Source: an uncultured Oligoflexales bacterium (GTDB lineage: Bacteria > Bdellovibrionota_B > Oligoflexia > Oligoflexales > CAZLMG01). Taken from it: a DNA stretch of 64,000 nt. Below the pieces are notes generated by a model. The model was given only the letters and a program-made list of their open reading frames with translations, did no database searches and had not been told where the DNA came from. The position numbers and the translations under genes were made by a program. The DNA is taken from contig CAZLMG010000001.1 in the NCBI GenBank assembly GCA_964560765.1, positions 202,903-266,902 of the forward strand, in the 5' to 3' direction. Below, piece after piece: positions 1 to 64,000 of the stretch. Each line of letters opens with the position of its first letter. The first letter of the stretch is position 1.

Positions 1-1
1 G

Positions 2-910
2 GCAGATGCCTGGCAAGGATTTGTCGGCGGCAGCTGGGCTGGTTTTACCAAAGAACAGCTGACCAGAGCTTGGGACGCGGTGAAATTTGTAGTGTTCCCG
101 CAACAAGGCTTTCCAGAGCCGGAAGCCCTAAGCTACAAGGTAAGGTTGCACCTGATCTCAGTACCGAGCGATGCAACGTATGCAGCCGCGATCGCCAAGC
201 CCGAGTCGGGGAGTTGGCACGCGCGGACATGCAAAGCTCCCGCTGCACTGCCGGAGGGCTTGCAAGCGCACTCCGTTTCCTATCGCTTGCTGACACTTGA
301 CCAACCAAATCTCGCACGCAACTTTATTGTGTTAAGCCATTTGGGCTATTGGGACGGCAAGGAATTCAAAGGCTTTCGCGATTTTCGCGGCCTCTTTTCT
401 TTTGGCTCAAACCCTCACGATAAAGACCCTTACTTCTTGAGCGCCGACATTTACCGAACGGATGCGCAGCCCATGGCGAGTCCAGATGCAAAGCAGGCAG
501 CAGAAATAAAGACGGATGGTGGCCGCATTCTTGGTCGAGCGGCGAATGAGACCTATGACGCCGAAGCGAATACTCCTTTTATTCGCGTCGGGGCTTTGGT
601 GGGAATTGCCGAGAATCCCTCCGCACATACGCTTGGCCGGCAAATCCTGGGTACCAAGGCAGCTTTCGCGCTCTATCGTGACCAGGTCGAGGAGCGAGCG
701 GACAAACTTACTGAAAATCAAACCTATCCAGTGGTCTTTGGAGTACCGGTGGATCTTGATGGCAAAGACCGACTGTCATTCGCACAATTCAAGGGTGACA
801 TGAGTCAATATGCGCCGCCACGCCGGTATTTTATCGACTGCGTCGAAGTGCTCACACCGGATCGTGAGCCTTGGCGCCTGCCCGGGGGCCGCAGCATTTA
901 TCTTTACTAG
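2..910 (+). CDS. hypothetical protein, 5' end outside the window
   Basis: Frame 2 is open from base 2, with no stop before the GTG at 80 used by the ORF track, so the gene probably enters from the left edge. Stop TAG at 908-910. No motif recognised. Confidence 0.55.
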   Translation, partial: ADAWQGFVGGSWAGFTKEQLTRAWDAVKFVVFPQQGFPEPEALSYKVRLHLISVPSDATYAAAIAKPESGSWHARTCKAPAALPEGLQAHSVSYRLLTLDQPNLARNFIVLSHLGYWDGKEFKGFRDFRGLFSFGSNPHDKDPYFLSADIYRTDAQPMASPDAKQAAEIKTDGGRILGRAANETYDAEANTPFIRVGALVGIAENPSAHTLGRQILGTKAAFALYRDQVEERADKLTENQTYPVVFGVPVDLDGKDRLSFAQFKGDMSQYAPPRRYFIDCVEVLTPDREPWRLPGGRSIYLY

Positions 911-920
911 GGGAACACCA

Positions 921-3650
921 ATGATGCACTTGCGGCCATGGGCTACACGTACTTTGCTCTTGAGCAGCTTAGCTTTGAGTTGCAAGCGTGTACCTACAGC
1001 GACCGAATTGGCCAGTGAGCTCGACAATACTTACGAATGTCTGCCCCAGCTACGATCGCTGCTCTATCGCGGTTGGGAAAATGACCTCGGACATGTGCAG
1101 CTCGCTGGTTTTGCCGATGAGGGCACCCTAGGACGGGCTCAGACGTTTCTACAGACTCTTGGCGAAGACGCTCCACAGCTTACCGGTTCACCAACGATCA
1201 TCGCCGAAGGCTTCGACCACGTACTACGCACTCCAAACACGCGTCGTTGGCTGTTGATCGCCGCCGATAAGCGCCTCATTATCCGCGACCAACGCTTGAA
1301 TCGAACGTTTTTGATTCCCAACTTAGTCGTCAACAAGATGTGGATGTCTTCCGACAGTGAATCTGTCTCCATGATCACCGCCAATGACTGGGCTGAGCGA
1401 CTGCACGTCAGACTTGATCGTCTTAGCATCAGCAGCTTCGTCGGCGAGTCGCTCAATACCCATCAGCATTTCACGGAATTCATGCGGCGACGCGATGCCG
1501 ACATTTTGCAGACCCAAAGGACCACGACGATCGCCTATGGATTCGCCTATCAGCATCGATACATGAGTGAACTCTTTCGTCAGGGAAAAGCCAAGGACGC
1601 AACCGATCGATTCATGACCGAGGCTTTCTCGACCTCCTGGTACAACGACCCGCGCGCCCATGGGATTACCAGCGTCAATGGTTTAGACTTTCCGTGGCCC
1701 GCAGCCAATATTGGTGGCTACTTCGTCATCGCGGGACCCAAGGGTTTCATCGATTCACAAAACCAGGAAATGAATCGCGCCGCGTACTTTGGTCCCAGAG
1801 ATAATATTACGGCTTTCGCCTTTCACCGAGGCCCCCGCGTCGCCAATTCGGCGCGACATTGGCTAACCGCACATCGCCGCTGCAGCGCCGGGTTAGATAA
1901 CCGACAGGCCTGCCGCCTAGATATTCATTCGCACTATGAGGGCCTGGAGCAGGAGCGACATCCGCTTGTGTTCTCTATGCCAGTAGCCGATCAACAAAGC
2001 CAATCCGTCATCACGGCGTTGGCCGAGGGGCCCCTCGTCGGTGGCCGACAATTGATTGCCTTTGCCCTCTCTGCTGGCATGGCTGGCAGAGATCGCGGCG
2101 CCACAGTTCACATTCTGGAGCTGCGGCAGAGTCAACCAGCAAAGACCCTTCGCACCTTGCGTTTTGCTAGTGATGTGACTCAGCTGCGTTTTGCCGAGGA
2201 CGATCTCGATCAGCCGCGCGCTGAATATCTGGGTGGACTTTTTGTGGAAACCCTCGATGGCAGCAAGCAGTACAAACGCTTGACCGTGCAATTGGACGCC
2301 GCCCTGAAACCCATCCTGATCGGCCAACATCAACCAGGTACCTTGACTCAACCAGATTGGCGATTCGCAGCCGCACAACCGTTGCAGAAGGCGTTTGCTG
2401 ACCGCGACCAAAAGTCCCGGAGCACTCGCTGGCAACAACTACCAGCCTCCGATCAATCTGCGATCTATGGACTTACATTTGATAAGCAAGCTCCTTGCGA
2501 GACCCTTGTTTCCGCCGGATCTGATGGGCGCTTGGTGCAATGGGATATGCGAACTGTTGGCGCGCAGTCAGCGCAGGGGCGAGAGCTGCCTGGATCGATT
2601 CCGGGCCAGCGCATCGTTAGCTTGGATACGCACGCGCGAATGAACCAGCTCATGGCAGCATTCAGTAATGGTACTGCGCGCCTATGGAATCTGCGACAAC
2701 TGGGTGAGCCGATTTCACCCATGATTCCGGGCCCACCAGCAGAGACGACAGCCGCGCCTGCAAACACGGCGGAGTTGCCTGCGACGCCTACTGATACGCC
2801 TTTGGCGACTGCCCCAGTCAGCCCAGCACTGCAACCTAGCAGCAGCTCATCCACCATTCGCGCCGCAGGCTTGCTCAGCAGCGGGGATGGAATCGTGATC
2901 CTGCGCGAGAAGCAGCCACCGGCCTTTTACGGCCTGGATGGCGTCCTGCGCGACCAGCAAATGGATGAAGTCAGTGCAGCACGCCTAATACCCCAGTCTG
3001 CTGATGATGCACCACAGCTTGTCGCCCTAGCACCGCAAAGTGACTTCTTGCGACTGACAGATATGCACATCTTTGCCAATAGCCGCGGCTTTGTGGCGAG
3101 CAGCAACGTTCGGCAGCGTTCTGGTGGCGAATATCATTTACTGCTGGTGGACGATCGCGCCGCACCTTTCTTGCCCATGTCGCTAGCCACCAATCAAGAT
3201 GGCACCTGGGTGTTTGCCGCCGGCATGCCAGCGGCTGGTATGGCTACTGGGACACTTTTACGATTCCCTAGCCAAGCACGCGGCATAGGTGCCCAGGATC
3301 GCTTTGAACATTGTCGGGGAGCCCCTGTCAGCTCCAACACACAGTTAAAGCAGGTACCTTATATCGGGCACGTCGGACCGGTGATGGGGCTTGCGGTACA
3401 AAAGCTGAAGGGCACCGAAAAGGTGATCAGTGTCGGCTTAGACGGTCGATTGATCGTCTGGTCCGTCTTGGATCCGTGCATATTCGAGCAAGATTCGGCA
3501 ATAGATCGTAAGATAGAAGCTGTATATGAAGTCGAGCAGGGTTTAACCAGTGTTGCGATCAGTCGCGACGGCCGCTATGTGGCGGCAGGTACCCTAGATG
3601 GCAAGGTCCTCTTGTGGTGGATTGATGACTCGCTGGAGATTGATCCTTAG
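921..3650 (+). CDS. large WD40-like (beta-propeller) repeat lipoprotein, function unknown
   Basis: The ORF track gives 810..3650. I place the start at ATG 921 (MMHLRPWATRTLLLSSLALSC, a signal peptide plus lipobox-like LALSC), 10 nt after the upstream stop. The C-terminal half has WD-like strands (SAGSDGRLVQWDM, NGTARLWNL, VGLDGRLIVWSV, AGTLDGKVLLWWI) and a Pro/Thr/Ala/Ser-rich linker. Confidence 0.6.
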   Translation: MMHLRPWATRTLLLSSLALSCKRVPTATELASELDNTYECLPQLRSLLYRGWENDLGHVQLAGFADEGTLGRAQTFLQTLGEDAPQLTGSPTIIAEGFDHVLRTPNTRRWLLIAADKRLIIRDQRLNRTFLIPNLVVNKMWMSSDSESVSMITANDWAERLHVRLDRLSISSFVGESLNTHQHFTEFMRRRDADILQTQRTTTIAYGFAYQHRYMSELFRQGKAKDATDRFMTEAFSTSWYNDPRAHGITSVNGLDFPWPAANIGGYFVIAGPKGFIDSQNQEMNRAAYFGPRDNITAFAFHRGPRVANSARHWLTAHRRCSAGLDNRQACRLDIHSHYEGLEQERHPLVFSMPVADQQSQSVITALAEGPLVGGRQLIAFALSAGMAGRDRGATVHILELRQSQPAKTLRTLRFASDVTQLRFAEDDLDQPRAEYLGGLFVETLDGSKQYKRLTVQLDAALKPILIGQHQPGTLTQPDWRFAAAQPLQKAFADRDQKSRSTRWQQLPASDQSAIYGLTFDKQAPCETLVSAGSDGRLVQWDMRTVGAQSAQGRELPGSIPGQRIVSLDTHARMNQLMAAFSNGTARLWNLRQLGEPISPMIPGPPAETTAAPANTAELPATPTDTPLATAPVSPALQPSSSSSTIRAAGLLSSGDGIVILREKQPPAFYGLDGVLRDQQMDEVSAARLIPQSADDAPQLVALAPQSDFLRLTDMHIFANSRGFVASSNVRQRSGGEYHLLLVDDRAAPFLPMSLATNQDGTWVFAAGMPAAGMATGTLLRFPSQARGIGAQDRFEHCRGAPVSSNTQLKQVPYIGHVGPVMGLAVQKLKGTEKVISVGLDGRLIVWSVLDPCIFEQDSAIDRKIEAVYEVEQGLTSVAISRDGRYVAAGTLDGKVLLWWIDDSLEIDP

Positions 3651-5379
3651 CATTCTTGCCGGTTCGGCAGCCGCATGGGGTCCCATCGGTCATGCGGCAA
3701 ATTCTTGCGATATCGCCGAAGGACAGTGGCTACAGCGCTATGCGGATTATTGGATCCAGCGCAAGGGTCAGAACGACCCGCTCTTGGTTTACACTAGCAA
3801 CAACATGTTGCGTGAGCTGAATGATGCGCTAGCCCAATGGACTCGCGGCAGCGAATATCTCAGCGGTCTTACCCACTTTCTGTTTCAGTTCGAGTTACGC
3901 AAAGTGACGGAATCCCGTGGCTTAACCATCTTGCAGCAACAGTCACCCTACTTCAAGTCCGTCGAAATTACCTTTGCCGGTGGGCGAGGTAAAGAAGATG
4001 CACTATGGCACAGTGTCATTGAAGCGCGCGAACATGCCGTCACCCGAGTTTGGGAGGCTATTTTTCATACAAATCCGCAAGTGAATGCTCTCGTTGCGGC
4101 GATTGAGAATCCCAACAGCCCCATGAGCCGCTCAGGCCAGTATCGTTTTCTGAACGGCAAGGCATCTCTGCAAGCACTGACAAGCGACGAGCAAAAGCTA
4201 CTTGCCGACGCTATCAGCAAACACTACTCCGAATCTGAATTCAAATATCGGTTGCTCAATGCCTACGGGATTGGCCTGGGTCGATCGCGCATCGATGCTA
4301 GCTTTGCTGCAAAGCTGTCCACCATTTCAGGCGGCGACCGGGCACCACTCGTCCGCTTCAACTATCGGGATTTTGCGTCCGTGTTACGTGCGGCAGAATT
4401 ACAGGCGGAAAAGCTCAATTGGATTTTTTCTGGGCGCTCTGCCAAAGAGCAGGAACAGATTTTTCAGATCATTCGCGCCAATCTAGGAACAAGATCGACG
4501 AGCGAATGGACGCCGTCCATGCGCCGGATTGCTCAACAGCATCCGGGCTCTGGTACGTTATCTGAAGTTGAACTGTTAGCAACGGTGCGTCGAGATCTGA
4601 GCACTTACCAGCGCACCATTAACTTACTCGATTTCTTGCCTGAACAATGGACCCAGCAACCGCCAGACACCATGGCTCGCTTCAATGCATTGACCGGCGA
4701 AGCCGGCTTTCTGTTTTTGGATCGTCGCGGACTCGGTGCCGCCAACTTGCTCATTTTCCATCAACAAGCGCCAGAGATTCGCCGGCAGATATCCGCCATT
4801 GAAACAGATATCGCAGAATGGGCACAATGGACGGAGGCGGCGCCGCAGAAAGAACAACTACAGCAGCGCATCGAATTGGGTCTGCAAGCACTGATGCAGA
4901 CTCGCGAAAGTATACTTGAAGCGAGCAACTCACTGATTGAAAGCACCAAAAAGGATATCGCGGCAGCCCTTAAGCGCTTGGGGCTCAGAGAACAAGATTA
5001 TGTCCTTTGGGCCGCTGGCGACGATATGATTTTGAAGTTCCGAGTCAAGAACCTGGATTGGCGTCGTCTCTACCAAGAGTTGATCAAGGATCCCTCCTTT
5101 CCTAGACAGCAACGAATGGTCTTTTCCGACCACAATGCCGCCGAGGACGGTACTCTCGCCTCAGCTCGCCTGACCGTCGGACGCGCTGCGGATGTAGCAA
5201 AATCAATCGATCGTCTTGAACTTGATTATCCGGTCCTAGTCCGTTTGCAAGACGCTGCATCCCGCCGCGTTGAGGTCTATACCGTAGGCAAGCTTGGCGA
5301 ACTAGCATCAGTTCCGCCCCAGCACCAGGCAGCCATGCGCCTCATAGCCCAAGACTGGCATCTCACATTTCCCAATTAA
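3625..5379 (+). CDS. hypothetical exported protein, helix-rich by composition
   Basis: ORF 3598..5379. An internal ATG at 3625 gives MTRWRLILSILAGSAAAWGPIGHA, which is signal-peptide-like. It overlaps the upstream stop by 26 nt, suggesting an operon. No recognisable domain. Confidence 0.5.
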   Translation: MTRWRLILSILAGSAAAWGPIGHAANSCDIAEGQWLQRYADYWIQRKGQNDPLLVYTSNNMLRELNDALAQWTRGSEYLSGLTHFLFQFELRKVTESRGLTILQQQSPYFKSVEITFAGGRGKEDALWHSVIEAREHAVTRVWEAIFHTNPQVNALVAAIENPNSPMSRSGQYRFLNGKASLQALTSDEQKLLADAISKHYSESEFKYRLLNAYGIGLGRSRIDASFAAKLSTISGGDRAPLVRFNYRDFASVLRAAELQAEKLNWIFSGRSAKEQEQIFQIIRANLGTRSTSEWTPSMRRIAQQHPGSGTLSEVELLATVRRDLSTYQRTINLLDFLPEQWTQQPPDTMARFNALTGEAGFLFLDRRGLGAANLLIFHQQAPEIRRQISAIETDIAEWAQWTEAAPQKEQLQQRIELGLQALMQTRESILEASNSLIESTKKDIAAALKRLGLREQDYVLWAAGDDMILKFRVKNLDWRRLYQELIKDPSFPRQQRMVFSDHNAAEDGTLASARLTVGRAADVAKSIDRLELDYPVLVRLQDAASRRVEVYTVGKLGELASVPPQHQAAMRLIAQDWHLTFPN

Positions 5380-5398
5380 CCATCTCGATGGGGTCAGA

Positions 5399-5887
5399 AT
5401 GAACAACGCCGAAATCGCAGAGTTTCTCGACAGGGTCCCCCTATTTCATGGGCTGAGTCGTCACCATCGAGAACTGCTCGCGGCGATTGGCGAGCAGCGC
5501 AACATTGCCGCAGATCACTATCTGGTTTTAGATCAGCAGTTCTCGGACGGGTTCTTTGTCTTGCTGAGCGGCGAGGCCAGCATCGAGATCTCCATGCCAC
5601 ATGGGCAAGGACTGGAACCCATTGCCAAAGTTCGCGCCGGAGAAACGCTCGGTGAGTTAGCACTTCTGGGCTTTAAGAAGCGAACAGCCTCAGCCCGAGC
5701 CCTGCGTTCGGTGCAGACCATTTACTTCAAAGTCGCAAAGATCGAGGAGATGTTTGCCGCACATTCGGATTCAGCCAAAAAGATACTCCACAACCTATCA
5801 ATATTATTAGCAAATAGATTGATTAGCACGACCAAAGATTTAGGCAATTCCGTCTATCAAAGCATGTATCTGCATTCCGGTCAGTGA
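5399..5887 (+). CDS. stand-alone cyclic-nucleotide-binding (CAP-family cNMP) domain protein
   Basis: Carries the phosphate-binding-cassette-like motif GETLGELALLG....RTASARAL, preceded by FFVLLSGEASIEI. At 162 aa it is too short for a CRP/FNR C-terminal HTH. It starts 19 nt after the upstream stop. Confidence 0.8.
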   Translation: MNNAEIAEFLDRVPLFHGLSRHHRELLAAIGEQRNIAADHYLVLDQQFSDGFFVLLSGEASIEISMPHGQGLEPIAKVRAGETLGELALLGFKKRTASARALRSVQTIYFKVAKIEEMFAAHSDSAKKILHNLSILLANRLISTTKDLGNSVYQSMYLHSGQ

Positions 5888-6009
5888 GTTCGACGGGCCC
5901 GCCTCCCTTTCTGACTGAATGGCTGTTGCAGGCAGACGCATAATGCATTAGCTTTTTCTTGAGGCTTCCGTGTTTTCCGCAAGTGTGTCGGTTTTGCAAG
6001 AGGGTCCGT

Positions 6010-6852
6010 ATGCGCCTTGTTGTTTCAGCATTTCTGATGATGGCAGTGATCTACTCACCCATGGCAGTTGCCACTTCGTCCAGTGTTGGCGCGGATCAAA
6101 TTCCTGATGTAGCGGAGCAATTGTTTGCCGCCCGCGGCTCGTCACCCCAGGCGACGCATCAGGCGATTGCTGCCTATCGGCAATTACTCACCCGCCCGTT
6201 ATCGATTCTTGAACAGCATCACGTCGCCAAGCGACTCGCTCATCTGTATGCCTTCGCCGCTTTGGAAATCCCCATGTACCGCATGCAAGAGCGGCTCGTT
6301 ATTTACGAGGGCTGCCTGGATGTGACTCCTCATTTGGCACGCACGGGCCGCATTCTCGGGATGGTTGATTACTACTTTTGGCACGCCGCTTGTTTAACTC
6401 TCTGGTCGGAAGCTCGCGGGGAGCAAACGCTCATGAAACGCTCGGGTGAAATCATGCAACTGGTCGAAAGCGGCTTAGAGTTGGAATCAACCTATGAGGG
6501 CGGCGGCTTTGATCGCCTCATGGCGGAATTGTATGTGCGCCTTCCCGTGCGCAACCCGTACGGGCCCGCAGGAAGTCTGCCACTCGCGCGCCATCACATT
6601 CGCCAGTCTTTGACCTCTGCCCCTGACGAACGCTCCGCAAGTCCTGAGCTGGCCTCAGGTGACTACTACTATGAGTCATATTACATCTACGCCAAGACCA
6701 TGATCACCTGCGGTGAGCGCGAATCAGCCAGGACCCTTCTTCGCCTAGCTCTGCAACGAATTGACGATGGCGACGTGAATCCAGAGCGTGAGCCAGAGAC
6801 AATATTGGCAGCCCGTGGCCTCAAAGATTTACTCGACTCCATTAGCAAGTAG
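6010..6852 (+). CDS. exported helical-repeat (TPR/TatT-like) protein, function unknown
   Basis: The ORF track starts at TTG 5959. ATG 6010 gives MRLVVSAFLMMAVIYSPMAVATS, a signal peptide, with AGAGGG upstream. The helical-repeat composition and a central YEGGGFDRLMAELYVRLP stretch recall TatT-like TPR proteins. This is from memory only. Confidence 0.45.
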   Translation: MRLVVSAFLMMAVIYSPMAVATSSSVGADQIPDVAEQLFAARGSSPQATHQAIAAYRQLLTRPLSILEQHHVAKRLAHLYAFAALEIPMYRMQERLVIYEGCLDVTPHLARTGRILGMVDYYFWHAACLTLWSEARGEQTLMKRSGEIMQLVESGLELESTYEGGGFDRLMAELYVRLPVRNPYGPAGSLPLARHHIRQSLTSAPDERSASPELASGDYYYESYYIYAKTMITCGERESARTLLRLALQRIDDGDVNPEREPETILAARGLKDLLDSISK

Positions 6853-7693
6853 CCTCTGGCAAACGTGGTCGAAAGCGCTTGCGCTTCGAGGATACCAACG
6901 CCAACTGATCACGAAACTGCAGCAATTGTGCCACCATAGAAATCGCAATCTCTGGTGGCGTATTGTTGCCCAAAGGCAGGCCAAGTGGTGAAACCAGTTG
7001 CGCAATGTCCTCTGCCGAAAATCCTTCTGCACGCAATTCTCTTCGCACCCGTTCTGCCTTACCCACACTGCCGATCATGCCAAGAAAAGGCTGGCGACGC
7101 TGCCGCATCACCGCGGATAGTATAGGATAGTCAACGGCATGTCCCTGCGTCATCAACAATACAAAGGCATGCGCAGGAATCTGCGCCACGAAGTCGTTGA
7201 GCTCGGCCCGACAGGATGTCTGCAATCGCCCATGCGACGGCAGTTTATCCAGCCACTCTTGCCGCTGATCCACGCAGACGACCCGACATTCCAAGGTCAG
7301 CAGCAGGGGAATCAGCGCCTGAGCTACGTGTCCGGCGCCAAAGACGACAACACACCAGGCTGGATTGCCCAGGCGCTCAAAGAAGATCGAGACTTCTCCG
7401 CCGCAGGTCATACCCACGTCGTCTTGTAAATGCCACGTGACGAATTGATTCCGTGGCGAGGTGGGCTCACTCAGCCATTCGCGAGCTTGAGCAATCACAC
7501 GCGCTTCAATCTTGCCGCCGCCAATCGTCCCGGCCATCAGCCCTTGCTCCGTAACCACCACTTTCGCACCGATCGTTTGCGGAGCAGAGCCGCGAACAGC
7601 GACCAGGGTTGCTTGGACAAAAGCTGTCCCCGCTGCCGACAACCCCGCCATCAGTTGCAAAAGATCTTCCTCGTTTGGCCCCATGACCGTCAT
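6842..7693 (-). CDS. xdhC: xanthine dehydrogenase accessory/maturation factor XdhC
   Basis: XdhC/CoxI-like N-terminus (ATLVAVRGSAPQTIGAKVVV..GTIGGGKIEA) and a Rossmann-like VVVFGAGHVAQAL. Its start overlaps the xdhB stop by 4 nt. Confidence 0.85.
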   Translation of the reverse strand: MTVMGPNEEDLLQLMAGLSAAGTAFVQATLVAVRGSAPQTIGAKVVVTEQGLMAGTIGGGKIEARVIAQAREWLSEPTSPRNQFVTWHLQDDVGMTCGGEVSIFFERLGNPAWCVVVFGAGHVAQALIPLLLTLECRVVCVDQRQEWLDKLPSHGRLQTSCRAELNDFVAQIPAHAFVLLMTQGHAVDYPILSAVMRQRRQPFLGMIGSVGKAERVRRELRAEGFSAEDIAQLVSPLGLPLGNNTPPEIAISMVAQLLQFRDQLALVSSKRKRFRPRLPEATC

Positions 7694-10056
7694 GGCATCC
7701 TCATCAATAACGCCTCAGCCGTCGCCGGAACTGGTAAGTCAGCCAGATGCCCCCGAGGCAACGCGTAGGACAGGGCATTCTTACAGGCTGTCCAGACTGA
7801 GATTGCCAGCATCAGCGGCGGCTCACCAACCGCTTTACTACCCCTCACGTTTTTCTGATTCCGATCGTTTGGCCAAAGTTGCACGCGAAAATCCCGTGGA
7901 ATGTCGTGCACGCTGGGAATCTTGTAAGTGCTGGGAGAATGCGAAACCAGCATCCCCTTTTCATTATAGAAAAGGCTCTCAGTAGTCATCCAACCCATAC
8001 CTTGAACAAAAGCACCGGTGACCTGTCCGAGATCAATGCCCTTCAGGATCGATCGACCCACATCCATTAAGATATCCGTGCGCAGCAGCTTCACTTCCCC
8101 GGTGTATCGATCGACACTCACTTCCGAAACCGCGGCTCCCGTCGAGAAATAGAAAAATGGCTGGCCCTGCCCCGTCTCTTTGTTGAAATGGATACCGGGG
8201 TAAGTAAAGTATCCGTACTCACTCAGGGAAATGCGATTGAGATAGGCCTCATCGACAAGCTCAGTGAGGGAGATTCTCCAGCTCTGATTCTTTCGATGCC
8301 GGACCTCGCCGTCAATAAACTCCACGTCACTCGTATCTACGGTTCCCGTTACCTTGACCTCAGGAGCTGCGCCAGCGCCGGCTACCTTGCGCCCCCGCAA
8401 CGCAGCCGGACGCGCCCAGACGTGCAGTGCCAACTCGGCAAGACGTTGCCGTATTCTTTGTGCGGCGTCATGGGCAGCTGCTCCGTTAATATCCGACCCA
8501 CTCGACGCTGCGGTCGGTGATGTATTGGCATTCTTTTCCGTCGATGTCGGCATCAACCGCACGGCACCAAGCGTTATGCCAAAAACCTCAGCGACAACTC
8601 TTCCGATCTTACTATTAACTCCCTGGCCCATCTCCGTCGCACCTGTTGACACTTGTACGGTGCCATCGAGATGCATGTTGACGAGAGCATTTCCCTGATT
8701 GAGGAAACGCGTGGTGAAAGAAATACCAAATTTGACCGGCGTCATACTTAAACCGCGCACGACCCCCGCTGCTTTCGAGTTGTGTTCCTCGATGTCCCGG
8801 CGACGTTGGTCGTACTGCGCCGAGGAGCGCAGATGCGCCCACAATTCTGGGATTGGATTCTCCTCGACGAGTTGGCCGTAATGAGTGCGATTGCGCTCCG
8901 TTAACTGATAAAGGTTGCGCTGCCGAACATCGGCCGGGTCCAAGCCCAAAGTCTGGGCGATGTCCTCCAGGATGTGCTCGATGGTCAGCATACCCTTGGG
9001 TCCACCAAAGCCGCGAAAGGCGGTCGTCGGTTGCAGATTCGTTCTGCAAACCTGACCAACGACCCTTGCGTTGGGAAGAAAATAGGCATTGTCCAGGTGC
9101 AGCATGGCGCGTTCCATGATGGCCGGCGAAAGATCCGTATAAGCGCCTCCATCGGACAACATGGATACATCGAGGGCCAATATATGACCCGCCTCATCAA
9201 ATCCTACCCGGTAGGTGTTGTGGAACGGATTGCGCTTGCCGGTGATTCGCATATCGTCGTCTTTGCTTAAGACTAATCGCGCGGGTCGCTTGGTCCTGGC
9301 GGCGACCAATGCGGCATAAACGGCAAACGGCGCCGCTTGCGACTCCTTGCCACCGAATGCTCCACCCATACGCTTCACCACACAAACAACGCGGTGATAG
9401 GACAACCCCAATGCATCGGCTACCAGATGCTGCACTTCCGTCGGGTGTTGGCTCGATGCGTGCACTTCGATTGAGCCATCTTCCTGCGGATAAGCGATAG
9501 CCGCTTGCGACTCTAGGTAAAAATGATCTTGGCCGGCAATTCGCAATTCACCCTGCAACGTGTGCGGCGCTTTCGCCAGCGCCGCATCCACATCGCCGGT
9601 GGCAATCGTGCGCTTGAAACCGAGAAATTGGTTCTGAGCCTTTGCCATATCGATGGACAGAACGGCGGGCAGTTCTTCAATATCTAACTGTACAGCCCGC
9701 AGTCCCCGCGCCAGCGCGGACGGCGACTCGGCCGCAATCAAAGCGATTGCCTCACCCCAAAAATGGGTTTCTGATTCCGCCAGAAACGGTTGATCCTGAA
9801 TGATAGTTCCCCAGGAGTTATGGCGTAGATCGCGATGCGTAACAACAGCCACAACGCCCGCAATGCTGAGTGCAGGTTGCGCATCCAAGTGCCGTATACG
9901 CCCGCGTGCCACTGGTGAACCGAAGATGCCGACGTGCAACTCGCCAGGCAGAAAGGGCCGATCATCAATGTACACTGCCGCGCCTGAAGCAAGTTCTCGC
10001 GCTGCATCATGCGGAAAATCGGCCTCGTCGACGCCCTTTTTCACCGCCCGACTCAT
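7690..10056 (-). CDS. xdhB: xanthine dehydrogenase, molybdopterin-binding large subunit
   Basis: 788 aa with MGGAFGGKESQ (the GGxFGGK Mo-cofactor family motif) and overall aldehyde oxidase/XDH a/b-hammerhead architecture. Overlaps xdhA by 4 nt. Confidence 0.9.
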   Translation of the reverse strand: MSRAVKKGVDEADFPHDAARELASGAAVYIDDRPFLPGELHVGIFGSPVARGRIRHLDAQPALSIAGVVAVVTHRDLRHNSWGTIIQDQPFLAESETHFWGEAIALIAAESPSALARGLRAVQLDIEELPAVLSIDMAKAQNQFLGFKRTIATGDVDAALAKAPHTLQGELRIAGQDHFYLESQAAIAYPQEDGSIEVHASSQHPTEVQHLVADALGLSYHRVVCVVKRMGGAFGGKESQAAPFAVYAALVAARTKRPARLVLSKDDDMRITGKRNPFHNTYRVGFDEAGHILALDVSMLSDGGAYTDLSPAIMERAMLHLDNAYFLPNARVVGQVCRTNLQPTTAFRGFGGPKGMLTIEHILEDIAQTLGLDPADVRQRNLYQLTERNRTHYGQLVEENPIPELWAHLRSSAQYDQRRRDIEEHNSKAAGVVRGLSMTPVKFGISFTTRFLNQGNALVNMHLDGTVQVSTGATEMGQGVNSKIGRVVAEVFGITLGAVRLMPTSTEKNANTSPTAASSGSDINGAAAHDAAQRIRQRLAELALHVWARPAALRGRKVAGAGAAPEVKVTGTVDTSDVEFIDGEVRHRKNQSWRISLTELVDEAYLNRISLSEYGYFTYPGIHFNKETGQGQPFFYFSTGAAVSEVSVDRYTGEVKLLRTDILMDVGRSILKGIDLGQVTGAFVQGMGWMTTESLFYNEKGMLVSHSPSTYKIPSVHDIPRDFRVQLWPNDRNQKNVRGSKAVGEPPLMLAISVWTACKNALSYALPRGHLADLPVPATAEALLMRMP

Positions 10057-11492
10057 GGCGCACCTCGTGCGCTGGCAGCCTCGTCAACAAAACGTCGCAA
10101 CAAATTCGCCGCGAGACGCTCACGAAATTGGCGGCTGCCGCGCACATCGCTTAGTGGCGTGATTTCGCTCTGCAGCTGCTGAACAGCAGTTGCAACTGAA
10201 AACCCCTTCATTGGCTGCTGATTGAATCGGCTTTCCGTCTTCTTTAACCGCAATGTTGTTGCGGCAACACCGCCATAGGCGACCCGTACATCGCTCCAGC
10301 ATCCGTCTACCTCGCTCCAACAAAAGGCCGCGTTCACACAAGAAATATCTAAATCGCGCCTTTGCGACACCTTGTACAAACGATACCTCCTGCCAGCGAC
10401 CAATGGAATCTCCACAGCTGAGATCCACTCTTCGGGTTGCAGTGCCAATTCTTTGTAGCCACGATAAAGGGAGGTGATAGGTAACTGACGAGATCCGTCA
10501 GCCCCTTCGATGCAGACGCGAGCCTCGACCGCAAAAAGTAGCGGCAAGGTATCTCCTATCGGCGATGCATTGGCGACGTTGCCAACAAGTGTTGCCACGT
10601 TCTTGATCTGAGGCGAGGCAAAAATATGCAAGAAATCTGCAAACTCCGGCAGGGACTTCGCCACCGCTCCCTCCAACGAGGCCAGTGTCACGCGTGCGCC
10701 AACTCGAAGGGCTTGCGCGTCGATATCAATTTCATATAAGTCTGGTATCAGGTGCAGACTGATCACCTGTAACGGGTCAACGCGCCCCTTATTGATCTGC
10801 ACCCCGACATCCGTAGCTGCCGCCATAATGCGCAAGCCAGGATGCTGTTGACGCAGCACGGAAACGGCCGACAAACTCGTCGGTGCGACAAACATACGCT
10901 CACCGGCCCGAGCATCGATCCGCTGATCAGCATGAGCGCACAAATCAGATACGATCTCGTCCCGGTGATAGCGATCTGCCAAGGTCACATACCCATCTCT
11001 TTCGACCGCAAGCGCGGCATCGATAATGGGCTGGTAACCGGTGCAGCGGCAAAGGTTACCGGTCAAATGGTTCTGCACGCGCTTCGCATTAATTTCTTGT
11101 TCTTGCTCCAACATGCCGGTGATGGCCATCACCATGCCTGGAGTACAGAAGCCACACTGTCCACCGTGATGGGACACCATACTTTGCTGCACGGGAGAAG
11201 GTGTCATGCCATCGGCCAGACCCTCAATGGTCACAATGTGCGAACAGTCCAAGCTGTAGACCGGTGCAATGCAACTATTCATCACTTCGAATTGCAAACG
11301 CTTGCGCGCTCGGTCATTCAGCACCGTTCCTCGCAAGACCGTGCACGCGCCACAGTCACCCTCGGCACATACGATTTTGGTTCCAGTCTGACGCCGACCA
11401 TAACGCAGAAAGTTTGCGAGTGGCAAAAACAGGTTTTCCCCGCGGACTTCCACTCGCTGGCCATTGATATACAATAATGCGTAGTCGCGCAT
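10053..11492 (-). CDS. xdhA: xanthine dehydrogenase, [2Fe-2S]/FAD-binding small subunit
   Basis: CAEGDCGACTV and CGFCTPGMVM are two [2Fe-2S] motifs. The AAATDVGVQ FAD-binding domain and CO-dehydrogenase flavoprotein-like C-terminus follow. Confidence 0.9.
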   Translation of the reverse strand: MRDYALLYINGQRVEVRGENLFLPLANFLRYGRRQTGTKIVCAEGDCGACTVLRGTVLNDRARKRLQFEVMNSCIAPVYSLDCSHIVTIEGLADGMTPSPVQQSMVSHHGGQCGFCTPGMVMAITGMLEQEQEINAKRVQNHLTGNLCRCTGYQPIIDAALAVERDGYVTLADRYHRDEIVSDLCAHADQRIDARAGERMFVAPTSLSAVSVLRQQHPGLRIMAAATDVGVQINKGRVDPLQVISLHLIPDLYEIDIDAQALRVGARVTLASLEGAVAKSLPEFADFLHIFASPQIKNVATLVGNVANASPIGDTLPLLFAVEARVCIEGADGSRQLPITSLYRGYKELALQPEEWISAVEIPLVAGRRYRLYKVSQRRDLDISCVNAAFCWSEVDGCWSDVRVAYGGVAATTLRLKKTESRFNQQPMKGFSVATAVQQLQSEITPLSDVRGSRQFRERLAANLLRRFVDEAASARGAP

Positions 11493-11513
11493 AGCCTCGT
11501 CCTTTCAACGCAT

Positions 11514-12644
11514 TTAAGCGCGCTGACCTTCCATTGCTGCTGCCAAGGCTTGCGTGCAAATATCCACGTGCCTCTGATCGCAGCTCGCCCCCATGAGCCC
11601 AATGCGCCAAATCTTGCCGGACAGTGGGCCAAGACCAGCGCCAATCTCCACGCCATGCTTCTGCAGCAATTCGCGGCGAACCCCAGCCTCATCTATTCCG
11701 TTCGGCACCAACACGGCATTCAGTTGCGGCAAGCGTTCGCGCTCAGGCACTAACCAGTCAAGTCCGAGTGCCAAGAGTGAGCTTAGTAGTAGCTGATGCA
11801 TGTCTCGATGTCGTTGCCAGCGGGCCTTCAAACCCTCCTCCTGCAGCATTAACAACCCTTCGTGCAAGGCGTACAATGCATGAACTGGTGCCGTGTGATG
11901 ATAAGTTCGTCCCCCATCACCACTCCAGTAGTTCAGAATCAAATTGATATCCAAAAACCAACTTTGGACTGGCTTCCTGCGCGATTTAATCGCTGCAACG
12001 GCACGATCGCTGAAGGTGATGGGAGCGAGCCCAGGTGGGCAGGATAGGCATTTCTGGGTGCCCGAATAAACGACATCCAGCTTCCATTCATCGACGCGCA
12101 GCGGCGTACCTGCCAAGGATGTAACGGCGTCCACTAGACTCAGGCAGTCAAATTCATGGGCCAGCGCCCCCAGCGCTTGCGCATCGCTTAGGGCCCCTGT
12201 CGAGGTTTCAGCGTGCACAAACGCCAATACTTTTGTGTCACGATTTATCAGGAGCGCTTCGCGCACGGCCTCCACGTCGATGGCGCGTCCCCAAGGGCTA
12301 TCGACCACCACAACCACGGCACCGCACCGAGTCGCGATCTCGACCATACGTCCGCCAAAAACGCCATTGCAACACACCAAAACCTTATCACCAGGCTCTA
12401 ACAAATTCACCAGCGCCATCTCCATGGCGGCGCTGGCCGGAGCCGAAACGGGAAAGGTCACGGCATTGCGCGTCAAAAATGCGGCGCGAATCAGCTCCTT
12501 TAGTTCATCCATTAGCGCGACGAAGGCGGGATCCAGATGCCCGATGGTGGGACGCGCCATCGCTTGTAGGATGCGCGTTGGCACATCCGATGGACCTGGC
12601 CCCATCAGCACGCGTGTTGGCGGCGAAAACGAACTAACCATCAA
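11514..12644 (-). CDS. class V PLP aminotransferase (serine/alanine-glyoxylate or ureidoglycine-glyoxylate, PucG-like)
   Basis: N-terminal LMGPGPSDVP, the PLP-lysine context YSGTQKCLSCPPG, a length of 376 aa, and a position inside the purine operon. Confidence 0.8.
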   Translation of the reverse strand: MMVSSFSPPTRVLMGPGPSDVPTRILQAMARPTIGHLDPAFVALMDELKELIRAAFLTRNAVTFPVSAPASAAMEMALVNLLEPGDKVLVCCNGVFGGRMVEIATRCGAVVVVVDSPWGRAIDVEAVREALLINRDTKVLAFVHAETSTGALSDAQALGALAHEFDCLSLVDAVTSLAGTPLRVDEWKLDVVYSGTQKCLSCPPGLAPITFSDRAVAAIKSRRKPVQSWFLDINLILNYWSGDGGRTYHHTAPVHALYALHEGLLMLQEEGLKARWQRHRDMHQLLLSSLLALGLDWLVPERERLPQLNAVLVPNGIDEAGVRRELLQKHGVEIGAGLGPLSGKIWRIGLMGASCDQRHVDICTQALAAAMEGQRA

Positions 12645-13984
12645 TGACGTTCCCGTCGATTTTCCACAATCGCCATGAATGATTTACCCTGTACCTCTGC
12701 AAGTGTCAGGCCTGTGGCTAAAACCTCTTGTTCGGTGATGGCCCCGCAATTGAGCGCGCGTAAGAAATAATTCAGCAAGCCCTGTCCGGTAGCGGCATCA
12801 TCAAAAACATCGCCCACCAAGGTTGCTTTTGCGGCCTTGTCGATGAAATTCGTCAAGCGATTGGACGCACTGGCCAAACCCTGCAAGAAAAACGCATACA
12901 GCGCCCCGTAGCGCACCGGCAATTGAGCGGGATGCAAATCCCACCCTTGATAATACGCATGCCGCAGCGAATGGGTCACATGCTGACAGCTAAGGGCCCA
13001 GGCGCGGTGCACGACGCGGCGATTTTCCTCCCACTCTTGCTCGGATTTTGGCTCCTTATGAGGGCCAATGGGCATAACATTGGTCGCACCGTCAGACAGA
13101 AAGATACCCGTTCCCGCCAAGGCCACCTTCATCACGTGCCGAGCGAAGTCACAAGCAGGATGATCCATGACTTGCTGATCAGCAGTTATATCGACCGACG
13201 CCGTATAGTCGTAAGTACCAAAATGTGCGCCGCGACAACGTACGCCAGCGAGGCGAACGAACTCATAGAGTGCAACGTGGCCATTCGAATGGAAGACTGA
13301 CTGAGGAGTTTCAATCATCATTTCCATAAGTAGTGAGTCGGCAGGCAACCCTGACTTACTTTCCAGCGCCATAAGGATTTCACAAAACACAGCCACTTGC
13401 TGGGGATGCGTGATTTTTGGCAAGGTCACCACAAAACCTGGCGGCAGCTTGCCACCCGTACGGTCCAACAAAGTCGCCAGAAATATATCCAGCGTTCGAA
13501 TGGAGCGTCGCTTATTCTCTTCGGAAAGAGATTTGATGCGAATGCCAGTGAACGGCGAGATCGTGCCGTTGGCCATGCCCATGGCCAGTTCTGCCGCCGC
13601 TTGGACCGCTGTCTCGTCTTCTTCTGCATCCGGTCGATAGCCGTAGCCATCTTCAAAATCGATACGAAAGTCCTCGACTGCTTCTGCCGCCAGCTTTCGG
13701 CCAACTCGGGCATGCACCTGCTCCATCATCGGACTCATGGGCAACCCGAGCCCTGCAGCAAACTCCGCCGGTGTGCGGGCATATTGAGCAAAGGTTTGTC
13801 GTGCCATTTCACCGATGCGCTGCGTGGTCGCTGACTTGAAGAGATGCGCGCCACCATACACCGTGTGTACGGGCTGACGATCGCCGCGCTCTCCACGATA
13901 ATAGTCTAGCGTCTCCTGATTGGGCCCACGCAGTCGCTCCAACATGGCCTGACGTTGCGCCTGCTGCAGAATTTCTTTCGCCAC
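12641..13984 (-). CDS. uncharacterised enzyme-like protein, possibly malate synthase/HpcH-type TIM barrel
   Basis: 447 aa with 4-nt overlaps at both ends inside the purine operon. The only motif I can point to is FRIDFEDGYG, which recalls the DFED catalytic loop of malate synthases. It is too short for malate synthase A or G. Confidence 0.6.
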   Translation of the reverse strand: MAKEILQQAQRQAMLERLRGPNQETLDYYRGERGDRQPVHTVYGGAHLFKSATTQRIGEMARQTFAQYARTPAEFAAGLGLPMSPMMEQVHARVGRKLAAEAVEDFRIDFEDGYGYRPDAEEDETAVQAAAELAMGMANGTISPFTGIRIKSLSEENKRRSIRTLDIFLATLLDRTGGKLPPGFVVTLPKITHPQQVAVFCEILMALESKSGLPADSLLMEMMIETPQSVFHSNGHVALYEFVRLAGVRCRGAHFGTYDYTASVDITADQQVMDHPACDFARHVMKVALAGTGIFLSDGATNVMPIGPHKEPKSEQEWEENRRVVHRAWALSCQHVTHSLRHAYYQGWDLHPAQLPVRYGALYAFFLQGLASASNRLTNFIDKAAKATLVGDVFDDAATGQGLLNYFLRALNCGAITEQEVLATGLTLAEVQGKSFMAIVENRRERH

Positions 13985-13986
13985 AA

Positions 13987-14328
13987 TTAACTCCCGCGAT
14001 AAGTAGAAAAACCCCAGCCGCTAATCAGCAGAGGAACGTGGTAATGACTCACACCTTCGGTCACTTGAAACACGATATCCGCATAGGGATAAAATGTATC
14101 GCGCCCTTGCATTGCGAAGTAGGGACCTGTTTCGAATCGAAGGCGATACACTCCCGCCACTAACTGTTTACCTTTCGGCAACACGTCCTTCCAACGCCCA
14201 TCGGCGTCAGTCCGCCCACTGGCCAGTTCTTGCCAATCCTCTCCATCCAGGCGGCAGAGAAAAGCCGACATACCCTCGGCAGGCAGTCCTCGCGAGGTGT
14301 CGAGAACATGTGTCGAAATCGTACTCAT
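13987..14328 (-). CDS. uraH: 5-hydroxyisourate hydrolase (transthyretin-like)
   Basis: Has the hallmark C-terminal tetrapeptide YRGS and an N-terminal STHVLDTSRGLPAEG. I start it at ATG 14328, which forms ATGA with the uraD stop. The ORF track start is 14364. Confidence 0.9.
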   Translation of the reverse strand: MSTISTHVLDTSRGLPAEGMSAFLCRLDGEDWQELASGRTDADGRWKDVLPKGKQLVAGVYRLRFETGPYFAMQGRDTFYPYADIVFQVTEGVSHYHVPLLISGWGFSTYRGS

Positions 14329-14825
14329 AGTAACTTCTCCAAGCGCAACTTGGTTATCTTCCACTGCTCAGTCGCAGCTTGTGCCAACTCCTCTGAACGC
14401 GTGCGCAACACTCGCTCGCGGATAAGATCCAGCATCTCCGGCGCGGTTTTACCCGTGGCGCAAACAATGAAAATGAAACCGAACTTCGATTCATAGGTGG
14501 CATTGAGTTGCGCTAACTCAGTGAGGATGGAATCAGATGCCGCATCCATACCGGACTGCTCGTTTTCGGACCAGGCACGGTCGCCACCGTATTTTGCCCG
14601 CAACGAATGCATATCGCCAATTTTCGGGTGACCAGCAAACGCTTCCAGCCAATCCGCCTCGGGTAGCACCCACCAGGCCTCGCGCCCACGCCGGAGCAAG
14701 TCATCAGCATCCAAAAATGGTCGCGACGCCAACATCGTTTCGACCCAACGTCGACTCGAACAACACCGGGCCAGTGCCGCACGGGCGTGATCCGCCTCCC
14801 AGTTATTCAGCGACTGCACATTCAC
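14325..14825 (-). CDS. uraD: OHCU (2-oxo-4-hydroxy-4-carboxy-5-ureidoimidazoline) decarboxylase
   Basis: CCSSRRWVETMLASRPF ... AFAGHPKIGD matches the OHCU decarboxylase signature region. 166 aa. Confidence 0.9.
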   Translation of the reverse strand: MNVQSLNNWEADHARAALARCCSSRRWVETMLASRPFLDADDLLRRGREAWWVLPEADWLEAFAGHPKIGDMHSLRAKYGGDRAWSENEQSGMDAASDSILTELAQLNATYESKFGFIFIVCATGKTAPEMLDLIRERVLRTRSEELAQAATEQWKITKLRLEKLL

Positions 14826-15814
14826 GGAGCAACAATCCCCCAGCAGCGCATTCGACTGATGCCACCATCAGGATAAATGTTCAAACGCACATGACTGACC
14901 GGACCAACGTCCTGAAGTTCCTTGTCGAAGAAATGTTGCGTGTCAGCGGAAAGTTTCGTTTCCGGCAACATCACCTTCCACTCCTCATCTTGCAGCTTCA
15001 AGGGATCGCGCCCCTTGGCATCACAGGCCCAGATAGCGGCACGATCCGGATAATTGCCCTTGAAATGGGCTGTATCGATTTCAACTTTGTGAATGCGACC
15101 ACGGGTCGCGCATTCAACAACGCACCAGTCGTAGCCTGGAACTCGGCGACGACGCGTTTCCCACCCATCCCCCATATTCACACCACGCCCCGGCATGATG
15201 AGATTGTCCTTTGAACCAAAGAACATATCGTTGCAACCAGCTACCCGTCCGCCATTAGCGGCGGCAACCAAATCGATTTCTTTTCCAGCGACGCGTTCGA
15301 CATCAAGTACAGCACGCCCATAGACGCGAAAGCGCGCCACGCCGCCATCCGGGTAAATCTGCAGACGTACATGCGTCGCCAACTTTGGAGTCGGCACGGT
15401 GAAGAAATTTTGGCTGCCAGGCTGCAATGGCGACTTCGGCAGCAGCGGCTGCCAATCGACATTGTTGTCGGGATCGCTGGCGGAGTAGCAAACTTCGACC
15501 GAGGCAAAGGGCGGGTGATTGCCTAAGAAGTGGTTCGTATCGATATCGAGCTCTTCAATTTTGCCGGCCGCCCCCAGGCGTAAAATGCAGGCATCATTGC
15601 CTGGAACACGCCGGCGCTTGGACTCCCAGCCATCCATCCACTTGCCCACATCCGTGTACTTATCTGGAATAAAAATTCCGCGTCCCGGCTTGATTAAATT
15701 CTCTTTTTCCGCAAAGAACTCATCATTGGCCCACAACACCTTGGTACCCAATCGGGCATCCGCCAAATTCACCCATGTTGAAGTCCTAACATTTGCATCC
15801 ATCGGCCCAGCCAT
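14822..15814 (-). CDS. alc: allantoicase
   Basis: Duplicated allantoicase repeat (ANDEFFAEKENLIKP...GWESKRRR and NDMFFGSKDNLIMP...GWETRRRR). The start is set at the internal ATG whose A is shared with the allB stop (TGATG at 15812-15816). The ORF track start is 15859. Confidence 0.9.
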   Translation of the reverse strand: MAGPMDANVRTSTWVNLADARLGTKVLWANDEFFAEKENLIKPGRGIFIPDKYTDVGKWMDGWESKRRRVPGNDACILRLGAAGKIEELDIDTNHFLGNHPPFASVEVCYSASDPDNNVDWQPLLPKSPLQPGSQNFFTVPTPKLATHVRLQIYPDGGVARFRVYGRAVLDVERVAGKEIDLVAAANGGRVAGCNDMFFGSKDNLIMPGRGVNMGDGWETRRRRVPGYDWCVVECATRGRIHKVEIDTAHFKGNYPDRAAIWACDAKGRDPLKLQDEEWKVMLPETKLSADTQHFFDKELQDVGPVSHVRLNIYPDGGISRMRCWGIVAP

Positions 15815-17175
15815 CACGTCATCCTTAGAAGAGGTTTTCCCACTGCTTCGCCCACACACTGCCCATCACGAAAAATACATGCCCCACCAAGATAGGTGCG
15901 ATTCACCACACCGCGCAGGGTCATGTCTACGTACGGCGTAATCGAATGCTTATGCCGCAACTGTTCAGGTCGGACTTGAAAACTTGCGTCCGGATCCCAA
16001 ACGACAAAATCAGCCGCACACCCTGCCACCATTCGGCCCCTGGTCGCGCCCAGTCGCCCCAGTAAGCGCGTAGGGCCGAGACACAACAGCCTTACCAAGT
16101 CGGGCAGCGAACCGCCGCGCTGCTGCCAGCCAGTCCACACTAAAGGCAGTGTCAATTGCAAACCTGCAATTCCGCCCCAGGCCAAATCCAAATCTTCGTC
16201 CTGCATGCGCTTCAGTGCGGGAGTGCAAGGCGAGTGGTCAGAAACCACAAAATCAATCGTTCGCTCAACCAGGCCACGCCAAAGCGAACTCTGATTTTCG
16301 CCATCGCGAATAGGAGGGCAGCACTTGAACAACTGCCGCGGCACCTCTTCCTGGGCATCCACTCCCTCCGATGAAAACGTAAGGTAATGGGGACATGTCT
16401 CCACCGTCAGCGGCAAACCCTCTGCCTTGGCTTCGGCAATGAGCGGTAAAGCCGACGCTGCCGCCAAATGCACGATGTGCGCATGGGTGCCATGTTTGCG
16501 AACGCCCTCAATCACACCGCGTATGGCGTCCTCTTCCCAACGCGCCGGCCGGGACGCGACAAAATCACTGTAGGTCCGCAGTGGCGCGGTCGCTGCCGTA
16601 GGCCCCTCCCATTCGGCGTGAAAAAGATACGGCACGCCAAACGCTCGCAGGATCGGCATGGCTGCATCCACGTGCTGCCATGTTACTGGGGGAAACTCAG
16701 GAATGCCCGAATCGATGAGAAAGGACTTTACACCTAAAACACCAGCATCTAACAAGGCCTCAAGGTCGGGAAGATTGTCGGCGGTCACTCCGCCCCAAAA
16801 GCCACAATTGACCCAGAGCTTGCCCCGAACTTCAGCCAGCTTGGTGGCAAAAGCCGGCGCTGTCGTCGTCACTGGTAGGCAGTTGAGCGGCATGTCGACT
16901 ACGGTGGTAATCCCACCAGCGGCTGCAGCTTGCGTGGCCGTGGCAAAGCCCTCCCACTCGGTACGACCGGGCTCGTTGATATGGACGTGTGAGTCCACCA
17001 ATCCGGGCATAATCACAAGATTGCCCAGATCCTCAACGTCTCCGGAAAAATCGACGGGCAGAGCCTCAGCCACGCTCAGAATCCGACCATCTTGATAGAC
17101 GACGTAAGCGGGCACGACCTGATCATCGATCACAACACGACTACTGCGTATGGCACGCGGTTCATCAGGGCGCAT
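15814..17175 (-). CDS. allB: allantoinase (cyclic amidohydrolase)
   Basis: VMPGLVDSHVHINEPGRTEWEGFATATQAAAAGGITTVVDMP is the typical allantoinase metal-binding N-terminal region. The start is ambiguous (17175 or 17220); either overlaps the puuD 3' end. Confidence 0.9.
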   Translation of the reverse strand: MRPDEPRAIRSSRVVIDDQVVPAYVVYQDGRILSVAEALPVDFSGDVEDLGNLVIMPGLVDSHVHINEPGRTEWEGFATATQAAAAGGITTVVDMPLNCLPVTTTAPAFATKLAEVRGKLWVNCGFWGGVTADNLPDLEALLDAGVLGVKSFLIDSGIPEFPPVTWQHVDAAMPILRAFGVPYLFHAEWEGPTAATAPLRTYSDFVASRPARWEEDAIRGVIEGVRKHGTHAHIVHLAAASALPLIAEAKAEGLPLTVETCPHYLTFSSEGVDAQEEVPRQLFKCCPPIRDGENQSSLWRGLVERTIDFVVSDHSPCTPALKRMQDEDLDLAWGGIAGLQLTLPLVWTGWQQRGGSLPDLVRLLCLGPTRLLGRLGATRGRMVAGCAADFVVWDPDASFQVRPEQLRHKHSITPYVDMTLRGVVNRTYLGGACIFRDGQCVGEAVGKPLLRMT

Positions 17176-18385
17176 GCATTGCTCCTTGACGCGCCCGTTG
17201 TGCGGACCGCCAACCGGCATACCATCTCCCCAACATTTGCCGCTCGACGGCTGATAGCTGAGTCTTATTTCCGACTGGCATGGTCATCGTTTCCACAGCT
17301 CGAAAATGGATGCGCTCGGCAAACCGCTCAATCTCAGCATCGGTCTCCAAAGTAACACCACCAGGCATGGGCCCGAAGGTGTTATCTTTGGGCTCACGCG
17401 CATGGCAGGGAACACAGCGGGTATGAATGATCGCACGTACCTCCGATAATGATACCGGTGTCGCCGAGGCCTGCTCGATGGGCATTGGCTGCTGATTCAC
17501 CACCGCTGCCATCGCCGCAGCCGTACCCAACAGCGGGGCCAAAACCCAAAGCCACGGTTGGCGTTTTGTCTGCAAAATCATCGCATGCCGCGCCAACATG
17601 CCGCCAACCACGAGGAGCAATAGCAGGAGCCAATTCAGCGAATGGCCATAGGCCTGGGGCGCATGGTTGCTCAGCATGATGAATAACACCGGCAGCGTTA
17701 GATAGCTGTTGTGTACAGATCGCCGCTTGGCCTTCTTACCTTCTTCAAAATCCGGCGTCGTTCCAGCTTTAGTTGCCGCAATCATGCGGCTCTGTGACGG
17801 TAAGATGCGGATCCAAACGTTCAGCACCATGATCGTTCCGAACATGGCACCGAGCTGCATAAAAGCACCGCGCCCACTGTAGATCTGACAGAGGAAATAT
17901 GCTGTAGCCACCATCATGCTCGACATGATGGGGTGGGCTACCCAAGCGGTTCTTGACCACCGACTGAGGAAGAAGAGATCATACACGATCCAACTGATCG
18001 CCAACAAAACTATGCTCAATCCTGCTGCCATCCCTGGGGTTAAGACAGGCATGGTCGGATTTAACAACAGCAGGCTATTGCCAGCGTAGTAGACAAATCC
18101 GAGTAGAAAAATGCCGGTAATCCACGTAATGGTTGCTTCCCACTTGAACCAATGCAGAACCGTCGGCATCGATCCAGGGCCAATTTTACGCCGTTCGACT
18201 TGATAGAATCCGCCGCTGTGCACCATCCACAGCGAGCCTTCAGAAAGTGGATCTTGACCAGAACTCGGCTCCAAATTGGCATCAAGCCACATGAAGTAAA
18301 AGGAATTACCAATCCACATGATGCCGGCAATGACATGCAGCCAGCGCATCAGGTAGATGAGCCAATCGTTTGGAACCCATTCCAT
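17165..18385 (-). CDS. puuD: membrane-bound cytochrome-c urate hydroxylase PuuD
   Basis: A polytopic membrane N-terminal region plus a C-terminal mono-haem c domain (RCVPCHAREPKD). This matches the PuuD architecture, and it is the first gene of the urate-to-glyoxylate operon. Confidence 0.8.
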   Translation of the reverse strand: MEWVPNDWLIYLMRWLHVIAGIMWIGNSFYFMWLDANLEPSSGQDPLSEGSLWMVHSGGFYQVERRKIGPGSMPTVLHWFKWEATITWITGIFLLGFVYYAGNSLLLLNPTMPVLTPGMAAGLSIVLLAISWIVYDLFFLSRWSRTAWVAHPIMSSMMVATAYFLCQIYSGRGAFMQLGAMFGTIMVLNVWIRILPSQSRMIAATKAGTTPDFEEGKKAKRRSVHNSYLTLPVLFIMLSNHAPQAYGHSLNWLLLLLLVVGGMLARHAMILQTKRQPWLWVLAPLLGTAAAMAAVVNQQPMPIEQASATPVSLSEVRAIIHTRCVPCHAREPKDNTFGPMPGGVTLETDAEIERFAERIHFRAVETMTMPVGNKTQLSAVERQMLGRWYAGWRSAQRARQGAMHAP

Positions 18386-18405
18386 GCGTATCTCTCGAGT
18401 GTTAT

Positions 18406-18421
18406 CTGTTGAAGTTAACAG
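18406..18421. promoter_or_regulatory. inverted repeat CTGTT-N6-AACAG in the puuD / octahaem-cytochrome divergent region; candidate operator
   Basis: ctgttgaagttaacag read directly, about 20 nt upstream of the puuD ATG. No cognate regulator gene was identified in the window. Confidence 0.2.
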
Positions 18422-18556
18422 CGAAATTTATTGAATTTTAGGGAGAAAATCAAGCTCACTTCCCCTGACGGCCCGAGCATCTCAGCGACAGATCGCGTAG
18501 AATGCCTAGACAGCCTTGAAGTCTCGAATATTACCCAAGAATACTCGGGGAGCTAC

Positions 18557-19801
18557 ATGGAAGCAAAACGGACGCAATTGCTGACAGCCTTCTTGATTGG
18601 AACCGGCATCACCGCCATCCTTGCTGGCAGCGCCTATCTCGTCCATCAGCATCGCCCGCGATCAGACCTCACCCGCAGCACCGCCGAGGAAATTCGCGCC
18701 ACTGGCAAATGTGCCGAGTGCCATGTCCACGTGACGAAAGGTGTCCTGGAACACTTCACCCGCAGCAAGCATCATGACGTGGGAGTTACCTGTCTCGATT
18801 GCCACAAGCCGCATAAGGGTCAAGATGGCCTGGATCATAACGGTTTTGAGATCACTCGCGATGTCACCGCCTTGAATTGCGCCGGTTGCCATGAGGAAGA
18901 ATACCGGCAATTTGCGGTCTCGCGCCACGCCGGCGCGTCTTGGGGTGCTGTGCATGGCGCCAAGGACTTTTCGCCGGCGCAGCTTGAAATGACGGAAAGG
19001 GCCCACCCAGATTCAGCAAATCGGCCGCCACATGCACTGGTGGCGCTCCAGGGCGATGCCGCCGCCAAAAGTGGTTGCGAATCCTGTCACAGCATCGGCA
19101 AGCCCAATGCCGATGGCTCGTTCGGTCAATGCACCGAGTGTCACTCGGTACATAATCCGTCGGTTCGCCTAGCGCGCCTGCCGGAAACTTGCGGTCAGTG
19201 CCACATGGGACCCGACCACTCGCAGTTGGAAATTTACAACGAGTCAAAACACGGAGTACTCTTTCGCGCCGAGCAACACACCTATAATTTGAGCCGAGCG
19301 CCGAAGGAGCTGCGCGTCAACGACATGCCTGTTCCTACCTGTTCTACCTGCCACATGTCCGGGCTTGAAGGGAGAGCGGTTACTCACAATGTCAGTGAGC
19401 GCCTATCTTATTGGCTATTTTCGGCCATTTCCGACAAGCGCCCGAACTTTGACATGGCGCGTGGGCAAATGCAGATGATCTGCGGCAACTGTCACGCCTT
19501 CAGCAAAGTGCTAGCCGTTTACGAGGCGGCGGACGCGGTCGTGGAAAACACCAATAAGCGCGTTGCTGAGGCCATGAATATCTATGAAGGGCTAAAGCGA
19601 GATGGATTGTTAACACCAGCACCCTTTGATGAGGCCATCGACTTCCTGATCTTTGACCTATGGCATTACTACGGGCGCACCGCCAAACACGGCGCATTCA
19701 TGGGCGGCGGCGATTTTGTCCAGTGGCATGGCAATTACGAAATTATGCACAGTTTAACCAAGCTGCAAGAGATGGAAAAGGCGCTGCGAGGCAAAAAATG
19801 A
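18557..19801 (+). CDS. membrane-anchored octahaem c-type cytochrome (HAO/ONR-like by haem count and size)
   Basis: Eight CxxCH motifs: CAECH, CLDCH, CAGCH, CESCH, CTECH, CGQCH, CSTCH, CGNCH. The start is set at ATG 18557 (GGGGAG upstream) rather than TTG 18431. It has an N-terminal TM helix, LLTAFLIGTGITAILAGSAYLV. Confidence 0.85.
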   Translation: MEAKRTQLLTAFLIGTGITAILAGSAYLVHQHRPRSDLTRSTAEEIRATGKCAECHVHVTKGVLEHFTRSKHHDVGVTCLDCHKPHKGQDGLDHNGFEITRDVTALNCAGCHEEEYRQFAVSRHAGASWGAVHGAKDFSPAQLEMTERAHPDSANRPPHALVALQGDAAAKSGCESCHSIGKPNADGSFGQCTECHSVHNPSVRLARLPETCGQCHMGPDHSQLEIYNESKHGVLFRAEQHTYNLSRAPKELRVNDMPVPTCSTCHMSGLEGRAVTHNVSERLSYWLFSAISDKRPNFDMARGQMQMICGNCHAFSKVLAVYEAADAVVENTNKRVAEAMNIYEGLKRDGLLTPAPFDEAIDFLIFDLWHYYGRTAKHGAFMGGGDFVQWHGNYEIMHSLTKLQEMEKALRGKK

Positions 19802-20616
19802 GGTATTTTGCTGCCCTGTGGCGCGATCGACCACGGGATCTCGTCGATGCCTTTGCCTGGTCCAATTTAACCTTTCTTGCGGTGGATATCCTTGTTGCGC
19901 ATTCCGCCAATCAGTTCAAGCATCGCGAGGAATGGATACCTTTTTTCTTTTCAGTTTTTTGTGCTGTGCCGCTTATCCTTTCCCTGCGTCGAATCTGCAA
20001 TCCTGCCGCCGAACCAGTCAGTCTAAGAATGGTCAAAATCTGCGGCGGCATCAGCATTCTCATCGGCATTTCGGGACTCGGCTATCACCTTGCGAGCCAA
20101 TTCTTGCGCCAGCAGACCATCAAAAACCTCGTCTATACCGCACCTCTGATTGCACCCCTGGCTTACGCCGGTATTGGCCTGCTATTACTCTTCAATCGCA
20201 CCACCCGCGAGTCGCGCGATTGGGCACACGCCATGTTGTTTCTAGCCATCGGCGGGTTCTTCGGCAACTTCGTTCTCACCCTGTGCGATCACGCGCAAAA
20301 TGGCTTCTTTTATCGTGAGGAGTGGGTCGCCGTGATCAGTGCGGCACTTGCCGTAGGCTTTCTTTCGGCCACGATACTGATGACTCCAGGTGGGGCATGG
20401 CCCCGCATCATAGGTTCGGTGATGGCACTGCAAGCCATCGTTGGGATGGTTGGACTCGGCTTTCACCTGCGCGGCGAGATTCTACAACGCGGCTTGACCT
20501 GGGACGCTCTCGTCTTTGGCCCTCCCATATTTGCACCTTTGCTCTATCCAAACCTCGCCATCGTTGCCGCATTTGGGCTATTTGAGCTCTATCGTCGCAA
20601 AGATCCGATTCTCTAG
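19798..20616 (+). CDS. 8-TM membrane protein with internal 4-TM duplication and four conserved His; candidate haem-b/quinone-interacting partner
   Basis: ATG 19798 overlaps the cytochrome stop (ATGA). The two halves align: AHSANQFKHREEW / DHAQNGFFYREEW, GLGYHL / GLGFHL, TAPLIAPLAY / GPPIFAPLLY. The 5' extension in the ORF track (19660) lies inside the upstream gene and is Arg-rich junk. Confidence 0.7.
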   Translation: MRYFAALWRDRPRDLVDAFAWSNLTFLAVDILVAHSANQFKHREEWIPFFFSVFCAVPLILSLRRICNPAAEPVSLRMVKICGGISILIGISGLGYHLASQFLRQQTIKNLVYTAPLIAPLAYAGIGLLLLFNRTTRESRDWAHAMLFLAIGGFFGNFVLTLCDHAQNGFFYREEWVAVISAALAVGFLSATILMTPGGAWPRIIGSVMALQAIVGMVGLGFHLRGEILQRGLTWDALVFGPPIFAPLLYPNLAIVAAFGLFELYRRKDPIL

Positions 20617-20644
20617 ACATCAGGTCATTGCGCGCAAGCGCCGC

Positions 20645-21619
20645 TTAGCGAAAACGCAAGACGCTGCGGGCAAGGGCGTCGAAGGAATCCTCGGTATAAA
20701 TCTGTACATATGGACAATCGCGAATGTCGGCCACGTACTCGGCCTTGAAGGCTGGGTCCGCCGTCTGCAATGCCTGCAACTGCTCGGAGGTCATTTCGGT
20801 CACATTCATCGAGCCGTTGGTTTGACCATTCTCGCCAGACGAACCGCGCTTGATATAGCCCAGAAGTCGGCCGACAGGATCAAGAACAATAAAATATCGC
20901 ATGTAGTGGCCTGGACCTGAATCGACGTGCATAAAATCGATGTTACAAACAAAACGACCGTCCGACTGAACCTCCGTCATGCGCCCGCGTGCGCAGTGCG
21001 CTGCGAGACCGGCCCGGGTATAGAATTGAAATGGCGTGGTGATAAGGCCTGGGGTCGTGTTGTTGCCACCGACCAGAAAATTTTGGAAGTCGGCCTTGAT
21101 CGGCGCCGGCAACCAGGTCACATCAAGCCGACTACGGGTTGGCTTCGAAATCGGCGCCGAATAGATTTTGCTGTTAGCTCCCTCTTTCACCACATAATGA
21201 CACTGATAATCCTTGGCGGGATCCAGCTCGACATTCTCAAAACTAACATAAGGCGGACGACCGTTGCGCATGCGCATAGAAGCGTCAAAATAAAATGCTC
21301 CCATCACCTTGTCCATTTCATCTGCTAGAATCACCGCCTCAACATAGGAGTTGGCCCGCTGTTCAATATCCATATAAACCGTGATGTTGGATCGGGAGCT
21401 GAGATTGCTGCGACTGCCCAAATGCACACCATCGATCCAAAAATACAATTGCTTTTCCAATTTCTCGGTTGTGCCGCGCTCGGGCAGCTCAACTTCGCAT
21501 TTTTCCTCGGCCAATAGCCGCTGCGGCGAGACAAACATGCCGAGAAATCCATAGGTCCCTGTCATGCGCAAGAGCTCGCGACGATCCATCCGAACGGCTG
21601 ATGTCTTTGCGGTTGCCAT
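20645..21619 (-). CDS. Tat-signal exported protein, function unknown
   Basis: N-terminal RMDRRELLRMTGTYGFLGMFV (twin-arginine motif plus an h-region). 324 aa, with no confident domain call. Confidence 0.6.
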   Translation of the reverse strand: MATAKTSAVRMDRRELLRMTGTYGFLGMFVSPQRLLAEEKCEVELPERGTTEKLEKQLYFWIDGVHLGSRSNLSSRSNITVYMDIEQRANSYVEAVILADEMDKVMGAFYFDASMRMRNGRPPYVSFENVELDPAKDYQCHYVVKEGANSKIYSAPISKPTRSRLDVTWLPAPIKADFQNFLVGGNNTTPGLITTPFQFYTRAGLAAHCARGRMTEVQSDGRFVCNIDFMHVDSGPGHYMRYFIVLDPVGRLLGYIKRGSSGENGQTNGSMNVTEMTSEQLQALQTADPAFKAEYVADIRDCPYVQIYTEDSFDALARSVLRFR

Positions 21620-21628
21620 GAGTCTCTC

Positions 21629-22603
21629 CTAACCTACGCGCAACATGGTGCGCACATATGTGTTGCCGGAAAGCTGATAGGTACAAAAAAGCGGAAACTC
21701 ACTGAGGCCACTTTCACCATCGATGTCGATGAGGCGGCCCATTACATCGGTCGTAATGCCAAGCACGCCAGCACCCTTGGTCCATGTCGCTGCTGCCAAT
21801 GCGGTCAGAAGAGTGCGGGCTCCCGGGCCACCATTGGCATCGGGATACGTAACGGTGGCGTCACTGTTGAATCCTGTTAGAGCACCCTGACCAAACTGGG
21901 CGACGCTCTGGTTACCGAGAAAACCATTGGGAATGCTCTGCTGCCCTAAATCCAGAACCGGCATTCCCTCGTACTCATTAAAGAACTGAACGGGACGCAC
22001 GCACTTTCGTATCGAACCGTCTTCCCGCGTCAGCAGGATCTGCCAACTCTCGTGTTGCCCCAATGAAATGTTGTCAATGACGATGGGCCGAAACTCCTCG
22101 CCGATCCGGTCAGCCGCATTCAGGCGACGAAAATACACCGGCGAACCATCGCCGCGAAGCAGTCGAAACTCTGTAAACTTAGCACCGGCGGGAAACAGTA
22201 AAGCCAAAAGTGCCGAAGCGCGCCGTCCATAAAGTTTGAATTCGGGAGTTAAACTTGCATCGGCGTCCGGTATGGTTTCCGGAGCAGGAGGCGTACACAG
22301 AACGACCTCGGCAGGTCCCTCACCTGTATTGCGTTCGCCTGCGGCATTATCGGCGTCGCCTTGATCGCCGCCCCCCGCATCGATGGTGCGACCTTTCGCC
22401 GCAAAAAACCGCGTGGTCCCGCAACCCGCCAGTACCAGCATGCCAACGGAGCCTTGGACCAGCGTCTGCAGCCAGCGGCGCCGGAGTGGTACGGTTGCTA
22501 AGCCTTCCTGGCTTGCGACCGTTTTAACCGGACTAACCTCCAGTGATGCCTCATCGGCGACCGCCTGTCCTTGGCGCTGAGCATCCATGCTCCCTCCATC
22601 CAT
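21629..22603 (-). CDS. Tat-type lipoprotein, function unknown
   Basis: PLRRRWLQTLVQGSVGMLVLAGC is a twin-arginine motif followed by the lipobox LAGC, then a Gly/Asp-rich linker. It lies 9 nt upstream of the next gene, suggesting an operon. Confidence 0.6.
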   Translation of the reverse strand: MDGGSMDAQRQGQAVADEASLEVSPVKTVASQEGLATVPLRRRWLQTLVQGSVGMLVLAGCGTTRFFAAKGRTIDAGGGDQGDADNAAGERNTGEGPAEVVLCTPPAPETIPDADASLTPEFKLYGRRASALLALLFPAGAKFTEFRLLRGDGSPVYFRRLNAADRIGEEFRPIVIDNISLGQHESWQILLTREDGSIRKCVRPVQFFNEYEGMPVLDLGQQSIPNGFLGNQSVAQFGQGALTGFNSDATVTYPDANGGPGARTLLTALAAATWTKGAGVLGITTDVMGRLIDIDGESGLSEFPLFCTYQLSGNTYVRTMLRVG

Positions 22604-22994
22604 GCTTCTTGCTTTGCGAACGAATCAGTATTGGCTACGCTAGGGGCTTGCAATGACGATGCCGAGCAGACGAATCCCCCCGCTAAACTCTATTTTTCTA
22701 TTAGTTTCGGAGAGTTAAGTCAAACTCGATCCCGCGCGCGACGGAATTGGCGACTGCTCATAGCAGCGGCAAGTCTTTCTTGCATCCTAATTAATCATTA
22801 ATATTTACATATATTTATCTCGTTTCGACGGCACTATTTCGCAAACAAAACAACTAGTATCCGCAATATTGATAGTCATCATGATAAGTTAACGTTTTAC
22901 ATTTGCCTCGAACTGCCGTCTTCCGTCGCTTGAGCTTTCGCCAGTTTCGCCGAAAAGTAGTGGGCGTGGCATCACATTCAAGGAGTTGCCCACG

Positions 22995-23453
22995 GTGAGG
23001 TTTTCCAGACAAGCGGGCATGGGCATGATCCAGGCGATGATGGTCATTGCCCTGGTAAGCGTTGCCGCCGTCATCGGCGTGTCCACCGTTGCTCACCAAT
23101 TTAAGGTTCGCCGAGCCATGCTGCTCAAAGGACAAGTCGCCGATCTGCGCAGCATCGCCCAGTCCCGCATCGACTGCCATAAAACTCTCATTGCTAGCGG
23201 TATCGATTGCTCGATTGATCGGGTGATCCCAGGGCTGGATGCAGCTGGCAACCAAGTCATCGCCATACCTGAACAGCGTTACGGCGGCACCTTGGCACTG
23301 CGCGTGCTTTGCGGGCCCGCGATTGGCCCAAATCACCTTCAGATTCAGTACAAAATGTATGACGGTGCCACGGCAACGGCTTTGCACCCTCTCAGCGGCC
23401 AGCCCATGGACTGGGATAGCGTCACCCAAGACATCCCGATAACCTGCCAATAG
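22995..23453 (+). CDS. pilin-like small exported protein (paralog A)
   Basis: The start is likely GTG 22995, with AGGAG at 22981-22985; the ORF track uses TTG 22986. It has a short basic leader, then G-MGMIQAMMVIALVSVAAVIG, a hydrophobic helix, and two Cys pairs. It is clearly paralogous to 35608..36159. Confidence 0.5.
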   Translation: MRFSRQAGMGMIQAMMVIALVSVAAVIGVSTVAHQFKVRRAMLLKGQVADLRSIAQSRIDCHKTLIASGIDCSIDRVIPGLDAAGNQVIAIPEQRYGGTLALRVLCGPAIGPNHLQIQYKMYDGATATALHPLSGQPMDWDSVTQDIPITCQ

Positions 23454-23579
23454 TTATCATATTTCCAGCATTCGCTTACATCACCTTGATTCGCCCTCAG
23501 GACTCTGATACTTGGGCCCGTCGGCTTCCGGAAACGTCTCGGAAACCGCGACGAAAACGACCCAACGAACAGAGCCTGT

Positions 23580-24041
23580 ATGAGCACCAAAAGTACTTGT
23601 CAGTTGCTAGTGCTGATCATCGGAACACTCTTGCTATCTGGGTTCAGCAACGTGGTAGTGCGCGCCAGGTACTGGCAATGCAATATGCAAGTCGACGGGC
23701 GACTGGCGGGCGATGTTTTAATCTACGACAGTGGCAGCATTCTGTCCCTTTACTCCACATCGGAAATCAACACCCGATTCGGGGCTATTCCCCGCGGCCG
23801 GTCCTTGAACTTGCAATACGTCGCCAACACCATGGAACCAAATGACCGCTATCACTATGGTGACGCGACGTCTTTATTCAACACAGGGACCGTGATTTAC
23901 CAAGCCGAGATTCGGCTGCTGAAAGCGGCGGAATCCGCTGCGGCTCCTCGGCGCTTGCATGTAGCCGTCGAAACACCCGAAAAACCAGTCCTGACGGTTG
24001 TCTATGAGGCCGTCCTAACTTGTGAAGAGTATGGCAAATGA
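23580..24041 (+). CDS. hypothetical exported protein
   Basis: Signal-peptide-like N-terminus CQLLVLIIGTLLLSGFS. Its stop overlaps the yhbY start (ATGA at 24038-24041). Confidence 0.5.
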   Translation: MSTKSTCQLLVLIIGTLLLSGFSNVVVRARYWQCNMQVDGRLAGDVLIYDSGSILSLYSTSEINTRFGAIPRGRSLNLQYVANTMEPNDRYHYGDATSLFNTGTVIYQAEIRLLKAAESAAAPRRLHVAVETPEKPVLTVVYEAVLTCEEYGK

Positions 24042-24358
24042 CTTCCAAATTGACTCCGCGACAAAAGAAGTACCTGAAGGGCCTCGCACACCATCTAGAC
24101 CCGGTGGTTTCGGTGGGAAAAGGCGGAGTCAGTGCAGAGCTAATTAAGTCGGTTGAACAATGCCTGAAGGCTAAAGAGCTGATCAAAGTGCGCGTGTTCA
24201 CTGACAATCGCGACATCTGCGCTGAAGCCCTAACGGCCATCTCCCAGCAGGTGAATGCACAGCTGATTCAATCTATTGGTCACATCGGCGTCATGTATCG
24301 CGCTAGCCCAAAGCGCAAGATTGAACTTCCGGCGCACTCCGGCGTCCGAAAATCCTAG
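24038..24358 (+). CDS. yhbY: ribosome-assembly RNA-binding protein YhbY (CRM domain)
   Basis: LTPRQKKYLKGLAHHLDPVVSVGKGGVSAELIKSVEQCLKAKELIKVRV is the typical YhbY pattern. 106 aa. Confidence 0.85.
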   Translation: MTSKLTPRQKKYLKGLAHHLDPVVSVGKGGVSAELIKSVEQCLKAKELIKVRVFTDNRDICAEALTAISQQVNAQLIQSIGHIGVMYRASPKRKIELPAHSGVRKS

Positions 24359-24544
24359 GCAAGCAAAGCAGTGAACCCATTTGGCTACAGGTCGTTACTC
24401 TTTCGCGACATTCTTGCGCCGCCAATGCTGCCGAGCCGACAGCGGCAATTCTAGCGTCACCGCAGCAAAAATACCGAATTTTAAGCCCTCTCTTACTGGC
24501 ATGACTATTGCTTTGTGCTGAAGTGCAACAGAATGGAGGAGAGT

Positions 24545-25036
24545 ATGTTTGCACGGCTTGCAACGACTACAGTTGTCCCACACACTGTCTCTGAGACTGA
24601 TGCGCCCGTCAAGAATGTAGGACTTTGGATAGATAGTCACCGTGCCGAATTCGTTTTTATCGTTGATGGCAGGGTGGAACGCAAGACCATCGAAAGCCAC
24701 CTCGAGCATCGTAGTCGTACGACCGGTGGTACCCGCTCTTCGACTCCTTATCGGGAATATACTCTGATCAGCGAGAAGGTGGATCAATCTGCTCGAAGGC
24801 AGATACTTTCTCGCTATTACGATCAGGTTTTAAACGAGCTTGCTGGAGCTGCTCGCTTCTTCATCATTGGCCCTGGCGTGACCAAACAGGAGCTCAAGAA
24901 TCGAATCGATCGTCACCGAAGCCTGCACGCAGCGTTTGAAGGCGCTCATTCTGCTGAGCAGGAGTCGGAAAACCAATTGGTCGAGAGAGTACGTGAGTAC
25001 TTCAACGGCCCATCCGCACGACGCCTACCCCACTGA
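24545..25036 (+). CDS. hypothetical protein, possibly Host_attach / bacterial eRF1-like fold
   Basis: The start is set at ATG 24545, preceded by GGAGGAG. The motif AGAARFFIIGPGVTKQELKNRI resembles the GPG..K segment of the eRF1/Pelota central domain and host-attachment family proteins. This is from memory only. Confidence 0.4.
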   Translation: MFARLATTTVVPHTVSETDAPVKNVGLWIDSHRAEFVFIVDGRVERKTIESHLEHRSRTTGGTRSSTPYREYTLISEKVDQSARRQILSRYYDQVLNELAGAARFFIIGPGVTKQELKNRIDRHRSLHAAFEGAHSAEQESENQLVERVREYFNGPSARRLPH

Positions 25037-25284
25037 CTGCCTGTATTTCCACACTCCTTTCTCCACTTGCGGCCGGGAATTAGCGCACCCGGCCCCGTCC
25101 TTTCCTGCCGTCGATCTTACGCCGCAAAACTGCCAACCCCCTTCAGACAACCTGCTGAAATATCAATGATTTCAGCAAAAAAAAAGTCTCTCTCAACTTC
25201 CAAGGGTCCATCGCCGATAAGTTTTCTGATAGCGATTCATAGATGCCCAACTAGGCCCGCTAGCTACTGAAGGAGGGTGGACAA

Positions 25285-26046
25285 ATGTCCCACCATTTTA
25301 CTCGCGTGATCTTGTCGGCTGCCGCCTGCCTCACTTTGAGCTGCTCGGCGGGCAAAAGCGTCGAAGAGGGAGAGCCGCAAAGCTACTCGCAAGATGCAGT
25401 AACCAGTGGCGTACGTCGAAGCTCGGACGAAGACGGCGTATTGGTGGGAGGCAAGAAGTTCAAAATCACGGCTGCGGCACAAAGCACAAGAATGGCGCTT
25501 CAGGACCAAGACAGCGGCGGCGAAAGTTCCGAACCCGGCGATGAAAATGGAACTCCGTCGGACGATGAGCTGCAGCAATTGACCAGCACCTGTGGTACCA
25601 AGCCTACCACCGTACTCAAGTTGACCGGGCGTCAAACGCCCACCGATGCCAGCAGCGAGTTCACTGCGAATAGTGATTCCATGACCGCCATTGTTCTGAC
25701 CGGCACAAGTAATCAATTCACCGTTAATATCGCTCCGATTGCGAACACTTCGGCAGCGAATGGCGAAGGTAACGATGCGGCCGCCGCACGCCTCACGGTC
25801 GGTCAAGTTTGCGTTGTTATACGCGGTAACGACAACTTGGCGAGCGCAAGCTTTACAGGCGCCGATCTTGCAAAACTACACATGGAAGTAAGCGGTAATA
25901 GCAGCGGCACGATTGCGTTACAAGATGCTACGGTCGTTGAATTTAGCAGCAGCGTCGCAGGCAATGGATCCATCAACATGACAGGTGCCGCTGATTCATG
26001 CAGTCATATTGTAGCCGCAGGAAACGGCAAAGTGACCTGCTCTTAG
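25285..26046 (+). CDS. lipoprotein with beta-helix-like C-terminal repeats, function unknown
   Basis: MSHHFTRVILSAAACLTLSC gives lipobox LTLSC, with GAAGGAGGG upstream. The C-terminus has repetitive xSGNxSGTI / AGNGSI / AGNGKV segments reminiscent of GIN/DUF2807-type domains; that similarity call is low confidence. Confidence 0.55.
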   Translation: MSHHFTRVILSAAACLTLSCSAGKSVEEGEPQSYSQDAVTSGVRRSSDEDGVLVGGKKFKITAAAQSTRMALQDQDSGGESSEPGDENGTPSDDELQQLTSTCGTKPTTVLKLTGRQTPTDASSEFTANSDSMTAIVLTGTSNQFTVNIAPIANTSAANGEGNDAAAARLTVGQVCVVIRGNDNLASASFTGADLAKLHMEVSGNSSGTIALQDATVVEFSSSVAGNGSINMTGAADSCSHIVAAGNGKVTCS

Positions 26047-27296
26047 GATCTGTCACCACCGATGCGCTTACTGGCGAATACGACGAGCCAGCGGGTCGTG
26101 CCACCGTGCACAAACTGCAGCAGTTGAACGCGATGACTTTCGCGCACCCGATCGATCCAAGGCTTGGCAATGGCCATATCCGGACAGATGATAAAGCCCC
26201 CAGCCGACGGCGCCTTTGAGACACGCGTTGCGAGCTGCTCATACTGCCTCTCGGCCGTCTCTCGGTCCCCGAGGCGTTCCCCATAAGGCGGATTCAGGAG
26301 AATAAGTCGAGGTTCATCCTGCCAAATCTCCGCGGACTGCGTCTGCAAGACATCTTCTTGGCGAACATCGAGGCTCCAGCTCTCACGTCGAAGTGGCTCC
26401 AAGAACGCCGCGATATTGGTTCGAAGGGCATCGCACTGCACCGCATCATCCTCAATAAAAATCAACCTCTGGCCCAAGACGCTCAGAGCCTGATCGGCAA
26501 TCTTTCGCCGCAAGAAGGCTATTGTATCCGATGGTGCGATGGGTGCCGTGATTCCCGCATAATCGTCGCGCCAAAGGGAAGGTGCTAAACCATGCAAGGC
26601 AATCGCCATTTCAAATCCCAAAGTGCCACTACCAGCAAAGGGAACAAAAATTGGCAACTGACGAGCGTCAACATTTGCGCCGAGGAAGGTCAAAAAGTGA
26701 CGGCAAATGTTCTGCGCCAGATCTTCGCGCATGGATGCCTTGGCTCGCAACACGCGCTTATAACCGCGATAATAGAGAGGCCGACCACCCTGGTTCGTCC
26801 ACAAGGTTACCAGATCTCCATGGATGAAGATCTTTAAACGGTAACTAGCTTGCGCCTTCGGCGCCAAAGTCCAGCCACTCTTGGCAAGAACGCCCTCGAC
26901 GACTTCTTTATGCCGACCTTCGTGAAAAAAAGGACTGCGTCGCGCTTGAACATCCACAGAAACGACCGCATTCTCTGGAAGGTGCCGGCTAAGAACGCTC
27001 TCTTCGAGAAGCTTGACAACATCGATTGCCCGATTCATCCGGCGACTGCCAAGTTTCAAACGCAAATCGCGCAGAGTGACCGCGCGCAAGGTAAGCTCCA
27101 TGAGCTGGCGATAGGAAATCTGATTGATAGTGATGCCGTCAGCGCCCGCAGTCGCTGCCAGGCCAAACTTGTCACTCACGAAACTTTGAATGGCGATGCC
27201 TTGGATTTCGCGCAAAGCATACTCACGGAAGTCAACCGGGCACAGGGCCTTGACGGTATGCGGCGACCCCAACCAGTGTTTATCCTGACGTGGCAC
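26043..27296 (-). CDS. THUMP-domain class I SAM-dependent RNA methyltransferase (RlmL/YpsC-like)
   Basis: Catalytic LLNPPYGERLG motif and the SAM-binding segment PFAGSGTLGFE. The N-terminal region has THUMP-like size. 417 aa. Confidence 0.75.
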   Translation of the reverse strand: MPRQDKHWLGSPHTVKALCPVDFREYALREIQGIAIQSFVSDKFGLAATAGADGITINQISYRQLMELTLRAVTLRDLRLKLGSRRMNRAIDVVKLLEESVLSRHLPENAVVSVDVQARRSPFFHEGRHKEVVEGVLAKSGWTLAPKAQASYRLKIFIHGDLVTLWTNQGGRPLYYRGYKRVLRAKASMREDLAQNICRHFLTFLGANVDARQLPIFVPFAGSGTLGFEMAIALHGLAPSLWRDDYAGITAPIAPSDTIAFLRRKIADQALSVLGQRLIFIEDDAVQCDALRTNIAAFLEPLRRESWSLDVRQEDVLQTQSAEIWQDEPRLILLNPPYGERLGDRETAERQYEQLATRVSKAPSAGGFIICPDMAIAKPWIDRVRESHRVQLLQFVHGGTTRWLVVFASKRIGGDRS

Positions 27297-27356
27297 GGAG
27301 ACCTCAAGGCTATGCGAAGGAATACGGCGGCGGTTGTTTTCCCGCCGCCTAAATAA

Positions 27357-29036
27357 TTAATGGACTGATTCGCTGCTCTTGTCTAGCCAGCGACCCTTAG
27401 CACCAAACTTAGGTTTGTTGCGTGGGCTAAACTTGGCTCCAGCTGGCTTATCACCAAAGTTACGGGCTGGACGCTCGTCACGAGCACCGAAGTCACGACG
27501 TGGTCGCTCCGAGCGTTCACCGAAGCCACGGCCTGCTGGACGTTGGTTACGATCGCCAAAGCTACGGGCGGGACTCTCGTTACGATCACCAAAGTCGCGG
27601 CGCGGCGGACGAGCCGCCTGGTCGCCGAAATCGCGACGGGGGCGCTCGTTACGATCACCAAAGCTACGGGCTGGGCGCTCGTTACGATCGCCAAAGTCGC
27701 GGCGCGGCGGACGAGCCGCCTGGTCACCGAAATCGCGACGGGGTCGCTCATTACGATTGCCAAAGCTGCGGGCTGGGCGCTCGTTACGATCACCAAAGCT
27801 GCGGGCTGGGCGCTCGTTACGATCACCAAAACTACGGGCTGGACGTTCGTTACGATCACCAAAACTACGGGCTGGGCGCTCGTTACGATCACCAAAACTA
27901 CGGGCTGGACGTTCGTTACGATCACCAAAGCTACGGGCTGGACGTTCGTTACGATCACCAAAGCTACGGGCTGGGCGCTCGTTACGATCACCAAAGTCGC
28001 GGCGCGGCGGACGGGCCGCCTGGTCGCCGAAATCGCGACGGGCTGGGCGCTCGTTACGATCACCAAAACTACGGGCTGGGCGCTCGTTACGATCACCAAA
28101 GTCGCGGCGCGGCGGACGGGCCGCCTGGTCGCCGAAATCGCGACGGGCTGGGCGCTCCGAACGAACCTCTTTTGCTGCTGGGCGCTCGGCCTGAATGCGG
28201 GTGCGCTCGCTTTCGATCACTTCAGAAAAGCGCTCGGGAGTTAAAACGTCTTCTCCCTTCGTCTTGGCAGCGGCCTTGAAATAGGAACTGAGATAACTGG
28301 CATCTTCATGCTTGAGGCGCTGGGCATCTTGCGCGACGTTTTTACGCATGATGAACAGATAGTTAAATCCACGCAGGTAATAATTACCTTCGATCGCCGA
28401 AGTATGCCAATGATTGCGCTTCAGCGACTTGTTGTGGCGAGTTACCACCACAACATCGACCGGCTGAAACAAGGCCGATAGACGCAGGTACAGCTCAAAA
28501 CCGATGGGTGCAAATGGCTTGCCCTTGGCGAAGGAATCCGCCACGTACAGACCGAGGTATCCGCCGTCTTTCAAGACGCGGAAGGATTCGGCCATAACTT
28601 CTTCCAGGGACTCGTAGTAGGCCGGATCATGGGCTTCAAGCTGACCGATACATCGCGAGTCGTCCGAATACTCGATATGAGTCGAATAGGGAGGATCGAA
28701 GAAGACGAAATCCACCGTACCCGATTTCACGGGTAACGAGCGCGCATCGCCCTTGGTGATCTCTGGTCGCTGGGGCTGCAAGTCATACCCCATACCATCA
28801 CGACCCAAGTCCTTGCAGACATCCAAAGTCGTACCACTGCCGCACATGGGATCCAAAACCACATCGCCCGGCTTCGTATAGCGTTGCAACAAGTTCCAGA
28901 TCACATACGATGGAGTGACACCAGCGTAATCCTTGTCTCCCTGCTCCTTATCGCCATAGTGCTGCGAAGGAAAGTCCCAAAGGCTGGTGGTTTGCAAAAC
29001 CGGCTTCGGCTGCTTAAACGATGTCTTTTCACTCAT
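27357..29036 (-). CDS. SAM-dependent N-methyltransferase (DPPY motif) with a long C-terminal Arg-rich tandem-repeat tail
   Basis: The N-terminal ~270 aa carry motif I VLDPMCGSGTT followed by motif IV FVFFDPPYS. The C-terminal ~290 aa is about 20 copies of (R/S)(D)FGDRNERPA and FGDQAARPPRRD units. Confidence 0.8.
   Translation of the reverse strand: MSEKTSFKQPKPVLQTTSLWDFPSQHYGDKEQGDKDYAGVTPSYVIWNLLQRYTKPGDVVLDPMCGSGTTLDVCKDLGRDGMGYDLQPQRPEITKGDARSLPVKSGTVDFVFFDPPYSTHIEYSDDSRCIGQLEAHDPAYYESLEEVMAESFRVLKDGGYLGLYVADSFAKGKPFAPIGFELYLRLSALFQPVDVVVVTRHNKSLKRNHWHTSAIEGNYYLRGFNYLFIMRKNVAQDAQRLKHEDASYLSSYFKAAAKTKGEDVLTPERFSEVIESERTRIQAERPAAKEVRSERPARRDFGDQAARPPRRDFGDRNERPARSFGDRNERPARRDFGDQAARPPRRDFGDRNERPARSFGDRNERPARSFGDRNERPARSFGDRNERPARSFGDRNERPARSFGDRNERPARSFGDRNERPARSFGNRNERPRRDFGDQAARPPRRDFGDRNERPARSFGDRNERPRRDFGDQAARPPRRDFGDRNESPARSFGDRNQRPAGRGFGERSERPRRDFGARDERPARNFGDKPAGAKFSPRNKPKFGAKGRWLDKSSESVH
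27480..28170. repeat. imperfect tandem repeat with a 33-bp period, lying inside the methyltransferase coding region
   Basis: cgttacgatcaccaaa recurs at 27782, 27815, 27848, 27881, 27914, 27947 and 27980, exactly 33 nt apart. A longer unit, gtcgcggcgcggcggacg.gccgcctggtc.ccgaaatcgcgacgg, recurs four times. All six frames stay open across it. Confidence 0.9.
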
Positions 29037-29039
29037 GGC

Positions 29040-29756
29040 CTATTCCTCCGTATGATTAGCCATGGGCAGGTTCAAAACGTCCTGCCAATACTCGGGCACT
29101 GGAGCCCCCATGACTTGTTTTTCTTGACCGACCGGATGTTGAAACGAAATCTCGCGCGCATGCAGCGCGATGCGTCCGCCCCAGGTTTCCGGTGCTCCAT
29201 ACTTCACATCACCCCAGATTGGACACCCCAAGGCCGCCAACTGCACGCGGATTTGATGGCTACGTCCCGTCTCGGGCATCACCTCTAACAATGTCAAACC
29301 AGGCTTGGCACCCGGAATTACTCGATAAGATAGACGGCACAGCTTGCCATCGGAATCACCCGGCCGTACAACCCGCGATAGGTTGTTGACTTCGTCTTTG
29401 GCAACCCAGTCTTCGCAAGTGGCCGACGCCAAATCCGGCCGACCACAGACGACAGCCCAATAGGTCTTTCGAACTTGCCGACCACGAAACTGCGCGTTGA
29501 GACGCGAAGCGGCTTTGCTAGAAAGTGCGAACAAAATCACACCGGATACCGGTCGATCGAGAAAGTGAATCGGGACGCAATATCCCTTGCGCCCGGACTC
29601 TTGCCGCGCTCCGTTCCAAGAGCGGACTGAATCCAATAACGTATCGTCATCACTGGAGTCTTTGGCCACAGGACAACGCGCCGGTTTATTCACCGCAAGT
29701 ACATGCCGGTCGTTGTACAAGACCTCTAAATTCACAAAGAGCCTCCGAGCGGCCAC
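29040..29756 (-). CDS. RluA-family pseudouridine synthase
   Basis: HFLDRPVSGVILFA contains the catalytic-Asp motif, and GRSHQIRVQLAALGCPIWGDVKYG also matches the family. It ends 3 nt before the methyltransferase start. Confidence 0.9.
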   Translation of the reverse strand: MAARRLFVNLEVLYNDRHVLAVNKPARCPVAKDSSDDDTLLDSVRSWNGARQESGRKGYCVPIHFLDRPVSGVILFALSSKAASRLNAQFRGRQVRKTYWAVVCGRPDLASATCEDWVAKDEVNNLSRVVRPGDSDGKLCRLSYRVIPGAKPGLTLLEVMPETGRSHQIRVQLAALGCPIWGDVKYGAPETWGGRIALHAREISFQHPVGQEKQVMGAPVPEYWQDVLNLPMANHTEE

Positions 29757-29893
29757 AGCTATATCACGGAATCAATAGAAGTCACGCAATTCTTATAAAA
29801 GGCATAAAAATCTTTTTGATCGTGGACCGCCATCCTGTCTTGTCATTCGATCCTGTTTCGTGAACAATGAGCGATAACCGGGGGGCTTCGATA

Positions 29894-30346
29894 ATGAATC
29901 GTTTTATCTCATCATTACGAATAGTTGTGATTTTGATGGGTGGACTGCTGGGTAGCGCAAGAGCCAACTCTGTAGAGGTAAGGGTCGACGCCGACAAAGT
30001 ACTTTGCCGCCAATCTAGCGAAAGGCCGGGCGCGAGTCGATTTCAGATATCAATCATCGACCGGACCCCCAGCATTTTCCATCGTACCTTGACCTACGAT
30101 CTCTATTTTAAGCGCAGCTTCGCCTACCCGCCCTATGCAGCGGACATGTCGTGGCGAACAACAATTTCCCGCGCCGAAGCCGAGCGTAAGGTGAAGGACT
30201 TGGCCATCGACGATAGCACAGCCCTGCATGTGCACACGGTCAACGGTCGATGGCGAGTGAATGTAACGGTCGATGGTGAGCATCCGCGCGTCGCAGAGTT
30301 TTCTGTCTGGGACGGCGTGGAACTACAGTGCAACGGTACCCCCTAA
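29894..30346 (+). CDS. hypothetical exported protein
   Basis: An internal ATG at 29894 gives MNRFISSLRIVVILMGGLLGSARA, a signal peptide. No domain recognised. Confidence 0.5.
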   Translation: MNRFISSLRIVVILMGGLLGSARANSVEVRVDADKVLCRQSSERPGASRFQISIIDRTPSIFHRTLTYDLYFKRSFAYPPYAADMSWRTTISRAEAERKVKDLAIDDSTALHVHTVNGRWRVNVTVDGEHPRVAEFSVWDGVELQCNGTP

Positions 30347-30395
30347 CGCCATAGATTGGAAGTAGCCGGCTTCCCAGCGCCGGTGCTGATGCAAA

Positions 30396-30989
30396 ATGAA
30401 CTATATAGCCAACCACCTGCCATTACGCTGTGCAACCAGTCCGGAATGGCTGCCGGTCGTATTGGCCGACTTCAATGTTTTCCTCGCGGATCATGCCGAA
30501 TGCGAACGCAAAGCCGCCATGTCTGCCTTGTCGTTTATCGCGAGGTTTGCCGATCGTCCGGCCCTCGTGGAGCCCATGATTGCCCTAGCACGGGAAGAGC
30601 TGGCGCATTTCCATGAGGTGTGCAAATTGCTGGCGCGGCGCGGAGTACCACTTGCCGTCAATCAAAAGAATCCCTACGTAGAACGCCTACGCACCCATGT
30701 CCGCCATCCACTTGATGAGTTTTACCTGGATCGACTCATCGTCTCGGCGTTAATCGAAGCAAGAAGCTGCGAGCGCTTTGCCATTTTGTCGGCAGGACTA
30801 CCCGCTGATCATGAGTTAACGGGATTTTATGCCCGTTTGGCGCGAGAAGAGGCTGGACACTACCGGGTTTTCCTGCGGCAAGCACAACACGCCTACGAAG
30901 AGGAGTTAGTGCAGCGTCGGTTGGACGAGATGCTGGATCGCGAGGCAGATATCATACGTAGCTTGCCGCCTCGCCCAGCCATGCATTGA
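30396..30989 (+). CDS. miaE: tRNA-(ms2io6A37)-hydroxylase MiaE (di-iron)
   Basis: N-terminal LRCATSPEWLPVVLADFNVFLADHAECERKAA plus ExxH di-iron motifs (REELAHF, REEAGHY). About 197 aa. Confidence 0.85.
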   Translation: MNYIANHLPLRCATSPEWLPVVLADFNVFLADHAECERKAAMSALSFIARFADRPALVEPMIALAREELAHFHEVCKLLARRGVPLAVNQKNPYVERLRTHVRHPLDEFYLDRLIVSALIEARSCERFAILSAGLPADHELTGFYARLAREEAGHYRVFLRQAQHAYEEELVQRRLDEMLDREADIIRSLPPRPAMH

Positions 30990-31253
30990 CTATTCGTGTT
31001 CAACGCGCGGTAAAGGTATCCGCCCGGCGGACTTCTGCTGATTGGGCCGGCGCTGCGCTTGCGCCTGTGCAGCTGCGACACGATCACCAGCCTGCTTCAA
31101 TGTTCTACTTGTCATCAGCAGCTCAAACAGCTCTTCATTCAATCGTTGTAACGCCTCTTCAGAGTAAAACGCGCCGTACTTGGACGGTTGCCCATGCCGA
31201 CGAACAATCTCATCCAGGGCTGCTTTAGTCGCAATTTCAAACGGACCGGCCAT
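30990..31253 (-). CDS. small hypothetical protein
   Basis: 87-aa ORF convergent with miaE. Composition is plausible but no motif was found. Confidence 0.35.
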   Translation of the reverse strand: MAGPFEIATKAALDEIVRRHGQPSKYGAFYSEEALQRLNEELFELLMTSRTLKQAGDRVAAAQAQAQRRPNQQKSAGRIPLPRVEHE

Positions 31254-31388
31254 CTCGACCCTCGTATTTATGAAGTCTTGGTTAACGACGATGATTCACT
31301 TCAATTATCCCACGAAATCAGCCATCATGCCACCTTGGGTCCAACGACGGACAGCTCGCAAAGTCACTCTTGATAGGGAATTCAGCCG

Positions 31389-33023
31389 ATGACCCAACTC
31401 AGTACGCGCCGCGAATTTCTTGAATTTCTTGGGGTAAATGTTGCCGCCTTGGCCGGTTCCTGCTCCCCGACGGCGTTGGGCAGCGGCTTGGCAATTCTCA
31501 GTTCCGCCTGCGCATCCAATCATCCGACATATGGAATCAGCGATCTGCATGACTTGACGCCGCTACCGCCCGCACGCATCGACGACTTTGTGCTATCTCC
31601 CGGCCTGCGGTCCCACGTCGTCATCTCCTGGAACGATCCTCTGAATCGCCGCGGCGATCGCTTTGGCTACAATAATGACTTTCTAGCGACCGTGCCCGTT
31701 AGCGCTGGCGACAACAACGATCTCATACTCTGATCGAATCACGAGTATCCTCATTCCCTTTTCGTTTCCGGATTTAGCGGCGAGGGTCGTCCGACTCGCG
31801 AACAAGTTGTTGAAGAAATGAAGTCCGTCGGTGGTTCCCTCGTGCGCATTCGGCGACCAGACATCGGAGCCAACTGGGCGCCTGTGTTTGACGATCCCTT
31901 CAATCGAAGGATCGACGCACGAACGCCGATCCCATTTGCGGGCGGGGTGAGTGTCGGCGGCTCCGATCATAGCATTGGCACCGTCGCCAACTGCGCCGGA
32001 GGCATGACGCCTTGGGGAAATGTTCTCACGTGTGAAGAGAACTATGACGAATTCTATGGCGAAGCGATTTACTCAAAAGAGGGGCGCCGCGAAGTCAAAC
32101 CGTCTATCAGCGAATTGGGTTGGAGTCGCTATTTTCCCTATGCGCCAGAACATTATGGCTGGGTCGTCGAAGTGAATCCGCGAACAGGTACGGCGCAAAA
32201 GCACACCAGCATGGGACGATTTGCTCATGAAGGCGCGACGGTTACCTTTGCGAAAGATGGTAACTGCGTCGTTTACTCGGCTGACGATGCGAATGATCGC
32301 TGCTTTTACAAGTTCATCAGTTCGCGGCCCGGATCCCTCGAAGTCGGCACCTTATATGTTGCTGACCTCGATCACGGCGTCTGGCGCCCGCTGGTGCGTG
32401 ATCAGTATCAAGTTTTGCGAAAGCGCTTTCGCTCGCAGCTCGATGTCCTGATTCGCGCCCGCGAGTCTGCCCCCATGATCGGGGGTACGGCACTCGATCG
32501 GCCCGAAGGTGTTGCCATCAATCCACGCAACGGCGATGTGCTGGTGGCCCTAACGAATAACAAGCCAAAGGGAAATTTGTTCGGTTCCATCTTGCGGATT
32601 TGCGAAGAGAATGGTGATCATGCCTCCACGCGATTTACCCACAGCACCGTACTAACTGGTGGACCTGATGTGGCCATGGCTTGCCCAGACAACATCTGCT
32701 TTGATCGCAACGGGCGACTCTGGGTGGCCACCGACATGTCGAAGTCTGATATCGGTACGGCCGCATTTGCTGCCTTCGGTAACAATGGACTATTTGTTGT
32801 GCAGGTGGACGGCGACCGAGCGGGATATCCATTGCGCGTGGCAACAGCACCGCATGATGCCGAGTTGACAGGTCCGTGCTTTACGGCTGATGGCAGCACC
32901 TTGTTCTTAGCTGTACAACACCCCGGCGAAGCGACGAAGCGACTCTCGGCACCGACGAGTCGTTGGAATTTAGATGCAGACGGACGGCCGCGACCAGCCG
33001 TTGTGGCCATTGAAAATAGGTAG
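31389..33023 (+). pseudogene. phoX: Tat-exported PhoX-type (DUF839, beta-propeller) alkaline phosphatase interrupted by one in-frame TGA
   Basis: ORFs 31389..31733 and 31818..33023 are in the same frame. The only interruption is TGA at 31731-31733 (..NNDLIL*SNHEYPHSLF..). The N-terminus has the Tat motif TRREFLEFLG, and NHEY plus the overall pattern fit PhoX. Confidence 0.65.
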
Positions 33024-33118
33024 CGAACTCGTCGCATGTGAAATGCCCTTTAGCCCACAAAGAAATGATGCAGCCATCTTGAGGTCCCGGCTTTCGCGTT
33101 CTGGGCTATCCCGAACGC

Positions 33119-34198
33119 CTAGAGGCTGGTGCGCTCACTAACATGGCCTCCGGCCACGGCCGCCCAAGATGCAGGCCAGCGCCCAGCCATCAGATCGGCG
33201 ATTCCCCGCAACTGCGGCACCGACATCAACGCGACGCGAATGACCACCGTCAACGGTGCGGCCAGAATCATTCCAGAAACACCCCAAATCAAGCCCCAGA
33301 AAATCAGAGCGAACATGACGGTCACGGGATGCAGATCCAGACTCTCGCCCGTAAAGAGCGGTTCCAGCACATTGCCGACAAGAAACTGCACCGCGCCAGG
33401 CCCAGCGATCGCCGCGACCACTGGCATGACGCTCTCGTATTGCAGCAGAGCAATGGGCAGCGGCAACAACGTGGCGATCATCGAGCCAATGTTGGGAATG
33501 AAGTTCAAGACGAAGGCCAGCAGCCCAAAGGTAAATGCCATCTCCAAATTCAGCATCCACAGGATCAAGCCGGTCAAGGTACCGGTAATTGTCGATGCTA
33601 TTGTTTTCACAAAGAGATAACTGCGAATCTGCGACTGCATGGTCGCCACCGCTGAATCCGGCGCCAGTCGTGTTTTACGCCCCGACAAAAGGAAGACCAC
33701 AAAGATGGCCACGAGAATGAAGTCGCCCGCAAAATTCATGGTCGCCCCGGCGGCGCCACGCAGCATGGAAAACAGAGGCAGGCTACTCAGCGTCTCACGC
33801 ATATCTTCGACGCCATAAGAGCGGAGATCGATACCTAAGCGGCCAATCTCGGCGATCATCATTTCAGCCAAGTTCGTAAGCCGATCACGATAGAGCTGCA
33901 AGTTATCCATCATCGATCGCACATTGGCGCCAATCACCAAGACAATGATGCCAAGCAGGCTGCCAATGCCAAGAGCCACCAGCAACAGGGCTAAAGCCCG
34001 TGGCAAACGCAGTCGTTGCTCGAGAAAACTGACAGCCGGACTCACAATAACGGTAATAAACACGGCTAGAACGAAGGGCACCATGACGGCACGCGTATAC
34101 ACCAGGGCACCGGCAGCAGCAACGGCGGCTAGTATCACCAGGCAAGTGATGATTAACCAATTGTCCGACCTGGATTCTGCCTTCGTCAGTTCGACCAT
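33119..34198 (-). CDS. AI-2E family transporter (PerM/UPF0118)
   Basis: Polytopic membrane protein with the characteristic FVLNFIPNIGSMIATLLPLPIALL segment. 359 aa. Confidence 0.85.
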   Translation of the reverse strand: MVELTKAESRSDNWLIITCLVILAAVAAAGALVYTRAVMVPFVLAVFITVIVSPAVSFLEQRLRLPRALALLLVALGIGSLLGIIVLVIGANVRSMMDNLQLYRDRLTNLAEMMIAEIGRLGIDLRSYGVEDMRETLSSLPLFSMLRGAAGATMNFAGDFILVAIFVVFLLSGRKTRLAPDSAVATMQSQIRSYLFVKTIASTITGTLTGLILWMLNLEMAFTFGLLAFVLNFIPNIGSMIATLLPLPIALLQYESVMPVVAAIAGPGAVQFLVGNVLEPLFTGESLDLHPVTVMFALIFWGLIWGVSGMILAAPLTVVIRVALMSVPQLRGIADLMAGRWPASWAAVAGGHVSERTSL

Positions 34199-34454
34199 GA
34201 TGATATGCCCTCGTCTTCAATGATGGACCTGATTATCCAATTGACGCAGGAGAATAACAAGCGAACATGGATGAAACTGGCTGCATCCTCCCTGCCCGCG
34301 CGGGGGACATACCTGTGTTCTTCTGGCCGCACCTCACCTTGCACTTATTGCCAAAAAGCTTAGGAAATTCAGCGCCATCATCGCGGCACACATGTTGCTC
34401 AGCCGGGGTAAGGCGTGTGAATGAACACACCCAATACTCGTAGAGGTCCACAAA

Positions 34455-35069
34455 ATGAATTCCCCCAAGCACCTCCTTTACTTCTTCATGACCACGATCA
34501 TGCTATCGGCGACCCCGGCCATGGGCAGCGACAACGGTGCCGATGACGTCTCCACAATCAACGGTCAACTGGTCCAGGTCGGCGATCACAATAAGTACCG
34601 CTACAAGTATCCAAGATGGAATATAGCGACGAACCCGTTCTCGATGATCATGGGAACCTACAGTTTGTCGGCGAGCTATGCCGTACATCCGAATATCGCG
34701 GTGCGAGCGGACGTCAGCTACTCCGATGGCTTCGATGGCAGCGCGCAAGGCCTCGAGTCCGGCATCAGCGCTCCGATTTTCTTCCGCAAAGTTTATGACG
34801 ATTGGTTTATCGAACCAGGCCTCATGTTCCAGCGTCAAGAGTACACGCTCGTTGAGTATGATGACGCTGGCAACCGCCTGGAATCATCGAGCAAGGAGCA
34901 GGCCTTTGGCCCACTCGTCTCTCTCGGCCATCAGTGGATGTGGGACAGTGGCCTGAACATAGCTTGGGGCCTGGGCGTTGGACGCAACTGGGCGGCGAGC
35001 CGGGACAAGGACGAGCACGACAATCGTCTATTCAACGCTGGATATCTTCGCTTCGGGTACGCATTCTGA
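34455..35069 (+). CDS. small outer-membrane beta-barrel protein
   Basis: Signal peptide, alternating amphipathic strands, and the C-terminal YLRFGYAF (terminal Phe, an OMP sorting signature). Confidence 0.65.
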   Translation: MNSPKHLLYFFMTTIMLSATPAMGSDNGADDVSTINGQLVQVGDHNKYRYKYPRWNIATNPFSMIMGTYSLSASYAVHPNIAVRADVSYSDGFDGSAQGLESGISAPIFFRKVYDDWFIEPGLMFQRQEYTLVEYDDAGNRLESSSKEQAFGPLVSLGHQWMWDSGLNIAWGLGVGRNWAASRDKDEHDNRLFNAGYLRFGYAF

Positions 35070-35121
35070 TTCGCTTGACGGCGAGTTACCCTGATATGGA
35101 TCGGTTACTGGGAATTGCTAA

Positions 35122-35183
35122 CTACCGGCGCCGCAGGTGCCGCCGGTAGATGATCGTCTCCCGCTGAAAGCCGCGCTTTCGGC
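35122..35183 (+). terminator. two consecutive GC-rich hairpins downstream of the OMP gene; terminator-like but with no U-tract
   Basis: ctaccggcg-N10-cgccggtag at 35122-35149, and gctgaaagc-cgc-gctttcggc at 35163-35183 (one G-U pair). Confidence 0.3.
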
Positions 35184-35525
35184 AGCCCAGCGTAGGAACT
35201 TCAGGGGCTTGGGAGGCGGGGCTTTCCGCACCATTCCGGCCTCTTCCCCCATGCAGAAACATCAATGACTCCAGTCAAATATAGCGAAACCGTGCGCAAG
35301 TTCGCGCCACTTTCCGTCAACATGATCCGGCAGTCGTCGCATTCCCAAATAGTTATCCATAGTTAAATCAGATTTAAGATAAGGCGTCAGGCGCAGTATC
35401 AAACCTGAGTCAGCCTCGTTTCCCTACCTACGCTGCAATGCAGTCGCGCGGGATTCTGCAATAACCATTTAATTACAATAAATTATAGATCACGAGCGGC
35501 CGTTGGGTCCCCATTCCTTCCGCGA

Positions 35526-35541
35526 TGGCACAGCATATGCA
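35526..35541 (+). promoter_or_regulatory. candidate sigma-54 (-24/-12) promoter
   Basis: TGGCAC-agcat-ATGCA against the consensus TGGCAC-N5-TTGCA, with correct GG-N10-GC spacing. It is intergenic, 25-67 nt upstream of the possible start codons of the pilin-like gene. CTGCAAT occurs twice (35433, 35456) about 70-90 nt upstream, with an AT-rich tract between. Confidence 0.45.
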
Positions 35542-35607
35542 TCGTAGGCCATATACCCCTAGAGAATGCAGGCTCAAGAACGAGCCTTGAGCAAAATGAG
35601 GCAAGTA

Positions 35608-36159
35608 ATGCGTTCCACCGCCAAGGCATGGCTGAAGGATCTCAAGGATGCGATCACAGGGCAAAGGGATTTGCCCAAACGCACGGGTGAAGCCGGGTAT
35701 GGAATGGTCGGGGCGATGATGACCATCGGCCTCATCGGCATGGCTTACACCTTCAATACCACCACCATGGTGAACCAAATGAAGTTCAGTGCCCACATTG
35801 AAGTGGGTCAGGACTTTGAAGCGCTGCGCAACTATGTGCGCGGTCGTTTCGATTGCGCGCAGACCAAGGCCATGACTCCGCCTGCATGCTCGTCCAGCGT
35901 TCAGGCGAACATATCCCTGCACCAAGGCGACGGAGCCATGTTCATCAGCGGCGACACGAGCTCCACCAGCAACAAACTCGGACAGTATCAACTGCATGCT
36001 GTTTGCTTCGGCCCCTCCACTACCCTGACGGGAAAAACCGTCAAAGTCATGGCGCGCCGAGTCACGCCCGATGGCAGTCTCGCCAAGGATCCTCTAACGG
36101 GTGCTACCCTCGATTGGCAGGATCTTTTTGCCGCTGTGCCGCTGGCTTGTGGCTGGTAA
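35608..36159 (+). CDS. pilin-like small exported protein (paralog B)
   Basis: The ORF track starts at 35566. ATG 35608 has GAGG 7 nt upstream. It has EAGYGMVGAMMTIGLIGMAYTF as a hydrophobic helix, two Cys pairs, and the C-terminal DPLTGATLDWQDLFAAVPLACGW, which aligns with paralog A. Confidence 0.5.
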   Translation: MRSTAKAWLKDLKDAITGQRDLPKRTGEAGYGMVGAMMTIGLIGMAYTFNTTTMVNQMKFSAHIEVGQDFEALRNYVRGRFDCAQTKAMTPPACSSSVQANISLHQGDGAMFISGDTSSTSNKLGQYQLHAVCFGPSTTLTGKTVKVMARRVTPDGSLAKDPLTGATLDWQDLFAAVPLACGW

Positions 36160-36207
36160 CTGAATTCCACTTGCGGCCTGAGGCTGAGCTGCGGTAACCC
36201 TGCCCGC

Positions 36208-36726
36208 ATGGGTATTTTTCCTGAACATTGTTCGCCTTGTCGGCCGCCGCGACTGCTGCCTGCCCGTCTATCGCTTCTGACGATCTCTGGCATGGTGGCC
36301 GTATCGGCTATCGGAGGCTGCCGCGAGGTGACACCGCATCCGCATCCGCCCATCGTCACGCTGGAAAACATGCGGATTTCCGATGAGCCTTTTCAGGGAA
36401 TGGTCTCCCTGGGTCTGTTTCAAGAACGTCAGGCCGTGATCACCGACGAGCAGGCTGAAGGTGAGACAACGCTAGCAAAACTGCGCATCATCAATAACGA
36501 GGAAGCCGGCGCTAATCTTTGCGATGGGCAAAACTATGCACTCCGCCTTGCCGAGCTGCCGGCCGTGGCTTTGGAGTCCGATCTAAAGTTGGTGCTAGGA
36601 CGCCAGTTTTACCGGTCAAGGCTGTCAAGCACCCCACCCGATCGCAACATCGAACGCATGGAACTCGCCACTATTCCGGCCTCCAGAAACTTGCAGGGTA
36701 CATTCCCATCCGCTCCAGCATCCTAG
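36208..36726 (+). CDS. hypothetical lipoprotein; possible frameshifted 3' end continuing to 36866
   Basis: LLTISGMVAVSAIGGC gives lipobox IGGC. The protein-like sequence appears to continue in another frame after about 36690 (see findings). Confidence 0.45.
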   Translation: MGIFPEHCSPCRPPRLLPARLSLLTISGMVAVSAIGGCREVTPHPHPPIVTLENMRISDEPFQGMVSLGLFQERQAVITDEQAEGETTLAKLRIINNEEAGANLCDGQNYALRLAELPAVALESDLKLVLGRQFYRSRLSSTPPDRNIERMELATIPASRNLQGTFPSAPAS

Positions 36727-36863
36727 AAGTGCTGGACATTAGCGAGGAAGAGGTCGTCCTCAAGCTCATCACCGAGGACGATGTTGGCGCCATCGCAGCG
36801 GGAAAGGTCATCGCCAAACGCTGTCCGATTGCAAATGCAAATCCAGCGGACGACCAAGTGGAA

Positions 36864-36896
36864 TAAAAAAGCCGGAACCCAAAACTGGCTCCGGCT
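36864..36896 (-). terminator. rho-independent terminator of the act operon
   Basis: On the minus strand, gccggagcc-agttttg-ggttccggc is a 9-bp stem with one mismatch, followed by TTTTTT. It lies 26 nt after the actF stop. Confidence 0.6.
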
Positions 36897-36921
36897 CGAC
36901 GAACTGCGAACATGGGAAATA

Positions 36922-38169
36922 TCAGTGATGCGCCGCCAGCGATTCTGCCAGCAACGGATCGGCGACAGCCAATACCGGATTGGTCTTGGTGACGCGGAAG
37001 AAGCTCGCTAAAAACAATCCGAGCATTCCGAGACAAAGCCCCAGCTCAACCCAAGGCCCACCGACCAAATCGTTCTTCACCACTTCCGGCTGCACCACCA
37101 GCATATACGTCATCCACTGAGCGACCAGAATCATGACGGCAAGAGCGATCGTCACCGGTGCCGTCCACTTTGCCGCTTTGAAGATCAAGGCGAACAATGG
37201 CAGGACGAAGTTGAAAATGGGGGCGACGAGTACGATGGTCAACCAGGGCTGATGCAGACGATGAATGAAGTACTCGGTCTCTTCCGGAACGTTGCCATAC
37301 CAGTAGGTCAAGACGTGTGCGTAGGTTAGGTAGGCGAAGAACACCGTGAACCCGTGCATCAACTTACCAACATCGTGAAATTGCTGGCGACCATAGATGC
37401 GTCCGACAGGCGTGTGACGCAACGCAAATAAGAAGATGAGCGTCGTCGCCATCAGCGTCTGCATCATGATCGCGAACAACCAGCCACCCCACAGCGTCGA
37501 GAACCACAGAGGATTCAAAGACATCAGCAAATCAAAGCACAGCAAAGTGAACAACAAGGAATAGATGACCAGCACCGGCGCCGACCAGTGGCGCAAGCGG
37601 TCGCGAGCCGCGATGCCAAGGCGAATGGCTTCATCTCGATTGCCCGCCATGAACGCCTTATCGCGCGCCAGTCCCATGCCAAACTGCCAGCGCCACAGAG
37701 CGACGATGATGCCCAGAGCCGCCAAGTTGCGAATGATCATGAAGTTCTTTTGCAGCCAGAAGCTTTTACCAAAGAATGGGGCGACGATACTTGGCTCGGC
37801 GATCCACTTATATACCGAGCCAGCACCGGCGATGTCAAACGCCACGCAACCCAAAAACAAGGCCATCAAACCAGCAGCGACGGGAATGAATGCCGAGAAC
37901 GACTCGTGAATGCGCTTGATGGGACGTCCCCAAACGGCACCGATCAAATCTTGCATGGCGCCAAAGGCGATACCACCCAAGCCTAGAGCGAAGAAGAAGA
38001 AGGTGTTGAACAGGAAAGCTCCCCAAACGCGCGTTGGCTCGGCAAACGCCAAGCCGGCGCCCAAGGTCAACACACCGATGACAAAGCACAGAGTGATGCC
38101 GCCACGTACGGTCGGTGAGGGCTCAAGTAGAAATTGGTTTCGTTGCTCGTAGATGTCGTGCATTCCCAT
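36922..38169 (-). CDS. actF: alternative complex III subunit ActF (NrfD-like membrane subunit)
   Basis: 415-aa polytopic membrane protein and the last gene of the actABCDEF arrangement. Confidence 0.75.
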   Translation of the reverse strand: MGMHDIYEQRNQFLLEPSPTVRGGITLCFVIGVLTLGAGLAFAEPTRVWGAFLFNTFFFFALGLGGIAFGAMQDLIGAVWGRPIKRIHESFSAFIPVAAGLMALFLGCVAFDIAGAGSVYKWIAEPSIVAPFFGKSFWLQKNFMIIRNLAALGIIVALWRWQFGMGLARDKAFMAGNRDEAIRLGIAARDRLRHWSAPVLVIYSLLFTLLCFDLLMSLNPLWFSTLWGGWLFAIMMQTLMATTLIFLFALRHTPVGRIYGRQQFHDVGKLMHGFTVFFAYLTYAHVLTYWYGNVPEETEYFIHRLHQPWLTIVLVAPIFNFVLPLFALIFKAAKWTAPVTIALAVMILVAQWMTYMLVVQPEVVKNDLVGGPWVELGLCLGMLGLFLASFFRVTKTNPVLAVADPLLAESLAAHH

Positions 38170-38172
38170 GAC

Positions 38173-38706
38173 TTACTCGCCTTTCTGCAGCGTCCGGAGG
38201 TAGTGAACAATTTGCCAGCGCTCGCCCGGAGAAATCGCGTGCCCGTAACCTGGCATCATGCCCTTGCCAAAGGTGATGCGATAAAAGAAAAACCCGTCCG
38301 TATTCGCCTGGTAATTGGCGTGGGTAATATCAGGCGGAATCGGCGCCAATGGTCCCAGCGATCCACCACCCCGGCCATCGGCTCCATGACACGGGATGCA
38401 GAATGTGTTGTACAACTCTTTCCCCTTCGCCAAATTCTCATCGGACGGCGGGAAAGGGTTCTTGAAGACTTCCTGAGCCTCTTCAATGGTCTCGGGATAA
38501 AGAATCCCGGTCACCGGCACCGAATGCTCGGGTGGATCTAAATAGTTTTCCTGTGCTTTCACCGTCGGCCCATCAGCCATGTCCGGCATGTACTGCACCT
38601 TAGTCGCCGTCTCGTCGTGATCACCGGCGATATTACACCCGCCCAGCGCCAGAGCTCCCGCCGCGACCGCTACCATCCATTGCCATTGCACGCGATGTTC
38701 GCTCAT
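38173..38706 (-). CDS. actE: alternative complex III subunit ActE (monohaem cytochrome c lipoprotein)
   Basis: Single CIPCH haem motif. The start at ATG 38706 forms ATGA with the actD stop and gives WMVAVAAGALALGGC (lipobox). Confidence 0.8.
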   Translation of the reverse strand: MSEHRVQWQWMVAVAAGALALGGCNIAGDHDETATKVQYMPDMADGPTVKAQENYLDPPEHSVPVTGILYPETIEEAQEVFKNPFPPSDENLAKGKELYNTFCIPCHGADGRGGGSLGPLAPIPPDITHANYQANTDGFFFYRITFGKGMMPGYGHAISPGERWQIVHYLRTLQKGE

Positions 38707-39209
38707 ATCTTGCGAATCTCCTCGGCCCCACACGCCTTCAAAAACTTAGCTTGCTCGCCTTCGGCCATAGCGCCGGGGACGAAAATACCAAAACGGTCAT
38801 CCGTAAAACGCACATCCAAAACTCGGTCCTTGGGGTTCGGAATGCGACAGTGCACCAGCATGCCCAAGATCGTGCAGATGGCGCCCAACAGAATCGTACA
38901 TTCAAAACCGATGACCACGTACGCCGGCAACGAATAGATGCCAGCCGTTTTGCCGCCGACGACCAACGGCCAGTCCCAGTCAGTGGCCAAACACAAGGCG
39001 AAACCGCCGACCATTCCTGTTAACGCGCCCGTCAACGTGTACCACTTCACCGGCGAATCGGTGAAGCCGCTGGCGTGTTCGATCTCGTGATAAGACGTCG
39101 GCGAGTACGCTTCATAGCCGTGGCAATCCGGGCGCACACGCACCCGGGTAATCGCCGAGGTGAACTCGTCTAAATGCCGAAAAATGGCCAAAATTCCCGC
39201 TTGCGACAT
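38703..39209 (-). CDS. actD: alternative complex III subunit ActD
   Basis: 168 aa. It has a soluble N-terminal part and two TM helices (WYTLTGALTGMVGGFALCLA, YVVIGFECTILLGAICTILG), and its position between actC and actE fits. Confidence 0.75.
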   Translation of the reverse strand: MSQAGILAIFRHLDEFTSAITRVRVRPDCHGYEAYSPTSYHEIEHASGFTDSPVKWYTLTGALTGMVGGFALCLATDWDWPLVVGGKTAGIYSLPAYVVIGFECTILLGAICTILGMLVHCRIPNPKDRVLDVRFTDDRFGIFVPGAMAEGEQAKFLKACGAEEIRKI

Positions 39210-39213
39210 GGAA

Positions 39214-40575
39214 CTACCCCTTCACTTCCGCATGCTTGCCAGACTTGGGCTTGGGCATGATCAACTTCAATTCAGACATGGAGATAATCGGAAAGTATTT
39301 GCAGAAAATCAGAAACCAGAAAAAGAACCAGCCGAAACTTCCGACGGTGATCCCCATCTCAACCCATGAGGGCTCGTAGTGGCCCCACGAGCCTGGCAAG
39401 AAATCTTCGGCCAGAGATGAGATGATGATGTTGTAGCGCTCGAACCACATGCCGACGTTGATCAGCACACAGATCACCATACAGACGGGGATGCTGTTGC
39501 GAATTCTCTTGCTCCAGAAGGCCAGTGGGAAAATGCAGTTACAGAACACCATCGTCCAGAAATAGAAGGCGTAGGGGCCCGTGGCGCGCCGCTCAAAAAC
39601 GGCCCATTCATAGGGGTTTCCACTATACCATGCCACGAAAAACTCGATAGCGTAGGCGTAGAAAACGATGGTTGAGGTCAAAAGCGTCAATTTGATACAT
39701 GCCTCGAGGTGCTCGGGCTTGATGAATTCTTCAAGCTTGAACATCCAGCGGATAGGAACCAATAAGGTGTATACCATGGCGCAACCCGACAAAATCGCAC
39801 CGGCAACGAAGTACGGTGGGAAGATCGTCGTATGCCAACCCGGCTGGATAGACATGGCGAAGTCCCAAGAAACCACCGAGTGGACGGACAATACCAGCGG
39901 GGTCGCCAGTGCTGCTAGAAATCCATAGCCCGCTTCATAGTGCAGCCACTGCTTCGCGGTGCCGGTCCAACCAAATGACAAGAAACCGTAGATCAGTCGC
40001 TTAAAACCTTTGGAGCGGTCGCGGATAGTCGCCAAGTCGGGAACAAGGCCCATATACCAGAACAGAGTCGAAACTGTCAGGTAAGTCGAAATCGCGAAGA
40101 TGTCCCAGATCAATGGGGATCGAAAGTTCACCCACAAGTTGTTGGTGTTCGGCAGCGGTGCCATCCAGTAGGGAGCAAACCAGATGCGGCCGACGTGAAT
40201 CAAGGGGAATAAACCGGCCGTGATCACGGCGAAGATCGTCATCGCCTCGGCGCTGCGGTTAACCGTATTCCGCCACTTGGCGCGGAAGAGGAACAAAATG
40301 GCCGAAATCAAGGTGCCGGCGTGACCGATACCAACCCAAAAAACGAAGTTGGTGATAAACACACCCCAATACACCGGACTCCCAAGACCCGAAACGCCCA
40401 TCCCTTCCGAAATGAGGTAAGCCCAGCAGCCGATACCATAAAGCAGGCAGACGATCGACACACCCCAAGCCACATAGAAGGCTGGATGTGGCTTCTCGAT
40501 CCCGACGAGCACGGCATCGTTCACATCAGAGATATTTCGGTTCCAAACAACTGAATCAGCCATTACCCGCTCCAC
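39214..40575 (-). CDS. actC: alternative complex III subunit ActC (NrfD/PsrC-like quinol-interacting membrane subunit)
   Basis: 453-aa polytopic membrane protein directly downstream of actB. Confidence 0.8.
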   Translation of the reverse strand: MERVMADSVVWNRNISDVNDAVLVGIEKPHPAFYVAWGVSIVCLLYGIGCWAYLISEGMGVSGLGSPVYWGVFITNFVFWVGIGHAGTLISAILFLFRAKWRNTVNRSAEAMTIFAVITAGLFPLIHVGRIWFAPYWMAPLPNTNNLWVNFRSPLIWDIFAISTYLTVSTLFWYMGLVPDLATIRDRSKGFKRLIYGFLSFGWTGTAKQWLHYEAGYGFLAALATPLVLSVHSVVSWDFAMSIQPGWHTTIFPPYFVAGAILSGCAMVYTLLVPIRWMFKLEEFIKPEHLEACIKLTLLTSTIVFYAYAIEFFVAWYSGNPYEWAVFERRATGPYAFYFWTMVFCNCIFPLAFWSKRIRNSIPVCMVICVLINVGMWFERYNIIISSLAEDFLPGSWGHYEPSWVEMGITVGSFGWFFFWFLIFCKYFPIISMSELKLIMPKPKSGKHAEVKG

Positions 40576-40582
40576 CTATTCG

Positions 40583-43500
40583 TTATCCGTGATGTCCACC
40601 GTGGTCGGTCGTGTCCTCGTGGACAGTGACCTTGGCCAGGTAACTCACGTTTGGCAATGTTTTGATACCGAAATGACCGTGCGCCGGATCGCCGCCGAGT
40701 GCCAAGTAGGCGCGCGCGTCTTGCCGCATACGACTGACTAAGCTGCGGTTGTCCTTCAAGTCCCCAAAGACGATCGCGTCCGATGGACAAGCTTGCTGAC
40801 AAGCCGTCTGCAAAGCTCCGTCTGGAACGCGTTGACTGCGCTCCTTTGCGATATGCTTGGCTTCGCGAATCCGCTGATAGCAGAACGTGCACTTTTCCAT
40901 GATGCCGCGCGTCCGCACGGTCACATCTGGGTTCAGAGCACGCGGATTACGATGAATCGGCTTATCGCCAATGACGTTCCACTGATGCGTGAACCAATTA
41001 AACCGACGCACCTTGTAAGGGCAGGCGTTGGCGCAATAACGAGTACCAACGCAGCGGTTGTACGTTTGCGAGTTCAGACCTTCCGCGTCATGCGTGGTGG
41101 CGAAAACAGGACAAACAGCCTCACAAGGCGCGTGGTTACAATGCTGACAGAGCATGGGCTGATAAGTAACTTCGGGATTGTCGAGGTCGCCCTTGAAGTA
41201 GCGGTCCAGGCGAATCCAGTGCATCTCACGGCCCATGTGAATCTGCTCACGTCCAACCTGCGGCACGTTATTTTCAGTGGCGCAGGCCACCATACAGGCT
41301 GAGCAGCCCGAGCAGGCGGTTAGATCGATGGCCATACCCCAGCGGTACTCGCCCTCTTCCAGCTTTGGATACAAATCTGGGACCGTATCGAGATCGACTG
41401 TCTTTTCAGCGCTGGCGGTTGCCTTTGCCAGCGACATGGTCTTCACGATGTCATAGCGGTTGCCAATATCCGAGCTGTTGCTCTTCTGCATAGCCGCCAA
41501 CTGATAGTATTTACCCGTGCTCGAAAGCTTGACGGACTGGGCTGCCGTCACTGGCTCGCCGCTGAGAGCATCGACGGCCTTGCTGAAGGCCACGAGTGGG
41601 TTTGCCCCCAAGCCATCGGTCACTTTCGAAACACCGGTTGCGTGACCGTTGCCGCGGTGCGTCACCACAGCATCCCGGTGCAAGCCGGGTACGGGATACA
41701 AGGCGGCCTCATAGCTGCCACCGGGTCCTTCAATCTTCAAGACATCCCCACGCTTGAATCCGAGCTCTTTAGCCTTGTTTGGATTCAACGCCACCCAGGT
41801 ATCCCAGGCGATGGACGTCATGCTGTCGCCAACTTCTTGCAACACAGGGCGAGAAGCGCCGCGACCATCGCGTAGGCGCGGGTCGAGGGGAGCGACCAGG
41901 GTTAAACCGGTCGCCACGCCGCCGCTCAGCTTCACATTCGCCACCAAGTCGCGCAGGCCGCCGACGGTCTGTCGGCTCTCCGCACCGATGAAACCGCGAC
42001 GCTGCACATAGCGGAAAAATGCGTCGAAACCGATCTTGGCGCCGACCAAGCTCAGCACCTTCTGCCAGCGTAAGCGCAGATAAGAGCGATAGTCTTCGTG
42101 CCCCATGGGCTTCTCAGCAGCGGCCGCGATCCACATCAGCACTTCTTCCGCCTGTCGGCTGTTGAAGGCTGGCCGGGTCACCGGCTGACGCATGGAATAG
42201 AGGCCCGCGATTGGCTGCTCATCACCCCAAGACTCGAGATAGTGGTGGGTGTTGACCAAGTGCGATGCGAACTCGTCCGTTTCGTTCGACAAGCTCTGCA
42301 TGGAAATGACGGTTGGAATCTTCTTCAGCAGCTCGCCAACACCGGCCGAAGTCGGCATGGTGAAAACGGGGTTCGAGTCGATGACAAAAAGAATATCCAG
42401 GTCGGTCGCCTGCGCCAAAAATCGCTGGGTGTCGCCCGGAACCACGGGAGCCACGAGCCAGTTACGCTCTAGCTCTAGCGTTTGGCCATAGGCACCGATC
42501 AGAGTGTTGGCCATGATCGCTGCCAATTGCAGCGCAGTCGCATGTTCGTTAAAGCTAGTGCTGCCACCGGCCATGATGACCGATTTCCGCGCCAATAATC
42601 GCTCGGCCAACGCGGCGAATCCTGCTTCATCCATGCCAACGGCACGGTATTGATCGGGGCCCAAGAGTCCTTGATTCGCTTCGATGACTTTGCGAATTTC
42701 GGCACGATCACCGGCACTACCGCGGGCATTGGTATTGGCATCTAGAGCTTTGATCAACATCAAGGCGACAAGCATTTCGCTGCCGACAGGAACTACATGT
42801 CGTTCGGAGGCGCGGGTGCCCGTCTGCGACATAGTCGATTCGAATTGCACGAACTCGCCCATGCGGCCAAAGCGGAAGGTGTGCGACTGGGCGAAGCCCT
42901 TCGCCGTGTATACTGGCGAAATACCTACATCCAAGAAATCCGAACCGATGCCGAGAATCATTTCGGCCGCGCGAAGTTGCGGGTTTGGCATCGCTTCGAC
43001 GCCAAAGGCGATCTTATGGGCCTGGGTTATGGCGGCCAGCAACGAGTTTGACTCATAGGTATAGAGGTTGGACTCGGGCGCGCCCATTTTCTTCAGGAAT
43101 TCACGGAAAAACTCGTGGCGATGGCCGGTCGAGCCGCCGGTCAGAATGCCGATTTTGTTGGTCTGCTTGAGGCGATTGCCAAGCACCAAGAAAAGCTCGT
43201 CCCAGGTGGTTTCGTCCATCACGCCACCGCGGCGAATGAATGGGGTCTTGCGCCGTTCGGGATGATAGAGAGCTTGCAGCGTTGATTGACCCAGCGCGCA
43301 GCTCGCGCCTTGGGCGATCGGATGATCTTGGCTGCCTTCGACTTTTACCGCCCGTCCTTCACGGGTGCGAACGACTACACCGCAGCCGGCAGAGCACTCG
43401 TTGCAAGTCGAGGCAAAATAAGTAGCCTCGCCAGGAATCTGGTCGACAGGCTGGTTGACGTAAGGAATGGCCTTCTCAACAGGTCGGCGGACGCAGGCGG

Positions 43501-43774
43501 TTGACGCCATAACCGCACCGGCTCCAAACAGACGCATAAAATCGCGGCGATCAACGGCCAGCGCTGGTGTCTCAGCCTTCTGGGCGCTGGCATCTCGCCC
43601 ATCGATGTCTGGGATGACTTCGCCGAGATCGCGATAATACGGACCGGCGACAACCGTCTCCGGAGGCCCTTCCAAAGGTCCGTTCGCGGGACCCATGATT
43701 TCTCGTCCCAAATGCGCCGGCTCGCCACCGCTCGCTACCACTTCTGCTGCATCGTTGCGATCTTCGAAGGTCAT
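40583..43774 (-). CDS. actB: alternative complex III subunit ActB (fused molybdopterin-oxidoreductase-like and 4Fe-4S ferredoxin-like domains)
   Basis: 1063 aa with the Tat-like RRDFMRLFGAGAVMAS motif, a complex-iron-sulfur-molybdoenzyme-like body, and C-terminal Cys clusters (CSGCSACMVAC, CQHCNHAPCEAVCP, CVGTRYCANACP). Confidence 0.85.
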   Translation of the reverse strand: MTFEDRNDAAEVVASGGEPAHLGREIMGPANGPLEGPPETVVAGPYYRDLGEVIPDIDGRDASAQKAETPALAVDRRDFMRLFGAGAVMASTACVRRPVEKAIPYVNQPVDQIPGEATYFASTCNECSAGCGVVVRTREGRAVKVEGSQDHPIAQGASCALGQSTLQALYHPERRKTPFIRRGGVMDETTWDELFLVLGNRLKQTNKIGILTGGSTGHRHEFFREFLKKMGAPESNLYTYESNSLLAAITQAHKIAFGVEAMPNPQLRAAEMILGIGSDFLDVGISPVYTAKGFAQSHTFRFGRMGEFVQFESTMSQTGTRASERHVVPVGSEMLVALMLIKALDANTNARGSAGDRAEIRKVIEANQGLLGPDQYRAVGMDEAGFAALAERLLARKSVIMAGGSTSFNEHATALQLAAIMANTLIGAYGQTLELERNWLVAPVVPGDTQRFLAQATDLDILFVIDSNPVFTMPTSAGVGELLKKIPTVISMQSLSNETDEFASHLVNTHHYLESWGDEQPIAGLYSMRQPVTRPAFNSRQAEEVLMWIAAAAEKPMGHEDYRSYLRLRWQKVLSLVGAKIGFDAFFRYVQRRGFIGAESRQTVGGLRDLVANVKLSGGVATGLTLVAPLDPRLRDGRGASRPVLQEVGDSMTSIAWDTWVALNPNKAKELGFKRGDVLKIEGPGGSYEAALYPVPGLHRDAVVTHRGNGHATGVSKVTDGLGANPLVAFSKAVDALSGEPVTAAQSVKLSSTGKYYQLAAMQKSNSSDIGNRYDIVKTMSLAKATASAEKTVDLDTVPDLYPKLEEGEYRWGMAIDLTACSGCSACMVACATENNVPQVGREQIHMGREMHWIRLDRYFKGDLDNPEVTYQPMLCQHCNHAPCEAVCPVFATTHDAEGLNSQTYNRCVGTRYCANACPYKVRRFNWFTHQWNVIGDKPIHRNPRALNPDVTVRTRGIMEKCTFCYQRIREAKHIAKERSQRVPDGALQTACQQACPSDAIVFGDLKDNRSLVSRMRQDARAYLALGGDPAHGHFGIKTLPNVSYLAKVTVHEDTTDHGGHHG

Positions 43775-43848
43775 ATCCGATCCGATCTCCCGTAAGCATT
43801 CAACTCAAGATAACTGCTAGGACGTGCTGCTGTTGCCGAATCTTCTTC

Positions 43849-44487
43849 TTAGTAGTGACAGGCAAAGCAGTTGGTTGGCGCACCCTTTTTGGTGTGACAG
43901 TCAACGCACCAGCCCATTTGCAAAGGGGCATGCTGATAGACTTCTTCCATCTCCTGCACCTTGCCGTGACACTCGGCACAGTCTAATCCGGCTGCGACGT
44001 GACGCTTGTGGGTGAAGCGGACAAAGTCAGGCAGGTCGTGAACCTTGACCCACTTGATGGGCTCGTTGTTCTTGTATTTTTCAGTCAGCCACTTGATGGG
44101 GTCTCGATCAATGGCGATGGCATTGTGGCAGCCCATGCAGGTGTTAGATGACGGGATGCCAGCGATGGGAGAGCGTCGAGCACTGGAATGGCAATACTGA
44201 CACGGAATCTGCCGATCACCAGCGTGAAGTTTGTGGCTGAAGGGAATCGGCTGTTTGGGCTGATAACCCTGGTTATCGACCGTGTCACCTGGCGTCCAGA
44301 CGTTTAATGCCCAGCCGAAAGCCTCGCTGGATGATCCGGCCCCAGTAACGAGGGCAATGGCGCAGAGATAGAGTCGCAGGAAAGCGCTTGTGCGGGTCAA
44401 CAACGACAACCTCCTAAAGAACGGGCAGCACTTGAACTCAGCAAATAGGACCGCGGTAAAATTTTTTCCGTATGATTTGGATAGCAC
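43849..44487 (-). CDS. actA: alternative complex III subunit ActA (pentahaem cytochrome c)
   Basis: Five CxxCH motifs: CQYCH, CMGCH, CAECH, CVDCH, CFACH. The exact start is uncertain. Confidence 0.8.
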   Translation of the reverse strand: MLSKSYGKNFTAVLFAEFKCCPFFRRLSLLTRTSAFLRLYLCAIALVTGAGSSSEAFGWALNVWTPGDTVDNQGYQPKQPIPFSHKLHAGDRQIPCQYCHSSARRSPIAGIPSSNTCMGCHNAIAIDRDPIKWLTEKYKNNEPIKWVKVHDLPDFVRFTHKRHVAAGLDCAECHGKVQEMEEVYQHAPLQMGWCVDCHTKKGAPTNCFACHY

Positions 44488-44596
44488 AGAATTCCATGAC
44501 CGCCAATTCTTTTATGGCCAATAAACGTTGTGGATATCCTCGCTTACCGCTAGATTAGTTTAGTCAACATTCCGGCTATTTTTTGAGCAGAGGACC

Positions 44597-44944
44597 TTGA
44601 TGCAAGAGTTTATCCACGGACTATTCGATTTCTCGTTCAAGAAATTCATCACCCCAAAAGTCGCCAAAGTCGTGTATGCGTTGGCCATAGCCGGCGCTGC
44701 GGTTCAAGCTCTCATGCTCCTCCGTTTTGGACCGTTTGGCATTATCGCTGCTCCCGTTTTCTTTTTCGTGACCGTTGTTGCGGCCCGCGTGTTCCTGGAA
44801 GTCTCCCTGGCTGTTTTTCAGATCGCCCGCTACACTGCCGAGATCGCGCGGCGCGGTCGCGGTGACCGCGAGGTCGAAGAAGAATCTTCTGCCCCCGTTC
44901 CGCCGCCGCCCCCTGGTCGTGGCCGAAACAACGATCCGTTCTAA
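44597..44944 (+). CDS. DUF4282-like small membrane protein
   Basis: N-terminal GLFDFSFKKFITPKVAKVVY, followed by two TM helices and a Pro/Arg-rich tail. Confidence 0.65.
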   Translation: MMQEFIHGLFDFSFKKFITPKVAKVVYALAIAGAAVQALMLLRFGPFGIIAAPVFFFVTVVAARVFLEVSLAVFQIARYTAEIARRGRGDREVEEESSAPVPPPPPGRGRNNDPF

Positions 44945-45018
44945 TGCCTCGACAACCGTAGCCTGTCGGGTCCGATCGGAGCGGCTGTCATTCGAGCCAC
45001 CGCCGTTACGAGAGCGCT

Positions 45019-47067
45019 ATGGCAACCGTTCGCCCGTTTCGCATCGCTTCGGAATATCAACCGCAGGGGGACCAACCTGCGGCCATAGCAAAAATCTGTA
45101 ATGCTTTCCGTCGTGGTGACCCGCATCATGTCCTGCTCGGTGTTACCGGGTCTGGTAAAACATTTACCATGGCGCATGTAATCGCCGAGCTCAAGCGCCC
45201 GACTCTGATCATGGCCCCCAACAAGACTTTGGCTGCCCAGCTGTTTCAGGAGTTCCGCGAACTTTTTCCAGAGAACGCCGTCGAGTTCTTCATTAGCTAT
45301 TATGATTACTACCAACCCGAAGCCTACATTCCCTCGACCGACACTTACATCGCCAAGGACGCCCAGATCAACGACGACATCGACAAGATGCGGCACGCGG
45401 CGACCCGCTCTTTGTTTGAGAGATCAGACGTCATCATCATTGCTAGCGTCAGCTGTATTTATGGACTCGGCTCTCCTGAGAGTTACGCCAGTATGATGGT
45501 CCGGGTCGAAGCGGGCGAGCAGATTAGCCGCGACAAGATGTTGCGCAAACTGGTCGATATCCAGTACGGACGCAACGATGCCACGCTGGCCCGTGGGCAC
45601 TTTCGCGTGCGCGGCGACATCGTCGACATCCTGCCCTCGCACGAGCGAGACCAAGGAATTCGCGTCGAATTCTTTGGCGACGAGATTGATCAGATCCATG
45701 TCATTGACGCGTTAACGGGCAAGTCCCTACGTCGTATCGACGACGTCGCCATCTATCCTAGCAGTCATTACGTGACCGACCGGAAAGACATGGGGGCCAT
45801 CGTCCGCGAGATCCTCGCCGACTTGGGTACGCGTTTGCGCGAACTGAAGGTGCAGGGCAAACATGTTGAGTTTCAGCGTCTGGAACAGCGCGTTATGCAG
45901 GACATCGAGATGCTCGAGCATTTGGGCTGGTGCAGTGGCATTGAAAACTATTCGCGCTATTTGACTGGCTCGACCGCAGGCCAGCCACCGCCGACATTAC
46001 TCGACTATTTTCCCAAGGACCTCTTGATCATCCTCGACGAGAGCCACATCACGCTGCCACAAATTCGCGGCATGTATCGGGGCGATCAGGCACGCAAACA
46101 AGTGCTTGTCGATTTTGGCTTTCGTTTGCCGTCCGCGAAAGACAACCGCCCTCTCAACTTTGACGAGTTTATGGCGCGAGCGCACCAGATTTTGCACGTA
46201 TCGGCGACACCCGGGCCGTTCGAAATGCAGGCCAGTCAAGGTCAGTACACGGAGCAGATCATTCGCCCGACGGGACTGGTGGATCCCGAAATCCAAGTTC
46301 GACAAGCCAAGGGACAGATCGACGACTTGTACGGCGAAATTCGCTTAGCAACTGGCACCGGCGGCCGCATCTTGATCACGACGCTGACCAAGCGCATGGC
46401 CGAAGAGTTGACCCACTACTACAGCGAGATGGGCGTCAAGGTGAAGTACCTGCATGCGGATGTGGACAGCCTTGAGCGAGCGGAACTTCTGCGCGATTTG
46501 CGCAAGGGAGAATTCGACGTTCTCATCGGCATCAATCTACTGCGCGAAGGGTTGGACCTACCTGAGGTGAAACTGGTAGCGGTGTTGGACGCGGACAAAG
46601 AGGGATTCTTGCGATCCCGTGCATCACTAATTCAAATCGTCGGCCGGGCGGCGCGAAATGCCGAAAGCAAAGTCATCTTCTATGCTGATCGGATGACGGA
46701 TTCCATGAAGGCGTGCATCGAGGAAACGGAGCGGCGCCGTAGCATCCAAGTGGCCTACAACGAAGCGCATGGCATCACGCCGCAGACGGTGATCAAGAAG
46801 ATGCCGCTCAGTCTGCGCGCCATGTATGGCTTATCGACTCCCGAGGAGGAGCCAAAGACCAGCCCTGGCCACGCTCTGGACGAGTTGAAGCGACGCGGCA
46901 TCAAGACCAAAAAGGAGCTCGACGCCCAGATTCGTCGCCTGAGCAAGCAAATGCAAAAAGCTGCCGCAGGGCTGGATTTTGAAGAGGCCGCCACGTTACG
47001 CGACGAAGTGAACCAATTGCAAGAAATCATGCGCAGCCTGCCCGGACAGGAGGACATGGACGCATGA
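45019..47067 (+). CDS. uvrB: excinuclease ABC subunit B
   Basis: FRIASEYQPQGDQPAAI, Walker A GVTGSGKT, the helicase motifs, and a C-terminal UVR domain (LDFEEAATLRDE). Confidence 0.95.
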   Translation: MATVRPFRIASEYQPQGDQPAAIAKICNAFRRGDPHHVLLGVTGSGKTFTMAHVIAELKRPTLIMAPNKTLAAQLFQEFRELFPENAVEFFISYYDYYQPEAYIPSTDTYIAKDAQINDDIDKMRHAATRSLFERSDVIIIASVSCIYGLGSPESYASMMVRVEAGEQISRDKMLRKLVDIQYGRNDATLARGHFRVRGDIVDILPSHERDQGIRVEFFGDEIDQIHVIDALTGKSLRRIDDVAIYPSSHYVTDRKDMGAIVREILADLGTRLRELKVQGKHVEFQRLEQRVMQDIEMLEHLGWCSGIENYSRYLTGSTAGQPPPTLLDYFPKDLLIILDESHITLPQIRGMYRGDQARKQVLVDFGFRLPSAKDNRPLNFDEFMARAHQILHVSATPGPFEMQASQGQYTEQIIRPTGLVDPEIQVRQAKGQIDDLYGEIRLATGTGGRILITTLTKRMAEELTHYYSEMGVKVKYLHADVDSLERAELLRDLRKGEFDVLIGINLLREGLDLPEVKLVAVLDADKEGFLRSRASLIQIVGRAARNAESKVIFYADRMTDSMKACIEETERRRSIQVAYNEAHGITPQTVIKKMPLSLRAMYGLSTPEEEPKTSPGHALDELKRRGIKTKKELDAQIRRLSKQMQKAAAGLDFEEAATLRDEVNQLQEIMRSLPGQEDMDA

Positions 47068-48920
47068 GTCATCCATTGCGAGACAAGGTGCGCAATTTTC
47101 CAGAAGCCCCTGGCGTTTATCTGATGAAGGACAAGAAGGGGAAGATTGTTTACGTCGGCAAGGCGAAGAACCTGCGATCCCGCGTCAGTCATTATGTTGC
47201 CGATGCGGCACTGCAGCAATTCCGCATTGGTGATCTGGTCCGCGCCATCGCCGATATCGACATCATCATCACCAACACGGAACTCGAAGCCCTGCTCACG
47301 GAGCGCACGATGATTCGGCATCACAGCCCGAAATTCAACGTACTTCTACGCGACGACAAGGAATACCCACATGTGCGCGTCGATTTTCGAGAGGATTGGC
47401 CACGACTGGAAAAGGTGCGACGACGCAAAGACGATGGCGCTCAATACATCGGCCCCTTTGGCAACGCTGGGCATTTGAATTCGATGTTGAAGGGGATAGG
47501 CCGGGTTTTCCCGCTGATTCGTTGCTCGCGCCACGAGTTTCGCAACGCCAAGAGGCCATGCACGTATTACCACATGAAGATGTGCCTGGCACCGTGCACC
47601 TTGCCGGTTGACCGGGACGTATACCTCAACATGTTGCAGGATGCTCTGCGGATTCTAGAAGGGCGCAGCCAGGATCTGCATAAGGTGCTGCGTACGCGCA
47701 TGCAAGAAGCCTCCGACAAACAGCAGTATGAATTAGCGGCCCAATATCGAGACCAATTGCAAGCGCTTGAAATTCTCCTGAGCCCCCAAGCCGTGGTTAC
47801 CACCGATATCGGCGATGCAGATGTGATCGGCTTGGCAAAGAGCCAAGAGATTGTCGCACTTCAAGTGCTCATGGTTCGCGAGGGCAAGGTCATCGGCAGC
47901 GACAGCTTTCGATTTGCCGCGACAGAAACAGACGACGATGAACTGCTAACCACGTTCTTGATGCAGTATTACGATGAGCGCTACCTACCCGAGACGATCT
48001 ATGTGCCGCGTCCGTTCGCCAGTGCTGAATTGGTAGCGCAAGCACTCGGGTCACTCGCCGACGGTCGGCCACCACGAGTCCATTTCCCCCAACGCGGGAC
48101 GGCTCACGAACTGGTCGACATGGCAGATCAGAATGCGCTGTTTCATTTGCAAGAGGAGCTGCGTAATAGCGAGCGCCAGAGTCAATCGCTGGCGATCCTG
48201 CAAGAGCGGTTGCACCTATCGCGTCGACCCGAGCGGATGGAATGTATCGACGTGTCCAACTTGCAGGGTACTGCCATCGTCGCTTCAGCTGTTTGTTTCG
48301 TGGGCGGCCGGCCTGCGCGTGATCTATATCGCATCTATAGCATCCAAGACTTGCCAGACGGCATGCAAGACGATTTTGCCAGCATTCGAGAGGTGGTGCG
48401 GCGACGTTTACAGCGGGGACTGCGCGAGAATGATTTGCCCGACCTGCTTGTGATCGATGGAGGCAAGGGACAATTGGCGGCAGCCCTGGAGGCGCAATCG
48501 CAATTTCCCGACACCGAGAATTTGCCCATCGTCTCCCTGGCCAAGAGTCGCGCCGTAGCCGATGTGGGCGACCATGATGTAGTCGAGCATTCCGATGAAC
48601 GCGTGTTTATCAACCTACAGAGTGAGCCTTTGCCGCTCGTCGTCGGCTCGCCTGAATACCGACTGCTCACTTCCATCCGCGATGAGGCCCATCGTTTTGC
48701 GATAAGCCACCACCGCCGGAAGCGGGCCAAGAACGCCATGACCTCGGCACTGGACGATATTCGGGGGGTAGGACCCGTCTTGCGCACACGCCTGCTGCAA
48801 GAGTTTGGGGGGGTGACCGGCCTGCGGCAAGCGACCCTCGATCAGCTACAGAAAATCCCTGGGGTTTCTGACAAGTTAGCCGTTTCTATCTTTGCCGCAT
48901 TGCAGCGCGATTCCGATTGA
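47064..48920 (+). CDS. uvrC: excinuclease ABC subunit C
   Basis: GIY-YIG N-terminus (PGVYLMKDKKGKIVYVGKAKNLRSRV), a UVR domain (YELAAQYRDQL) and a C-terminal HhH region. The ATG overlaps the uvrB stop (ATGA at 47064-47067). Confidence 0.95.
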   Translation: MSHPLRDKVRNFPEAPGVYLMKDKKGKIVYVGKAKNLRSRVSHYVADAALQQFRIGDLVRAIADIDIIITNTELEALLTERTMIRHHSPKFNVLLRDDKEYPHVRVDFREDWPRLEKVRRRKDDGAQYIGPFGNAGHLNSMLKGIGRVFPLIRCSRHEFRNAKRPCTYYHMKMCLAPCTLPVDRDVYLNMLQDALRILEGRSQDLHKVLRTRMQEASDKQQYELAAQYRDQLQALEILLSPQAVVTTDIGDADVIGLAKSQEIVALQVLMVREGKVIGSDSFRFAATETDDDELLTTFLMQYYDERYLPETIYVPRPFASAELVAQALGSLADGRPPRVHFPQRGTAHELVDMADQNALFHLQEELRNSERQSQSLAILQERLHLSRRPERMECIDVSNLQGTAIVASAVCFVGGRPARDLYRIYSIQDLPDGMQDDFASIREVVRRRLQRGLRENDLPDLLVIDGGKGQLAAALEAQSQFPDTENLPIVSLAKSRAVADVGDHDVVEHSDERVFINLQSEPLPLVVGSPEYRLLTSIRDEAHRFAISHHRRKRAKNAMTSALDDIRGVGPVLRTRLLQEFGGVTGLRQATLDQLQKIPGVSDKLAVSIFAALQRDSD

Positions 48921-48992
48921 CCCCGCCCCCCCTTCACGAGTAAACCCCGCCAACACCGCACCAGCCTATATGGCTGACCAAGAAGGCACGGC

Positions 48993-49886
48993 ATGTCCAC
49001 CCTCGAAACGATTGGCATCATCGCATCTGTTGGCTGCGCCCTATGCTGGTCCATTTCCATGATCCTATTTCGTAAGGCGGGAGAACAGCATCCACCGGTG
49101 GCGGTGAACCTGTTCAAGAACTACTTAGCGTTTGCCCTGATGCTCCCGACTGCCTGGCTGATTGAGCCCCCGCTCCCCGCGCTGTCGACTCAGACTTGGG
49201 TGCTTATGTTGGTCAGCGGTGCCCTAGGAATTGGTATTGCGGATGCGCTGGTGCTGAAAGCGCTGCATCTAGTGGGAGCCTCACGATTGGCGATTATCGA
49301 ATGTCTTTATGCCCCATTTGTCATCGTCATTGCCGTCATGTTTCTCGATGAAAGTTTTGGCATGGAACGAGCCCTCGGCACGGTGGCGGTGCTCTCCGCC
49401 GTGTTGATGATTACGCAAAGCCAAGAGCGCGATTCGCCCATCGCCAATCGCGTTTGGGCGGGTGTCGCCTTTGGCGCCAGTGGCTTATTGGCAATGGCCG
49501 TCGGCATCACCATGGTCAAACCGGTGTTCGCCCAAGTTCCGTTGTTTTGGCTGATCGCCTTGCGCCTTGCCGCCGGCGTGATCGGCTCGGCCATCGTTGT
49601 ACGCGGCGTTGGCTTGGGAGTTATACATTCCCAACGCCTACTCTGGCACTCGTCCGACCGTCGCGTCCTACTCATGGCCTCGGTCCTCAGTTCCTACGTG
49701 GCGATGGCCATGTGGGTGACTGGCTTTAAGTATGCGGAAGCCACGGTTGCTGCCGTGCTCAATCAATCTTCGACAGTGTTTACTGTAGCCCTGGCGGCAC
49801 TTTTCTTGAAGGAACCATTTACCCGGTGGCAGGCTGCGGGTACGGCCGTCGCCATCGCGGGTGTGTTGACCGTCGTTTTTGCATAA
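48993..49886 (+). CDS. EamA/DMT-family transporter
   Basis: 10-TM-like protein of 297 aa with duplicated EamA-type halves. Confidence 0.8.
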   Translation: MSTLETIGIIASVGCALCWSISMILFRKAGEQHPPVAVNLFKNYLAFALMLPTAWLIEPPLPALSTQTWVLMLVSGALGIGIADALVLKALHLVGASRLAIIECLYAPFVIVIAVMFLDESFGMERALGTVAVLSAVLMITQSQERDSPIANRVWAGVAFGASGLLAMAVGITMVKPVFAQVPLFWLIALRLAAGVIGSAIVVRGVGLGVIHSQRLLWHSSDRRVLLMASVLSSYVAMAMWVTGFKYAEATVAAVLNQSSTVFTVALAALFLKEPFTRWQAAGTAVAIAGVLTVVFA

Positions 49887-49975
49887 AGACGGTGCCGGGA
49901 ACATTCACCGCATCTTCATCGAGTCTTGATGTGGACTGTTTACGATCTGTGAAAATACCATAAGGAGCTTGTTTT

Positions 49976-50980
49976 ATGAACAATTGCTGCACGGTAAAGA
50001 TCCTGGGAACTGGCATGCATGTCCCAGCACGCGTCGTCACCAATCAAGATCTGGAAAAGATGTTCAACACGTCCGACGAATGGATCGTGCAGCGCTCTGG
50101 CATTCGGGAACGACGCTTTGCCGAGCCCCATGAGGCGCCATCGGATTTGGCCAAGACGGCGTGTGAAAAGGCTCTGGTTGCTGCCGACCTTAACGTTGCT
50201 GATATCGACATGCTCATCGTCGCCACCTTGTCGCCGGACGCGTTCTTTCCCGGGACGTCCAGTTTTTTGCAAGCGAAATTGGGAATGGGCACAAAGCCCG
50301 CCATGGACATTCGCTGTCAGTGCACGGGATTTCTCTATGCACTGAATGTCGGACAAATGTTCGTAGCTTCCGGGCAGTATCGTCGGGTCATGGTGGTCGG
50401 CACGGAAATCCACTCGAAAGCTCTAAATTTTACGGATGCGGGGCGAGATACGGCGGTGCTCTTTGGGGACGGTGCAGGCGCGGTCATTCTCGGTGCCAGC
50501 GACGAACCGGAACGTGGACTCATCGGCTTTCAGCTGCACGCGGAAGGCGAGCATGCCGATCGACTTTGGATCGAAGCACCCGGATTAGCTCGGTCCGTGC
50601 ACATTGACGAAGAAGCTGTTCGCGAGGGCCTAGCTTATCCGAAAATGGATGGGAAATTTGTGTTCAAGCATGCGGTGACACGCATGCCCGAGGCCGTCAA
50701 ATCGATCCTGTCCCGGCATCACTTGTCCGTGAAAGACATCGATGTTTTCTTATTCCACCAGGCCAACCTCCGGATCAATGAAGCGGTGGCAGCGCACCTA
50801 GGAATCCAAGCCGACCAGCTGTTCAACAACATCGAGCGGTATGGGAACTGTTCGGCGGCTGCGATCCCGATGGCACTGGATGAATGCGTGCGCAGTGGCC
50901 GCATCCGGCGCGGCAGCTTGGTCTGCATGGCCGGATTTGGCTCGGGATTTACGTGGGGTTCTGCCTTGCTGCGCTTTTAG
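49976..50980 (+). CDS. fabH: beta-ketoacyl-ACP synthase III
   Basis: SDEWIVQRSGIRERRF, the active-site Cys context QCTGFLYAL, FHQANLRI and GNCSAAAIP. Confidence 0.9.
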   Translation: MNNCCTVKILGTGMHVPARVVTNQDLEKMFNTSDEWIVQRSGIRERRFAEPHEAPSDLAKTACEKALVAADLNVADIDMLIVATLSPDAFFPGTSSFLQAKLGMGTKPAMDIRCQCTGFLYALNVGQMFVASGQYRRVMVVGTEIHSKALNFTDAGRDTAVLFGDGAGAVILGASDEPERGLIGFQLHAEGEHADRLWIEAPGLARSVHIDEEAVREGLAYPKMDGKFVFKHAVTRMPEAVKSILSRHHLSVKDIDVFLFHQANLRINEAVAAHLGIQADQLFNNIERYGNCSAAAIPMALDECVRSGRIRRGSLVCMAGFGSGFTWGSALLRF

Positions 50981-51597
50981 CGCAGCGCGGTCTTCTTGCC
51001 TTGGGGCTTCAAGGTCAGCTGCACCTTGAGGTCCACTTCGTCGGCGATGATCTTGTCACCCAAATTCTGGAAAAATTTGCCAGAGCCATAGCGCACGTCG
51101 AAACTTGCACGGTCAAACTGCATGTCGACGACAGCGGTCCTATTTTCGCCCTTGCCAGCTGTAAAGGTACCCGCCATTTTTGCCGGCTTGGTGATACCTT
51201 TGATCGTCAGCTGTCCTTCTGCGGTGTATTTGTCAGTACCGGCGACCGCAAACTTTTCGATAACCAGCTTTGCCTCAGGATGCTTGTCCACGGAAAAGAA
51301 GTCGTCAGACTTCAAGTGACCAACCAGCTTGGCGTTGTACTTGGCATCAGTTAAGTCTTCGTTGGTAAGACTATTCATAGCGACAACGAAGGTCGCTTTC
51401 TCGGGAGCACCCTTATCCGAGTAAGTTACTTCTCCTGACTTGAACATCAACTTGCCGGTATGCTCGGACGTTACCAACTTCTTTTTGCCAGTCCATTGGA
51501 CATGCGACGCCTTGGTATCGACTTCGAATGTCTTGGCTTGCGCCACTTGCACGAGCGAGAGGCTACTGATGATGGCGAGACTTCCTAAAAAACGCAT
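50977..51597 (-). CDS. YceI-family periplasmic protein
   Basis: Signal peptide, then FEVDTKASHVQWTGKK and the overall YceI-like beta-barrel pattern. Convergent with fabH, overlapping it by 4 nt. Confidence 0.75.
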   Translation of the reverse strand: MRFLGSLAIISSLSLVQVAQAKTFEVDTKASHVQWTGKKKLVTSEHTGKLMFKSGEVTYSDKGAPEKATFVVAMNSLTNEDLTDAKYNAKLVGHLKSDDFFSVDKHPEAKLVIEKFAVAGTDKYTAEGQLTIKGITKPAKMAGTFTAGKGENRTAVVDMQFDRASFDVRYGSGKFFQNLGDKIIADEVDLKVQLTLKPQGKKTALR

Positions 51598-51645
51598 AGG
51601 TACTCCTTAAAGAAAACGGTGCCGACACGACACCATGAACTGATA

Positions 51646-53250
51646 TCACTTTTGCTTTGGCATCAGCTCGCTGAGCTTCTGGCAGCCAAACGCCCAAGCA
51701 TCATTCCACAACAACCGAGCTTTCTCCAATCCTGTTTGAACGCTCGCCGCTACGGCTTTGATACGAGCAAAATGCGAGGGAGACGGGTCCAAGCCGGTGA
51801 CGCGATCGCGGAAACGATCGGTGTGCAAATCCTCGCGTTTCAACGAATCTTCCAAATCGTACATCTTCTTGACCTGTACGAGGTCCTCGCCGTTGACTCC
51901 AGGAGCGACTATGACGAAACGATTGGTGCGAGTCGGCAACAACTTTCCCGACAAATAGACCGCCGCTTTCGTCGTCCACTCAATTGCCAAACCGATGGGC
52001 AGATATTCCGTATTACCAGAACCCAAGAGCATGTTGTTGGTTTGTGCTATGAAGTTAAAGCTCGAGGCGATCACTGTCTCTGTGTACCCCGATATATATC
52101 CCTTCTTGCGCATCTGCCGAAGCCCCACGTCGCTGCCTGCTGTGGCTGCGCCGCTAATGGCATTTATGCCACCAAGTTGCGCCAAGAACTCAAGAGAAAG
52201 GGGATTGCCCACTTCCTGCGGGTTATGAAACCAGGAAAGAAGGCGAAAGGAGAATCCCGTGCCAGCACTGAGAGAAAAATTTACGGCCAGCGCTTTCAAC
52301 AAAGTATTGCGATTATAGAAGCGAATCATGCTAGCCAGCGGTTTCAGCCCAATCTTTTCGCCTGGCAAGCGATGCTCATTTTCAAAAGTGAGAAGTCGAC
52401 TGGCAAACGTCGTGTTGATTTGATCGTAGGCGAATGTCATGAAAATTTGACCTAAACCAAGGGGGTTTAACCCGGTCGTGGTTAGCCACAGATAAGTTGG
52501 CGCCATCGACGAGGCAAGACCAATCGCGCTCCCGACTAACATGGATCGCCCCTCGTAGTCACCACGCAGCTTTTTGACTTGGTCGCGAAATGAATTCCGC
52601 CACTGCTGCAAAGTCTCGACGATGCGATTGTTCTGCTCTTTCATAGCTGCCACAATTTGCCGCTGCTCAGCCGTCAGAGCTTCGATCCCTTTCTCTGCCA
52701 GCTCCAGCTCGGCATTCGCATCGCGTTGGGCGTTGATCACCGTGTCCACATTCAGCGGATCGAGGATGATGTTGACCTTATCGGTCGCAAAACGCTCTGA
52801 AAAGACCTGCAAGAGTAGGGGGCGGAGATTAGCCGTCGCATAATCCAGCTCCCGACGCGGTACGATCACCCTGACCTCAATTTTTTCACCCTTGGTTGCC
52901 AAGATGTCGTCAACGTCGCCAAAGCCAATGCGAAGGTTAGCAATGTCCTTTAGCGGAATGATGCCGAGATCTAAGCGCATTGAGGAACCATAAAGCGCGT
53001 CTTTTGCGCGCGTATCCGAGTAGATACCAAATTGTGTGTCGGCGATGACCGTAACGCCAACCTGATCGGCAGCAGGGGCATGTGCCGCGGTTACCGCGTC
53101 CTCGGCGGCAAAGAGGGAGGAGCTGCGCAGGATTAGCAAGAGGATGATGATTCGGACACTGAACGGGGAAACCTGACTCAAAGGCAGCTTACGCAAGGGG
53201 CACCCACATGTCGGTTTGCAGATTGAATTTTCTATATTATACCGCCTCAT
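51646..53250 (-). CDS. hypothetical envelope protein: signal peptide, coiled-coil region and C-terminal hydrophobic region
   Basis: The ORF track starts at 53406. ATG 53250 has AGGGGA upstream and gives a signal-like FSVRIIILLLILRSSSLFA. No domain recognised. Confidence 0.5.
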   Translation of the reverse strand: MRRYNIENSICKPTCGCPLRKLPLSQVSPFSVRIIILLLILRSSSLFAAEDAVTAAHAPAADQVGVTVIADTQFGIYSDTRAKDALYGSSMRLDLGIIPLKDIANLRIGFGDVDDILATKGEKIEVRVIVPRRELDYATANLRPLLLQVFSERFATDKVNIILDPLNVDTVINAQRDANAELELAEKGIEALTAEQRQIVAAMKEQNNRIVETLQQWRNSFRDQVKKLRGDYEGRSMLVGSAIGLASSMAPTYLWLTTTGLNPLGLGQIFMTFAYDQINTTFASRLLTFENEHRLPGEKIGLKPLASMIRFYNRNTLLKALAVNFSLSAGTGFSFRLLSWFHNPQEVGNPLSLEFLAQLGGINAISGAATAGSDVGLRQMRKKGYISGYTETVIASSFNFIAQTNNMLLGSGNTEYLPIGLAIEWTTKAAVYLSGKLLPTRTNRFVIVAPGVNGEDLVQVKKMYDLEDSLKREDLHTDRFRDRVTGLDPSPSHFARIKAVAASVQTGLEKARLLWNDAWAFGCQKLSELMPKQK

Positions 53251-53288
53251 TGTCCCCTTGGCAGCCGGGACGTAAAAGGAACGAATCC

Positions 53289-54494
53289 TTGCACAATTTG
53301 TCTTCGATAACAGCCATTCCCGGACTGTACGTGCACATTCCATTCTGCGCACGTCTCTGCCACTATTGCGATTTTGCCAAAACCTCCGCCTTTTCCCAAT
53401 TGGCACAGCAGGCGTACTTTGCGGCGCTGACGACGCAGGTCCAGGCCTGGTTGGCTCCCCTGCACGAGGCTAACAAGTTGAAGTCCGTCTTCTTTGGGGG
53501 CGGGACCCCTGGACTGTTTGGGCGTGAATATGCCCCGATCTTAGATCTATTGCAGCCTCGTCTGGCCACGGAAGCGGAGGTTACGCTGGAGGTTAATCCC
53601 GAGAACGTGACAGCAGAAAACTGCCGCATTTGGCGCGACATCGGCTTTAATCGAGTTTCGATGGGCGTCCAGTCTTTTCAGAACCAGGGACTGGTTGCCC
53701 TGACCCGGGGGCATCGATCTGACGTAGCCAAAGATGCGGCACATATCCTGTTGCAGTATTTTTCCCAGGTAAATATCGATTTGATTTATGGCTGGCACGG
53801 CCAAGACCAAAAGCTGTGGCGGCAAGACTTGCAAGAGGCGATAACGCTGGGTATTCCGCATCTCAGCCTTTATGCGCTGACTTATGAAGGGCAGACACCC
53901 TTTGCGCGGCGAGTGGAGCGTGGAGTTTGGCGCGACACAGATGGCGACCTGCTTTTTGATTTCTATAAGGACGCCTGCGACGTCCTCGGCGGACGCGGGT
54001 TTGAGCACGAAGAAGTCTCCAATTGGTCCAAGCCAGGCCACAGCTGCCAGCACAATTGGCTGTACTGGTCCGACCAAGCCTATTTCGGCATTGGTGCCGG
54101 CGCCCACGGCTACCTCCCGGGTCCGCAGCCCTGGGGGACGCGCTATGCTTATGGCAAGAACCCAACAGCATTTATGCAGGTTACGGAGCGTGCGATTGCA
54201 GAATTCTGGCAAGATCGCCGCCAGTGGCCAGGAGAGTTGGATGAACGCAATCACGGTTCCTGGATGCTGGAACGCATTGCTGCCGGCATTCGCTGCCGCG
54301 CGGGTGCCAACGTTCAGCAGGTCGCGGCCGAGCGCGGCACCAAATGGCGACCAACTCCGCGATTAGAGCGCGCCCTGGAGGATGGTCTGCTCCATTGGCA
54401 AGACGGCATCATTTCTTGCTCTGAGGCCGAGTGGTTCCGTGAGCAAGCATGGGCCCTGGAGATATGGCAAAGCCTCAGCATCCCAGACAATTAA
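53289..54494 (+). CDS. hemW: radical SAM haem chaperone HemW (HemN-like, oxygen-independent coproporphyrinogen oxidase family)
   Basis: LYVHIPFCARLCHYCDF is the CxxxCxxC radical-SAM motif near the N-terminus. The start is probably TTG 53289, with AAGGA 8 nt upstream, rather than ATG 53208, which lacks an RBS. Confidence 0.8.
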   Translation: MHNLSSITAIPGLYVHIPFCARLCHYCDFAKTSAFSQLAQQAYFAALTTQVQAWLAPLHEANKLKSVFFGGGTPGLFGREYAPILDLLQPRLATEAEVTLEVNPENVTAENCRIWRDIGFNRVSMGVQSFQNQGLVALTRGHRSDVAKDAAHILLQYFSQVNIDLIYGWHGQDQKLWRQDLQEAITLGIPHLSLYALTYEGQTPFARRVERGVWRDTDGDLLFDFYKDACDVLGGRGFEHEEVSNWSKPGHSCQHNWLYWSDQAYFGIGAGAHGYLPGPQPWGTRYAYGKNPTAFMQVTERAIAEFWQDRRQWPGELDERNHGSWMLERIAAGIRCRAGANVQQVAAERGTKWRPTPRLERALEDGLLHWQDGIISCSEAEWFREQAWALEIWQSLSIPDN

Positions 54495-54573
54495 TTTGGA
54501 GTTAATCGCATCTTAACAAGGCCGGCCGAAGATGAGAAACGTCACATCTTCCCGATGTTTGAAGGAGGCCTTT

Positions 54574-55443
54574 ATGACCCTTTTACTTGCACCGAGTCCG
54601 TTTGCTTCTTCCTTGGTCGAAAGAGCGCGTCCCGTGTTGCGCCTATTTCAGCAACCTCTTCGCAACCGCAACAGCTTCCAACGCAAAGTCGCCCTGGAGT
54701 TCAGCGCCAAGAACTTTACGGTTAAAACGATCGAAACCGATGCCGAGCTGAGTGAGATTCTGTCCTTGCGCCGCAAGGTCTTTCACCGAGAGTTTGCCGG
54801 CAAACTCATCGCCTTGCGCAGCGATCGTGATCAATTTGATCGACACGCCGACTACCTGGCCGTCATTGATCAACGCACGAGCAGCATCGTCGGGACTTAC
54901 CGACTGATCGCCAGTTGTTTTGCACCGGAGTTTTATTCTCAGGCCGAATTCAATTTGTCAGGGTTGCTCAGCCGGCCAGGCATAAAACTGGAATTGAGTC
55001 GCGCTTGCATTCACCGGGACTATCGCTCTGGCGCTGTAATCCCGCTCCTCTGGCGTGGCATCTCCGAATACATGCGCTTGATCGACGCGGCCTACCTTTT
55101 TGGCTGCGGCAGCGTTCTCACCATGAATACAGAGGCGCTGGCCAGCGTCTACAACTACCTAAGCGATGTTGGCGCTATCGACCACTCCATGGGTGTGCAT
55201 CCGATCGGTTCCTATGTAATCCCGAGTTTTGCGGAATCTGCGGCCATTCAACGGCAGCCGGGCGCAACCGCCTTTGAAGTTCAGGCTTTGTTACCTTCGC
55301 TGATCAAGTCTTATCTGAAAATCGGCGCCAAAGTTTGCGGCGAGCCAGCCCTCGATGTGAAATTTCGCTGCGCCGACTTCTTGACCGTGTTACAAGCGGA
55401 TCAGATGGCAGGCAAGTACGAAAAGAGGTTTACGCGAGGATGA
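54574..55443 (+). CDS. olsB: GNAT-type N-acyltransferase, lyso-ornithine-lipid synthase OlsB-like
   Basis: Start at ATG 54574 with a strong GAAGGAGG upstream. Motifs LRRKVFHREF...DQFDRHADYLAV...IVGTYRLI match the OlsB/hemolysin-like family. It is coupled to a PlsC-type acyltransferase. Confidence 0.7.
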   Translation: MTLLLAPSPFASSLVERARPVLRLFQQPLRNRNSFQRKVALEFSAKNFTVKTIETDAELSEILSLRRKVFHREFAGKLIALRSDRDQFDRHADYLAVIDQRTSSIVGTYRLIASCFAPEFYSQAEFNLSGLLSRPGIKLELSRACIHRDYRSGAVIPLLWRGISEYMRLIDAAYLFGCGSVLTMNTEALASVYNYLSDVGAIDHSMGVHPIGSYVIPSFAESAAIQRQPGATAFEVQALLPSLIKSYLKIGAKVCGEPALDVKFRCADFLTVLQADQMAGKYEKRFTRG

Positions 55444-56213
55444 TGGTTGCATTCAAGGGTTTGGGCTTTGCTTTGCTGGTGCTGGTGTATTTCGCCGGTG
55501 CCAGCTTTTTTGCAATTGGGATTCATCACCCGGAGAAACTGCGGCAGGCCCGTTTGCGCTGGTGTCAACGCTGTTCCATCTGGTGCCTGAAACTGCTGGG
55601 AATGCAAGTCGACTACGCCGATGCAGAAGCAAATACAAGCGAAGGCAAGGCCCACCTTTTCGTCAGCAACCACCTCTCCTACCTCGACATCTTGGTCGTC
55701 GCCGCGCGCTTTCCGTCAGTCTTTGTCACCTCCATGGAAATTCGCGACACACCGTTTCTCGGGCACATCGCCAAGTTAGCCGGATGTGAGTTCGTGGAAC
55801 GCCGGAATCGCTCCACGGTGGAACGCGACATCCGCGTCCTTGCTGAGATTATGCGGCAGGGAACCAGCGTCTGCTTGTTTCCGGAAGGAACCTCCACCAA
55901 TGGAACGTCGGTACTGCCTTTCAAGCGCTCGCTGCTGACATCGGCGGTAGAGGCTGAGATTGATGTGATACCTCTCTGCTTAAATTATACGCAACTCGAC
56001 GGACGGCCGGTCGATGCCGGCAATCGGGATGACCTTTGTTGGTACGGGACGATGGACTTCTTTCCGCATCTCATGCGGGTTCTGAGTCATCAGCAAATTC
56101 TTGTGAAGTTGGTCGTTTGCAACCCCATCACCTTCTCCGCTAGAATAACCCGAGATGAAATCGCTGACACCGCCTACGAACGCATTTCGGGAGCTTTCTC
56201 GCCAATTTGCTAA
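55440..56213 (+). CDS. olsA: lysophospholipid (PlsC-family) acyltransferase, OlsA-like
   Basis: H(X)4D motif NHLSYLD and FPEGTSTNG. Its ATG overlaps the olsB stop (ATGATG at 55440-55445). Confidence 0.7.
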   Translation: MMVAFKGLGFALLVLVYFAGASFFAIGIHHPEKLRQARLRWCQRCSIWCLKLLGMQVDYADAEANTSEGKAHLFVSNHLSYLDILVVAARFPSVFVTSMEIRDTPFLGHIAKLAGCEFVERRNRSTVERDIRVLAEIMRQGTSVCLFPEGTSTNGTSVLPFKRSLLTSAVEAEIDVIPLCLNYTQLDGRPVDAGNRDDLCWYGTMDFFPHLMRVLSHQQILVKLVVCNPITFSARITRDEIADTAYERISGAFSPIC

Positions 56214-56262
56214 TGGCCGCGGTTGACGGCGTGACATCTGCGTTTTCTTCTACAGGAGACCG

Positions 56263-57327
56263 TTGGTGGACCGCATCACACTGCGCGAGCGCTTGCCAGA
56301 GATTTCAGAGATTGAGCTATTGATCGAGCGACTGCAAAGTCATGCCCGCATCAATGTCGAGTGCGAGGTCACCTCCGGGACGGATCGCTTACCCATCTAC
56401 AGTATTGTCCTCGGCAGTCAAAATCCGGAAGCTCCGACATTATTGCTCACCGGTGGCATCCACGGTATCGAGCGGATCGGTTCGCGAGTCGTCATTGCCT
56501 ACCTGCATACGATTGCCGAATTGCTGCAGTGGGATGAACAAATACGCGCGGCGCTACAGCAGGTGCGATTAGTCTTCATCCCGGTCATCAACCCAGTGGG
56601 AATGCTGCGCAAGACCAGGGCTAATGGCAACGGCATTGACCTCATGCGCAATGCCCCCATTGAAGCGCTAGACCCACCGCGATTCGGTTTGCTCGCTGGC
56701 CACCGCATTTCCTCTCTTTTGCCTTGGTACCGAGGTAAGCAAGGGGCACCCATGGAGGCGGAGTCGGACGCCGTTTGTCGCGTTATCCGCCGTGAAGTGC
56801 TTGGTTCACGATTTGCTGTGGGCATCGACGTTCATTCCGGCTATGGCATGCAGGATCGAATCTGGTTTCCCTACTCACACACGCGCAAGCCCTTTCCCAA
56901 TTTGCCAGAAGTGCATGCGCTGAAGGAACTTGTCGATCGCACGCTACCAAACCACATCTACACTATTGAACCACAGGCCAGTCAATACTTGGTGCATGGC
57001 GATCTGTGGGACTACATGTACGAAGAAAATCGCGAGAAGCACCCGAACAGCCTTTTCCTGCCGTTTTGCCTCGAATTAGGCTCCTGGTTGTGGGTAAAAA
57101 AGAATCCCCGGCAATTGCTGACCGTATCTGGCGCTTTCAATCCGGAATTGCCGCATCGACTGCAGCGCACTTTGCGGCGACACCTGCTACTTTTTGATGT
57201 CGTGCTTCGCGCCGCACGTTCATATGAAAATTGGTTACCCATCCCTGCACCGGAACGGAAGCGCCAAGAACAGATCGCGTTAGCGGCCTGGTATCGCGAT
57301 GCACGCCTGGTGGCGCATGAAAATTAG
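56263..57327 (+). CDS. M14-like zinc carboxypeptidase family protein (DUF2817-like)
   Basis: LLLTGGIHGIERIG contains the HxxE zinc motif, and there is a later GIDVHSG. The start is TTG 56263 or GTG 56266, after GGAGA. Confidence 0.55.
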   Translation: MVDRITLRERLPEISEIELLIERLQSHARINVECEVTSGTDRLPIYSIVLGSQNPEAPTLLLTGGIHGIERIGSRVVIAYLHTIAELLQWDEQIRAALQQVRLVFIPVINPVGMLRKTRANGNGIDLMRNAPIEALDPPRFGLLAGHRISSLLPWYRGKQGAPMEAESDAVCRVIRREVLGSRFAVGIDVHSGYGMQDRIWFPYSHTRKPFPNLPEVHALKELVDRTLPNHIYTIEPQASQYLVHGDLWDYMYEENREKHPNSLFLPFCLELGSWLWVKKNPRQLLTVSGAFNPELPHRLQRTLRRHLLLFDVVLRAARSYENWLPIPAPERKRQEQIALAAWYRDARLVAHEN

Positions 57328-58087
57328 ACCTCGTCGATGGCTTTTTCTGCGCGGACTCATTCGCTCGCAAGATCATTGGCTGGGATTTCGCGAACAATTC
57401 GCTGATCACTTGCAAGTTCAAACAGTAGCATTTGATATTGCTGGCGTGGGCAAGCGCTTTGCGGAAACCTCGGCGACCAATATCGACGCCATGATCGACG
57501 ACTTGCGACAACAGTGGTTAACCGTCAAGTCAGGGGATGATGCATGGGGTATTCTCGCCATCTCGCTGGGGGGCATGCTGGCGCTGCAATGGCTGACAAG
57601 GCATCCCCAAGACTTCGAGGCTGCCGTCATCATTAATAGCAGCCTACGTGGGTTGTCTCCCGCCTACCGACGCCTGCAGCCAGAAGTGCTGCGTCGCGGG
57701 TTACCCATGCTTTGGCGACGACAACCCGTCGACCGAGAAAAAATTATTTTGCGGCTCACCAGCAACGTCGATGCGCGTCGTGACTGGGCTCTGCCGCAAT
57801 GGACGGACATCGCCCAGCGCTTTCCCATTGGCAACATCAATGCTGTGCGACAATTACTGGCTGCCAGTCGTTGCCCTACTCCACCGGCGCCACTGCCGGT
57901 ACCGACGTTGGTGTTAGCCTCGACGGAAGATCGGATCGTTCACCCATCCTGCTCCATCGCCATTGCCAGGCACTATGGAACCGCATACGATGAACGAACG
58001 TGCGTGGGACATGACTTGCCGCTCGACGATCCGGCCTGGACTTGTGAAACTATTCACCGGTGGCTTGGCAAGATCTTTCCCGGTTAG
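57317..58087 (+). CDS. alpha/beta-fold hydrolase
   Basis: Nucleophile-elbow-like ILAISLGGMLAL, a late Asp (STEDRIV) and a late His (VGHDLPLD). The start is ATG 57317, overlapping the upstream gene end. Confidence 0.65.
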   Translation: MKIRPRRWLFLRGLIRSQDHWLGFREQFADHLQVQTVAFDIAGVGKRFAETSATNIDAMIDDLRQQWLTVKSGDDAWGILAISLGGMLALQWLTRHPQDFEAAVIINSSLRGLSPAYRRLQPEVLRRGLPMLWRRQPVDREKIILRLTSNVDARRDWALPQWTDIAQRFPIGNINAVRQLLAASRCPTPPAPLPVPTLVLASTEDRIVHPSCSIAIARHYGTAYDERTCVGHDLPLDDPAWTCETIHRWLGKIFPG

Positions 58088-58103
58088 AACTTGAGGACTC
58101 GCC

Positions 58104-58754
58104 ATGAACTTAGACAAAATCCGGCAAGAAATATGCGATATCGGGCAAATGTTGCACGCCAAAAGTTTTCTCGCGGCAGCTGATGGTAACATTAGCGTCC
58201 GCGTGGATGAGCAGCGCATCGTCATTACGCCCAGTGGACGCCACAAAGGATCCCTCGAACCAAGCTACCTGGCGATGATCACCCCCGATGATCAAACGAT
58301 CGCCGGCACTCCATCCAGTGAGAGTGCCATGCACTGCGCGATCTATGCAGCCATCGGCCGTGCAAAGGCCATCGTGCATGCACATCCGGTGCACTGCATC
58401 GCTTGGACTGTAGCGAAACCTACGCACCAGGAGTTACCACTCGGCGCCGTACCAGAAGTCCTATTGGGAATGGGGCGAGCACCTATCATTCCTTACGCAC
58501 CTCCAGGTAGCAAGCAACTTGCTGAAAATTTGGCTAAAGCGGCGCGCGAGAGTCGAGTGCTCATCATGGCGCGCCACGGCGTCGTGAGCTGGGGCGAATC
58601 GCTGATCGAGGCCTATATGGGCATCGAGAGGGTCGAACATGCTGCGCATGTGTTAACCATGGCTCAGCTTATGGGGGGCGTCACCGAATTGAGCCAGCAA
58701 GAGGTCACCGAGTTGCGGAAGCTCCGTTCCATTCTGGGTGAGCAAACTCGATAA
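58104..58754 (+). CDS. class II aldolase/adducin-family protein
   Basis: SSESAMHCAIY and AIVHAHPVHCIAW (metal-binding His cluster). 216 aa. Confidence 0.75.
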   Translation: MNLDKIRQEICDIGQMLHAKSFLAAADGNISVRVDEQRIVITPSGRHKGSLEPSYLAMITPDDQTIAGTPSSESAMHCAIYAAIGRAKAIVHAHPVHCIAWTVAKPTHQELPLGAVPEVLLGMGRAPIIPYAPPGSKQLAENLAKAARESRVLIMARHGVVSWGESLIEAYMGIERVEHAAHVLTMAQLMGGVTELSQQEVTELRKLRSILGEQTR

Positions 58755-58781
58755 GTAATAGGTGCATGATAGAGGGCCCCA

Positions 58782-60080
58782 CTAAGTGCTGATGCGACGT
58801 AGATAGGCAACGGTCTCGACGTGATAGGTATTCGGAAAGAAGTCAAATCCCTGCAAATCTACGAGCGCGTACCCCTTGCGCACCAAGCGCCCAAGATCGC
58901 GGGCCAGCGTCGTCGGATCGCAACTCACATAGATGACATGTTGAGGTTGCATGACCAACAAAGGATTGACTCCTTTGAATAGACCTTCACGCGGAGGGTC
59001 GACCACCACTAAATCAAACGTCTCTCCAGCCTTGGCGCACTTCCACAAGTGGTTGACCGCATCGCCAATCAGGAATGTGGTGTTTTTAAACCCATTGGCA
59101 GCGGCCGCATGCCGCGCGCAATGAATGGCTCCGGCACTCATCTCAATTCCTTCGACGTAAGACGCCAGGCGCGCCAGAGGTAGTGAAAGGTTACCGCTGC
59201 CGCAGTAGACGTCGAGTATGCGCGACGGACGAACTTCAGTGGCACGCTGCATCACCAATTCGCGCAAATGGCGGTTATGCGCTAAATTTACCTGTTGAAA
59301 CAAACCGGGCTGAGTGAAGAAATCGATGCCGCCCCAAGTGTCGTAAACAAACTTGGGTGACTGTGGCGCGTCCTGCACAAACCCGCACCAAGCAACATCT
59401 GGACGTTCAGAAATACCGGTCAGCAGCGGGGCAAGCTCGGGCCGTCGATGCGGAAACTCCGGAAAGATGGTCAGTAGCAACTTCCCTGGATCCGTCATAT
59501 CTCGACGAAGCACCTGCACTTCCATCTTGAATGGCTGAGCCGGAATGCCGGGATAAACTTTGCCGACGACTTCAAGCAAGCAGCGATTGATGGCGGTATC
59601 GGCGATCTGACAAACATTGACCGGCACAAAGTCGCGACTGCCTCGGGCAAAGTAGCCAACGACAAGGGAACCAGAGTCGGTGATACGCCCCTTGATATGA
59701 ATGCGGTTGCGGTAGTTGAGATACCCAGGCGAAGGATGCACCTGCAGCTCCGACCAATCACCCAAGCCGCCGATACGCTGCAAGGCTGAGGCGACGAACT
59801 GGGCTTTCCATTCGAGCTGTTGGGGATAAGCAATCTGTAACCACTGACAGCCGCCACAGGCCTCGCTAAAGGCGCAAGGCGAGGGACCACGCAGGTGGCT
59901 TGGCGCAATCATACGCTGAATGCGCGCCTCGGCATAGCGCTCGTGATCGCGCAAGACTTCAATTTCAACCCGATCACCGGGAACGGCGTCGGCGACAAAG
60001 TAGACTTTGCCTTCGTAGCGGGCGATACCGGCGCCACCATAGGCGACCGCACTAATTTCAACTTCCACGGCGTCCATCAA
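58782..60080 (-). CDS. rlmD: 23S rRNA (uracil-5-)-methyltransferase RlmD/RumA family
   Basis: N-terminal TRAM-like domain, an Fe-S Cys cluster (CAFSEACGGCQWLQ), SAM motif DVYCGSGNLSLPLA and YVSCDPTTLARDL. Confidence 0.85.
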   Translation of the reverse strand: MMDAVEVEISAVAYGGAGIARYEGKVYFVADAVPGDRVEIEVLRDHERYAEARIQRMIAPSHLRGPSPCAFSEACGGCQWLQIAYPQQLEWKAQFVASALQRIGGLGDWSELQVHPSPGYLNYRNRIHIKGRITDSGSLVVGYFARGSRDFVPVNVCQIADTAINRCLLEVVGKVYPGIPAQPFKMEVQVLRRDMTDPGKLLLTIFPEFPHRRPELAPLLTGISERPDVAWCGFVQDAPQSPKFVYDTWGGIDFFTQPGLFQQVNLAHNRHLRELVMQRATEVRPSRILDVYCGSGNLSLPLARLASYVEGIEMSAGAIHCARHAAAANGFKNTTFLIGDAVNHLWKCAKAGETFDLVVVDPPREGLFKGVNPLLVMQPQHVIYVSCDPTTLARDLGRLVRKGYALVDLQGFDFFPNTYHVETVAYLRRIST

Positions 60081-60457
60081 CTCTTTTTCTTGCCACGGCT
60101 CCTACTGGTCTTGGATGGTTTTGCCGCCGCTTCGTCCTTGGCTTCGGACTTTTTCGGTACAAGCTCCAAACTGATCTGCAATTTGCGGTTTTCTAGCACT
60201 TGTTGCAAGGGCTCTTTCACGACAGCTGCAATGGCTTGGCCAATCTCACGACACAAGACCTGAACGATCTCGTCCTTGCCCTTGCCAGCCCAAGCCGCCA
60301 CCGAACCCAGCAAATCCTTGGCGGCCCATAGATCCATGCGAGGTTCGCCTTCACGCGCCTCTTCGCCCTCACCCGATCGGGACTCGCGCCCCTTGGTAAT
60401 GGTTGCAATCACCGTGCGCAATACCTGATCGCGAATACCTTTGATCTCATCCACCAT
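60077..60457 (-). CDS. hypothetical protein with a Lys-rich tail
   Basis: 126 aa. Its stop overlaps the rlmD start by 4 nt. The C-terminus is KKSEAKDEAAAKPSKTSRSRGKKKS. Confidence 0.5.
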   Translation of the reverse strand: MVDEIKGIRDQVLRTVIATITKGRESRSGEGEEAREGEPRMDLWAAKDLLGSVAAWAGKGKDEIVQVLCREIGQAIAAVVKEPLQQVLENRKLQISLELVPKKSEAKDEAAAKPSKTSRSRGKKKS

Positions 60458-60466
60458 GGCGATCCT

Positions 60467-60763
60467 CTATAATAGATCTAACAGGGTCTTGGGAAGCACG
60501 GGATGCTGGGTCTTGGTAAAGTCCAGATTATGCCGGCGAATGTCCGACTCTAAGCTGACGGCGATGTCTCGGGCGCGAGCCGTTGTCGTCAGGTTGGCCC
60601 GCACGGCGCGAATCTTGGCCGTCATTTCGGCAACGTTATCCCGCTCTAACGTTTCTTCTTCATCAGGATGCCGCTTGGCCTGGTCGGCCACCAAGTCACT
60701 GATGCATGCAACTTCCTGCTCAGTCAACGGCTTTTGACGACGATCAATAATTCTTAGTCCCAT
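60467..60763 (-). CDS. small hypothetical protein
   Basis: An internal ATG at 60763 (MGLRIIDRRQKPLTEQE...) lies 4 nt after the PilZ gene stop. The longer ORF-track version (to 60958) would overlap the PilZ gene. Confidence 0.45.
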   Translation of the reverse strand: MGLRIIDRRQKPLTEQEVACISDLVADQAKRHPDEEETLERDNVAEMTAKIRAVRANLTTTARARDIAVSLESDIRRHNLDFTKTQHPVLPKTLLDLL

Positions 60764-60767
60764 GAGT

Positions 60768-61514
60768 TCACCCAGGTATGGTTTCGATAAGTTGATCTTT
60801 GACGGGCAACGGTAGTGCCATGATGACATCATAGGCAAACTGTGCTTTGCGCTTATCCACAGTTGGATCGTGTGCACTGGAGTTTTGAGCCTCATCGCTG
60901 CGAATATCGACCGCACCGACCTGCTGGGCCACGGTTCCCGTGCGCACACCGCTAGCAACTGTCCACTCGACCAGATCAGTCTTGGTGATCAATTGCCAGG
61001 ACGCAATCTTGCCAGCATGATCTAACCACACATAAAGATCAGTCTCTTCGTCGCCGTGAAACCACTGCTTGGCTGTATGCTTTTCTGCCATAAACGCCGA
61101 ATCGACTTGCCGCAATGATGCCGCGATTTCCATCGGACGCAGCAGACGCTGCATGAATTGCAGAGTGCGCGGCGTTGGCTCGACAAATTCAAAGCCAACC
61201 GTATCGTCACCCTTCCAGCTCACCTTTGCCTTAATATCGAAGATCTCACCGAGATAACGCATTTTCGCCAGATACATATCGCCAATGTTCATTTGCTCGC
61301 GCAGTCGATCCGACAGCGAGGTGCTGAGTCCCTTAGCTGATATATCGCGGACCTGCAAAATCTCTTGATCACTGAGCATGGTTAAGTGCTTGAAGTCGAC
61401 ATTGAATCGCTCGTAAATGCGCCGATTGCGCCGACGCGGCTCCCGCGACTCAGCCTCTTGGTTGCCTTGAGCGCGACCAGCAAAAATCTTTTCCAAAAGA
61501 AACATGTGAAACAT
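60768..61514 (-). CDS. PilZ-domain (c-di-GMP-binding) protein
   Basis: RRRNRRIYERF ... VRDISAKGLS matches the bipartite RxxxR / (D/N)xSxxG PilZ motif. The start is ATG 61514, ATG 61505 or TTG 61532. Confidence 0.7.
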   Translation of the reverse strand: MFHMFLLEKIFAGRAQGNQEAESREPRRRNRRIYERFNVDFKHLTMLSDQEILQVRDISAKGLSTSLSDRLREQMNIGDMYLAKMRYLGEIFDIKAKVSWKGDDTVGFEFVEPTPRTLQFMQRLLRPMEIAASLRQVDSAFMAEKHTAKQWFHGDEETDLYVWLDHAGKIASWQLITKTDLVEWTVASGVRTGTVAQQVGAVDIRSDEAQNSSAHDPTVDKRKAQFAYDVIMALPLPVKDQLIETIPG

Positions 61515-61724
61515 GCTGCTACCTGATGACAAAACGACGTTTAGGCAGAAGTTCTAGGGGCCGAATCTGAATCCGGCAGACTTTGAAAAACCACCTGATT
61601 TCACTAACCTAATCGTCGCATATCCCTGGACTTTTAGCTAGTTTGCTTGGGCAAACTCCGTTTTGTGACGATAGGGAAATGCCGAGATTTTTGCCAATTG
61701 GTTTGTACCGCTTAAGGTTCGAGA

Positions 61725-62861
61725 ATGGGTCCTAGCTGGTTAAAATTTGCCGCGCGCTGGCGTGTTGCCTGGATGATTCTTGCCGGGTGGCTTTTCGCGT
61801 CGCCGACAGCTTTGGCCCGCAAGACGGACAACCCAATCTATGAAGATCCTTTCGACATCGCTTGCGGCGGTGCGTCGCTGACTCGCTCTAGCCGCAACGG
61901 TGTCATCTTTGCCAATCCAGCGTTGATGCCATACGGTGGGGCCTTTCATCGCTGGCTCGGCAATCAAACGAGCATCATTGCATCGCCTGATAGTGCGCGA
62001 TTCATCGACCAAGAGCGAGGAATAGGCGCCCAACAGTCCGCAGCCGACATCGTCGATTTGGCACTGAATACACCCATTCACTTCGGCTTCAACACGATGT
62101 TTTCCTGGATTTTGAACAACGTGGGCATCGGCCTTTTTTCCCACATGGAATTCGACATCCGTGGTCGAGAACGAGCGGACGATTTTCTGCCGTCCATTCG
62201 CTTCCGCGCTGACGGTTACGGCGGGGTTGGAATTGGGATGGGCTTTCGCACCGTACGCTGGTTATCACTGGGGATCACTGCCAAAGCCATTGCCGCCGCT
62301 GAGCCAGATATATCCATCTCGTTGACTGACCAGGAAGCTATCGCAGCACTGAGCGACTATAAGGGATTGTTGCGCGATAGTGGAATTGGTCTCGGCATTG
62401 GCGGAGATCTCGGAATGCTCATGTTCTTTCAAGGAAAGACGATCGATTATAGGTTTGCTTTAAAAATTGACGACGTTGGCGACACATCCTTTCGGCCGAT
62501 TTCACTGGGGGGAGACGGGGAAGATGTGATTCGAGCTCCATTTGAGCAGACGTACAGTGTTGGCACAAGCGTGACTTTGCACAATGCCGCCGATGCCATC
62601 CATTTCTCGCTGGACTATCGCGACATCACCAATGAGTACGATCAGCCGATATTTCGCCGCATCCATGCCGGAACGCGGGTTGTTCTGAGGGAGTTCGTGG
62701 GCTTTGGCGCCGGTCTTTATGATGGTTATCCCACCTATGGGATTCAAATTGATATGGTTTTGTTAAAGCTTGGAGCATCCATCTACACGCGCGAAATGGG
62801 TGAAAACTTGGGCGACGATAAACGCAACATGTACCATGTGTACTTTGCGGCGGGTTTTTAG
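61725..62861 (+). CDS. outer-membrane beta-barrel protein, function unknown
   Basis: Signal peptide WMILAGWLFASPTALA, beta-strand-rich composition, and the C-terminal HVYFAAGF ending in Phe. Confidence 0.6.
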   Translation: MGPSWLKFAARWRVAWMILAGWLFASPTALARKTDNPIYEDPFDIACGGASLTRSSRNGVIFANPALMPYGGAFHRWLGNQTSIIASPDSARFIDQERGIGAQQSAADIVDLALNTPIHFGFNTMFSWILNNVGIGLFSHMEFDIRGRERADDFLPSIRFRADGYGGVGIGMGFRTVRWLSLGITAKAIAAAEPDISISLTDQEAIAALSDYKGLLRDSGIGLGIGGDLGMLMFFQGKTIDYRFALKIDDVGDTSFRPISLGGDGEDVIRAPFEQTYSVGTSVTLHNAADAIHFSLDYRDITNEYDQPIFRRIHAGTRVVLREFVGFGAGLYDGYPTYGIQIDMVLLKLGASIYTREMGENLGDDKRNMYHVYFAAGF

Positions 62862-62871
62862 GGAGAATGGT

Positions 62872-63600
62872 ATGAGCAACGTTCGCCATCATGTACTGAT
62901 TATCGCTGCTATCTTACTTGCCAGTTGCGGCAGCATGGGCGAGTCGCCCTTAGAAGACGTCGTTGATAAGCCGGCATCTTCAGCGGGCCGGCAGGCGATC
63001 AACGACAACAACTGGGAGGCGGCTATCACTGCCTTCAAAGCCCTGGTCGATGCTGGATCCACCGACTACACCAACCACTTGGGCCTGGCCGTGGCCTATG
63101 CCGGCTCGGTCTGTGTCGAAATCCTCGATGCCATTCTCAATCCAGAAGGCGAAAACTCAGACTGCGTGATAAGTGTTCCTGCCGACCTAGTTACAGGTGA
63201 TGAACCACTTGACATGATCAACCGCAAGATCGCCCGGCTGCAGTTGGCCGTCGAGGTCTTAGCACTCATACCAGACGAGGCTCGGCAGGATCCGGCGATT
63301 ACGAGCAGTTTTGCCATTCACTTTGCTCTATTCAATTTGATTGCTGCCCAGGCCATTCAGGAAAAGTATACGAAGCTGTCGACTGTAACTATTGAAGACT
63401 TGTCAGCGGAAGATGCGGATGCGCTCATCGCCTTTCTGGAGGCTGGTGGTTCCATTGAAAGTGTGCCTGGGATGGAAGGAATGTCCGAGGGTATTCAAGA
63501 GAAACTTGCCCAGGTGCAGAATATGCCGGGCGAGACCAACCAAGAAAAGGTACAGAATTACCTGAACCAACAGAATGGAGGTGGCGGCGGCGGGTCGTGA
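62872..63600 (+). CDS. lipoprotein, helical, function unknown
   Basis: ATG 62872 after GGGAGA gives MSNVRHHVLIIAAILLASC (lipobox LLASC). The ORF-track start at 62770 lies inside the upstream gene. The C-terminus is GGGGGGS. Confidence 0.6.
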   Translation: MSNVRHHVLIIAAILLASCGSMGESPLEDVVDKPASSAGRQAINDNNWEAAITAFKALVDAGSTDYTNHLGLAVAYAGSVCVEILDAILNPEGENSDCVISVPADLVTGDEPLDMINRKIARLQLAVEVLALIPDEARQDPAITSSFAIHFALFNLIAAQAIQEKYTKLSTVTIEDLSAEDADALIAFLEAGGSIESVPGMEGMSEGIQEKLAQVQNMPGETNQEKVQNYLNQQNGGGGGGS

Positions 63601-63897
63601 CCCTTGACCCCTGTCATCGCAGTGATGGCGCCCGAATCAAGAACCGGAACCAGTGTCAACTGACGGAGAGGCAAGTCGCTGTCCACCTCCTGGACGCGCC
63701 CCCAATCGCTAGGCGGCATGTCCCCACACTGACAGCCCAGAGGCGGCTATAACAACCTGTAATAACTAAATAAAAATAAACACCGGCGGTTGCGAACGAA
63801 ATTTGCAGAATGGGTACGGTCGAAGTGGTGTTTGCGTCACCATTGGGGTGGACGCATTTCTTGTGGACCTGAGTTTGCTGCCGAGTGGAGTCACGTC

Positions 63898-64000
63898 GTG
63901 GTTGTTGTTGTCGCACAGCATTTTCTGAAGCGGTTCTCTGTCATTGGCATTATGGTATCCGCTTTGGCATGGTCAGTCAGTGCCAGCGCCCAGTCGCCTA
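63898..64000 (+). CDS. start of an exported protein, 3' end outside the window
   Basis: An open frame runs from GTG 63898 (or ATG 63952) to the window edge. It reads FSVIGIMVSALAWSVSASAQSP, which is signal-peptide-like. Confidence 0.3.
   Translation, partial: MVVVVAQHFLKRFSVIGIMVSALAWSVSASAQSP

What the first reader, a model, noticed from the sequence alone, without database searches (positions are those of the whole stretch)
2..6852. Left-edge operon of large unrecognisable exported proteins ending in a stand-alone cNMP-binding protein
Five same-strand genes have tiny gaps or overlaps: a 10-nt gap, a 26-nt overlap, a 19-nt gap and a 122-nt gap. They are a 5'-truncated unknown, a ~909-aa lipoprotein whose C-terminal half has WD40-like blades around a Pro/Thr/Ala linker, a ~584-aa exported helical protein, a 162-aa cytoplasmic cNMP-binding domain with no output domain, and an exported TPR-like protein. 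I recognise no enzymatic or secretion-system motif in roughly 5 kb of coding sequence. A cytoplasmic second-messenger sensor sitting with envelope proteins suggests a regulated cell-surface module of unknown function. The operon continues beyond the window.
Basis: partly seen in the sequence, partly recalled or inferred. Interest (0 to 1): 0.55.

Follow-up and report, generated by a model that had tools for sequence, protein, structure and literature searches.

The report
Lipoprotein cassette plus exported palm-like enzyme
The left edge of the window holds five real same-strand genes from an obscure, probably Oligoflexia-like bacterium: the last two genes of a conserved four-lipoprotein envelope cassette, then three lineage-specific extra genes, one of them a rare exported protein whose predicted fold resembles nucleotide cyclases and polymerases.

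Summary
Five + strand genes lie at 2-910, 921-3650, 3625-5379, 5399-5887 and 6010-6852, with exactly the stated gaps and overlap. All are under strong purifying selection (dN/dS 0.03-0.09).

The single-operon reading is only partly right. A and B are the last two genes of a four-lipoprotein cassette (G1 ~1065 aa, G2 ~390 aa, A ~377 aa, B ~909 aa). That order is kept in two more distant contigs at 33-53% identity. C, D and E are not found beside the cassette in the one distant contig that reads past B.

C belongs to a separate rare family: 24 representatives among 1.84 billion proteins, no Pfam match. Its members sit alone in eight other gene neighbourhoods, never next to a cNMP-binding gene.

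C is not simply a helical protein. A confident AlphaFold model (pLDDT 88) shows two alpha/beta domains. An invariant Asp ends one strand, and an invariant Gly-Asp-Asp sits at a hairpin turn. The best structural matches are Cas10/Cmr2, GGDEF and class III cyclases, and viral polymerases, but all are weak. All 19 full-length members carry a Sec signal peptide.

D is a canonical stand-alone cNMP receptor. E is weakly TatT/TPR-like. The cassette's function remains unknown.

The parts
2..910 (+). Gene A (5'-truncated; 302 of ~377 aa). Third gene of the conserved four-lipoprotein cassette. The full-length orthologue in L001 has the lipobox LALAGC followed by R.
   Evidence: ORF. dN/dS 0.025. Homologues at 44% and 36% identity in the same gene order. 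Lipobox Cys followed by K/R in all three full-length members. No Pfam, NCBIfam or PDB match.
921..3650 (+). Gene B, a 909-aa lipoprotein and the fourth (last) gene of the conserved cassette. It has an N-terminal ~480-aa domain of unknown fold, then WD40-type blades.
   Evidence: L007 homologue of 906 aa, 33% identity over the full length. N-terminal domain profile finds nothing in PDB.
921..983 (+). B signal peptide and lipobox (..SSLALS-C21, then K-R).
   Evidence: Sequence. The Cys followed by K is conserved in L001, L007 and L008.
2433..2705 (+). B WD40-like blades before the linker (residues ~505-595).
   Evidence: Weak Pfam and PDB WD40 matches at residues 512-615. Conserved in L007.
2718..2852 (+). 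B Pro/Thr/Ala-rich variable linker (residues ~600-644).
   Evidence: The only poorly conserved stretch between the window and L001. Replaced by an unrelated Ser/charged stretch in L007.
2856..3647 (+). B WD40-type blades after the linker (residues ~646-909). The best Pfam WD40 repeat is at residues 873-899.
   Evidence: PF00400 E 2.1e-12, 47.4 bits against a 27-bit cut-off. PDB WD40 proteins match residues 806-907.
3625..5379 (+). Gene C, 584 aa. Exported member of a rare uncharacterised family with two alpha/beta (palm-like) domains. Its start overlaps the end of B by 26 nt.
3625..3696 (+). C Sec-type signal peptide (MTRWR + LILSILAGSAAAW.. GHA|A). The family-conserved Cys28 follows at 3706-3708.
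   Evidence: In 19 of 19 full-length family members the most hydrophobic 11-residue stretch near the N-terminus scores KD >= 1.7, and the segment before it is positively charged in 18. Cys28 is conserved in all 19 and is the only Cys in 11.
3772..4284 (+). C domain 1 (residues ~50-220). Strand-helix-hairpin-helix unit with conserved N66, E77, H84, K111 and G217, and no acidic pair.
   Evidence: DSSP of the model. Conservation.
4696..5289 (+). C domain 2 (residues ~358-555). Palm-like unit: strand 361-367 ends in invariant D366 (nt 4720-4722) followed by L-G-A-x-N; three helices; hairpin 459-464/467-472 with invariant G465-D466-D467 (nt 5017-5025) at the turn; strand 496-502 with invariant R497.
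   Evidence: Best fold matches are Cas10/Cmr2, GGDEF, class III cyclases and RdRp, all weak.
5399..5887 (+). Gene D, 162 aa. Cytoplasmic single-domain cyclic-nucleotide-binding protein with no output domain.
   Evidence: PF00027 E 8.5e-12 over residues 34-121. No signal peptide or TM segment. dN/dS 0.049.
5651..5701 (+). D phosphate-binding cassette, G85-E-L-A-L-L-G-F-K-K-R-T-A-S-A-R-A.
   Evidence: Sequence read directly. The Glu and the Arg-Thr occupy the positions of CRP E72 and R82-S83 (established knowledge of CNB domains).
6010..6852 (+). Gene E, 280 aa. Exported helical protein, weakly TatT/TPR-like. Its 3' end overlaps the 3' end of the convergent xdhC gene (6842-7693, - strand) by 11 nt.
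   Evidence: Signal peptide MRLVVSAFLMMAVIYSPMAVA. Pfam TAtT E 0.014 and TPR_14 E 0.027, both below cut-off. Top PDB hit is a TPR_REGION protein, 8g52, E 0.05, over the same segment.

Best explanation
Window 2-6852 is a same-strand gene string built from two evolutionary layers, not one cNMP-regulated module.

Layer 1 (A and B, 2-3650) is the distal half of a conserved cassette of four lipoproteins, G1-G2-A-B. G1 and G2 lie beyond the window's left edge. All four keep a lipobox Cys followed by Lys or Arg. B carries a WD40-type beta-propeller on a lipid anchor. The most likely role (inferred) is a membrane-anchored, periplasm-facing multi-lipoprotein complex, with B as the scaffold. It belongs to a rarely sampled, probably Oligoflexia-like (Bdellovibrionota) lineage.

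Layer 2 (C, D and E, 3625-6852) was added in this lineage only.
- C is a Sec-exported protein of a rare, unnamed family. It is predicted to fold into two ferredoxin/palm-like domains. Its invariant set (an Asp at the end of a strand, Gly-Asp-Asp at a hairpin turn, and an Arg) has the geometry of the metal site of Cas10, GGDEF and class III cyclases. I therefore commit to C being a metal-dependent enzyme of the nucleotidyl-transferase or phosphotransfer type that works outside the cytoplasm (inferred).
- D is a cytoplasmic cAMP/cGMP receptor with an intact phosphate-binding cassette and no output domain, so it must act through protein partners (inferred).
- E is an exported TatT-like helical-repeat adaptor (weakly supported).

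Shown: gene reality, spacing, export signals, the synteny split, C's family, model and motifs, and D's domain. Inferred: co-transcription, complex formation, C's chemistry, and any link between D and its neighbours.
For: Gene reality and layout:
- ORFs and spacings; the same products on record in an NCBI assembly; dN/dS 0.025-0.09.
- No intergenic terminator-like or promoter-like site, and no excess of either over shuffled sequence.

Cassette:
- L001 shows G1 (1065 aa), G2 (390 aa), A and B in a row.
- The A profile finds only two further relatives among 5.8 billion clusters.
- Both lie in the same order. L007 has G1 at 43%, G2 at 38%, A at 36% and B at 33% identity, bounded by opposite-strand genes on both sides. 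L008 shows 39-53% identity.
- Every complete N-terminus recovered for the four families keeps a lipobox Cys followed by K or R.

C:
- 24 representatives in 1.84 billion proteins, 20 of them at E<1e-10, matching over most of the length at 21-33% identity.
- No Pfam match in 20 members.
- Invariant G217, R284, D366, G371, G465, D466 and R497.
- AlphaFold pLDDT 88.1, pTM 0.86, with D366 at the end of strand 361-367 and G465-D466 between strands 459-464 and 467-472.
- The top nine PDB fold matches are all Cas10/Cmr2 (E 0.009-0.13, aligned over ~550-650 columns). GGDEF-EAL, soluble adenylyl cyclase and a class III cyclase-like protein follow.
- The top BFVD matches are mostly RNA-dependent RNA polymerases, plus a phage DNA polymerase.
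- hhalign puts GDD on the GGEEF of diguanylate cyclases in the correct register, though the score is not significant.
- 19 of 19 full-length members have signal peptides.

C is independent of the cassette and of D:
- Eight other neighbourhoods contain no WD40, cNMP or TPR partner.

Lineage:
- The two labelled C homologues are from an Oligoflexales MAG and an Oligoflexaceae bacterium.

D: Pfam match and intact phosphate-binding cassette.

E.
Against: - No Foldseek hit reaches E 1e-3, and TM-scores are ~0.2.
- Sequence profiles of C find no palm protein in PDB. hhalign against GGDEF or adenylyl cyclase is not significant.
- No internal duplication between C's two domains is detectable.
- M16/insulinase-like and cytochrome bc1 core proteins also appear among the weak fold hits.
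- An NTP-using enzyme outside the cytoplasm has no obvious substrate supply.
- The cassette is known from only four loci. Two of them (the window and L001) are close relatives, and L008 is contig-limited.
- The folds of A, G1, G2 and the N-terminal half of B were not obtained.
- Co-transcription is inferred from spacing only.
- The 26-nt B-C overlap and the 19-nt C-D gap could still reflect a real functional coupling in this lineage.
- The organism of the window itself is not identified.
Confidence: 0.55

Rival explanations
1. All five genes (plus those upstream) form one dedicated cell-surface module. The cytoplasmic cNMP-binding protein D controls its activity or assembly.
For: Tight same-strand spacing: 10-nt gap, 26-nt overlap, 19-nt gap, 122-nt gap. 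No intergenic terminator-like sites. The whole arrangement is kept in L001.
Against: L001 is a close relative (79% nucleotide identity, and the flanking xdh genes are also colinear), so its synteny carries little weight. At 33-43% identity (L007) the cassette ends after B and has no C, D or E. C homologues never have a cNMP-binding neighbour in eight other neighbourhoods. D has no signal peptide or membrane segment, and no shown contact with envelope proteins.
Confidence: 0.15
2. C is not a palm-type nucleotidyl transferase. It is instead a periplasmic two-lobed protein of another ferredoxin-like class, for example an M16/MPP-like (insulinase, bc1 core protein) clamshell or a non-catalytic binding protein. 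The GDD hairpin would then be a structural or metal site.
For: Periplasmic M16-family and bc1 core proteins recur among the weak fold matches: 1pp9_A E 0.15, 3go9 E 0.32, PqqL 6ofs E 0.42. That family is typically exported and two-lobed. Domain 1 has a conserved Glu77 and His84 on one helix. No sequence-level link to any palm family was found.
Against: The Cas10/Cmr2 hits rank above these and cover the whole length. The most conserved residues form the Asp + Gly-Asp-Asp + Arg set on domain 2, not an HxxEH-type zinc motif. In the viral library the top hits are polymerases with a GDD hairpin.
Confidence: 0.25
3. C and D form a signalling pair. C synthesises a cyclic nucleotide that D binds, so C would actually face the cytoplasm, or its product would be re-imported.
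For: A cyclase-like fold lies next to a cNMP receptor across a 19-nt gap. D's phosphate-binding cassette is intact.
Against: All 19 full-length C-family members have a classical N-terminal signal peptide, with a positively charged segment before it in 18 of them. The pairing is absent from all eight other C neighbourhoods. No class III cyclase or GGDEF profile matches C.
Confidence: 0.07
4. C plus D is an anti-phage Pycsar-like system (cyclase plus a cNMP-activated effector).
For: D's CNB domain matches the CNB part of the PADLOC Pycsar TIR-effector and PycTIR models (E 4.8e-8 and 9e-7).
Against: D has no effector domain: its 162 aa hold only the CNB domain and a short C-terminal tail. C matches no PADLOC model and is exported. 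No relatives were found in viral contigs, and the pairing is not conserved.
Confidence: 0.03

Closest known systems
Cas10/Cmr2 (type III CRISPR polymerase-cyclase subunit, HD-less forms such as 3w2w_A and 4h4k_C)
   Same: About 600 residues. Order of alpha/beta palm-like domain, helical domain, second palm-like domain with a Gly-Asp-Asp hairpin (GGDD in Cas10). These are the top nine PDB fold matches, aligned over nearly the whole length.
   Different: E only 0.009-0.13 and TM ~0.2. No sequence similarity. No HD or zinc-finger region was identified and there is no CRISPR context. There is a ~90-residue three-helix insertion between the first strand and the hairpin. C has a Sec signal peptide, and Cas10 is cytoplasmic.
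GGDEF diguanylate cyclases and class III nucleotidyl cyclases
   Same: An acidic residue at the end of strand 1 is followed by a Gly-containing turn (D-x-x-x-L-G-A-x-N here; D-x-D-x-F-K-x-x-N-D in GGDEF and D-I-x-G-F-T in class III, from my own knowledge). A second acidic pair sits on the next hairpin. hhalign aligns GDD with GGEEF in register. GGDEF-EAL proteins and soluble adenylyl cyclase are among the fold hits.
   Different: No Pfam GGDEF or Guanylate_cyc match in 20 members. hhalign E is 0.13-0.6. The spacing between the two acidic motifs is ~100 residues rather than ~45. The protein is exported.
Periplasmic beta-propeller scaffolds of envelope machines (BamB lipoprotein, TolB)
   Same: A lipid-anchored or periplasmic beta-propeller encoded together with other lipoproteins. 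This is the working analogy for B within the G1-G2-A-B cassette (my own knowledge of those systems).
   Different: No sequence relation. B uses WD40-type repeats and has an extra ~480-aa N-terminal domain with no homologue in PDB. The partner genes G1, G2 and A match no Bam or Tol-Pal component.
CRP/PKA-type cyclic-nucleotide-binding domains; stand-alone CNB proteins
   Same: D matches PF00027 above the cut-off and keeps the GELAL...RTA phosphate-binding cassette.
   Different: No DNA-binding, kinase, channel or TIR output domain. D scores well below the cut-offs of the CRP, FtrB and TIGR03896 family models.
TatT (TPR T-component of TPR-protein-associated TRAP transporters)
   Same: E residues ~119-207 match the TAtT profile, and the same segment matches a solved TPR_REGION protein. 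E is exported.
   Different: Both matches are below significance (E 0.014 and 0.05). No TRAP transporter genes are adjacent; the neighbours are D and the convergent xdh genes.
Cyclophilin-type peptidyl-prolyl isomerases (candidate fold for A)
   Same: The only PDB sequence found by the A-family profile is a cyclophilin, over A residues 167-196. hhalign extends this to 45 columns covering the NF..L...GFYDG motif.
   Different: Not significant (E 0.61; hhalign probability 4%). By eye in the alignments, the positions matching the cyclophilin catalytic Arg and Gln are not conserved. No Pfam Pro_isomerase hit.

Membership tests
Bacterial lipoproteins (Lgt/LspA substrates) | N-terminal signal peptide ending in a lipobox with an invariant Cys at +1 of the mature protein | tested here: met
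   B has LALS-C21. Full-length A in L001 has LALAG-C. G1 has TSLA-C and G2 has MVAS-C. The Cys followed by K or R is kept in the L001, L007 and L008 homologues of all four families. The test is by sequence only; acylation was not tested.
WD40 beta-propeller | Pfam PF00400 repeat above the gathering score, with several blades | tested here: met
   47.4 bits against 27 for B residues 873-899. Weaker propeller-family and PDB WD40 matches cover residues 512-615 and 806-907. The number of blades was not determined.
Cyclic-nucleotide-binding (CNB) domain | PF00027 above the gathering score, plus a phosphate-binding cassette with Glu and Arg-[ST]-A | tested here: met
   D scores 45.3 bits against 27.5 over residues 34-121. 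GELALLGFKKRTASARA lies at residues 85-101. Ligand binding was not tested.
CRP/FNR transcription factors | CNB domain followed by a C-terminal helix-turn-helix domain | tested here: not met
   D has 162 aa and no HTH match. It scores 23 bits on the CRP model against a 266-bit cut-off.
Palm-domain cyclase/polymerase superfamily (GGDEF, class III cyclases, Cas10) | Significant sequence-profile match to a member family | tested here: not met
   No Pfam hit in 20 members. No PDB hit with the family profiles. hhalign E 0.13-0.6 against GGDEF and adenylyl cyclase.
Palm-domain cyclase/polymerase superfamily (GGDEF, class III cyclases, Cas10) | Beta-alpha-beta-beta-alpha-beta core with one acidic residue at the end of strand 1 and an acidic pair on the strand 2-3 hairpin | tested here: met
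   In the model (pLDDT 88), strand 361-367 ends at invariant D366, and the hairpin 459-464/467-472 carries invariant G465-D466-D467. The spatial proximity of the acidic residues could not be checked because no coordinates were available.
Palm-domain cyclase/polymerase superfamily (GGDEF, class III cyclases, Cas10) | Significant structural similarity to solved members | tested here: inconclusive
   The top nine PDB hits are Cas10/Cmr2, but with E 0.009-0.13 and TM ~0.2. GGDEF-EAL, sAC and a class III-like protein have E 0.2-0.5. The top BFVD hits are mostly RdRp, plus a phage DNA polymerase, at E 0.05-0.7.
Palm-domain cyclase/polymerase superfamily (GGDEF, class III cyclases, Cas10) | NTP- and divalent-metal-dependent nucleotidyl transfer | not testable with these tools
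   Needs biochemistry on purified mature C.
Pycsar anti-phage system | PycC-type cyclase plus an effector in which a CNB domain is fused to a TIR or transmembrane killing domain | tested here: not met
   C matches no PADLOC model. D matches only the CNB part of the effector models and has no further domain.
TatT / TPR repeat proteins | Pfam TAtT or TPR match above the gathering score | tested here: not met
   For E, TAtT scores 15.1 bits against 26.5 and TPR_14 scores 15.6 against 23.5. The PDB TPR_REGION protein hit has E 0.05. This is a resemblance only.
Cyclophilin-type PPIase | Significant profile match and conserved catalytic Arg/Gln/His | tested here: inconclusive
   For A, hhalign gives E 0.01 and probability 4% over 45 columns. 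The PDB profile hit has E 0.61. By eye in the alignments, the positions aligned to the catalytic Arg and Gln are not conserved.
Operon (single transcription unit) A-E | Co-transcription, with gene order conserved across distant relatives | tested here: inconclusive
   Spacing and the lack of intergenic terminator-like sites fit co-transcription. The order G1-G2-A-B is conserved at 33-53% identity, but C-D-E is not. No transcript data.

The most novel reading that the evidence does not exclude
The C family may be a previously undescribed, Sec-exported branch of the Cas10 / GGDEF / class III cyclase palm superfamily. That would make it a nucleotide cyclase- or polymerase-like enzyme that works in the periplasm or outside the cell of Oligoflexia-type (Bdellovibrionota) bacteria. 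In this lineage it would have been captured behind an equally undescribed four-lipoprotein envelope cassette and next to a cNMP receptor.
Probability: 0.25. Interest if true: 0.75.

Novelty: new variant of a known kind. Interest (0 to 1): 0.5.

Why it matters
If C really is an exported palm-type nucleotidyl transferase, it would put cyclase- or polymerase-like chemistry outside the cytoplasm, where no NTP pool is known. It would do so in a phylum known for predatory members (Bdellovibrionota). That raises testable questions. Does it act on nucleotides from the environment or from prey? Does it make a signal, or a toxin product?

The G1-G2-A-B cassette is a clean four-gene unit of lipoproteins with no family assignment. 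It could mark an unknown envelope machine in a poorly sampled lineage.

For annotation, the practical result is that the apparent operon should be split. A conserved cassette straddles the window edge, and three add-on genes follow it. The cNMP-binding protein should not be assumed to regulate the envelope genes.

Tried and rejected
- Exact look-ups of C, D and B in the contig index found nothing, so the source contig could not be extended directly. The related contig L001 was used instead.
- Word-indexed homology searches with B and with the C alignment returned only the protein itself and its L001 orthologue. The exhaustive HMMER search was needed to find the C family.
- Scans of genome contigs with A and of metagenome contigs with B found nothing. 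Scans with the C-family pattern gave one locus each. Viral contigs gave none.
- A as a cyclophilin-like domain: the same 30-45 residues align each time, but never significantly. Not claimed.
- The C-terminal 'DPYKLFGI...' region of G1 as a J-domain: only 14 columns align. Rejected.
- G1 as a polytopic membrane protein: its hydrophobic segments are only moderately hydrophobic (KD 1.0-1.7), so this is ambiguous.
- Internal duplication of C's two domains: not detectable.
- Defence-system reading: PADLOC matched only the CNB domain of D.
- The GH38 alpha-mannosidase 'WTMGDDF' match to C (E 0.013-0.065) was judged a local motif coincidence.
- Two literature searches found nothing relevant.
- Rfam and tRNA scans of the whole window were empty.
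Full report
**Observation.** The ORF scan of window 1-9000 shows five + strand reading frames.
- A: 2-910, running off the left edge.
- B: 921-3650, 909 aa from the second ATG.
- C: 3625-5379, 584 aa.
- D: 5399-5887, 162 aa.
- E: 6010-6852, 280 aa from the ATG.

The 909-, 584-, 162- and 280-aa products are exact entries from one NCBI contig of 322,807 bp, so an independent gene call chose the same starts. Purine-rich ribosome-binding-like stretches precede each start. After E comes a convergent xanthine-dehydrogenase cluster (xdhC 6842-7693, xdhB 7690-10056, xdhA 10053-11492, all on the - strand).

**Are the genes real?** The only close relative of B among 5.8 billion protein clusters is an 85% identical protein on a JGI metagenome contig, fetched as L001. 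L001 is colinear with window 1-12000 at 79% nucleotide identity. Nei-Gojobori estimates give dN/dS of 0.025 (A), 0.059 (B), 0.090 (C), 0.049 (D) and 0.056 (E). The adjacent xdhC and xdhB genes give 0.063 and 0.055. All five genes are therefore under purifying selection as strong as that on housekeeping neighbours.

**Family assignments.**
- Pfam and NCBIfam recognise only WD40 repeats in the C-terminal part of B (47.4 bits against a cut-off of 27) and the cNMP-binding domain of D (45.3 bits against 27.5).
- E has sub-threshold TAtT and TPR matches.
- A and C match nothing.
- PADLOC matches only D, through its cNMP-binding domain.
- Sequence searches of PDB add nothing beyond WD40 for B.
- The crude promoter and terminator scans find no site in any intergenic gap and no excess over shuffled sequence. 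Co-transcription is therefore plausible but not shown.

**Leftward extension.** In L001, six complete same-strand genes and part of a seventh precede B.
- The 3' end of a further gene, cut by the edge of the locus.
- A 330-aa lipoprotein, weakly LPP20-like.
- A 268-aa protein with a weak match to dolichyl-phosphate hexose transferase (E 0.006).
- A 667-aa protein with six hydrophobic membrane-type segments.
- G1, a 1065-aa lipoprotein.
- G2, a 390-aa Ala-rich lipoprotein.
- The full-length A, 377 aa, with lipobox LALAGC.

**Synteny test.** A profile of A found two more distant homologues, at 44% and 36% identity. Their contigs give the decisive picture.
- L007 encodes G1 (1080 aa, 43% identity), G2 (384 aa, 38%), A (373 aa, 36%) and B (906 aa with WD40, 33% over the full length) in that order.
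- In L007 the cassette has an opposite-strand gene immediately upstream and opposite-strand genes immediately downstream.
- L007 has no C, D or E.
- L008, a 4.5-kb contig, shows the end of G1, then G2, A and the start of B, at 39-53% identity.
- Every complete N-terminus recovered for the four families keeps a lipobox Cys followed by Lys or Arg.

The conserved unit is therefore a four-lipoprotein cassette, G1-G2-A-B, and the window holds only its distal half. The Pro/Thr/Ala linker in B is a variable loop. It is the only poorly conserved stretch between the window and L001, and L007 has an unrelated sequence there.

**C is a separate story.**
- An exhaustive HMMER search of 1.84 billion representatives found 24 proteins, 20 of them at E<1e-10. 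Most are 533-608 aa and match over most of their length at 21-33% identity.
- None of 20 members has a Pfam match.
- Eight other gene neighbourhoods of such homologues were examined (L002-L006, L009 and two loci without DNA). C sits alone among unrelated genes in all of them, never beside a WD40, cNMP-binding or TPR gene.
- The two members that carry a taxon label come from an uncultured Oligoflexales MAG and an Oligoflexaceae bacterium (lineage). This is the only indication of the window's likely lineage.
- No relatives of C or of A were found in viral contigs.

**What C looks like.**
- The 20-sequence alignment has invariant G217, R284, D366, G371, G465, D466 and R497. C28, N66, H84, K111, A372, D467, R515 and K526 are nearly invariant.
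- AlphaFold with this alignment gave a confident model (pLDDT 88.1, pTM 0.86).
- The model has an alpha/beta domain at ~50-220, a helical region at 222-355, and a second alpha/beta domain.
- In the second domain, strand 361-367 ends at D366. Three helices follow. G465-D466 lies at the turn of the hairpin 459-464/467-472, and strand 496-502 carries R497.
- An acidic residue at the end of strand 1 plus an acidic pair on the next hairpin is the layout of the metal site of palm-domain nucleotidyl transferases (established knowledge of GGDEF, class III cyclases, Cas10 and polymerases).
- Foldseek against PDB gave no hit at E <= 1e-3. The top nine hits are all Cas10/Cmr2 (E 0.009-0.13, ~550-650 aligned columns, TM ~0.2). 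GGDEF-EAL proteins, soluble adenylyl cyclase and a class III cyclase-like protein follow, but so do bc1 core and insulinase-type proteins.
- Against viral models the top weak hits are mostly RNA-dependent RNA polymerases, plus a phage DNA polymerase.
- Sequence-level tests fail. PDB profile searches find nothing relevant. hhalign puts GDD on the GGEEF of diguanylate cyclases in register, but with E 0.13. The two domains of C show no detectable mutual similarity.
- All 19 full-length members have a classical Sec signal peptide. The conserved Cys28 lies just after it, is not in a lipobox in most members, and is the only Cys in 11 of them.

I therefore read C as an exported, probably metal-dependent enzyme with a palm-like core. 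I put roughly even odds on the palm assignment. Its chemistry is unknown. The lack of NTPs outside the cytoplasm is the main difficulty.

**D and E.** D has no signal peptide. Its phosphate-binding cassette is complete (GELALLGFKKRTASARA, residues 85-101). It has no output domain, and its scores are far below the cut-offs of the CRP, FtrB and TIGR03896 models. E has a signal peptide. The same segment (~119-207) weakly matches the TAtT profile and a solved TPR_REGION protein. No TRAP transporter genes are nearby.

**Interpretation.** The region is a composite. A-B belong to a conserved, lineage-restricted lipoprotein cassette. Its most likely role, by analogy with propeller lipoproteins in envelope machines, is a membrane-anchored periplasmic complex with B as scaffold. 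This is inferred. C, D and E were appended in this lineage. The 26-nt B-C overlap suggests translational coupling here, but C works on its own elsewhere. The idea that D regulates the envelope genes has no support beyond adjacency in two close relatives. A Pycsar-like reading fails because D lacks an effector domain and C matches no defence model.

**Limits.**
- The folds of A, G1, G2 and the N-terminal half of B were not obtained.
- Profiles of these proteins find nothing in PDB. The one exception is a non-significant cyclophilin match for A.
- The cassette is known from only four loci.
- The organism of the window was not identified directly.

**Verdict.** The finding is genuine genomic dark matter of moderate interest. 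The concrete lead is the exported palm-like family represented by C.

Noticed in passing
window 27450-28137 (inside ORF 27357-29036, - strand): A tandem repeat array with periods of 33 and 102 bp, about 19 and 6 copies at 70-83% matches. The region is open in several reading frames. The 559-aa product combines a fragment of an N6/N4 DNA methylase domain with a 'mucin-like' low-complexity region.
   Followed up: partly
window 6842-13984, - strand: A convergent purine-catabolism-type cluster: xdhC, xdhB (molybdopterin subunit), xdhA (FeS/FAD), a class V aminotransferase and a DUF6986 protein. The xdhC stop region overlaps the 3' end of E by 11 nt. The same layout is present in L001.
   Followed up: partly
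window 39214-43774 (- strand) and 18431-19801 (+ strand): A 1063-aa molybdopterin/4Fe-4S protein next to an NrfD-type membrane subunit (an alternative-complex-III-like pair). A multi-haem cytochrome is encoded elsewhere in the window. UvrB (45019-47067) and UvrC (47064-48920) show that the window is chromosomal.
   Followed up: no
L001 364-4172: Upstream of the cassette in the close relative lie three genes: a weakly LPP20-like lipoprotein, a 268-aa protein with a weak dolichyl-phosphate hexose transferase match (E 0.006), and a 667-aa protein with six hydrophobic membrane-type segments. They look like a polyprenol-phosphate-sugar glycosylation pair. They are absent next to the cassette in L007, and whether they glycosylate the Pro/Thr-rich linker of B is untested.
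   Followed up: partly
L007 13850-14984, - strand: Directly downstream of, and convergent with, the cassette in L007 is a 197-aa small GTPase (Arf-family match, E 4.5e-5) followed by a 155-aa protein with no family. It resembles MglA-type polarity GTPases by size only.
   Followed up: no
window 3706-3708 (Cys28 of C) and the family alignment A1: One Cys just after the signal peptide is conserved in all 19 full-length C-family members and is the only Cys in 11 of them. In most members it is not in a lipobox. This suggests an intermolecular disulfide or another covalent attachment.
   Followed up: partly
L001 6270-7547 (G1 residues ~640-1065): The most conserved part of G1 holds several moderately hydrophobic Gly/Ala/Met-rich segments. 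The first is followed by an Arg/Lys-rich, acid-free loop. The C-terminal region starts with an invariant PY.LFGIRM motif. The topology is ambiguous, and the J-domain idea was rejected.
   Followed up: yes
whole window 1-64000: No tRNA, tmRNA or Rfam family reaches threshold anywhere in the 64 kb.
   Followed up: yes

What the first reader, a model, noticed from the sequence alone, without database searches (positions are those of the whole stretch)
12641..13984. Uncharacterised 447-aa protein embedded in the purine operon; candidate for the missing ureidoglycolate or glyoxylate step
The gene overlaps the downstream aminotransferase gene by 4 nt and starts 2 nt after the uraH stop, so it is almost certainly co-translated with them. 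I cannot assign it to a named family. The only landmark is FRIDFEDGYGYRPDAEED, which resembles the DFED catalytic loop of malate synthase and HpcH-type TIM barrels. It is much shorter than malate synthase A or G. Its position is where an enzyme acting on ureidoglycolate or glyoxylate, the end products of the pathway, would be expected.
Basis: inference. Interest (0 to 1): 0.55.

Follow-up and report, generated by a model that had tools for sequence, protein, structure and literature searches.

The report
Likely bacterial ureidoglycolate lyase (DUF6986)
This gene, in a family of unknown function (DUF6986), encodes a distant relative of malate synthase that sits in purine-breakdown operons exactly where the usual ureidoglycolate lyase (AllA) is missing, so it probably performs that last step (ureidoglycolate to glyoxylate plus urea) in many bacterial phyla.

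Summary
Window 12641-13984 (minus strand) encodes a 447-aa protein. It starts 2 nt after the uraH stop and overlaps a downstream AGXT-type glyoxylate aminotransferase gene.

It does belong to a named family: Pfam DUF6986 (E=5e-177), which has no assigned function and no literature. A confident AlphaFold model and profile searches place it in the malate synthase / CitE / malyl-CoA-lyase barrel superfamily. The family's most conserved residues are that superfamily's catalytic positions: DFED, Arg149, the Mg ligands Glu225 and Asp259, W..HP, and the C-terminal Asp396.

About three quarters of 80 homologous loci, from more than 10 phyla, lie in urate/allantoin operons next to uraH, uraD, alc and allB. 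None of about 90 DUF6986 neighbourhoods holds an AllA-type ureidoglycolate lyase.

In 80 loci anchored on allantoicase instead, 18 have DUF6986 only, 19 have AllA only and none have both. The two genes often fill the same operon slot. The one genuine malate synthase found was accompanied by AllA.

Zebrafish malate-synthase-like protein is a proven ureidoglycolate lyase (PNAS 2023), which gives precedent.

Best reading (about 0.6): a non-orthologous bacterial ureidoglycolate lyase. Main rival (about 0.2): a compact glyoxylate-consuming malate synthase or malyl-CoA lyase. No enzymology exists.

The parts
12641..13984 (-). DUF6986 gene, 447 aa; predicted Mg-dependent (S)-ureidoglycolate lyase of the malate synthase/CitE barrel superfamily
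   Evidence: ORF. PF22484 at E=4.8e-177, full length. AF2 model pLDDT 89.7, pTM 0.87. Foldseek top hits are malate synthase A 3CUZ/3CV2 and CitE-like 3R4I/3QQW.
13649..13660 (-).
   Evidence: Coordinates checked. D109 is invariant and F110/E111/D112 are 98% conserved in 129 representatives only 35-56% identical to the query. The hhalign pairing with AceB VKVFMADFEDSLA is recovered but has E=0.23 alone.
13532..13546 (-). G147-I-R149-I-K151; candidate oxyanion/enolate-stabilising Arg (counterpart by motif of AceB C-R166-V-R-G; MSG Arg338)
   Evidence: R149 is invariant in 129 representatives and in alignment A3. The motif comparison is by eye. The role of the Arg in malate synthase is from PMC3112382.
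13307..13318 (-). M-I-E225-T; first Mg2+ ligand (aligns with AceB E250)
   Evidence: hhalign A1 and A3 vs E. coli AceB, probability 83% and 93%, E=9e-6 and 4e-7. 98% conserved.
13205..13225 (-). H-F-G-T257-Y-D259-Y; second Mg2+ ligand D259 (aligns with AceB D278); T257 aligns with AceB R276
   Evidence: hhalign. D259 is 98% conserved. Position 257 is A/T/V/P in the four commonest residues and never Arg among them. R276 is one of two glyoxylate-site residues replaced in zebrafish MS-like UGL.
12923..12949 (-). Q-G-W348-D-L-H351-P352-A-Q; counterpart of AceB G-T-W365-I-A-H-P-G and CitE-like M-W-S-I-H-P-A-Q
   Evidence: hmmsearch of A3 vs 3R4I, one alignment spanning 183-422, E=2.1e-7. W348 is 95% conserved, H351/P352 92%.
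12788..12805 (-). F-D395-D396-A-A-T at the N-cap of helix 397-412 in the C-terminal helical domain; candidate general acid/base (counterpart of AceB M-E-D447-A-A-T and of the Asp in malyl-CoA lyase LVDIAS)
   Evidence: Motif. Aligned to HDRAS of 3R4I and to LVDIAS of 4L9Y (the 4L9Y second stretch is not significant alone). Not recovered by hhalign against an AceB C-terminal fragment. D395 is 95% and D396 91% conserved. Helix boundaries. The location of the malate synthase catalytic base is from PMC3112382.
13838..13879 (-). R36-QPVHTVYGGAHL-F49: family-specific, highly conserved N-terminal segment; possible mobile lid or inter-subunit element
   Evidence: Invariant or nearly invariant in A1. 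Residues 36-44 are the only stretch of the model with pLDDT below 50. The role is inferred.
13987..14364 (-). uraH (5-hydroxyisourate hydrolase); likely true start is the ATG at 14328, overlapping the uraD stop (ATGA)
   Evidence: PF00576, and TIGR02962 above its cutoff. Junction read.
14325..14825 (-). uraD (OHCU decarboxylase)
   Evidence: PF09349; TIGR03180 and NF010372 above cutoff.
14822..15859 (-). alc (allantoicase; produces ureidoglycolate + urea); likely start is the ATG at 15814
   Evidence: PF03561, two repeats; TIGR02961 at 420 bits against a cutoff of 278. Start.
15814..17220 (-). allB (allantoinase)
   Evidence: TIGR03178 at 508 bits against a cutoff of 358.
17165..18385 (-). puuD-type membrane urate oxidase
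   Evidence: PF06181 Urate_ox_N, E=1e-97.
11514..12644 (-). AGXT-family (class V) glyoxylate aminotransferase, translationally coupled to the DUF6986 gene; proposed to convert the glyoxylate product to glycine
   Evidence: PF00266. Best PDB relatives are alanine-glyoxylate aminotransferase 1VJO (E=6e-104), human AGXT (about 1e-86) and PucG 3ISL (6e-84). Overlap read.
6842..11492 (-). xdhA (10053-11492), xdhB (7690-10056), xdhC (6842-7693): xanthine dehydrogenase and its maturation factor, at the distal end of the same minus-strand gene string
   Evidence: Pfam domains. ATGA overlaps at both junctions.

Best explanation
The gene encodes a bacterial (S)-ureidoglycolate lyase (urea-forming, EC 4.3.2.3) built on the malate synthase / CitE / malyl-CoA-lyase beta/alpha barrel. 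It would be a non-orthologous replacement for the cupin-type AllA.

Proposed pathway in this operon: XdhABC make urate; PuuD, UraH and UraD convert it to allantoin; AllB opens it to allantoate; allantoicase releases the first urea and (S)-ureidoglycolate. The DUF6986 enzyme then cleaves ureidoglycolate to glyoxylate and a second urea, and the co-translated AGXT-type aminotransferase converts glyoxylate to glycine.

Proposed mechanism, inferred by analogy with the reverse of the malate synthase condensation step. The substrate's carboxylate and C2-hydroxyl chelate a Mg2+ held by Glu225 and Asp259, with the DFED loop organising the metal's water shell. Arg149 polarises the C2 oxygen. Asp396 (or Asp395), on the flexible loop that N-caps helix 397-412 of the C-terminal domain, acts as general acid/base. 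It protonates the departing ureido nitrogen as the C2-O collapses to the aldehyde of glyoxylate. This is the C-N analogue of the C-C cleavage performed by malyl-CoA lyase.

Shown here: fold, superfamily, conservation of these residues, gene context, and mutual exclusivity with AllA. Inferred: substrate, reaction, metal dependence and the residue roles.
For: (1) Superfamily. AF2 model pLDDT 89.7. The top 50 listed Foldseek PDB hits are all malate synthase A/G/H, CitE-like or HpcH-family proteins. Profile A3 vs PDB gives 3R4I at 2e-7, malyl-CoA lyases at 5e-6 and 2e-5, and MSA at 4e-4. hhalign vs E. coli AceB gives probability 93%, E=4e-7.
(2) Across 129 representatives only 35-56% identical to the query, the positions that remain at least 97% conserved include D109-F-E-D112, R149, E225 and D259. 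W348, D349, D395 and D396 are 91-96% conserved.
(3) Context anchored on DUF6986. Of 80 genome loci from more than 10 phyla, 59 have uraH, 56 uraD, 50 alc, 44 allB and 33 puuD within 10 kb, usually adjacent. Unbiased ORF clustering adds only uricase, XdhABC and guanine deaminase as recurrent purine neighbours. The association persists at 38-40% identity (P0231; Nocardia) and in a six-gene Chloracidobacterium operon, allB-alc-uraD-uraH-uricase-DUF6986.
(4) No AllA in 1.42 Mb of DUF6986 neighbourhoods even at E<=10, while the positive control scores 1e-42. No AllD, AllE, GlxR or canonical AceB (AceB aligns only weakly with DUF6986 itself); one weak Gcl-like and one AllC hit.
(5) Reciprocal test anchored on allantoicase: DUF6986 only 18, AllA only 19, both 0. 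With at least 4 kb on each side: 11, 9, 0, and 6 with neither; Fisher one-sided p=0.0016. The genes share an operon slot: AllB-Alc-UraD-UraH-AllA (L165) versus AllB-Alc-UraD-UraH-DUF6986 (L166, L150, L099).
(6) The only genuine malate synthase found near alc (L156, 52% identical to AceB) is accompanied by AllA. This is the criterion Dembech et al. use to separate real malate synthases from UGLs.
(7) Precedent. Zebrafish malate-synthase-like protein is an (S)-ureidoglycolate lyase with no MS activity, and it has lost Arg276. The DUF6986 position aligned to Arg276 is small or aliphatic, never Arg among the commonest residues.
(8) The downstream, overlapping gene is a glyoxylate aminotransferase, which fits a glyoxylate producer. 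The pair recurs in L129.
Against: No biochemical data exist for any DUF6986 member.

The full malate synthase / malyl-CoA-lyase catalytic set is retained, including Trp348, which is replaced in the zebrafish UGL. The Mg ligands are also retained, whereas the zebrafish UGL is metal-independent. So acyl-CoA chemistry cannot be excluded.

A sister subgroup (P0250, P0205) is coupled to a family-III CoA-transferase, which shows the family can be CoA-linked.

About a quarter of close homologues, and several distant ones (P0186, P0200, the Streptomyces plasmid copy), are not next to purine genes.

Exclusivity with AllA was measured on loci of at most 10 kb per side, not on whole genomes. It was not corrected for phylogeny, and AllA loci look mostly proteobacterial.

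The pairing of D396 with the malate synthase catalytic Asp rests on a motif match and on CitE/malyl-CoA-lyase alignments. hhalign against the AceB C-terminus did not recover it.

By CIP bookkeeping, the spatial analogue of (S)-malyl-CoA is (R)-ureidoglycolate, not (S). This last point is my own reasoning.
Confidence: 0.6

Rival explanations
1. It is a compact malate synthase or malyl-CoA-lyase-type enzyme that disposes of the glyoxylate end product: glyoxylate + acetyl-CoA to malyl-CoA or malate. This would feed purine carbon into the TCA cycle, as DAL7 does in yeast, aceB1 in Streptomyces, or glcB in some purine operons. Ureidoglycolate would then be cleaved by an unlinked enzyme, by allantoicase itself, or spontaneously.
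For: The closest folds and profiles are malate synthases and malyl-CoA lyases. The Mg ligands, the Arg, the W..HP loop and a C-terminal Asp are all conserved. Haloferax malate synthase H is reported as about 430 aa (from memory; the 5TAO chain matched here is 356 residues), close to this protein's 447 aa. A DUF6986 subgroup is coupled to a CoA-transferase. Genuine malate synthase genes do occur in purine operons (L156).
Against: Where a genuine malate synthase sits in a purine operon it accompanies AllA (L156; PMC10120013). DUF6986 never does: 0 of about 90 neighbourhoods, and 0 of 18 alc-anchored loci. It also occupies AllA's slot in otherwise syntenic operons. No CoA-related gene, isocitrate lyase or glycolate oxidase recurs next to the purine-type members. 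The purine-type members differ from the CoA-linked subgroup in the loop after strand 6 and around the catalytic Asp: Y258H, T261A, T399M, G400A, L403Q. In this window the next gene is already a glyoxylate consumer. The protein is below the Pfam gathering threshold for MS_TIM-barrel (21.5 against 26.4 bits).
Confidence: 0.2
2. It catalyses a different, undescribed Mg-dependent lyase or aldolase reaction on a purine-derived C2/C3 acid. Examples: condensing glyoxylate with another carbon nucleophile such as pyruvate (HpcH-like), or acting on another ureide. Alternatively it is bifunctional, cleaving ureidoglycolate and condensing the bound glyoxylate with acetyl-CoA without releasing it.
For: The superfamily is mechanistically diverse: aldolases, lyases and synthases. 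The family has context-diverse subgroups, including neighbours such as GCV_T-like, ETF and CoA-transferase genes. The complete malate-synthase-like catalytic set is retained.
Against: No additional conserved partner gene that would supply a co-substrate was found. The only unfilled step in these otherwise complete urate-to-ureidoglycolate operons is ureidoglycolate cleavage. Mutual exclusivity with AllA is most simply explained by the same reaction.
Confidence: 0.12
3. The linkage to purine genes is an inherited gene-order accident in related lineages, and the protein has an unrelated housekeeping role.
For: About 25% of close homologues, and several distant ones, have no purine neighbours. 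The statistics were not corrected for phylogeny.
Against: The linkage holds across Bdellovibrionota, Acidobacteriota, Bacteroidota, Myxococcota, Actinomycetota, Verrucomicrobiota, Melainabacteria and others. It survives different gene orders and strands, and it persists down to 38% identity. Junctions in this window show translational coupling.
Confidence: 0.05

Closest known systems
Eukaryotic malate-synthase-like ureidoglycolate lyase (zebrafish DrMSL/UGL; Dembech et al., PNAS 2023, PMC10120013)
   Same: Both are malate-synthase-superfamily barrels. Both are genomically or co-evolutionarily tied to allantoicase and uricase. Both occur where no AllA/DAL3-type UGL is present. The position equivalent to MSA Arg276 is replaced by a small or aliphatic residue in both. 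The proposed reaction is identical: (S)-ureidoglycolate to glyoxylate + urea.
   Different: DrMSL is a true member of the malate synthase A orthogroup, about 62 kDa and peroxisomal, and its UGL clade is reported as eukaryote-only. DUF6986 is a separate Pfam family that does not reach the MS_TIM-barrel threshold. It is 447 aa, keeps Trp348 (DrMSL has W365M), and keeps strictly conserved Mg ligands, whereas DrMSL is metal-independent. Any shared function would be an independent recruitment.
AllA / DAL3 ureidoglycolate lyase (cupin fold, PF04115)
   Same: Same proposed reaction. Same operon position directly after alc or uraH. Mutually exclusive occurrence in alc loci.
   Different: AllA is about 160 aa with an unrelated cupin fold. 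There is no sequence similarity.
Malate synthase A/G/H (EC 2.3.3.9; PDB 3CUZ, 1D8C, 2GQ3, 5TAO)
   Same: Best structural matches. The Mg ligands align (E225/D259 with AceB E250/D278). The DFED, Arg, W..HP and [DE]-D-A-A-T motifs are co-linear.
   Different: Below the Pfam threshold. It is 86 aa shorter than MSA and about 280 aa shorter than MSG. TM-score is only about 0.46. Arg276 is absent. The context lacks glyoxylate-shunt or glycolate genes. It never co-occurs with AllA, whereas real malate synthases in purine operons do.
CitE-like / malyl-CoA lyase family (PF03328; PDB 3R4I, 3QQW, 4L9Y, 5UGR)
   Same: Best sequence-profile matches (2e-7 to 2e-5). The alignment spans the barrel strands to the C-terminal Asp. 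A DUF6986 subgroup sits next to a family-III CoA-transferase, as itaconate and malyl-CoA pathways do.
   Different: CitE-like proteins are about 280-340 aa and lack the roughly 100-residue N-terminal helical region and the conserved RQPVHTVYGG segment. The purine-type DUF6986 members have no CoA-related neighbours.

Membership tests
Pfam DUF6986 (PF22484) | Score above the gathering threshold over the full model | tested here: met
   589.3 bits against a cutoff of 27; residues 22-438 match model positions 5-407 of 408.
Malate synthase (PF01274 MS_TIM-barrel; EC 2.3.3.9) | Pfam gathering threshold | tested here: not met
   21.5 bits against a cutoff of 26.4; only residues 183-264 match.
Malate synthase (PF01274 MS_TIM-barrel; EC 2.3.3.9) | Two carboxylate Mg2+ ligands on barrel strands (AceB E250, D278) | tested here: met
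   hhalign pairs E225 with E250 and D259 with D278; probability 83-93%. Both are 98% conserved.
Malate synthase (PF01274 MS_TIM-barrel; EC 2.3.3.9) | Catalytic Asp from the C-terminal domain at a helix N-terminus (MSG D631, MSH D388, AceB D447) and the partner Arg (MSG R338) | tested here: inconclusive
   The motifs FDDAAT vs MEDAAT and GIRIK vs CRVRG are co-linear. D396 lies at the N-cap of helix 397-412. It aligns to the Asp of CitE-like and malyl-CoA lyase proteins. hhalign vs AceB fragments was not significant.
Malate synthase (PF01274 MS_TIM-barrel; EC 2.3.3.9) | Conserved acetyl-CoA binding site | not testable with these tools
   No residue-level structural superposition or model coordinates were available. 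The 3CUZ paper and the PNAS supplement were not held.
Malate synthase (PF01274 MS_TIM-barrel; EC 2.3.3.9) | Glyoxylate-site Arg276 (MSA numbering) | tested here: not met
   The aligned position 257 is Thr here, and A/T/V/P are the commonest residues in the family.
Eukaryotic MS-like ureidoglycolate lyase (Dembech 2023) | Membership of the malate synthase A orthogroup, UGL clade | tested here: not met
   It is a separate Pfam family with only remote similarity to MSA. The UGL clade is reported as eukaryote-only.
Eukaryotic MS-like ureidoglycolate lyase (Dembech 2023) | R276 and W365 both substituted | tested here: inconclusive
   The R276 equivalent is substituted by small residues. The W365 equivalent (W348) is retained in 95% of representatives.
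Eukaryotic MS-like ureidoglycolate lyase (Dembech 2023) | Association with allantoicase/uricase and absence of an AllA/DAL3-type UGL | tested here: met
   50 of 80 loci have alc. There are 0 AllA hits in 1.42 Mb. DUF6986 and AllA counts are 18 and 19 with 0 overlap. This was tested at locus level only, not on whole genomes.
Eukaryotic MS-like ureidoglycolate lyase (Dembech 2023) | Measured (S)-ureidoglycolate to glyoxylate + urea activity | not testable with these tools
   Requires enzymology.
AllA-type ureidoglycolate lyase (PF04115) | Cupin fold / sequence similarity to AllA | tested here: not met
   No Pfam hit. The model is a beta/alpha barrel.
CitE / HpcH-HpaI (PF03328) | Pfam match above threshold | tested here: not met
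   No PF03328 hit for the query at E<=0.01. Some homologues carry precomputed or faint PF03328 hits. Profile-level homology to 3R4I is E=2e-7.

The most novel reading that the evidence does not exclude
DUF6986 is a third, independently evolved family of ureidoglycolate lyase, after the cupin AllA/DAL3 and the eukaryotic malate-synthase-like UGL. It fills the last-step gap of allantoicase-type purine catabolism in Bacteroidota, Acidobacteriota, Actinomycetota, Bdellovibrionota, Myxococcota and other phyla. Bacteria and eukaryotes would then have separately converted a glyoxylate-binding malate synthase/CitE barrel from C-C to C-N lyase chemistry. A sister DUF6986 subgroup would remain an acyl-CoA lyase. 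A less likely extension (under 0.1) is that the retained full malate synthase machinery makes it bifunctional, passing glyoxylate directly to acetyl-CoA.
Probability: 0.55. Interest if true: 0.72.

Novelty: new variant of a known kind. Interest (0 to 1): 0.62.

Why it matters
If this is right, a large domain-of-unknown-function family gets a function. The family has at least 8000 clusters at 90% identity and about 2700 at 50%. A pathway gap in bacterial purine and ureide nitrogen recycling would also close. Annotation pipelines would currently report the allantoin pathway as incomplete in many soil, freshwater and marine Bacteroidota, Acidobacteriota and Actinomycetota, because allA is absent there. 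The misleading legacy names 'phosphoenolpyruvate kinase' and 'citrate lyase beta subunit' could be corrected. It would also be a second, independent case of a malate-synthase-type barrel being re-used to cleave ureidoglycolate, which strengthens the evolutionary link between glyoxylate and purine metabolism proposed in 2023. The prediction can be tested directly with an established assay.

Tried and rejected
- Single-sequence phmmer against the PDB found nothing relevant.
- NCBIfam has no model for the protein.
- A literature search for 'DUF6986', and for combinations of allantoicase, ureidoglycolate, citrate lyase, HpcH and phosphoenolpyruvate kinase, found no prior functional assignment.
- hhalign of the profile against N- and C-terminal fragments of AceB gave E=0.23 and 0.35. 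The DFED pairing was recovered and the DAAT pairing was not. The catalytic-Asp equivalence to malate synthase is therefore motif-level only. Support came instead from CitE/malyl-CoA-lyase alignments with a more diverse profile.
- The exact-sequence contig look-up for the window protein failed.
- The 3CUZ structure paper and the PNAS supplement were not held, so acetyl-CoA-site residues could not be mapped.
- I rejected a PucG-like (ureidoglycine-glyoxylate) role for the neighbouring aminotransferase. No allantoate amidohydrolase or ureidoglycine aminohydrolase is present, and the closest relative is alanine-glyoxylate aminotransferase.
- I rejected the aminotransferase as an obligate partner: 0 of 80 genome loci and 1 of 80 alc loci carry it.
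- In alc loci with neither AllA nor DUF6986 I looked for a third candidate. The neighbours were unrelated (FTCD, EVE, AhpC and others).
- An M49-like peptidase downstream in Pyrinomonadaceae loci looks like lineage-specific synteny, not a functional partner.


Full report
OBSERVATION. I read both junctions directly. The uraH stop TAA is followed by TT and then GTG, with a GGGAG box 7 nt upstream. The stop TGA of the target overlaps the start of the next gene: TTGATG gives a 4-nt overlap with a TTG start, or 1 nt with an ATG start. The motif FRIDFEDGYGYRPDAEED is residues 106-123. The gene belongs to a ten-gene minus-strand string, puuD-allB-alc-uraD-uraH-X-AGXT-xdhA-xdhB-xdhC (18385 to 6842). 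Its members were identified by Pfam and NCBIfam. Most of its junctions are ATGA- or GTGA-type overlaps. GC content of the gene (0.548) matches the window (0.551).

WHAT FAMILY. It gives a full-length match to Pfam DUF6986 (PF22484) at E=4.8e-177, plus a sub-threshold hit to the malate synthase TIM barrel (21.5 against 26.4 bits). NCBIfam has no model, and no paper in the library mentions DUF6986. The family is large: at least 8000 clusters at 90% identity and 2748 representatives at 50% identity with E<=1e-3. Sources call its members 'phosphoenolpyruvate kinase', 'citrate lyase beta subunit', 'aldolase' or 'DUF6986 family protein'. The first name probably derives from a weak resemblance to PTS enzyme I, 'phosphoenolpyruvate-protein kinase' (E=0.065).

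FOLD AND ACTIVE SITE. An AlphaFold2 model built on 50 homologues is confident (pLDDT 89.7, pTM 0.87). It shows an N-terminal helical region, a beta/alpha barrel (strands at 105-109, 145-149, 185-188, 219-224, 250-255 and 295-298) and a C-terminal helical domain. The top 50 listed Foldseek PDB hits are E. coli malate synthase A (3CUZ, 3CV2), CitE-like lyases (3R4I, 3QQW), malate synthase G, Haloferax malate synthase H and one HpcH/HpaI-family protein. TM-scores normalised to the query are about 0.45-0.49, so this is the right superfamily but no close solved relative exists.

Sequence profiles agree. The 50-sequence profile hits only malyl-CoA lyase and malate synthases in the PDB. A more diverse 128-sequence profile gives 3R4I at 2e-7, malyl-CoA lyases at 5e-6 and 2e-5, and malate synthase A at 4e-4. 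hhalign against E. coli AceB gives 93% probability, E=4e-7.

These alignments pair Glu225 and Asp259 with the Mg2+ ligands Glu250 and Asp278 of AceB. By inspection, the other malate synthase signatures occur in the same order: FRIDFEDG vs MADFEDS, GIRIK vs CRVRG, QGWDLHP vs GTWIAHP, and FDDAAT vs MEDAAT, which carries AceB Asp447. Asp396 sits at the N-cap of helix 397-412, on a lower-confidence loop. That is the position described for the malate synthase catalytic base (PMC3112382).

The support for these pairings is uneven. The W..HP and Asp396 pairings are backed by a single significant alignment to 3R4I spanning 183-422, and by the malyl-CoA lyase alignment, where Asp396 meets the Asp of LVDIAS. 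hhalign against isolated AceB fragments recovered the DFED pairing without significance and did not recover DAAT. The equivalence to AceB Asp447 is therefore motif-level.

The strongest point is conservation. In 129 full-length representatives only 35-56% identical to the query, the positions at least 97% conserved include D109, F110, E111, D112, R149, E225 and D259. W348, D349, D395 and D396 are 91-96% conserved.

GENOMIC CONTEXT ANCHORED ON THE PROTEIN. I examined 80 loci from one-genome-per-species contigs. They come from Bdellovibrionota, Ignavibacteria, Acidobacteriota, Bacteroidota, Myxococcota, Melainabacteria, Actinomycetota, Verrucomicrobiota and others. Within 10 kb, 59 carry uraH, 56 uraD, 50 alc, 44 allB, 33 puuD and 17 xdhAB, usually adjacent and on the same strand. 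Among the 33 loci with full 10-kb flanks, about three quarters have at least two purine genes.

Unbiased clustering of all neighbouring ORFs added only uricase (14 loci, median 92 nt away), XdhC and guanine deaminase. A lineage-specific M49-like peptidase also appeared.

The association persists in distant members: a Chloracidobacterium operon allB-alc-uraD-uraH-uricase-DUF6986, P0231 at about 40% identity, and Nocardia farcinica at 38%.

It is not universal. P0186, P0200 and a Streptomyces plasmid copy have unrelated neighbours. P0250 and P0205 sit directly downstream of a family-III CoA-transferase, with a MaoC-type hydratase in one case, which is an acyl-CoA-lyase context. These CoA-linked members keep the catalytic core. 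They differ from the purine-context set in the loop after strand 6 and around the Asp396 loop: Y258H, T261A, Q271D/N, C278S, A300P, T399M, G400A, L403Q.

WHICH STEP? The operons encode every step from xanthine or urate to ureidoglycolate. They encode no ureidoglycolate lyase. E. coli and Acinetobacter AllA find nothing in 1.42 Mb of DUF6986 neighbourhoods plus the window, even at E<=10, while the two AllA proteins find each other at 1e-42. AllD, AllE, GlxR and canonical AceB are also absent; AceB aligns only weakly, with DUF6986 itself, and one locus has a weak Gcl-like hit. AllC occurs once.

I then reversed the anchor and collected 80 metagenomic loci found with allantoicase. Of these, 18 contain DUF6986, 19 contain AllA, none contain both, and 43 contain neither; the last group is mostly short contigs. 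With at least 4 kb on each side of alc (n=26) the counts are 11, 9, 0 and 6, giving Fisher one-sided p=0.0016. This is not phylogenetically corrected.

The two genes fill the same slot in otherwise syntenic operons. L165 reads AllB-Alc-UraD-UraH-AllA-PuuD, and L166, L150 and L099 read AllB-Alc-UraD-UraH-DUF6986. The baseline alc-allA adjacency is also seen in an annotated Acinetobacter plasmid. The only locus with a genuine malate synthase (L156, 52% identical to AceB) also has AllA.

PRECEDENT. Dembech et al. (PNAS 2023, PMC10120013) showed that zebrafish malate-synthase-like protein is an (S)-ureidoglycolate lyase. It releases urea, has no malate synthase activity and is metal-independent. 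Its glyoxylate site is preserved except for R276I and W365M, and its acetyl-CoA site is not conserved. Its clade is eukaryote-only. [quoted passage not shown] By that criterion DUF6986 behaves like a UGL, not like a malate synthase. The DUF6986 residue aligned with Arg276 is Thr here and A/T/V/P across the family, never Arg among the commonest residues. Trp348, aligned with Trp365, is retained.

THE NEIGHBOUR. The overlapping downstream gene is an AGXT-family aminotransferase. Its best PDB relative is alanine-glyoxylate aminotransferase 1VJO (E=6e-104), followed by human AGXT and PucG. No ureidoglycine-producing enzyme is present, so its likely role is glyoxylate to glycine. That fits a glyoxylate producer immediately upstream. 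The pairing is rare: 0 of 80 genome loci, and one alc-anchored locus, L129.

CONCLUSION. The most likely function is a Mg-dependent (S)-ureidoglycolate lyase that replaces AllA (confidence about 0.6). The mechanism would be the C-N analogue of malyl-CoA cleavage. Ureidoglycolate chelates the Glu225/Asp259-bound metal through its carboxylate and C2-OH. Arg149 polarises the oxygen. Asp396/395 protonates the leaving urea nitrogen. These mechanistic roles are inferred.

The main rival (about 0.2) is a compact malate synthase or malyl-CoA lyase that consumes glyoxylate. The retained catalytic set, the closeness to malyl-CoA lyases and the CoA-linked sister subgroup keep it alive. It does not explain the exclusivity with AllA, the shared operon slot, or the lack of any CoA-related neighbour. 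Other chemistry (about 0.12) and accidental linkage (about 0.05) are less likely.

The family is known only as a DUF. Its assignment as a bacterial UGL does not appear in the libraries searched. I rate it a new variant of a known kind, with moderately high interest, and it can be tested directly with the published UGL assay.

Noticed in passing
L090 5146-6498 (P0250); L095 8001-9380, L096, L097 (P0205): A DUF6986 subgroup about 37% identical to the query sits directly downstream of a family-III CoA-transferase, overlapping it in L090. In L090 the pair is preceded by a MaoC/Htd2-type hydratase. This resembles itaconate or malyl-CoA pathway operons and suggests an acyl-CoA lyase sub-family with distinct residues around the catalytic Asp loop.
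   Followed up: partly
window 13838-13879 (-), residues 36-49 of the DUF6986 protein: The segment RQPVHTVYGGAHLF is invariant or nearly invariant in close homologues, yet residues 36-44 are the only part of the AlphaFold model with pLDDT below 50. It has no obvious counterpart in malate synthase. It may be a mobile lid or an inter-subunit element.
   Followed up: no
window 27357-29036 (-); tandem array 27450-28137: A 559-aa ORF has an N-terminal N6/N4 DNA methylase domain. It is followed by about 650 bp of tandem repeats (33-nt unit x19; 102-nt super-unit x5.9) that encode FGDRNERPARS / RDFGDQAARPPR repeats. This is an unusual low-complexity tail on a methyltransferase.
   Followed up: partly
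window 18431-19801 (+) and 19660-20616 (+): A multi-haem cytochrome c (PF13447, many CxxCH motifs) is divergently transcribed from puuD, the cytochrome-c-type membrane urate oxidase. An overlapping 318-aa membrane-like ORF with no Pfam match follows it. It could be an electron acceptor or partner for PuuD.
   Followed up: no
window 31389-31733 and 31818-33023 (+): A PhoX-type alkaline phosphatase appears split into two ORFs. The second matches PhoX model positions 100-515, and the first carries a Tat-like N-terminus. This may be a frameshift, a pseudogene or a sequencing error.
   Followed up: no
window 20645-21619 and 21629-22603 (-); 3598-5379 (+); 810-3650 (+): Two adjacent 324-aa ORFs and a 593-aa ORF have no Pfam match. 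A 946-aa ORF has only C-terminal WD40 repeats. All are uncharacterised genes flanking the purine operon.
   Followed up: no
L156 (metagenome contig Ga0335076_10003435) 10001-13108: This locus reads alc-allA-aceB: a genuine malate synthase A (52% identical to E. coli AceB) lies directly after AllA in a purine cluster. It is a bacterial example of the 'real malate synthase plus dedicated UGL' arrangement described for yeast DAL7/DAL3.
   Followed up: partly
PDB hits 2BG5/2XZ7/6VBJ to profile A3: The DUF6986 profile weakly matches PTS enzyme I, deposited as 'phosphoenolpyruvate-protein kinase' (E=0.065). This probably explains the legacy GenBank name 'phosphoenolpyruvate kinase' carried by many family members.
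   Followed up: partly
L010, L011, L013, L034, L037, L040, L043, L050, L055, L065 (about 20-700 nt (median 50) downstream of DUF6986): In these ten loci, mostly Pyrinomonadaceae/Blastocatellia, DUF6986 is followed on the same strand by a secreted M49-like peptidase of about 557 aa. In several of these loci the purine genes are not within 10 kb. Correspondingly, some Pyrinomonadaceae-like alc operons have neither AllA nor DUF6986 nearby.
   Followed up: partly
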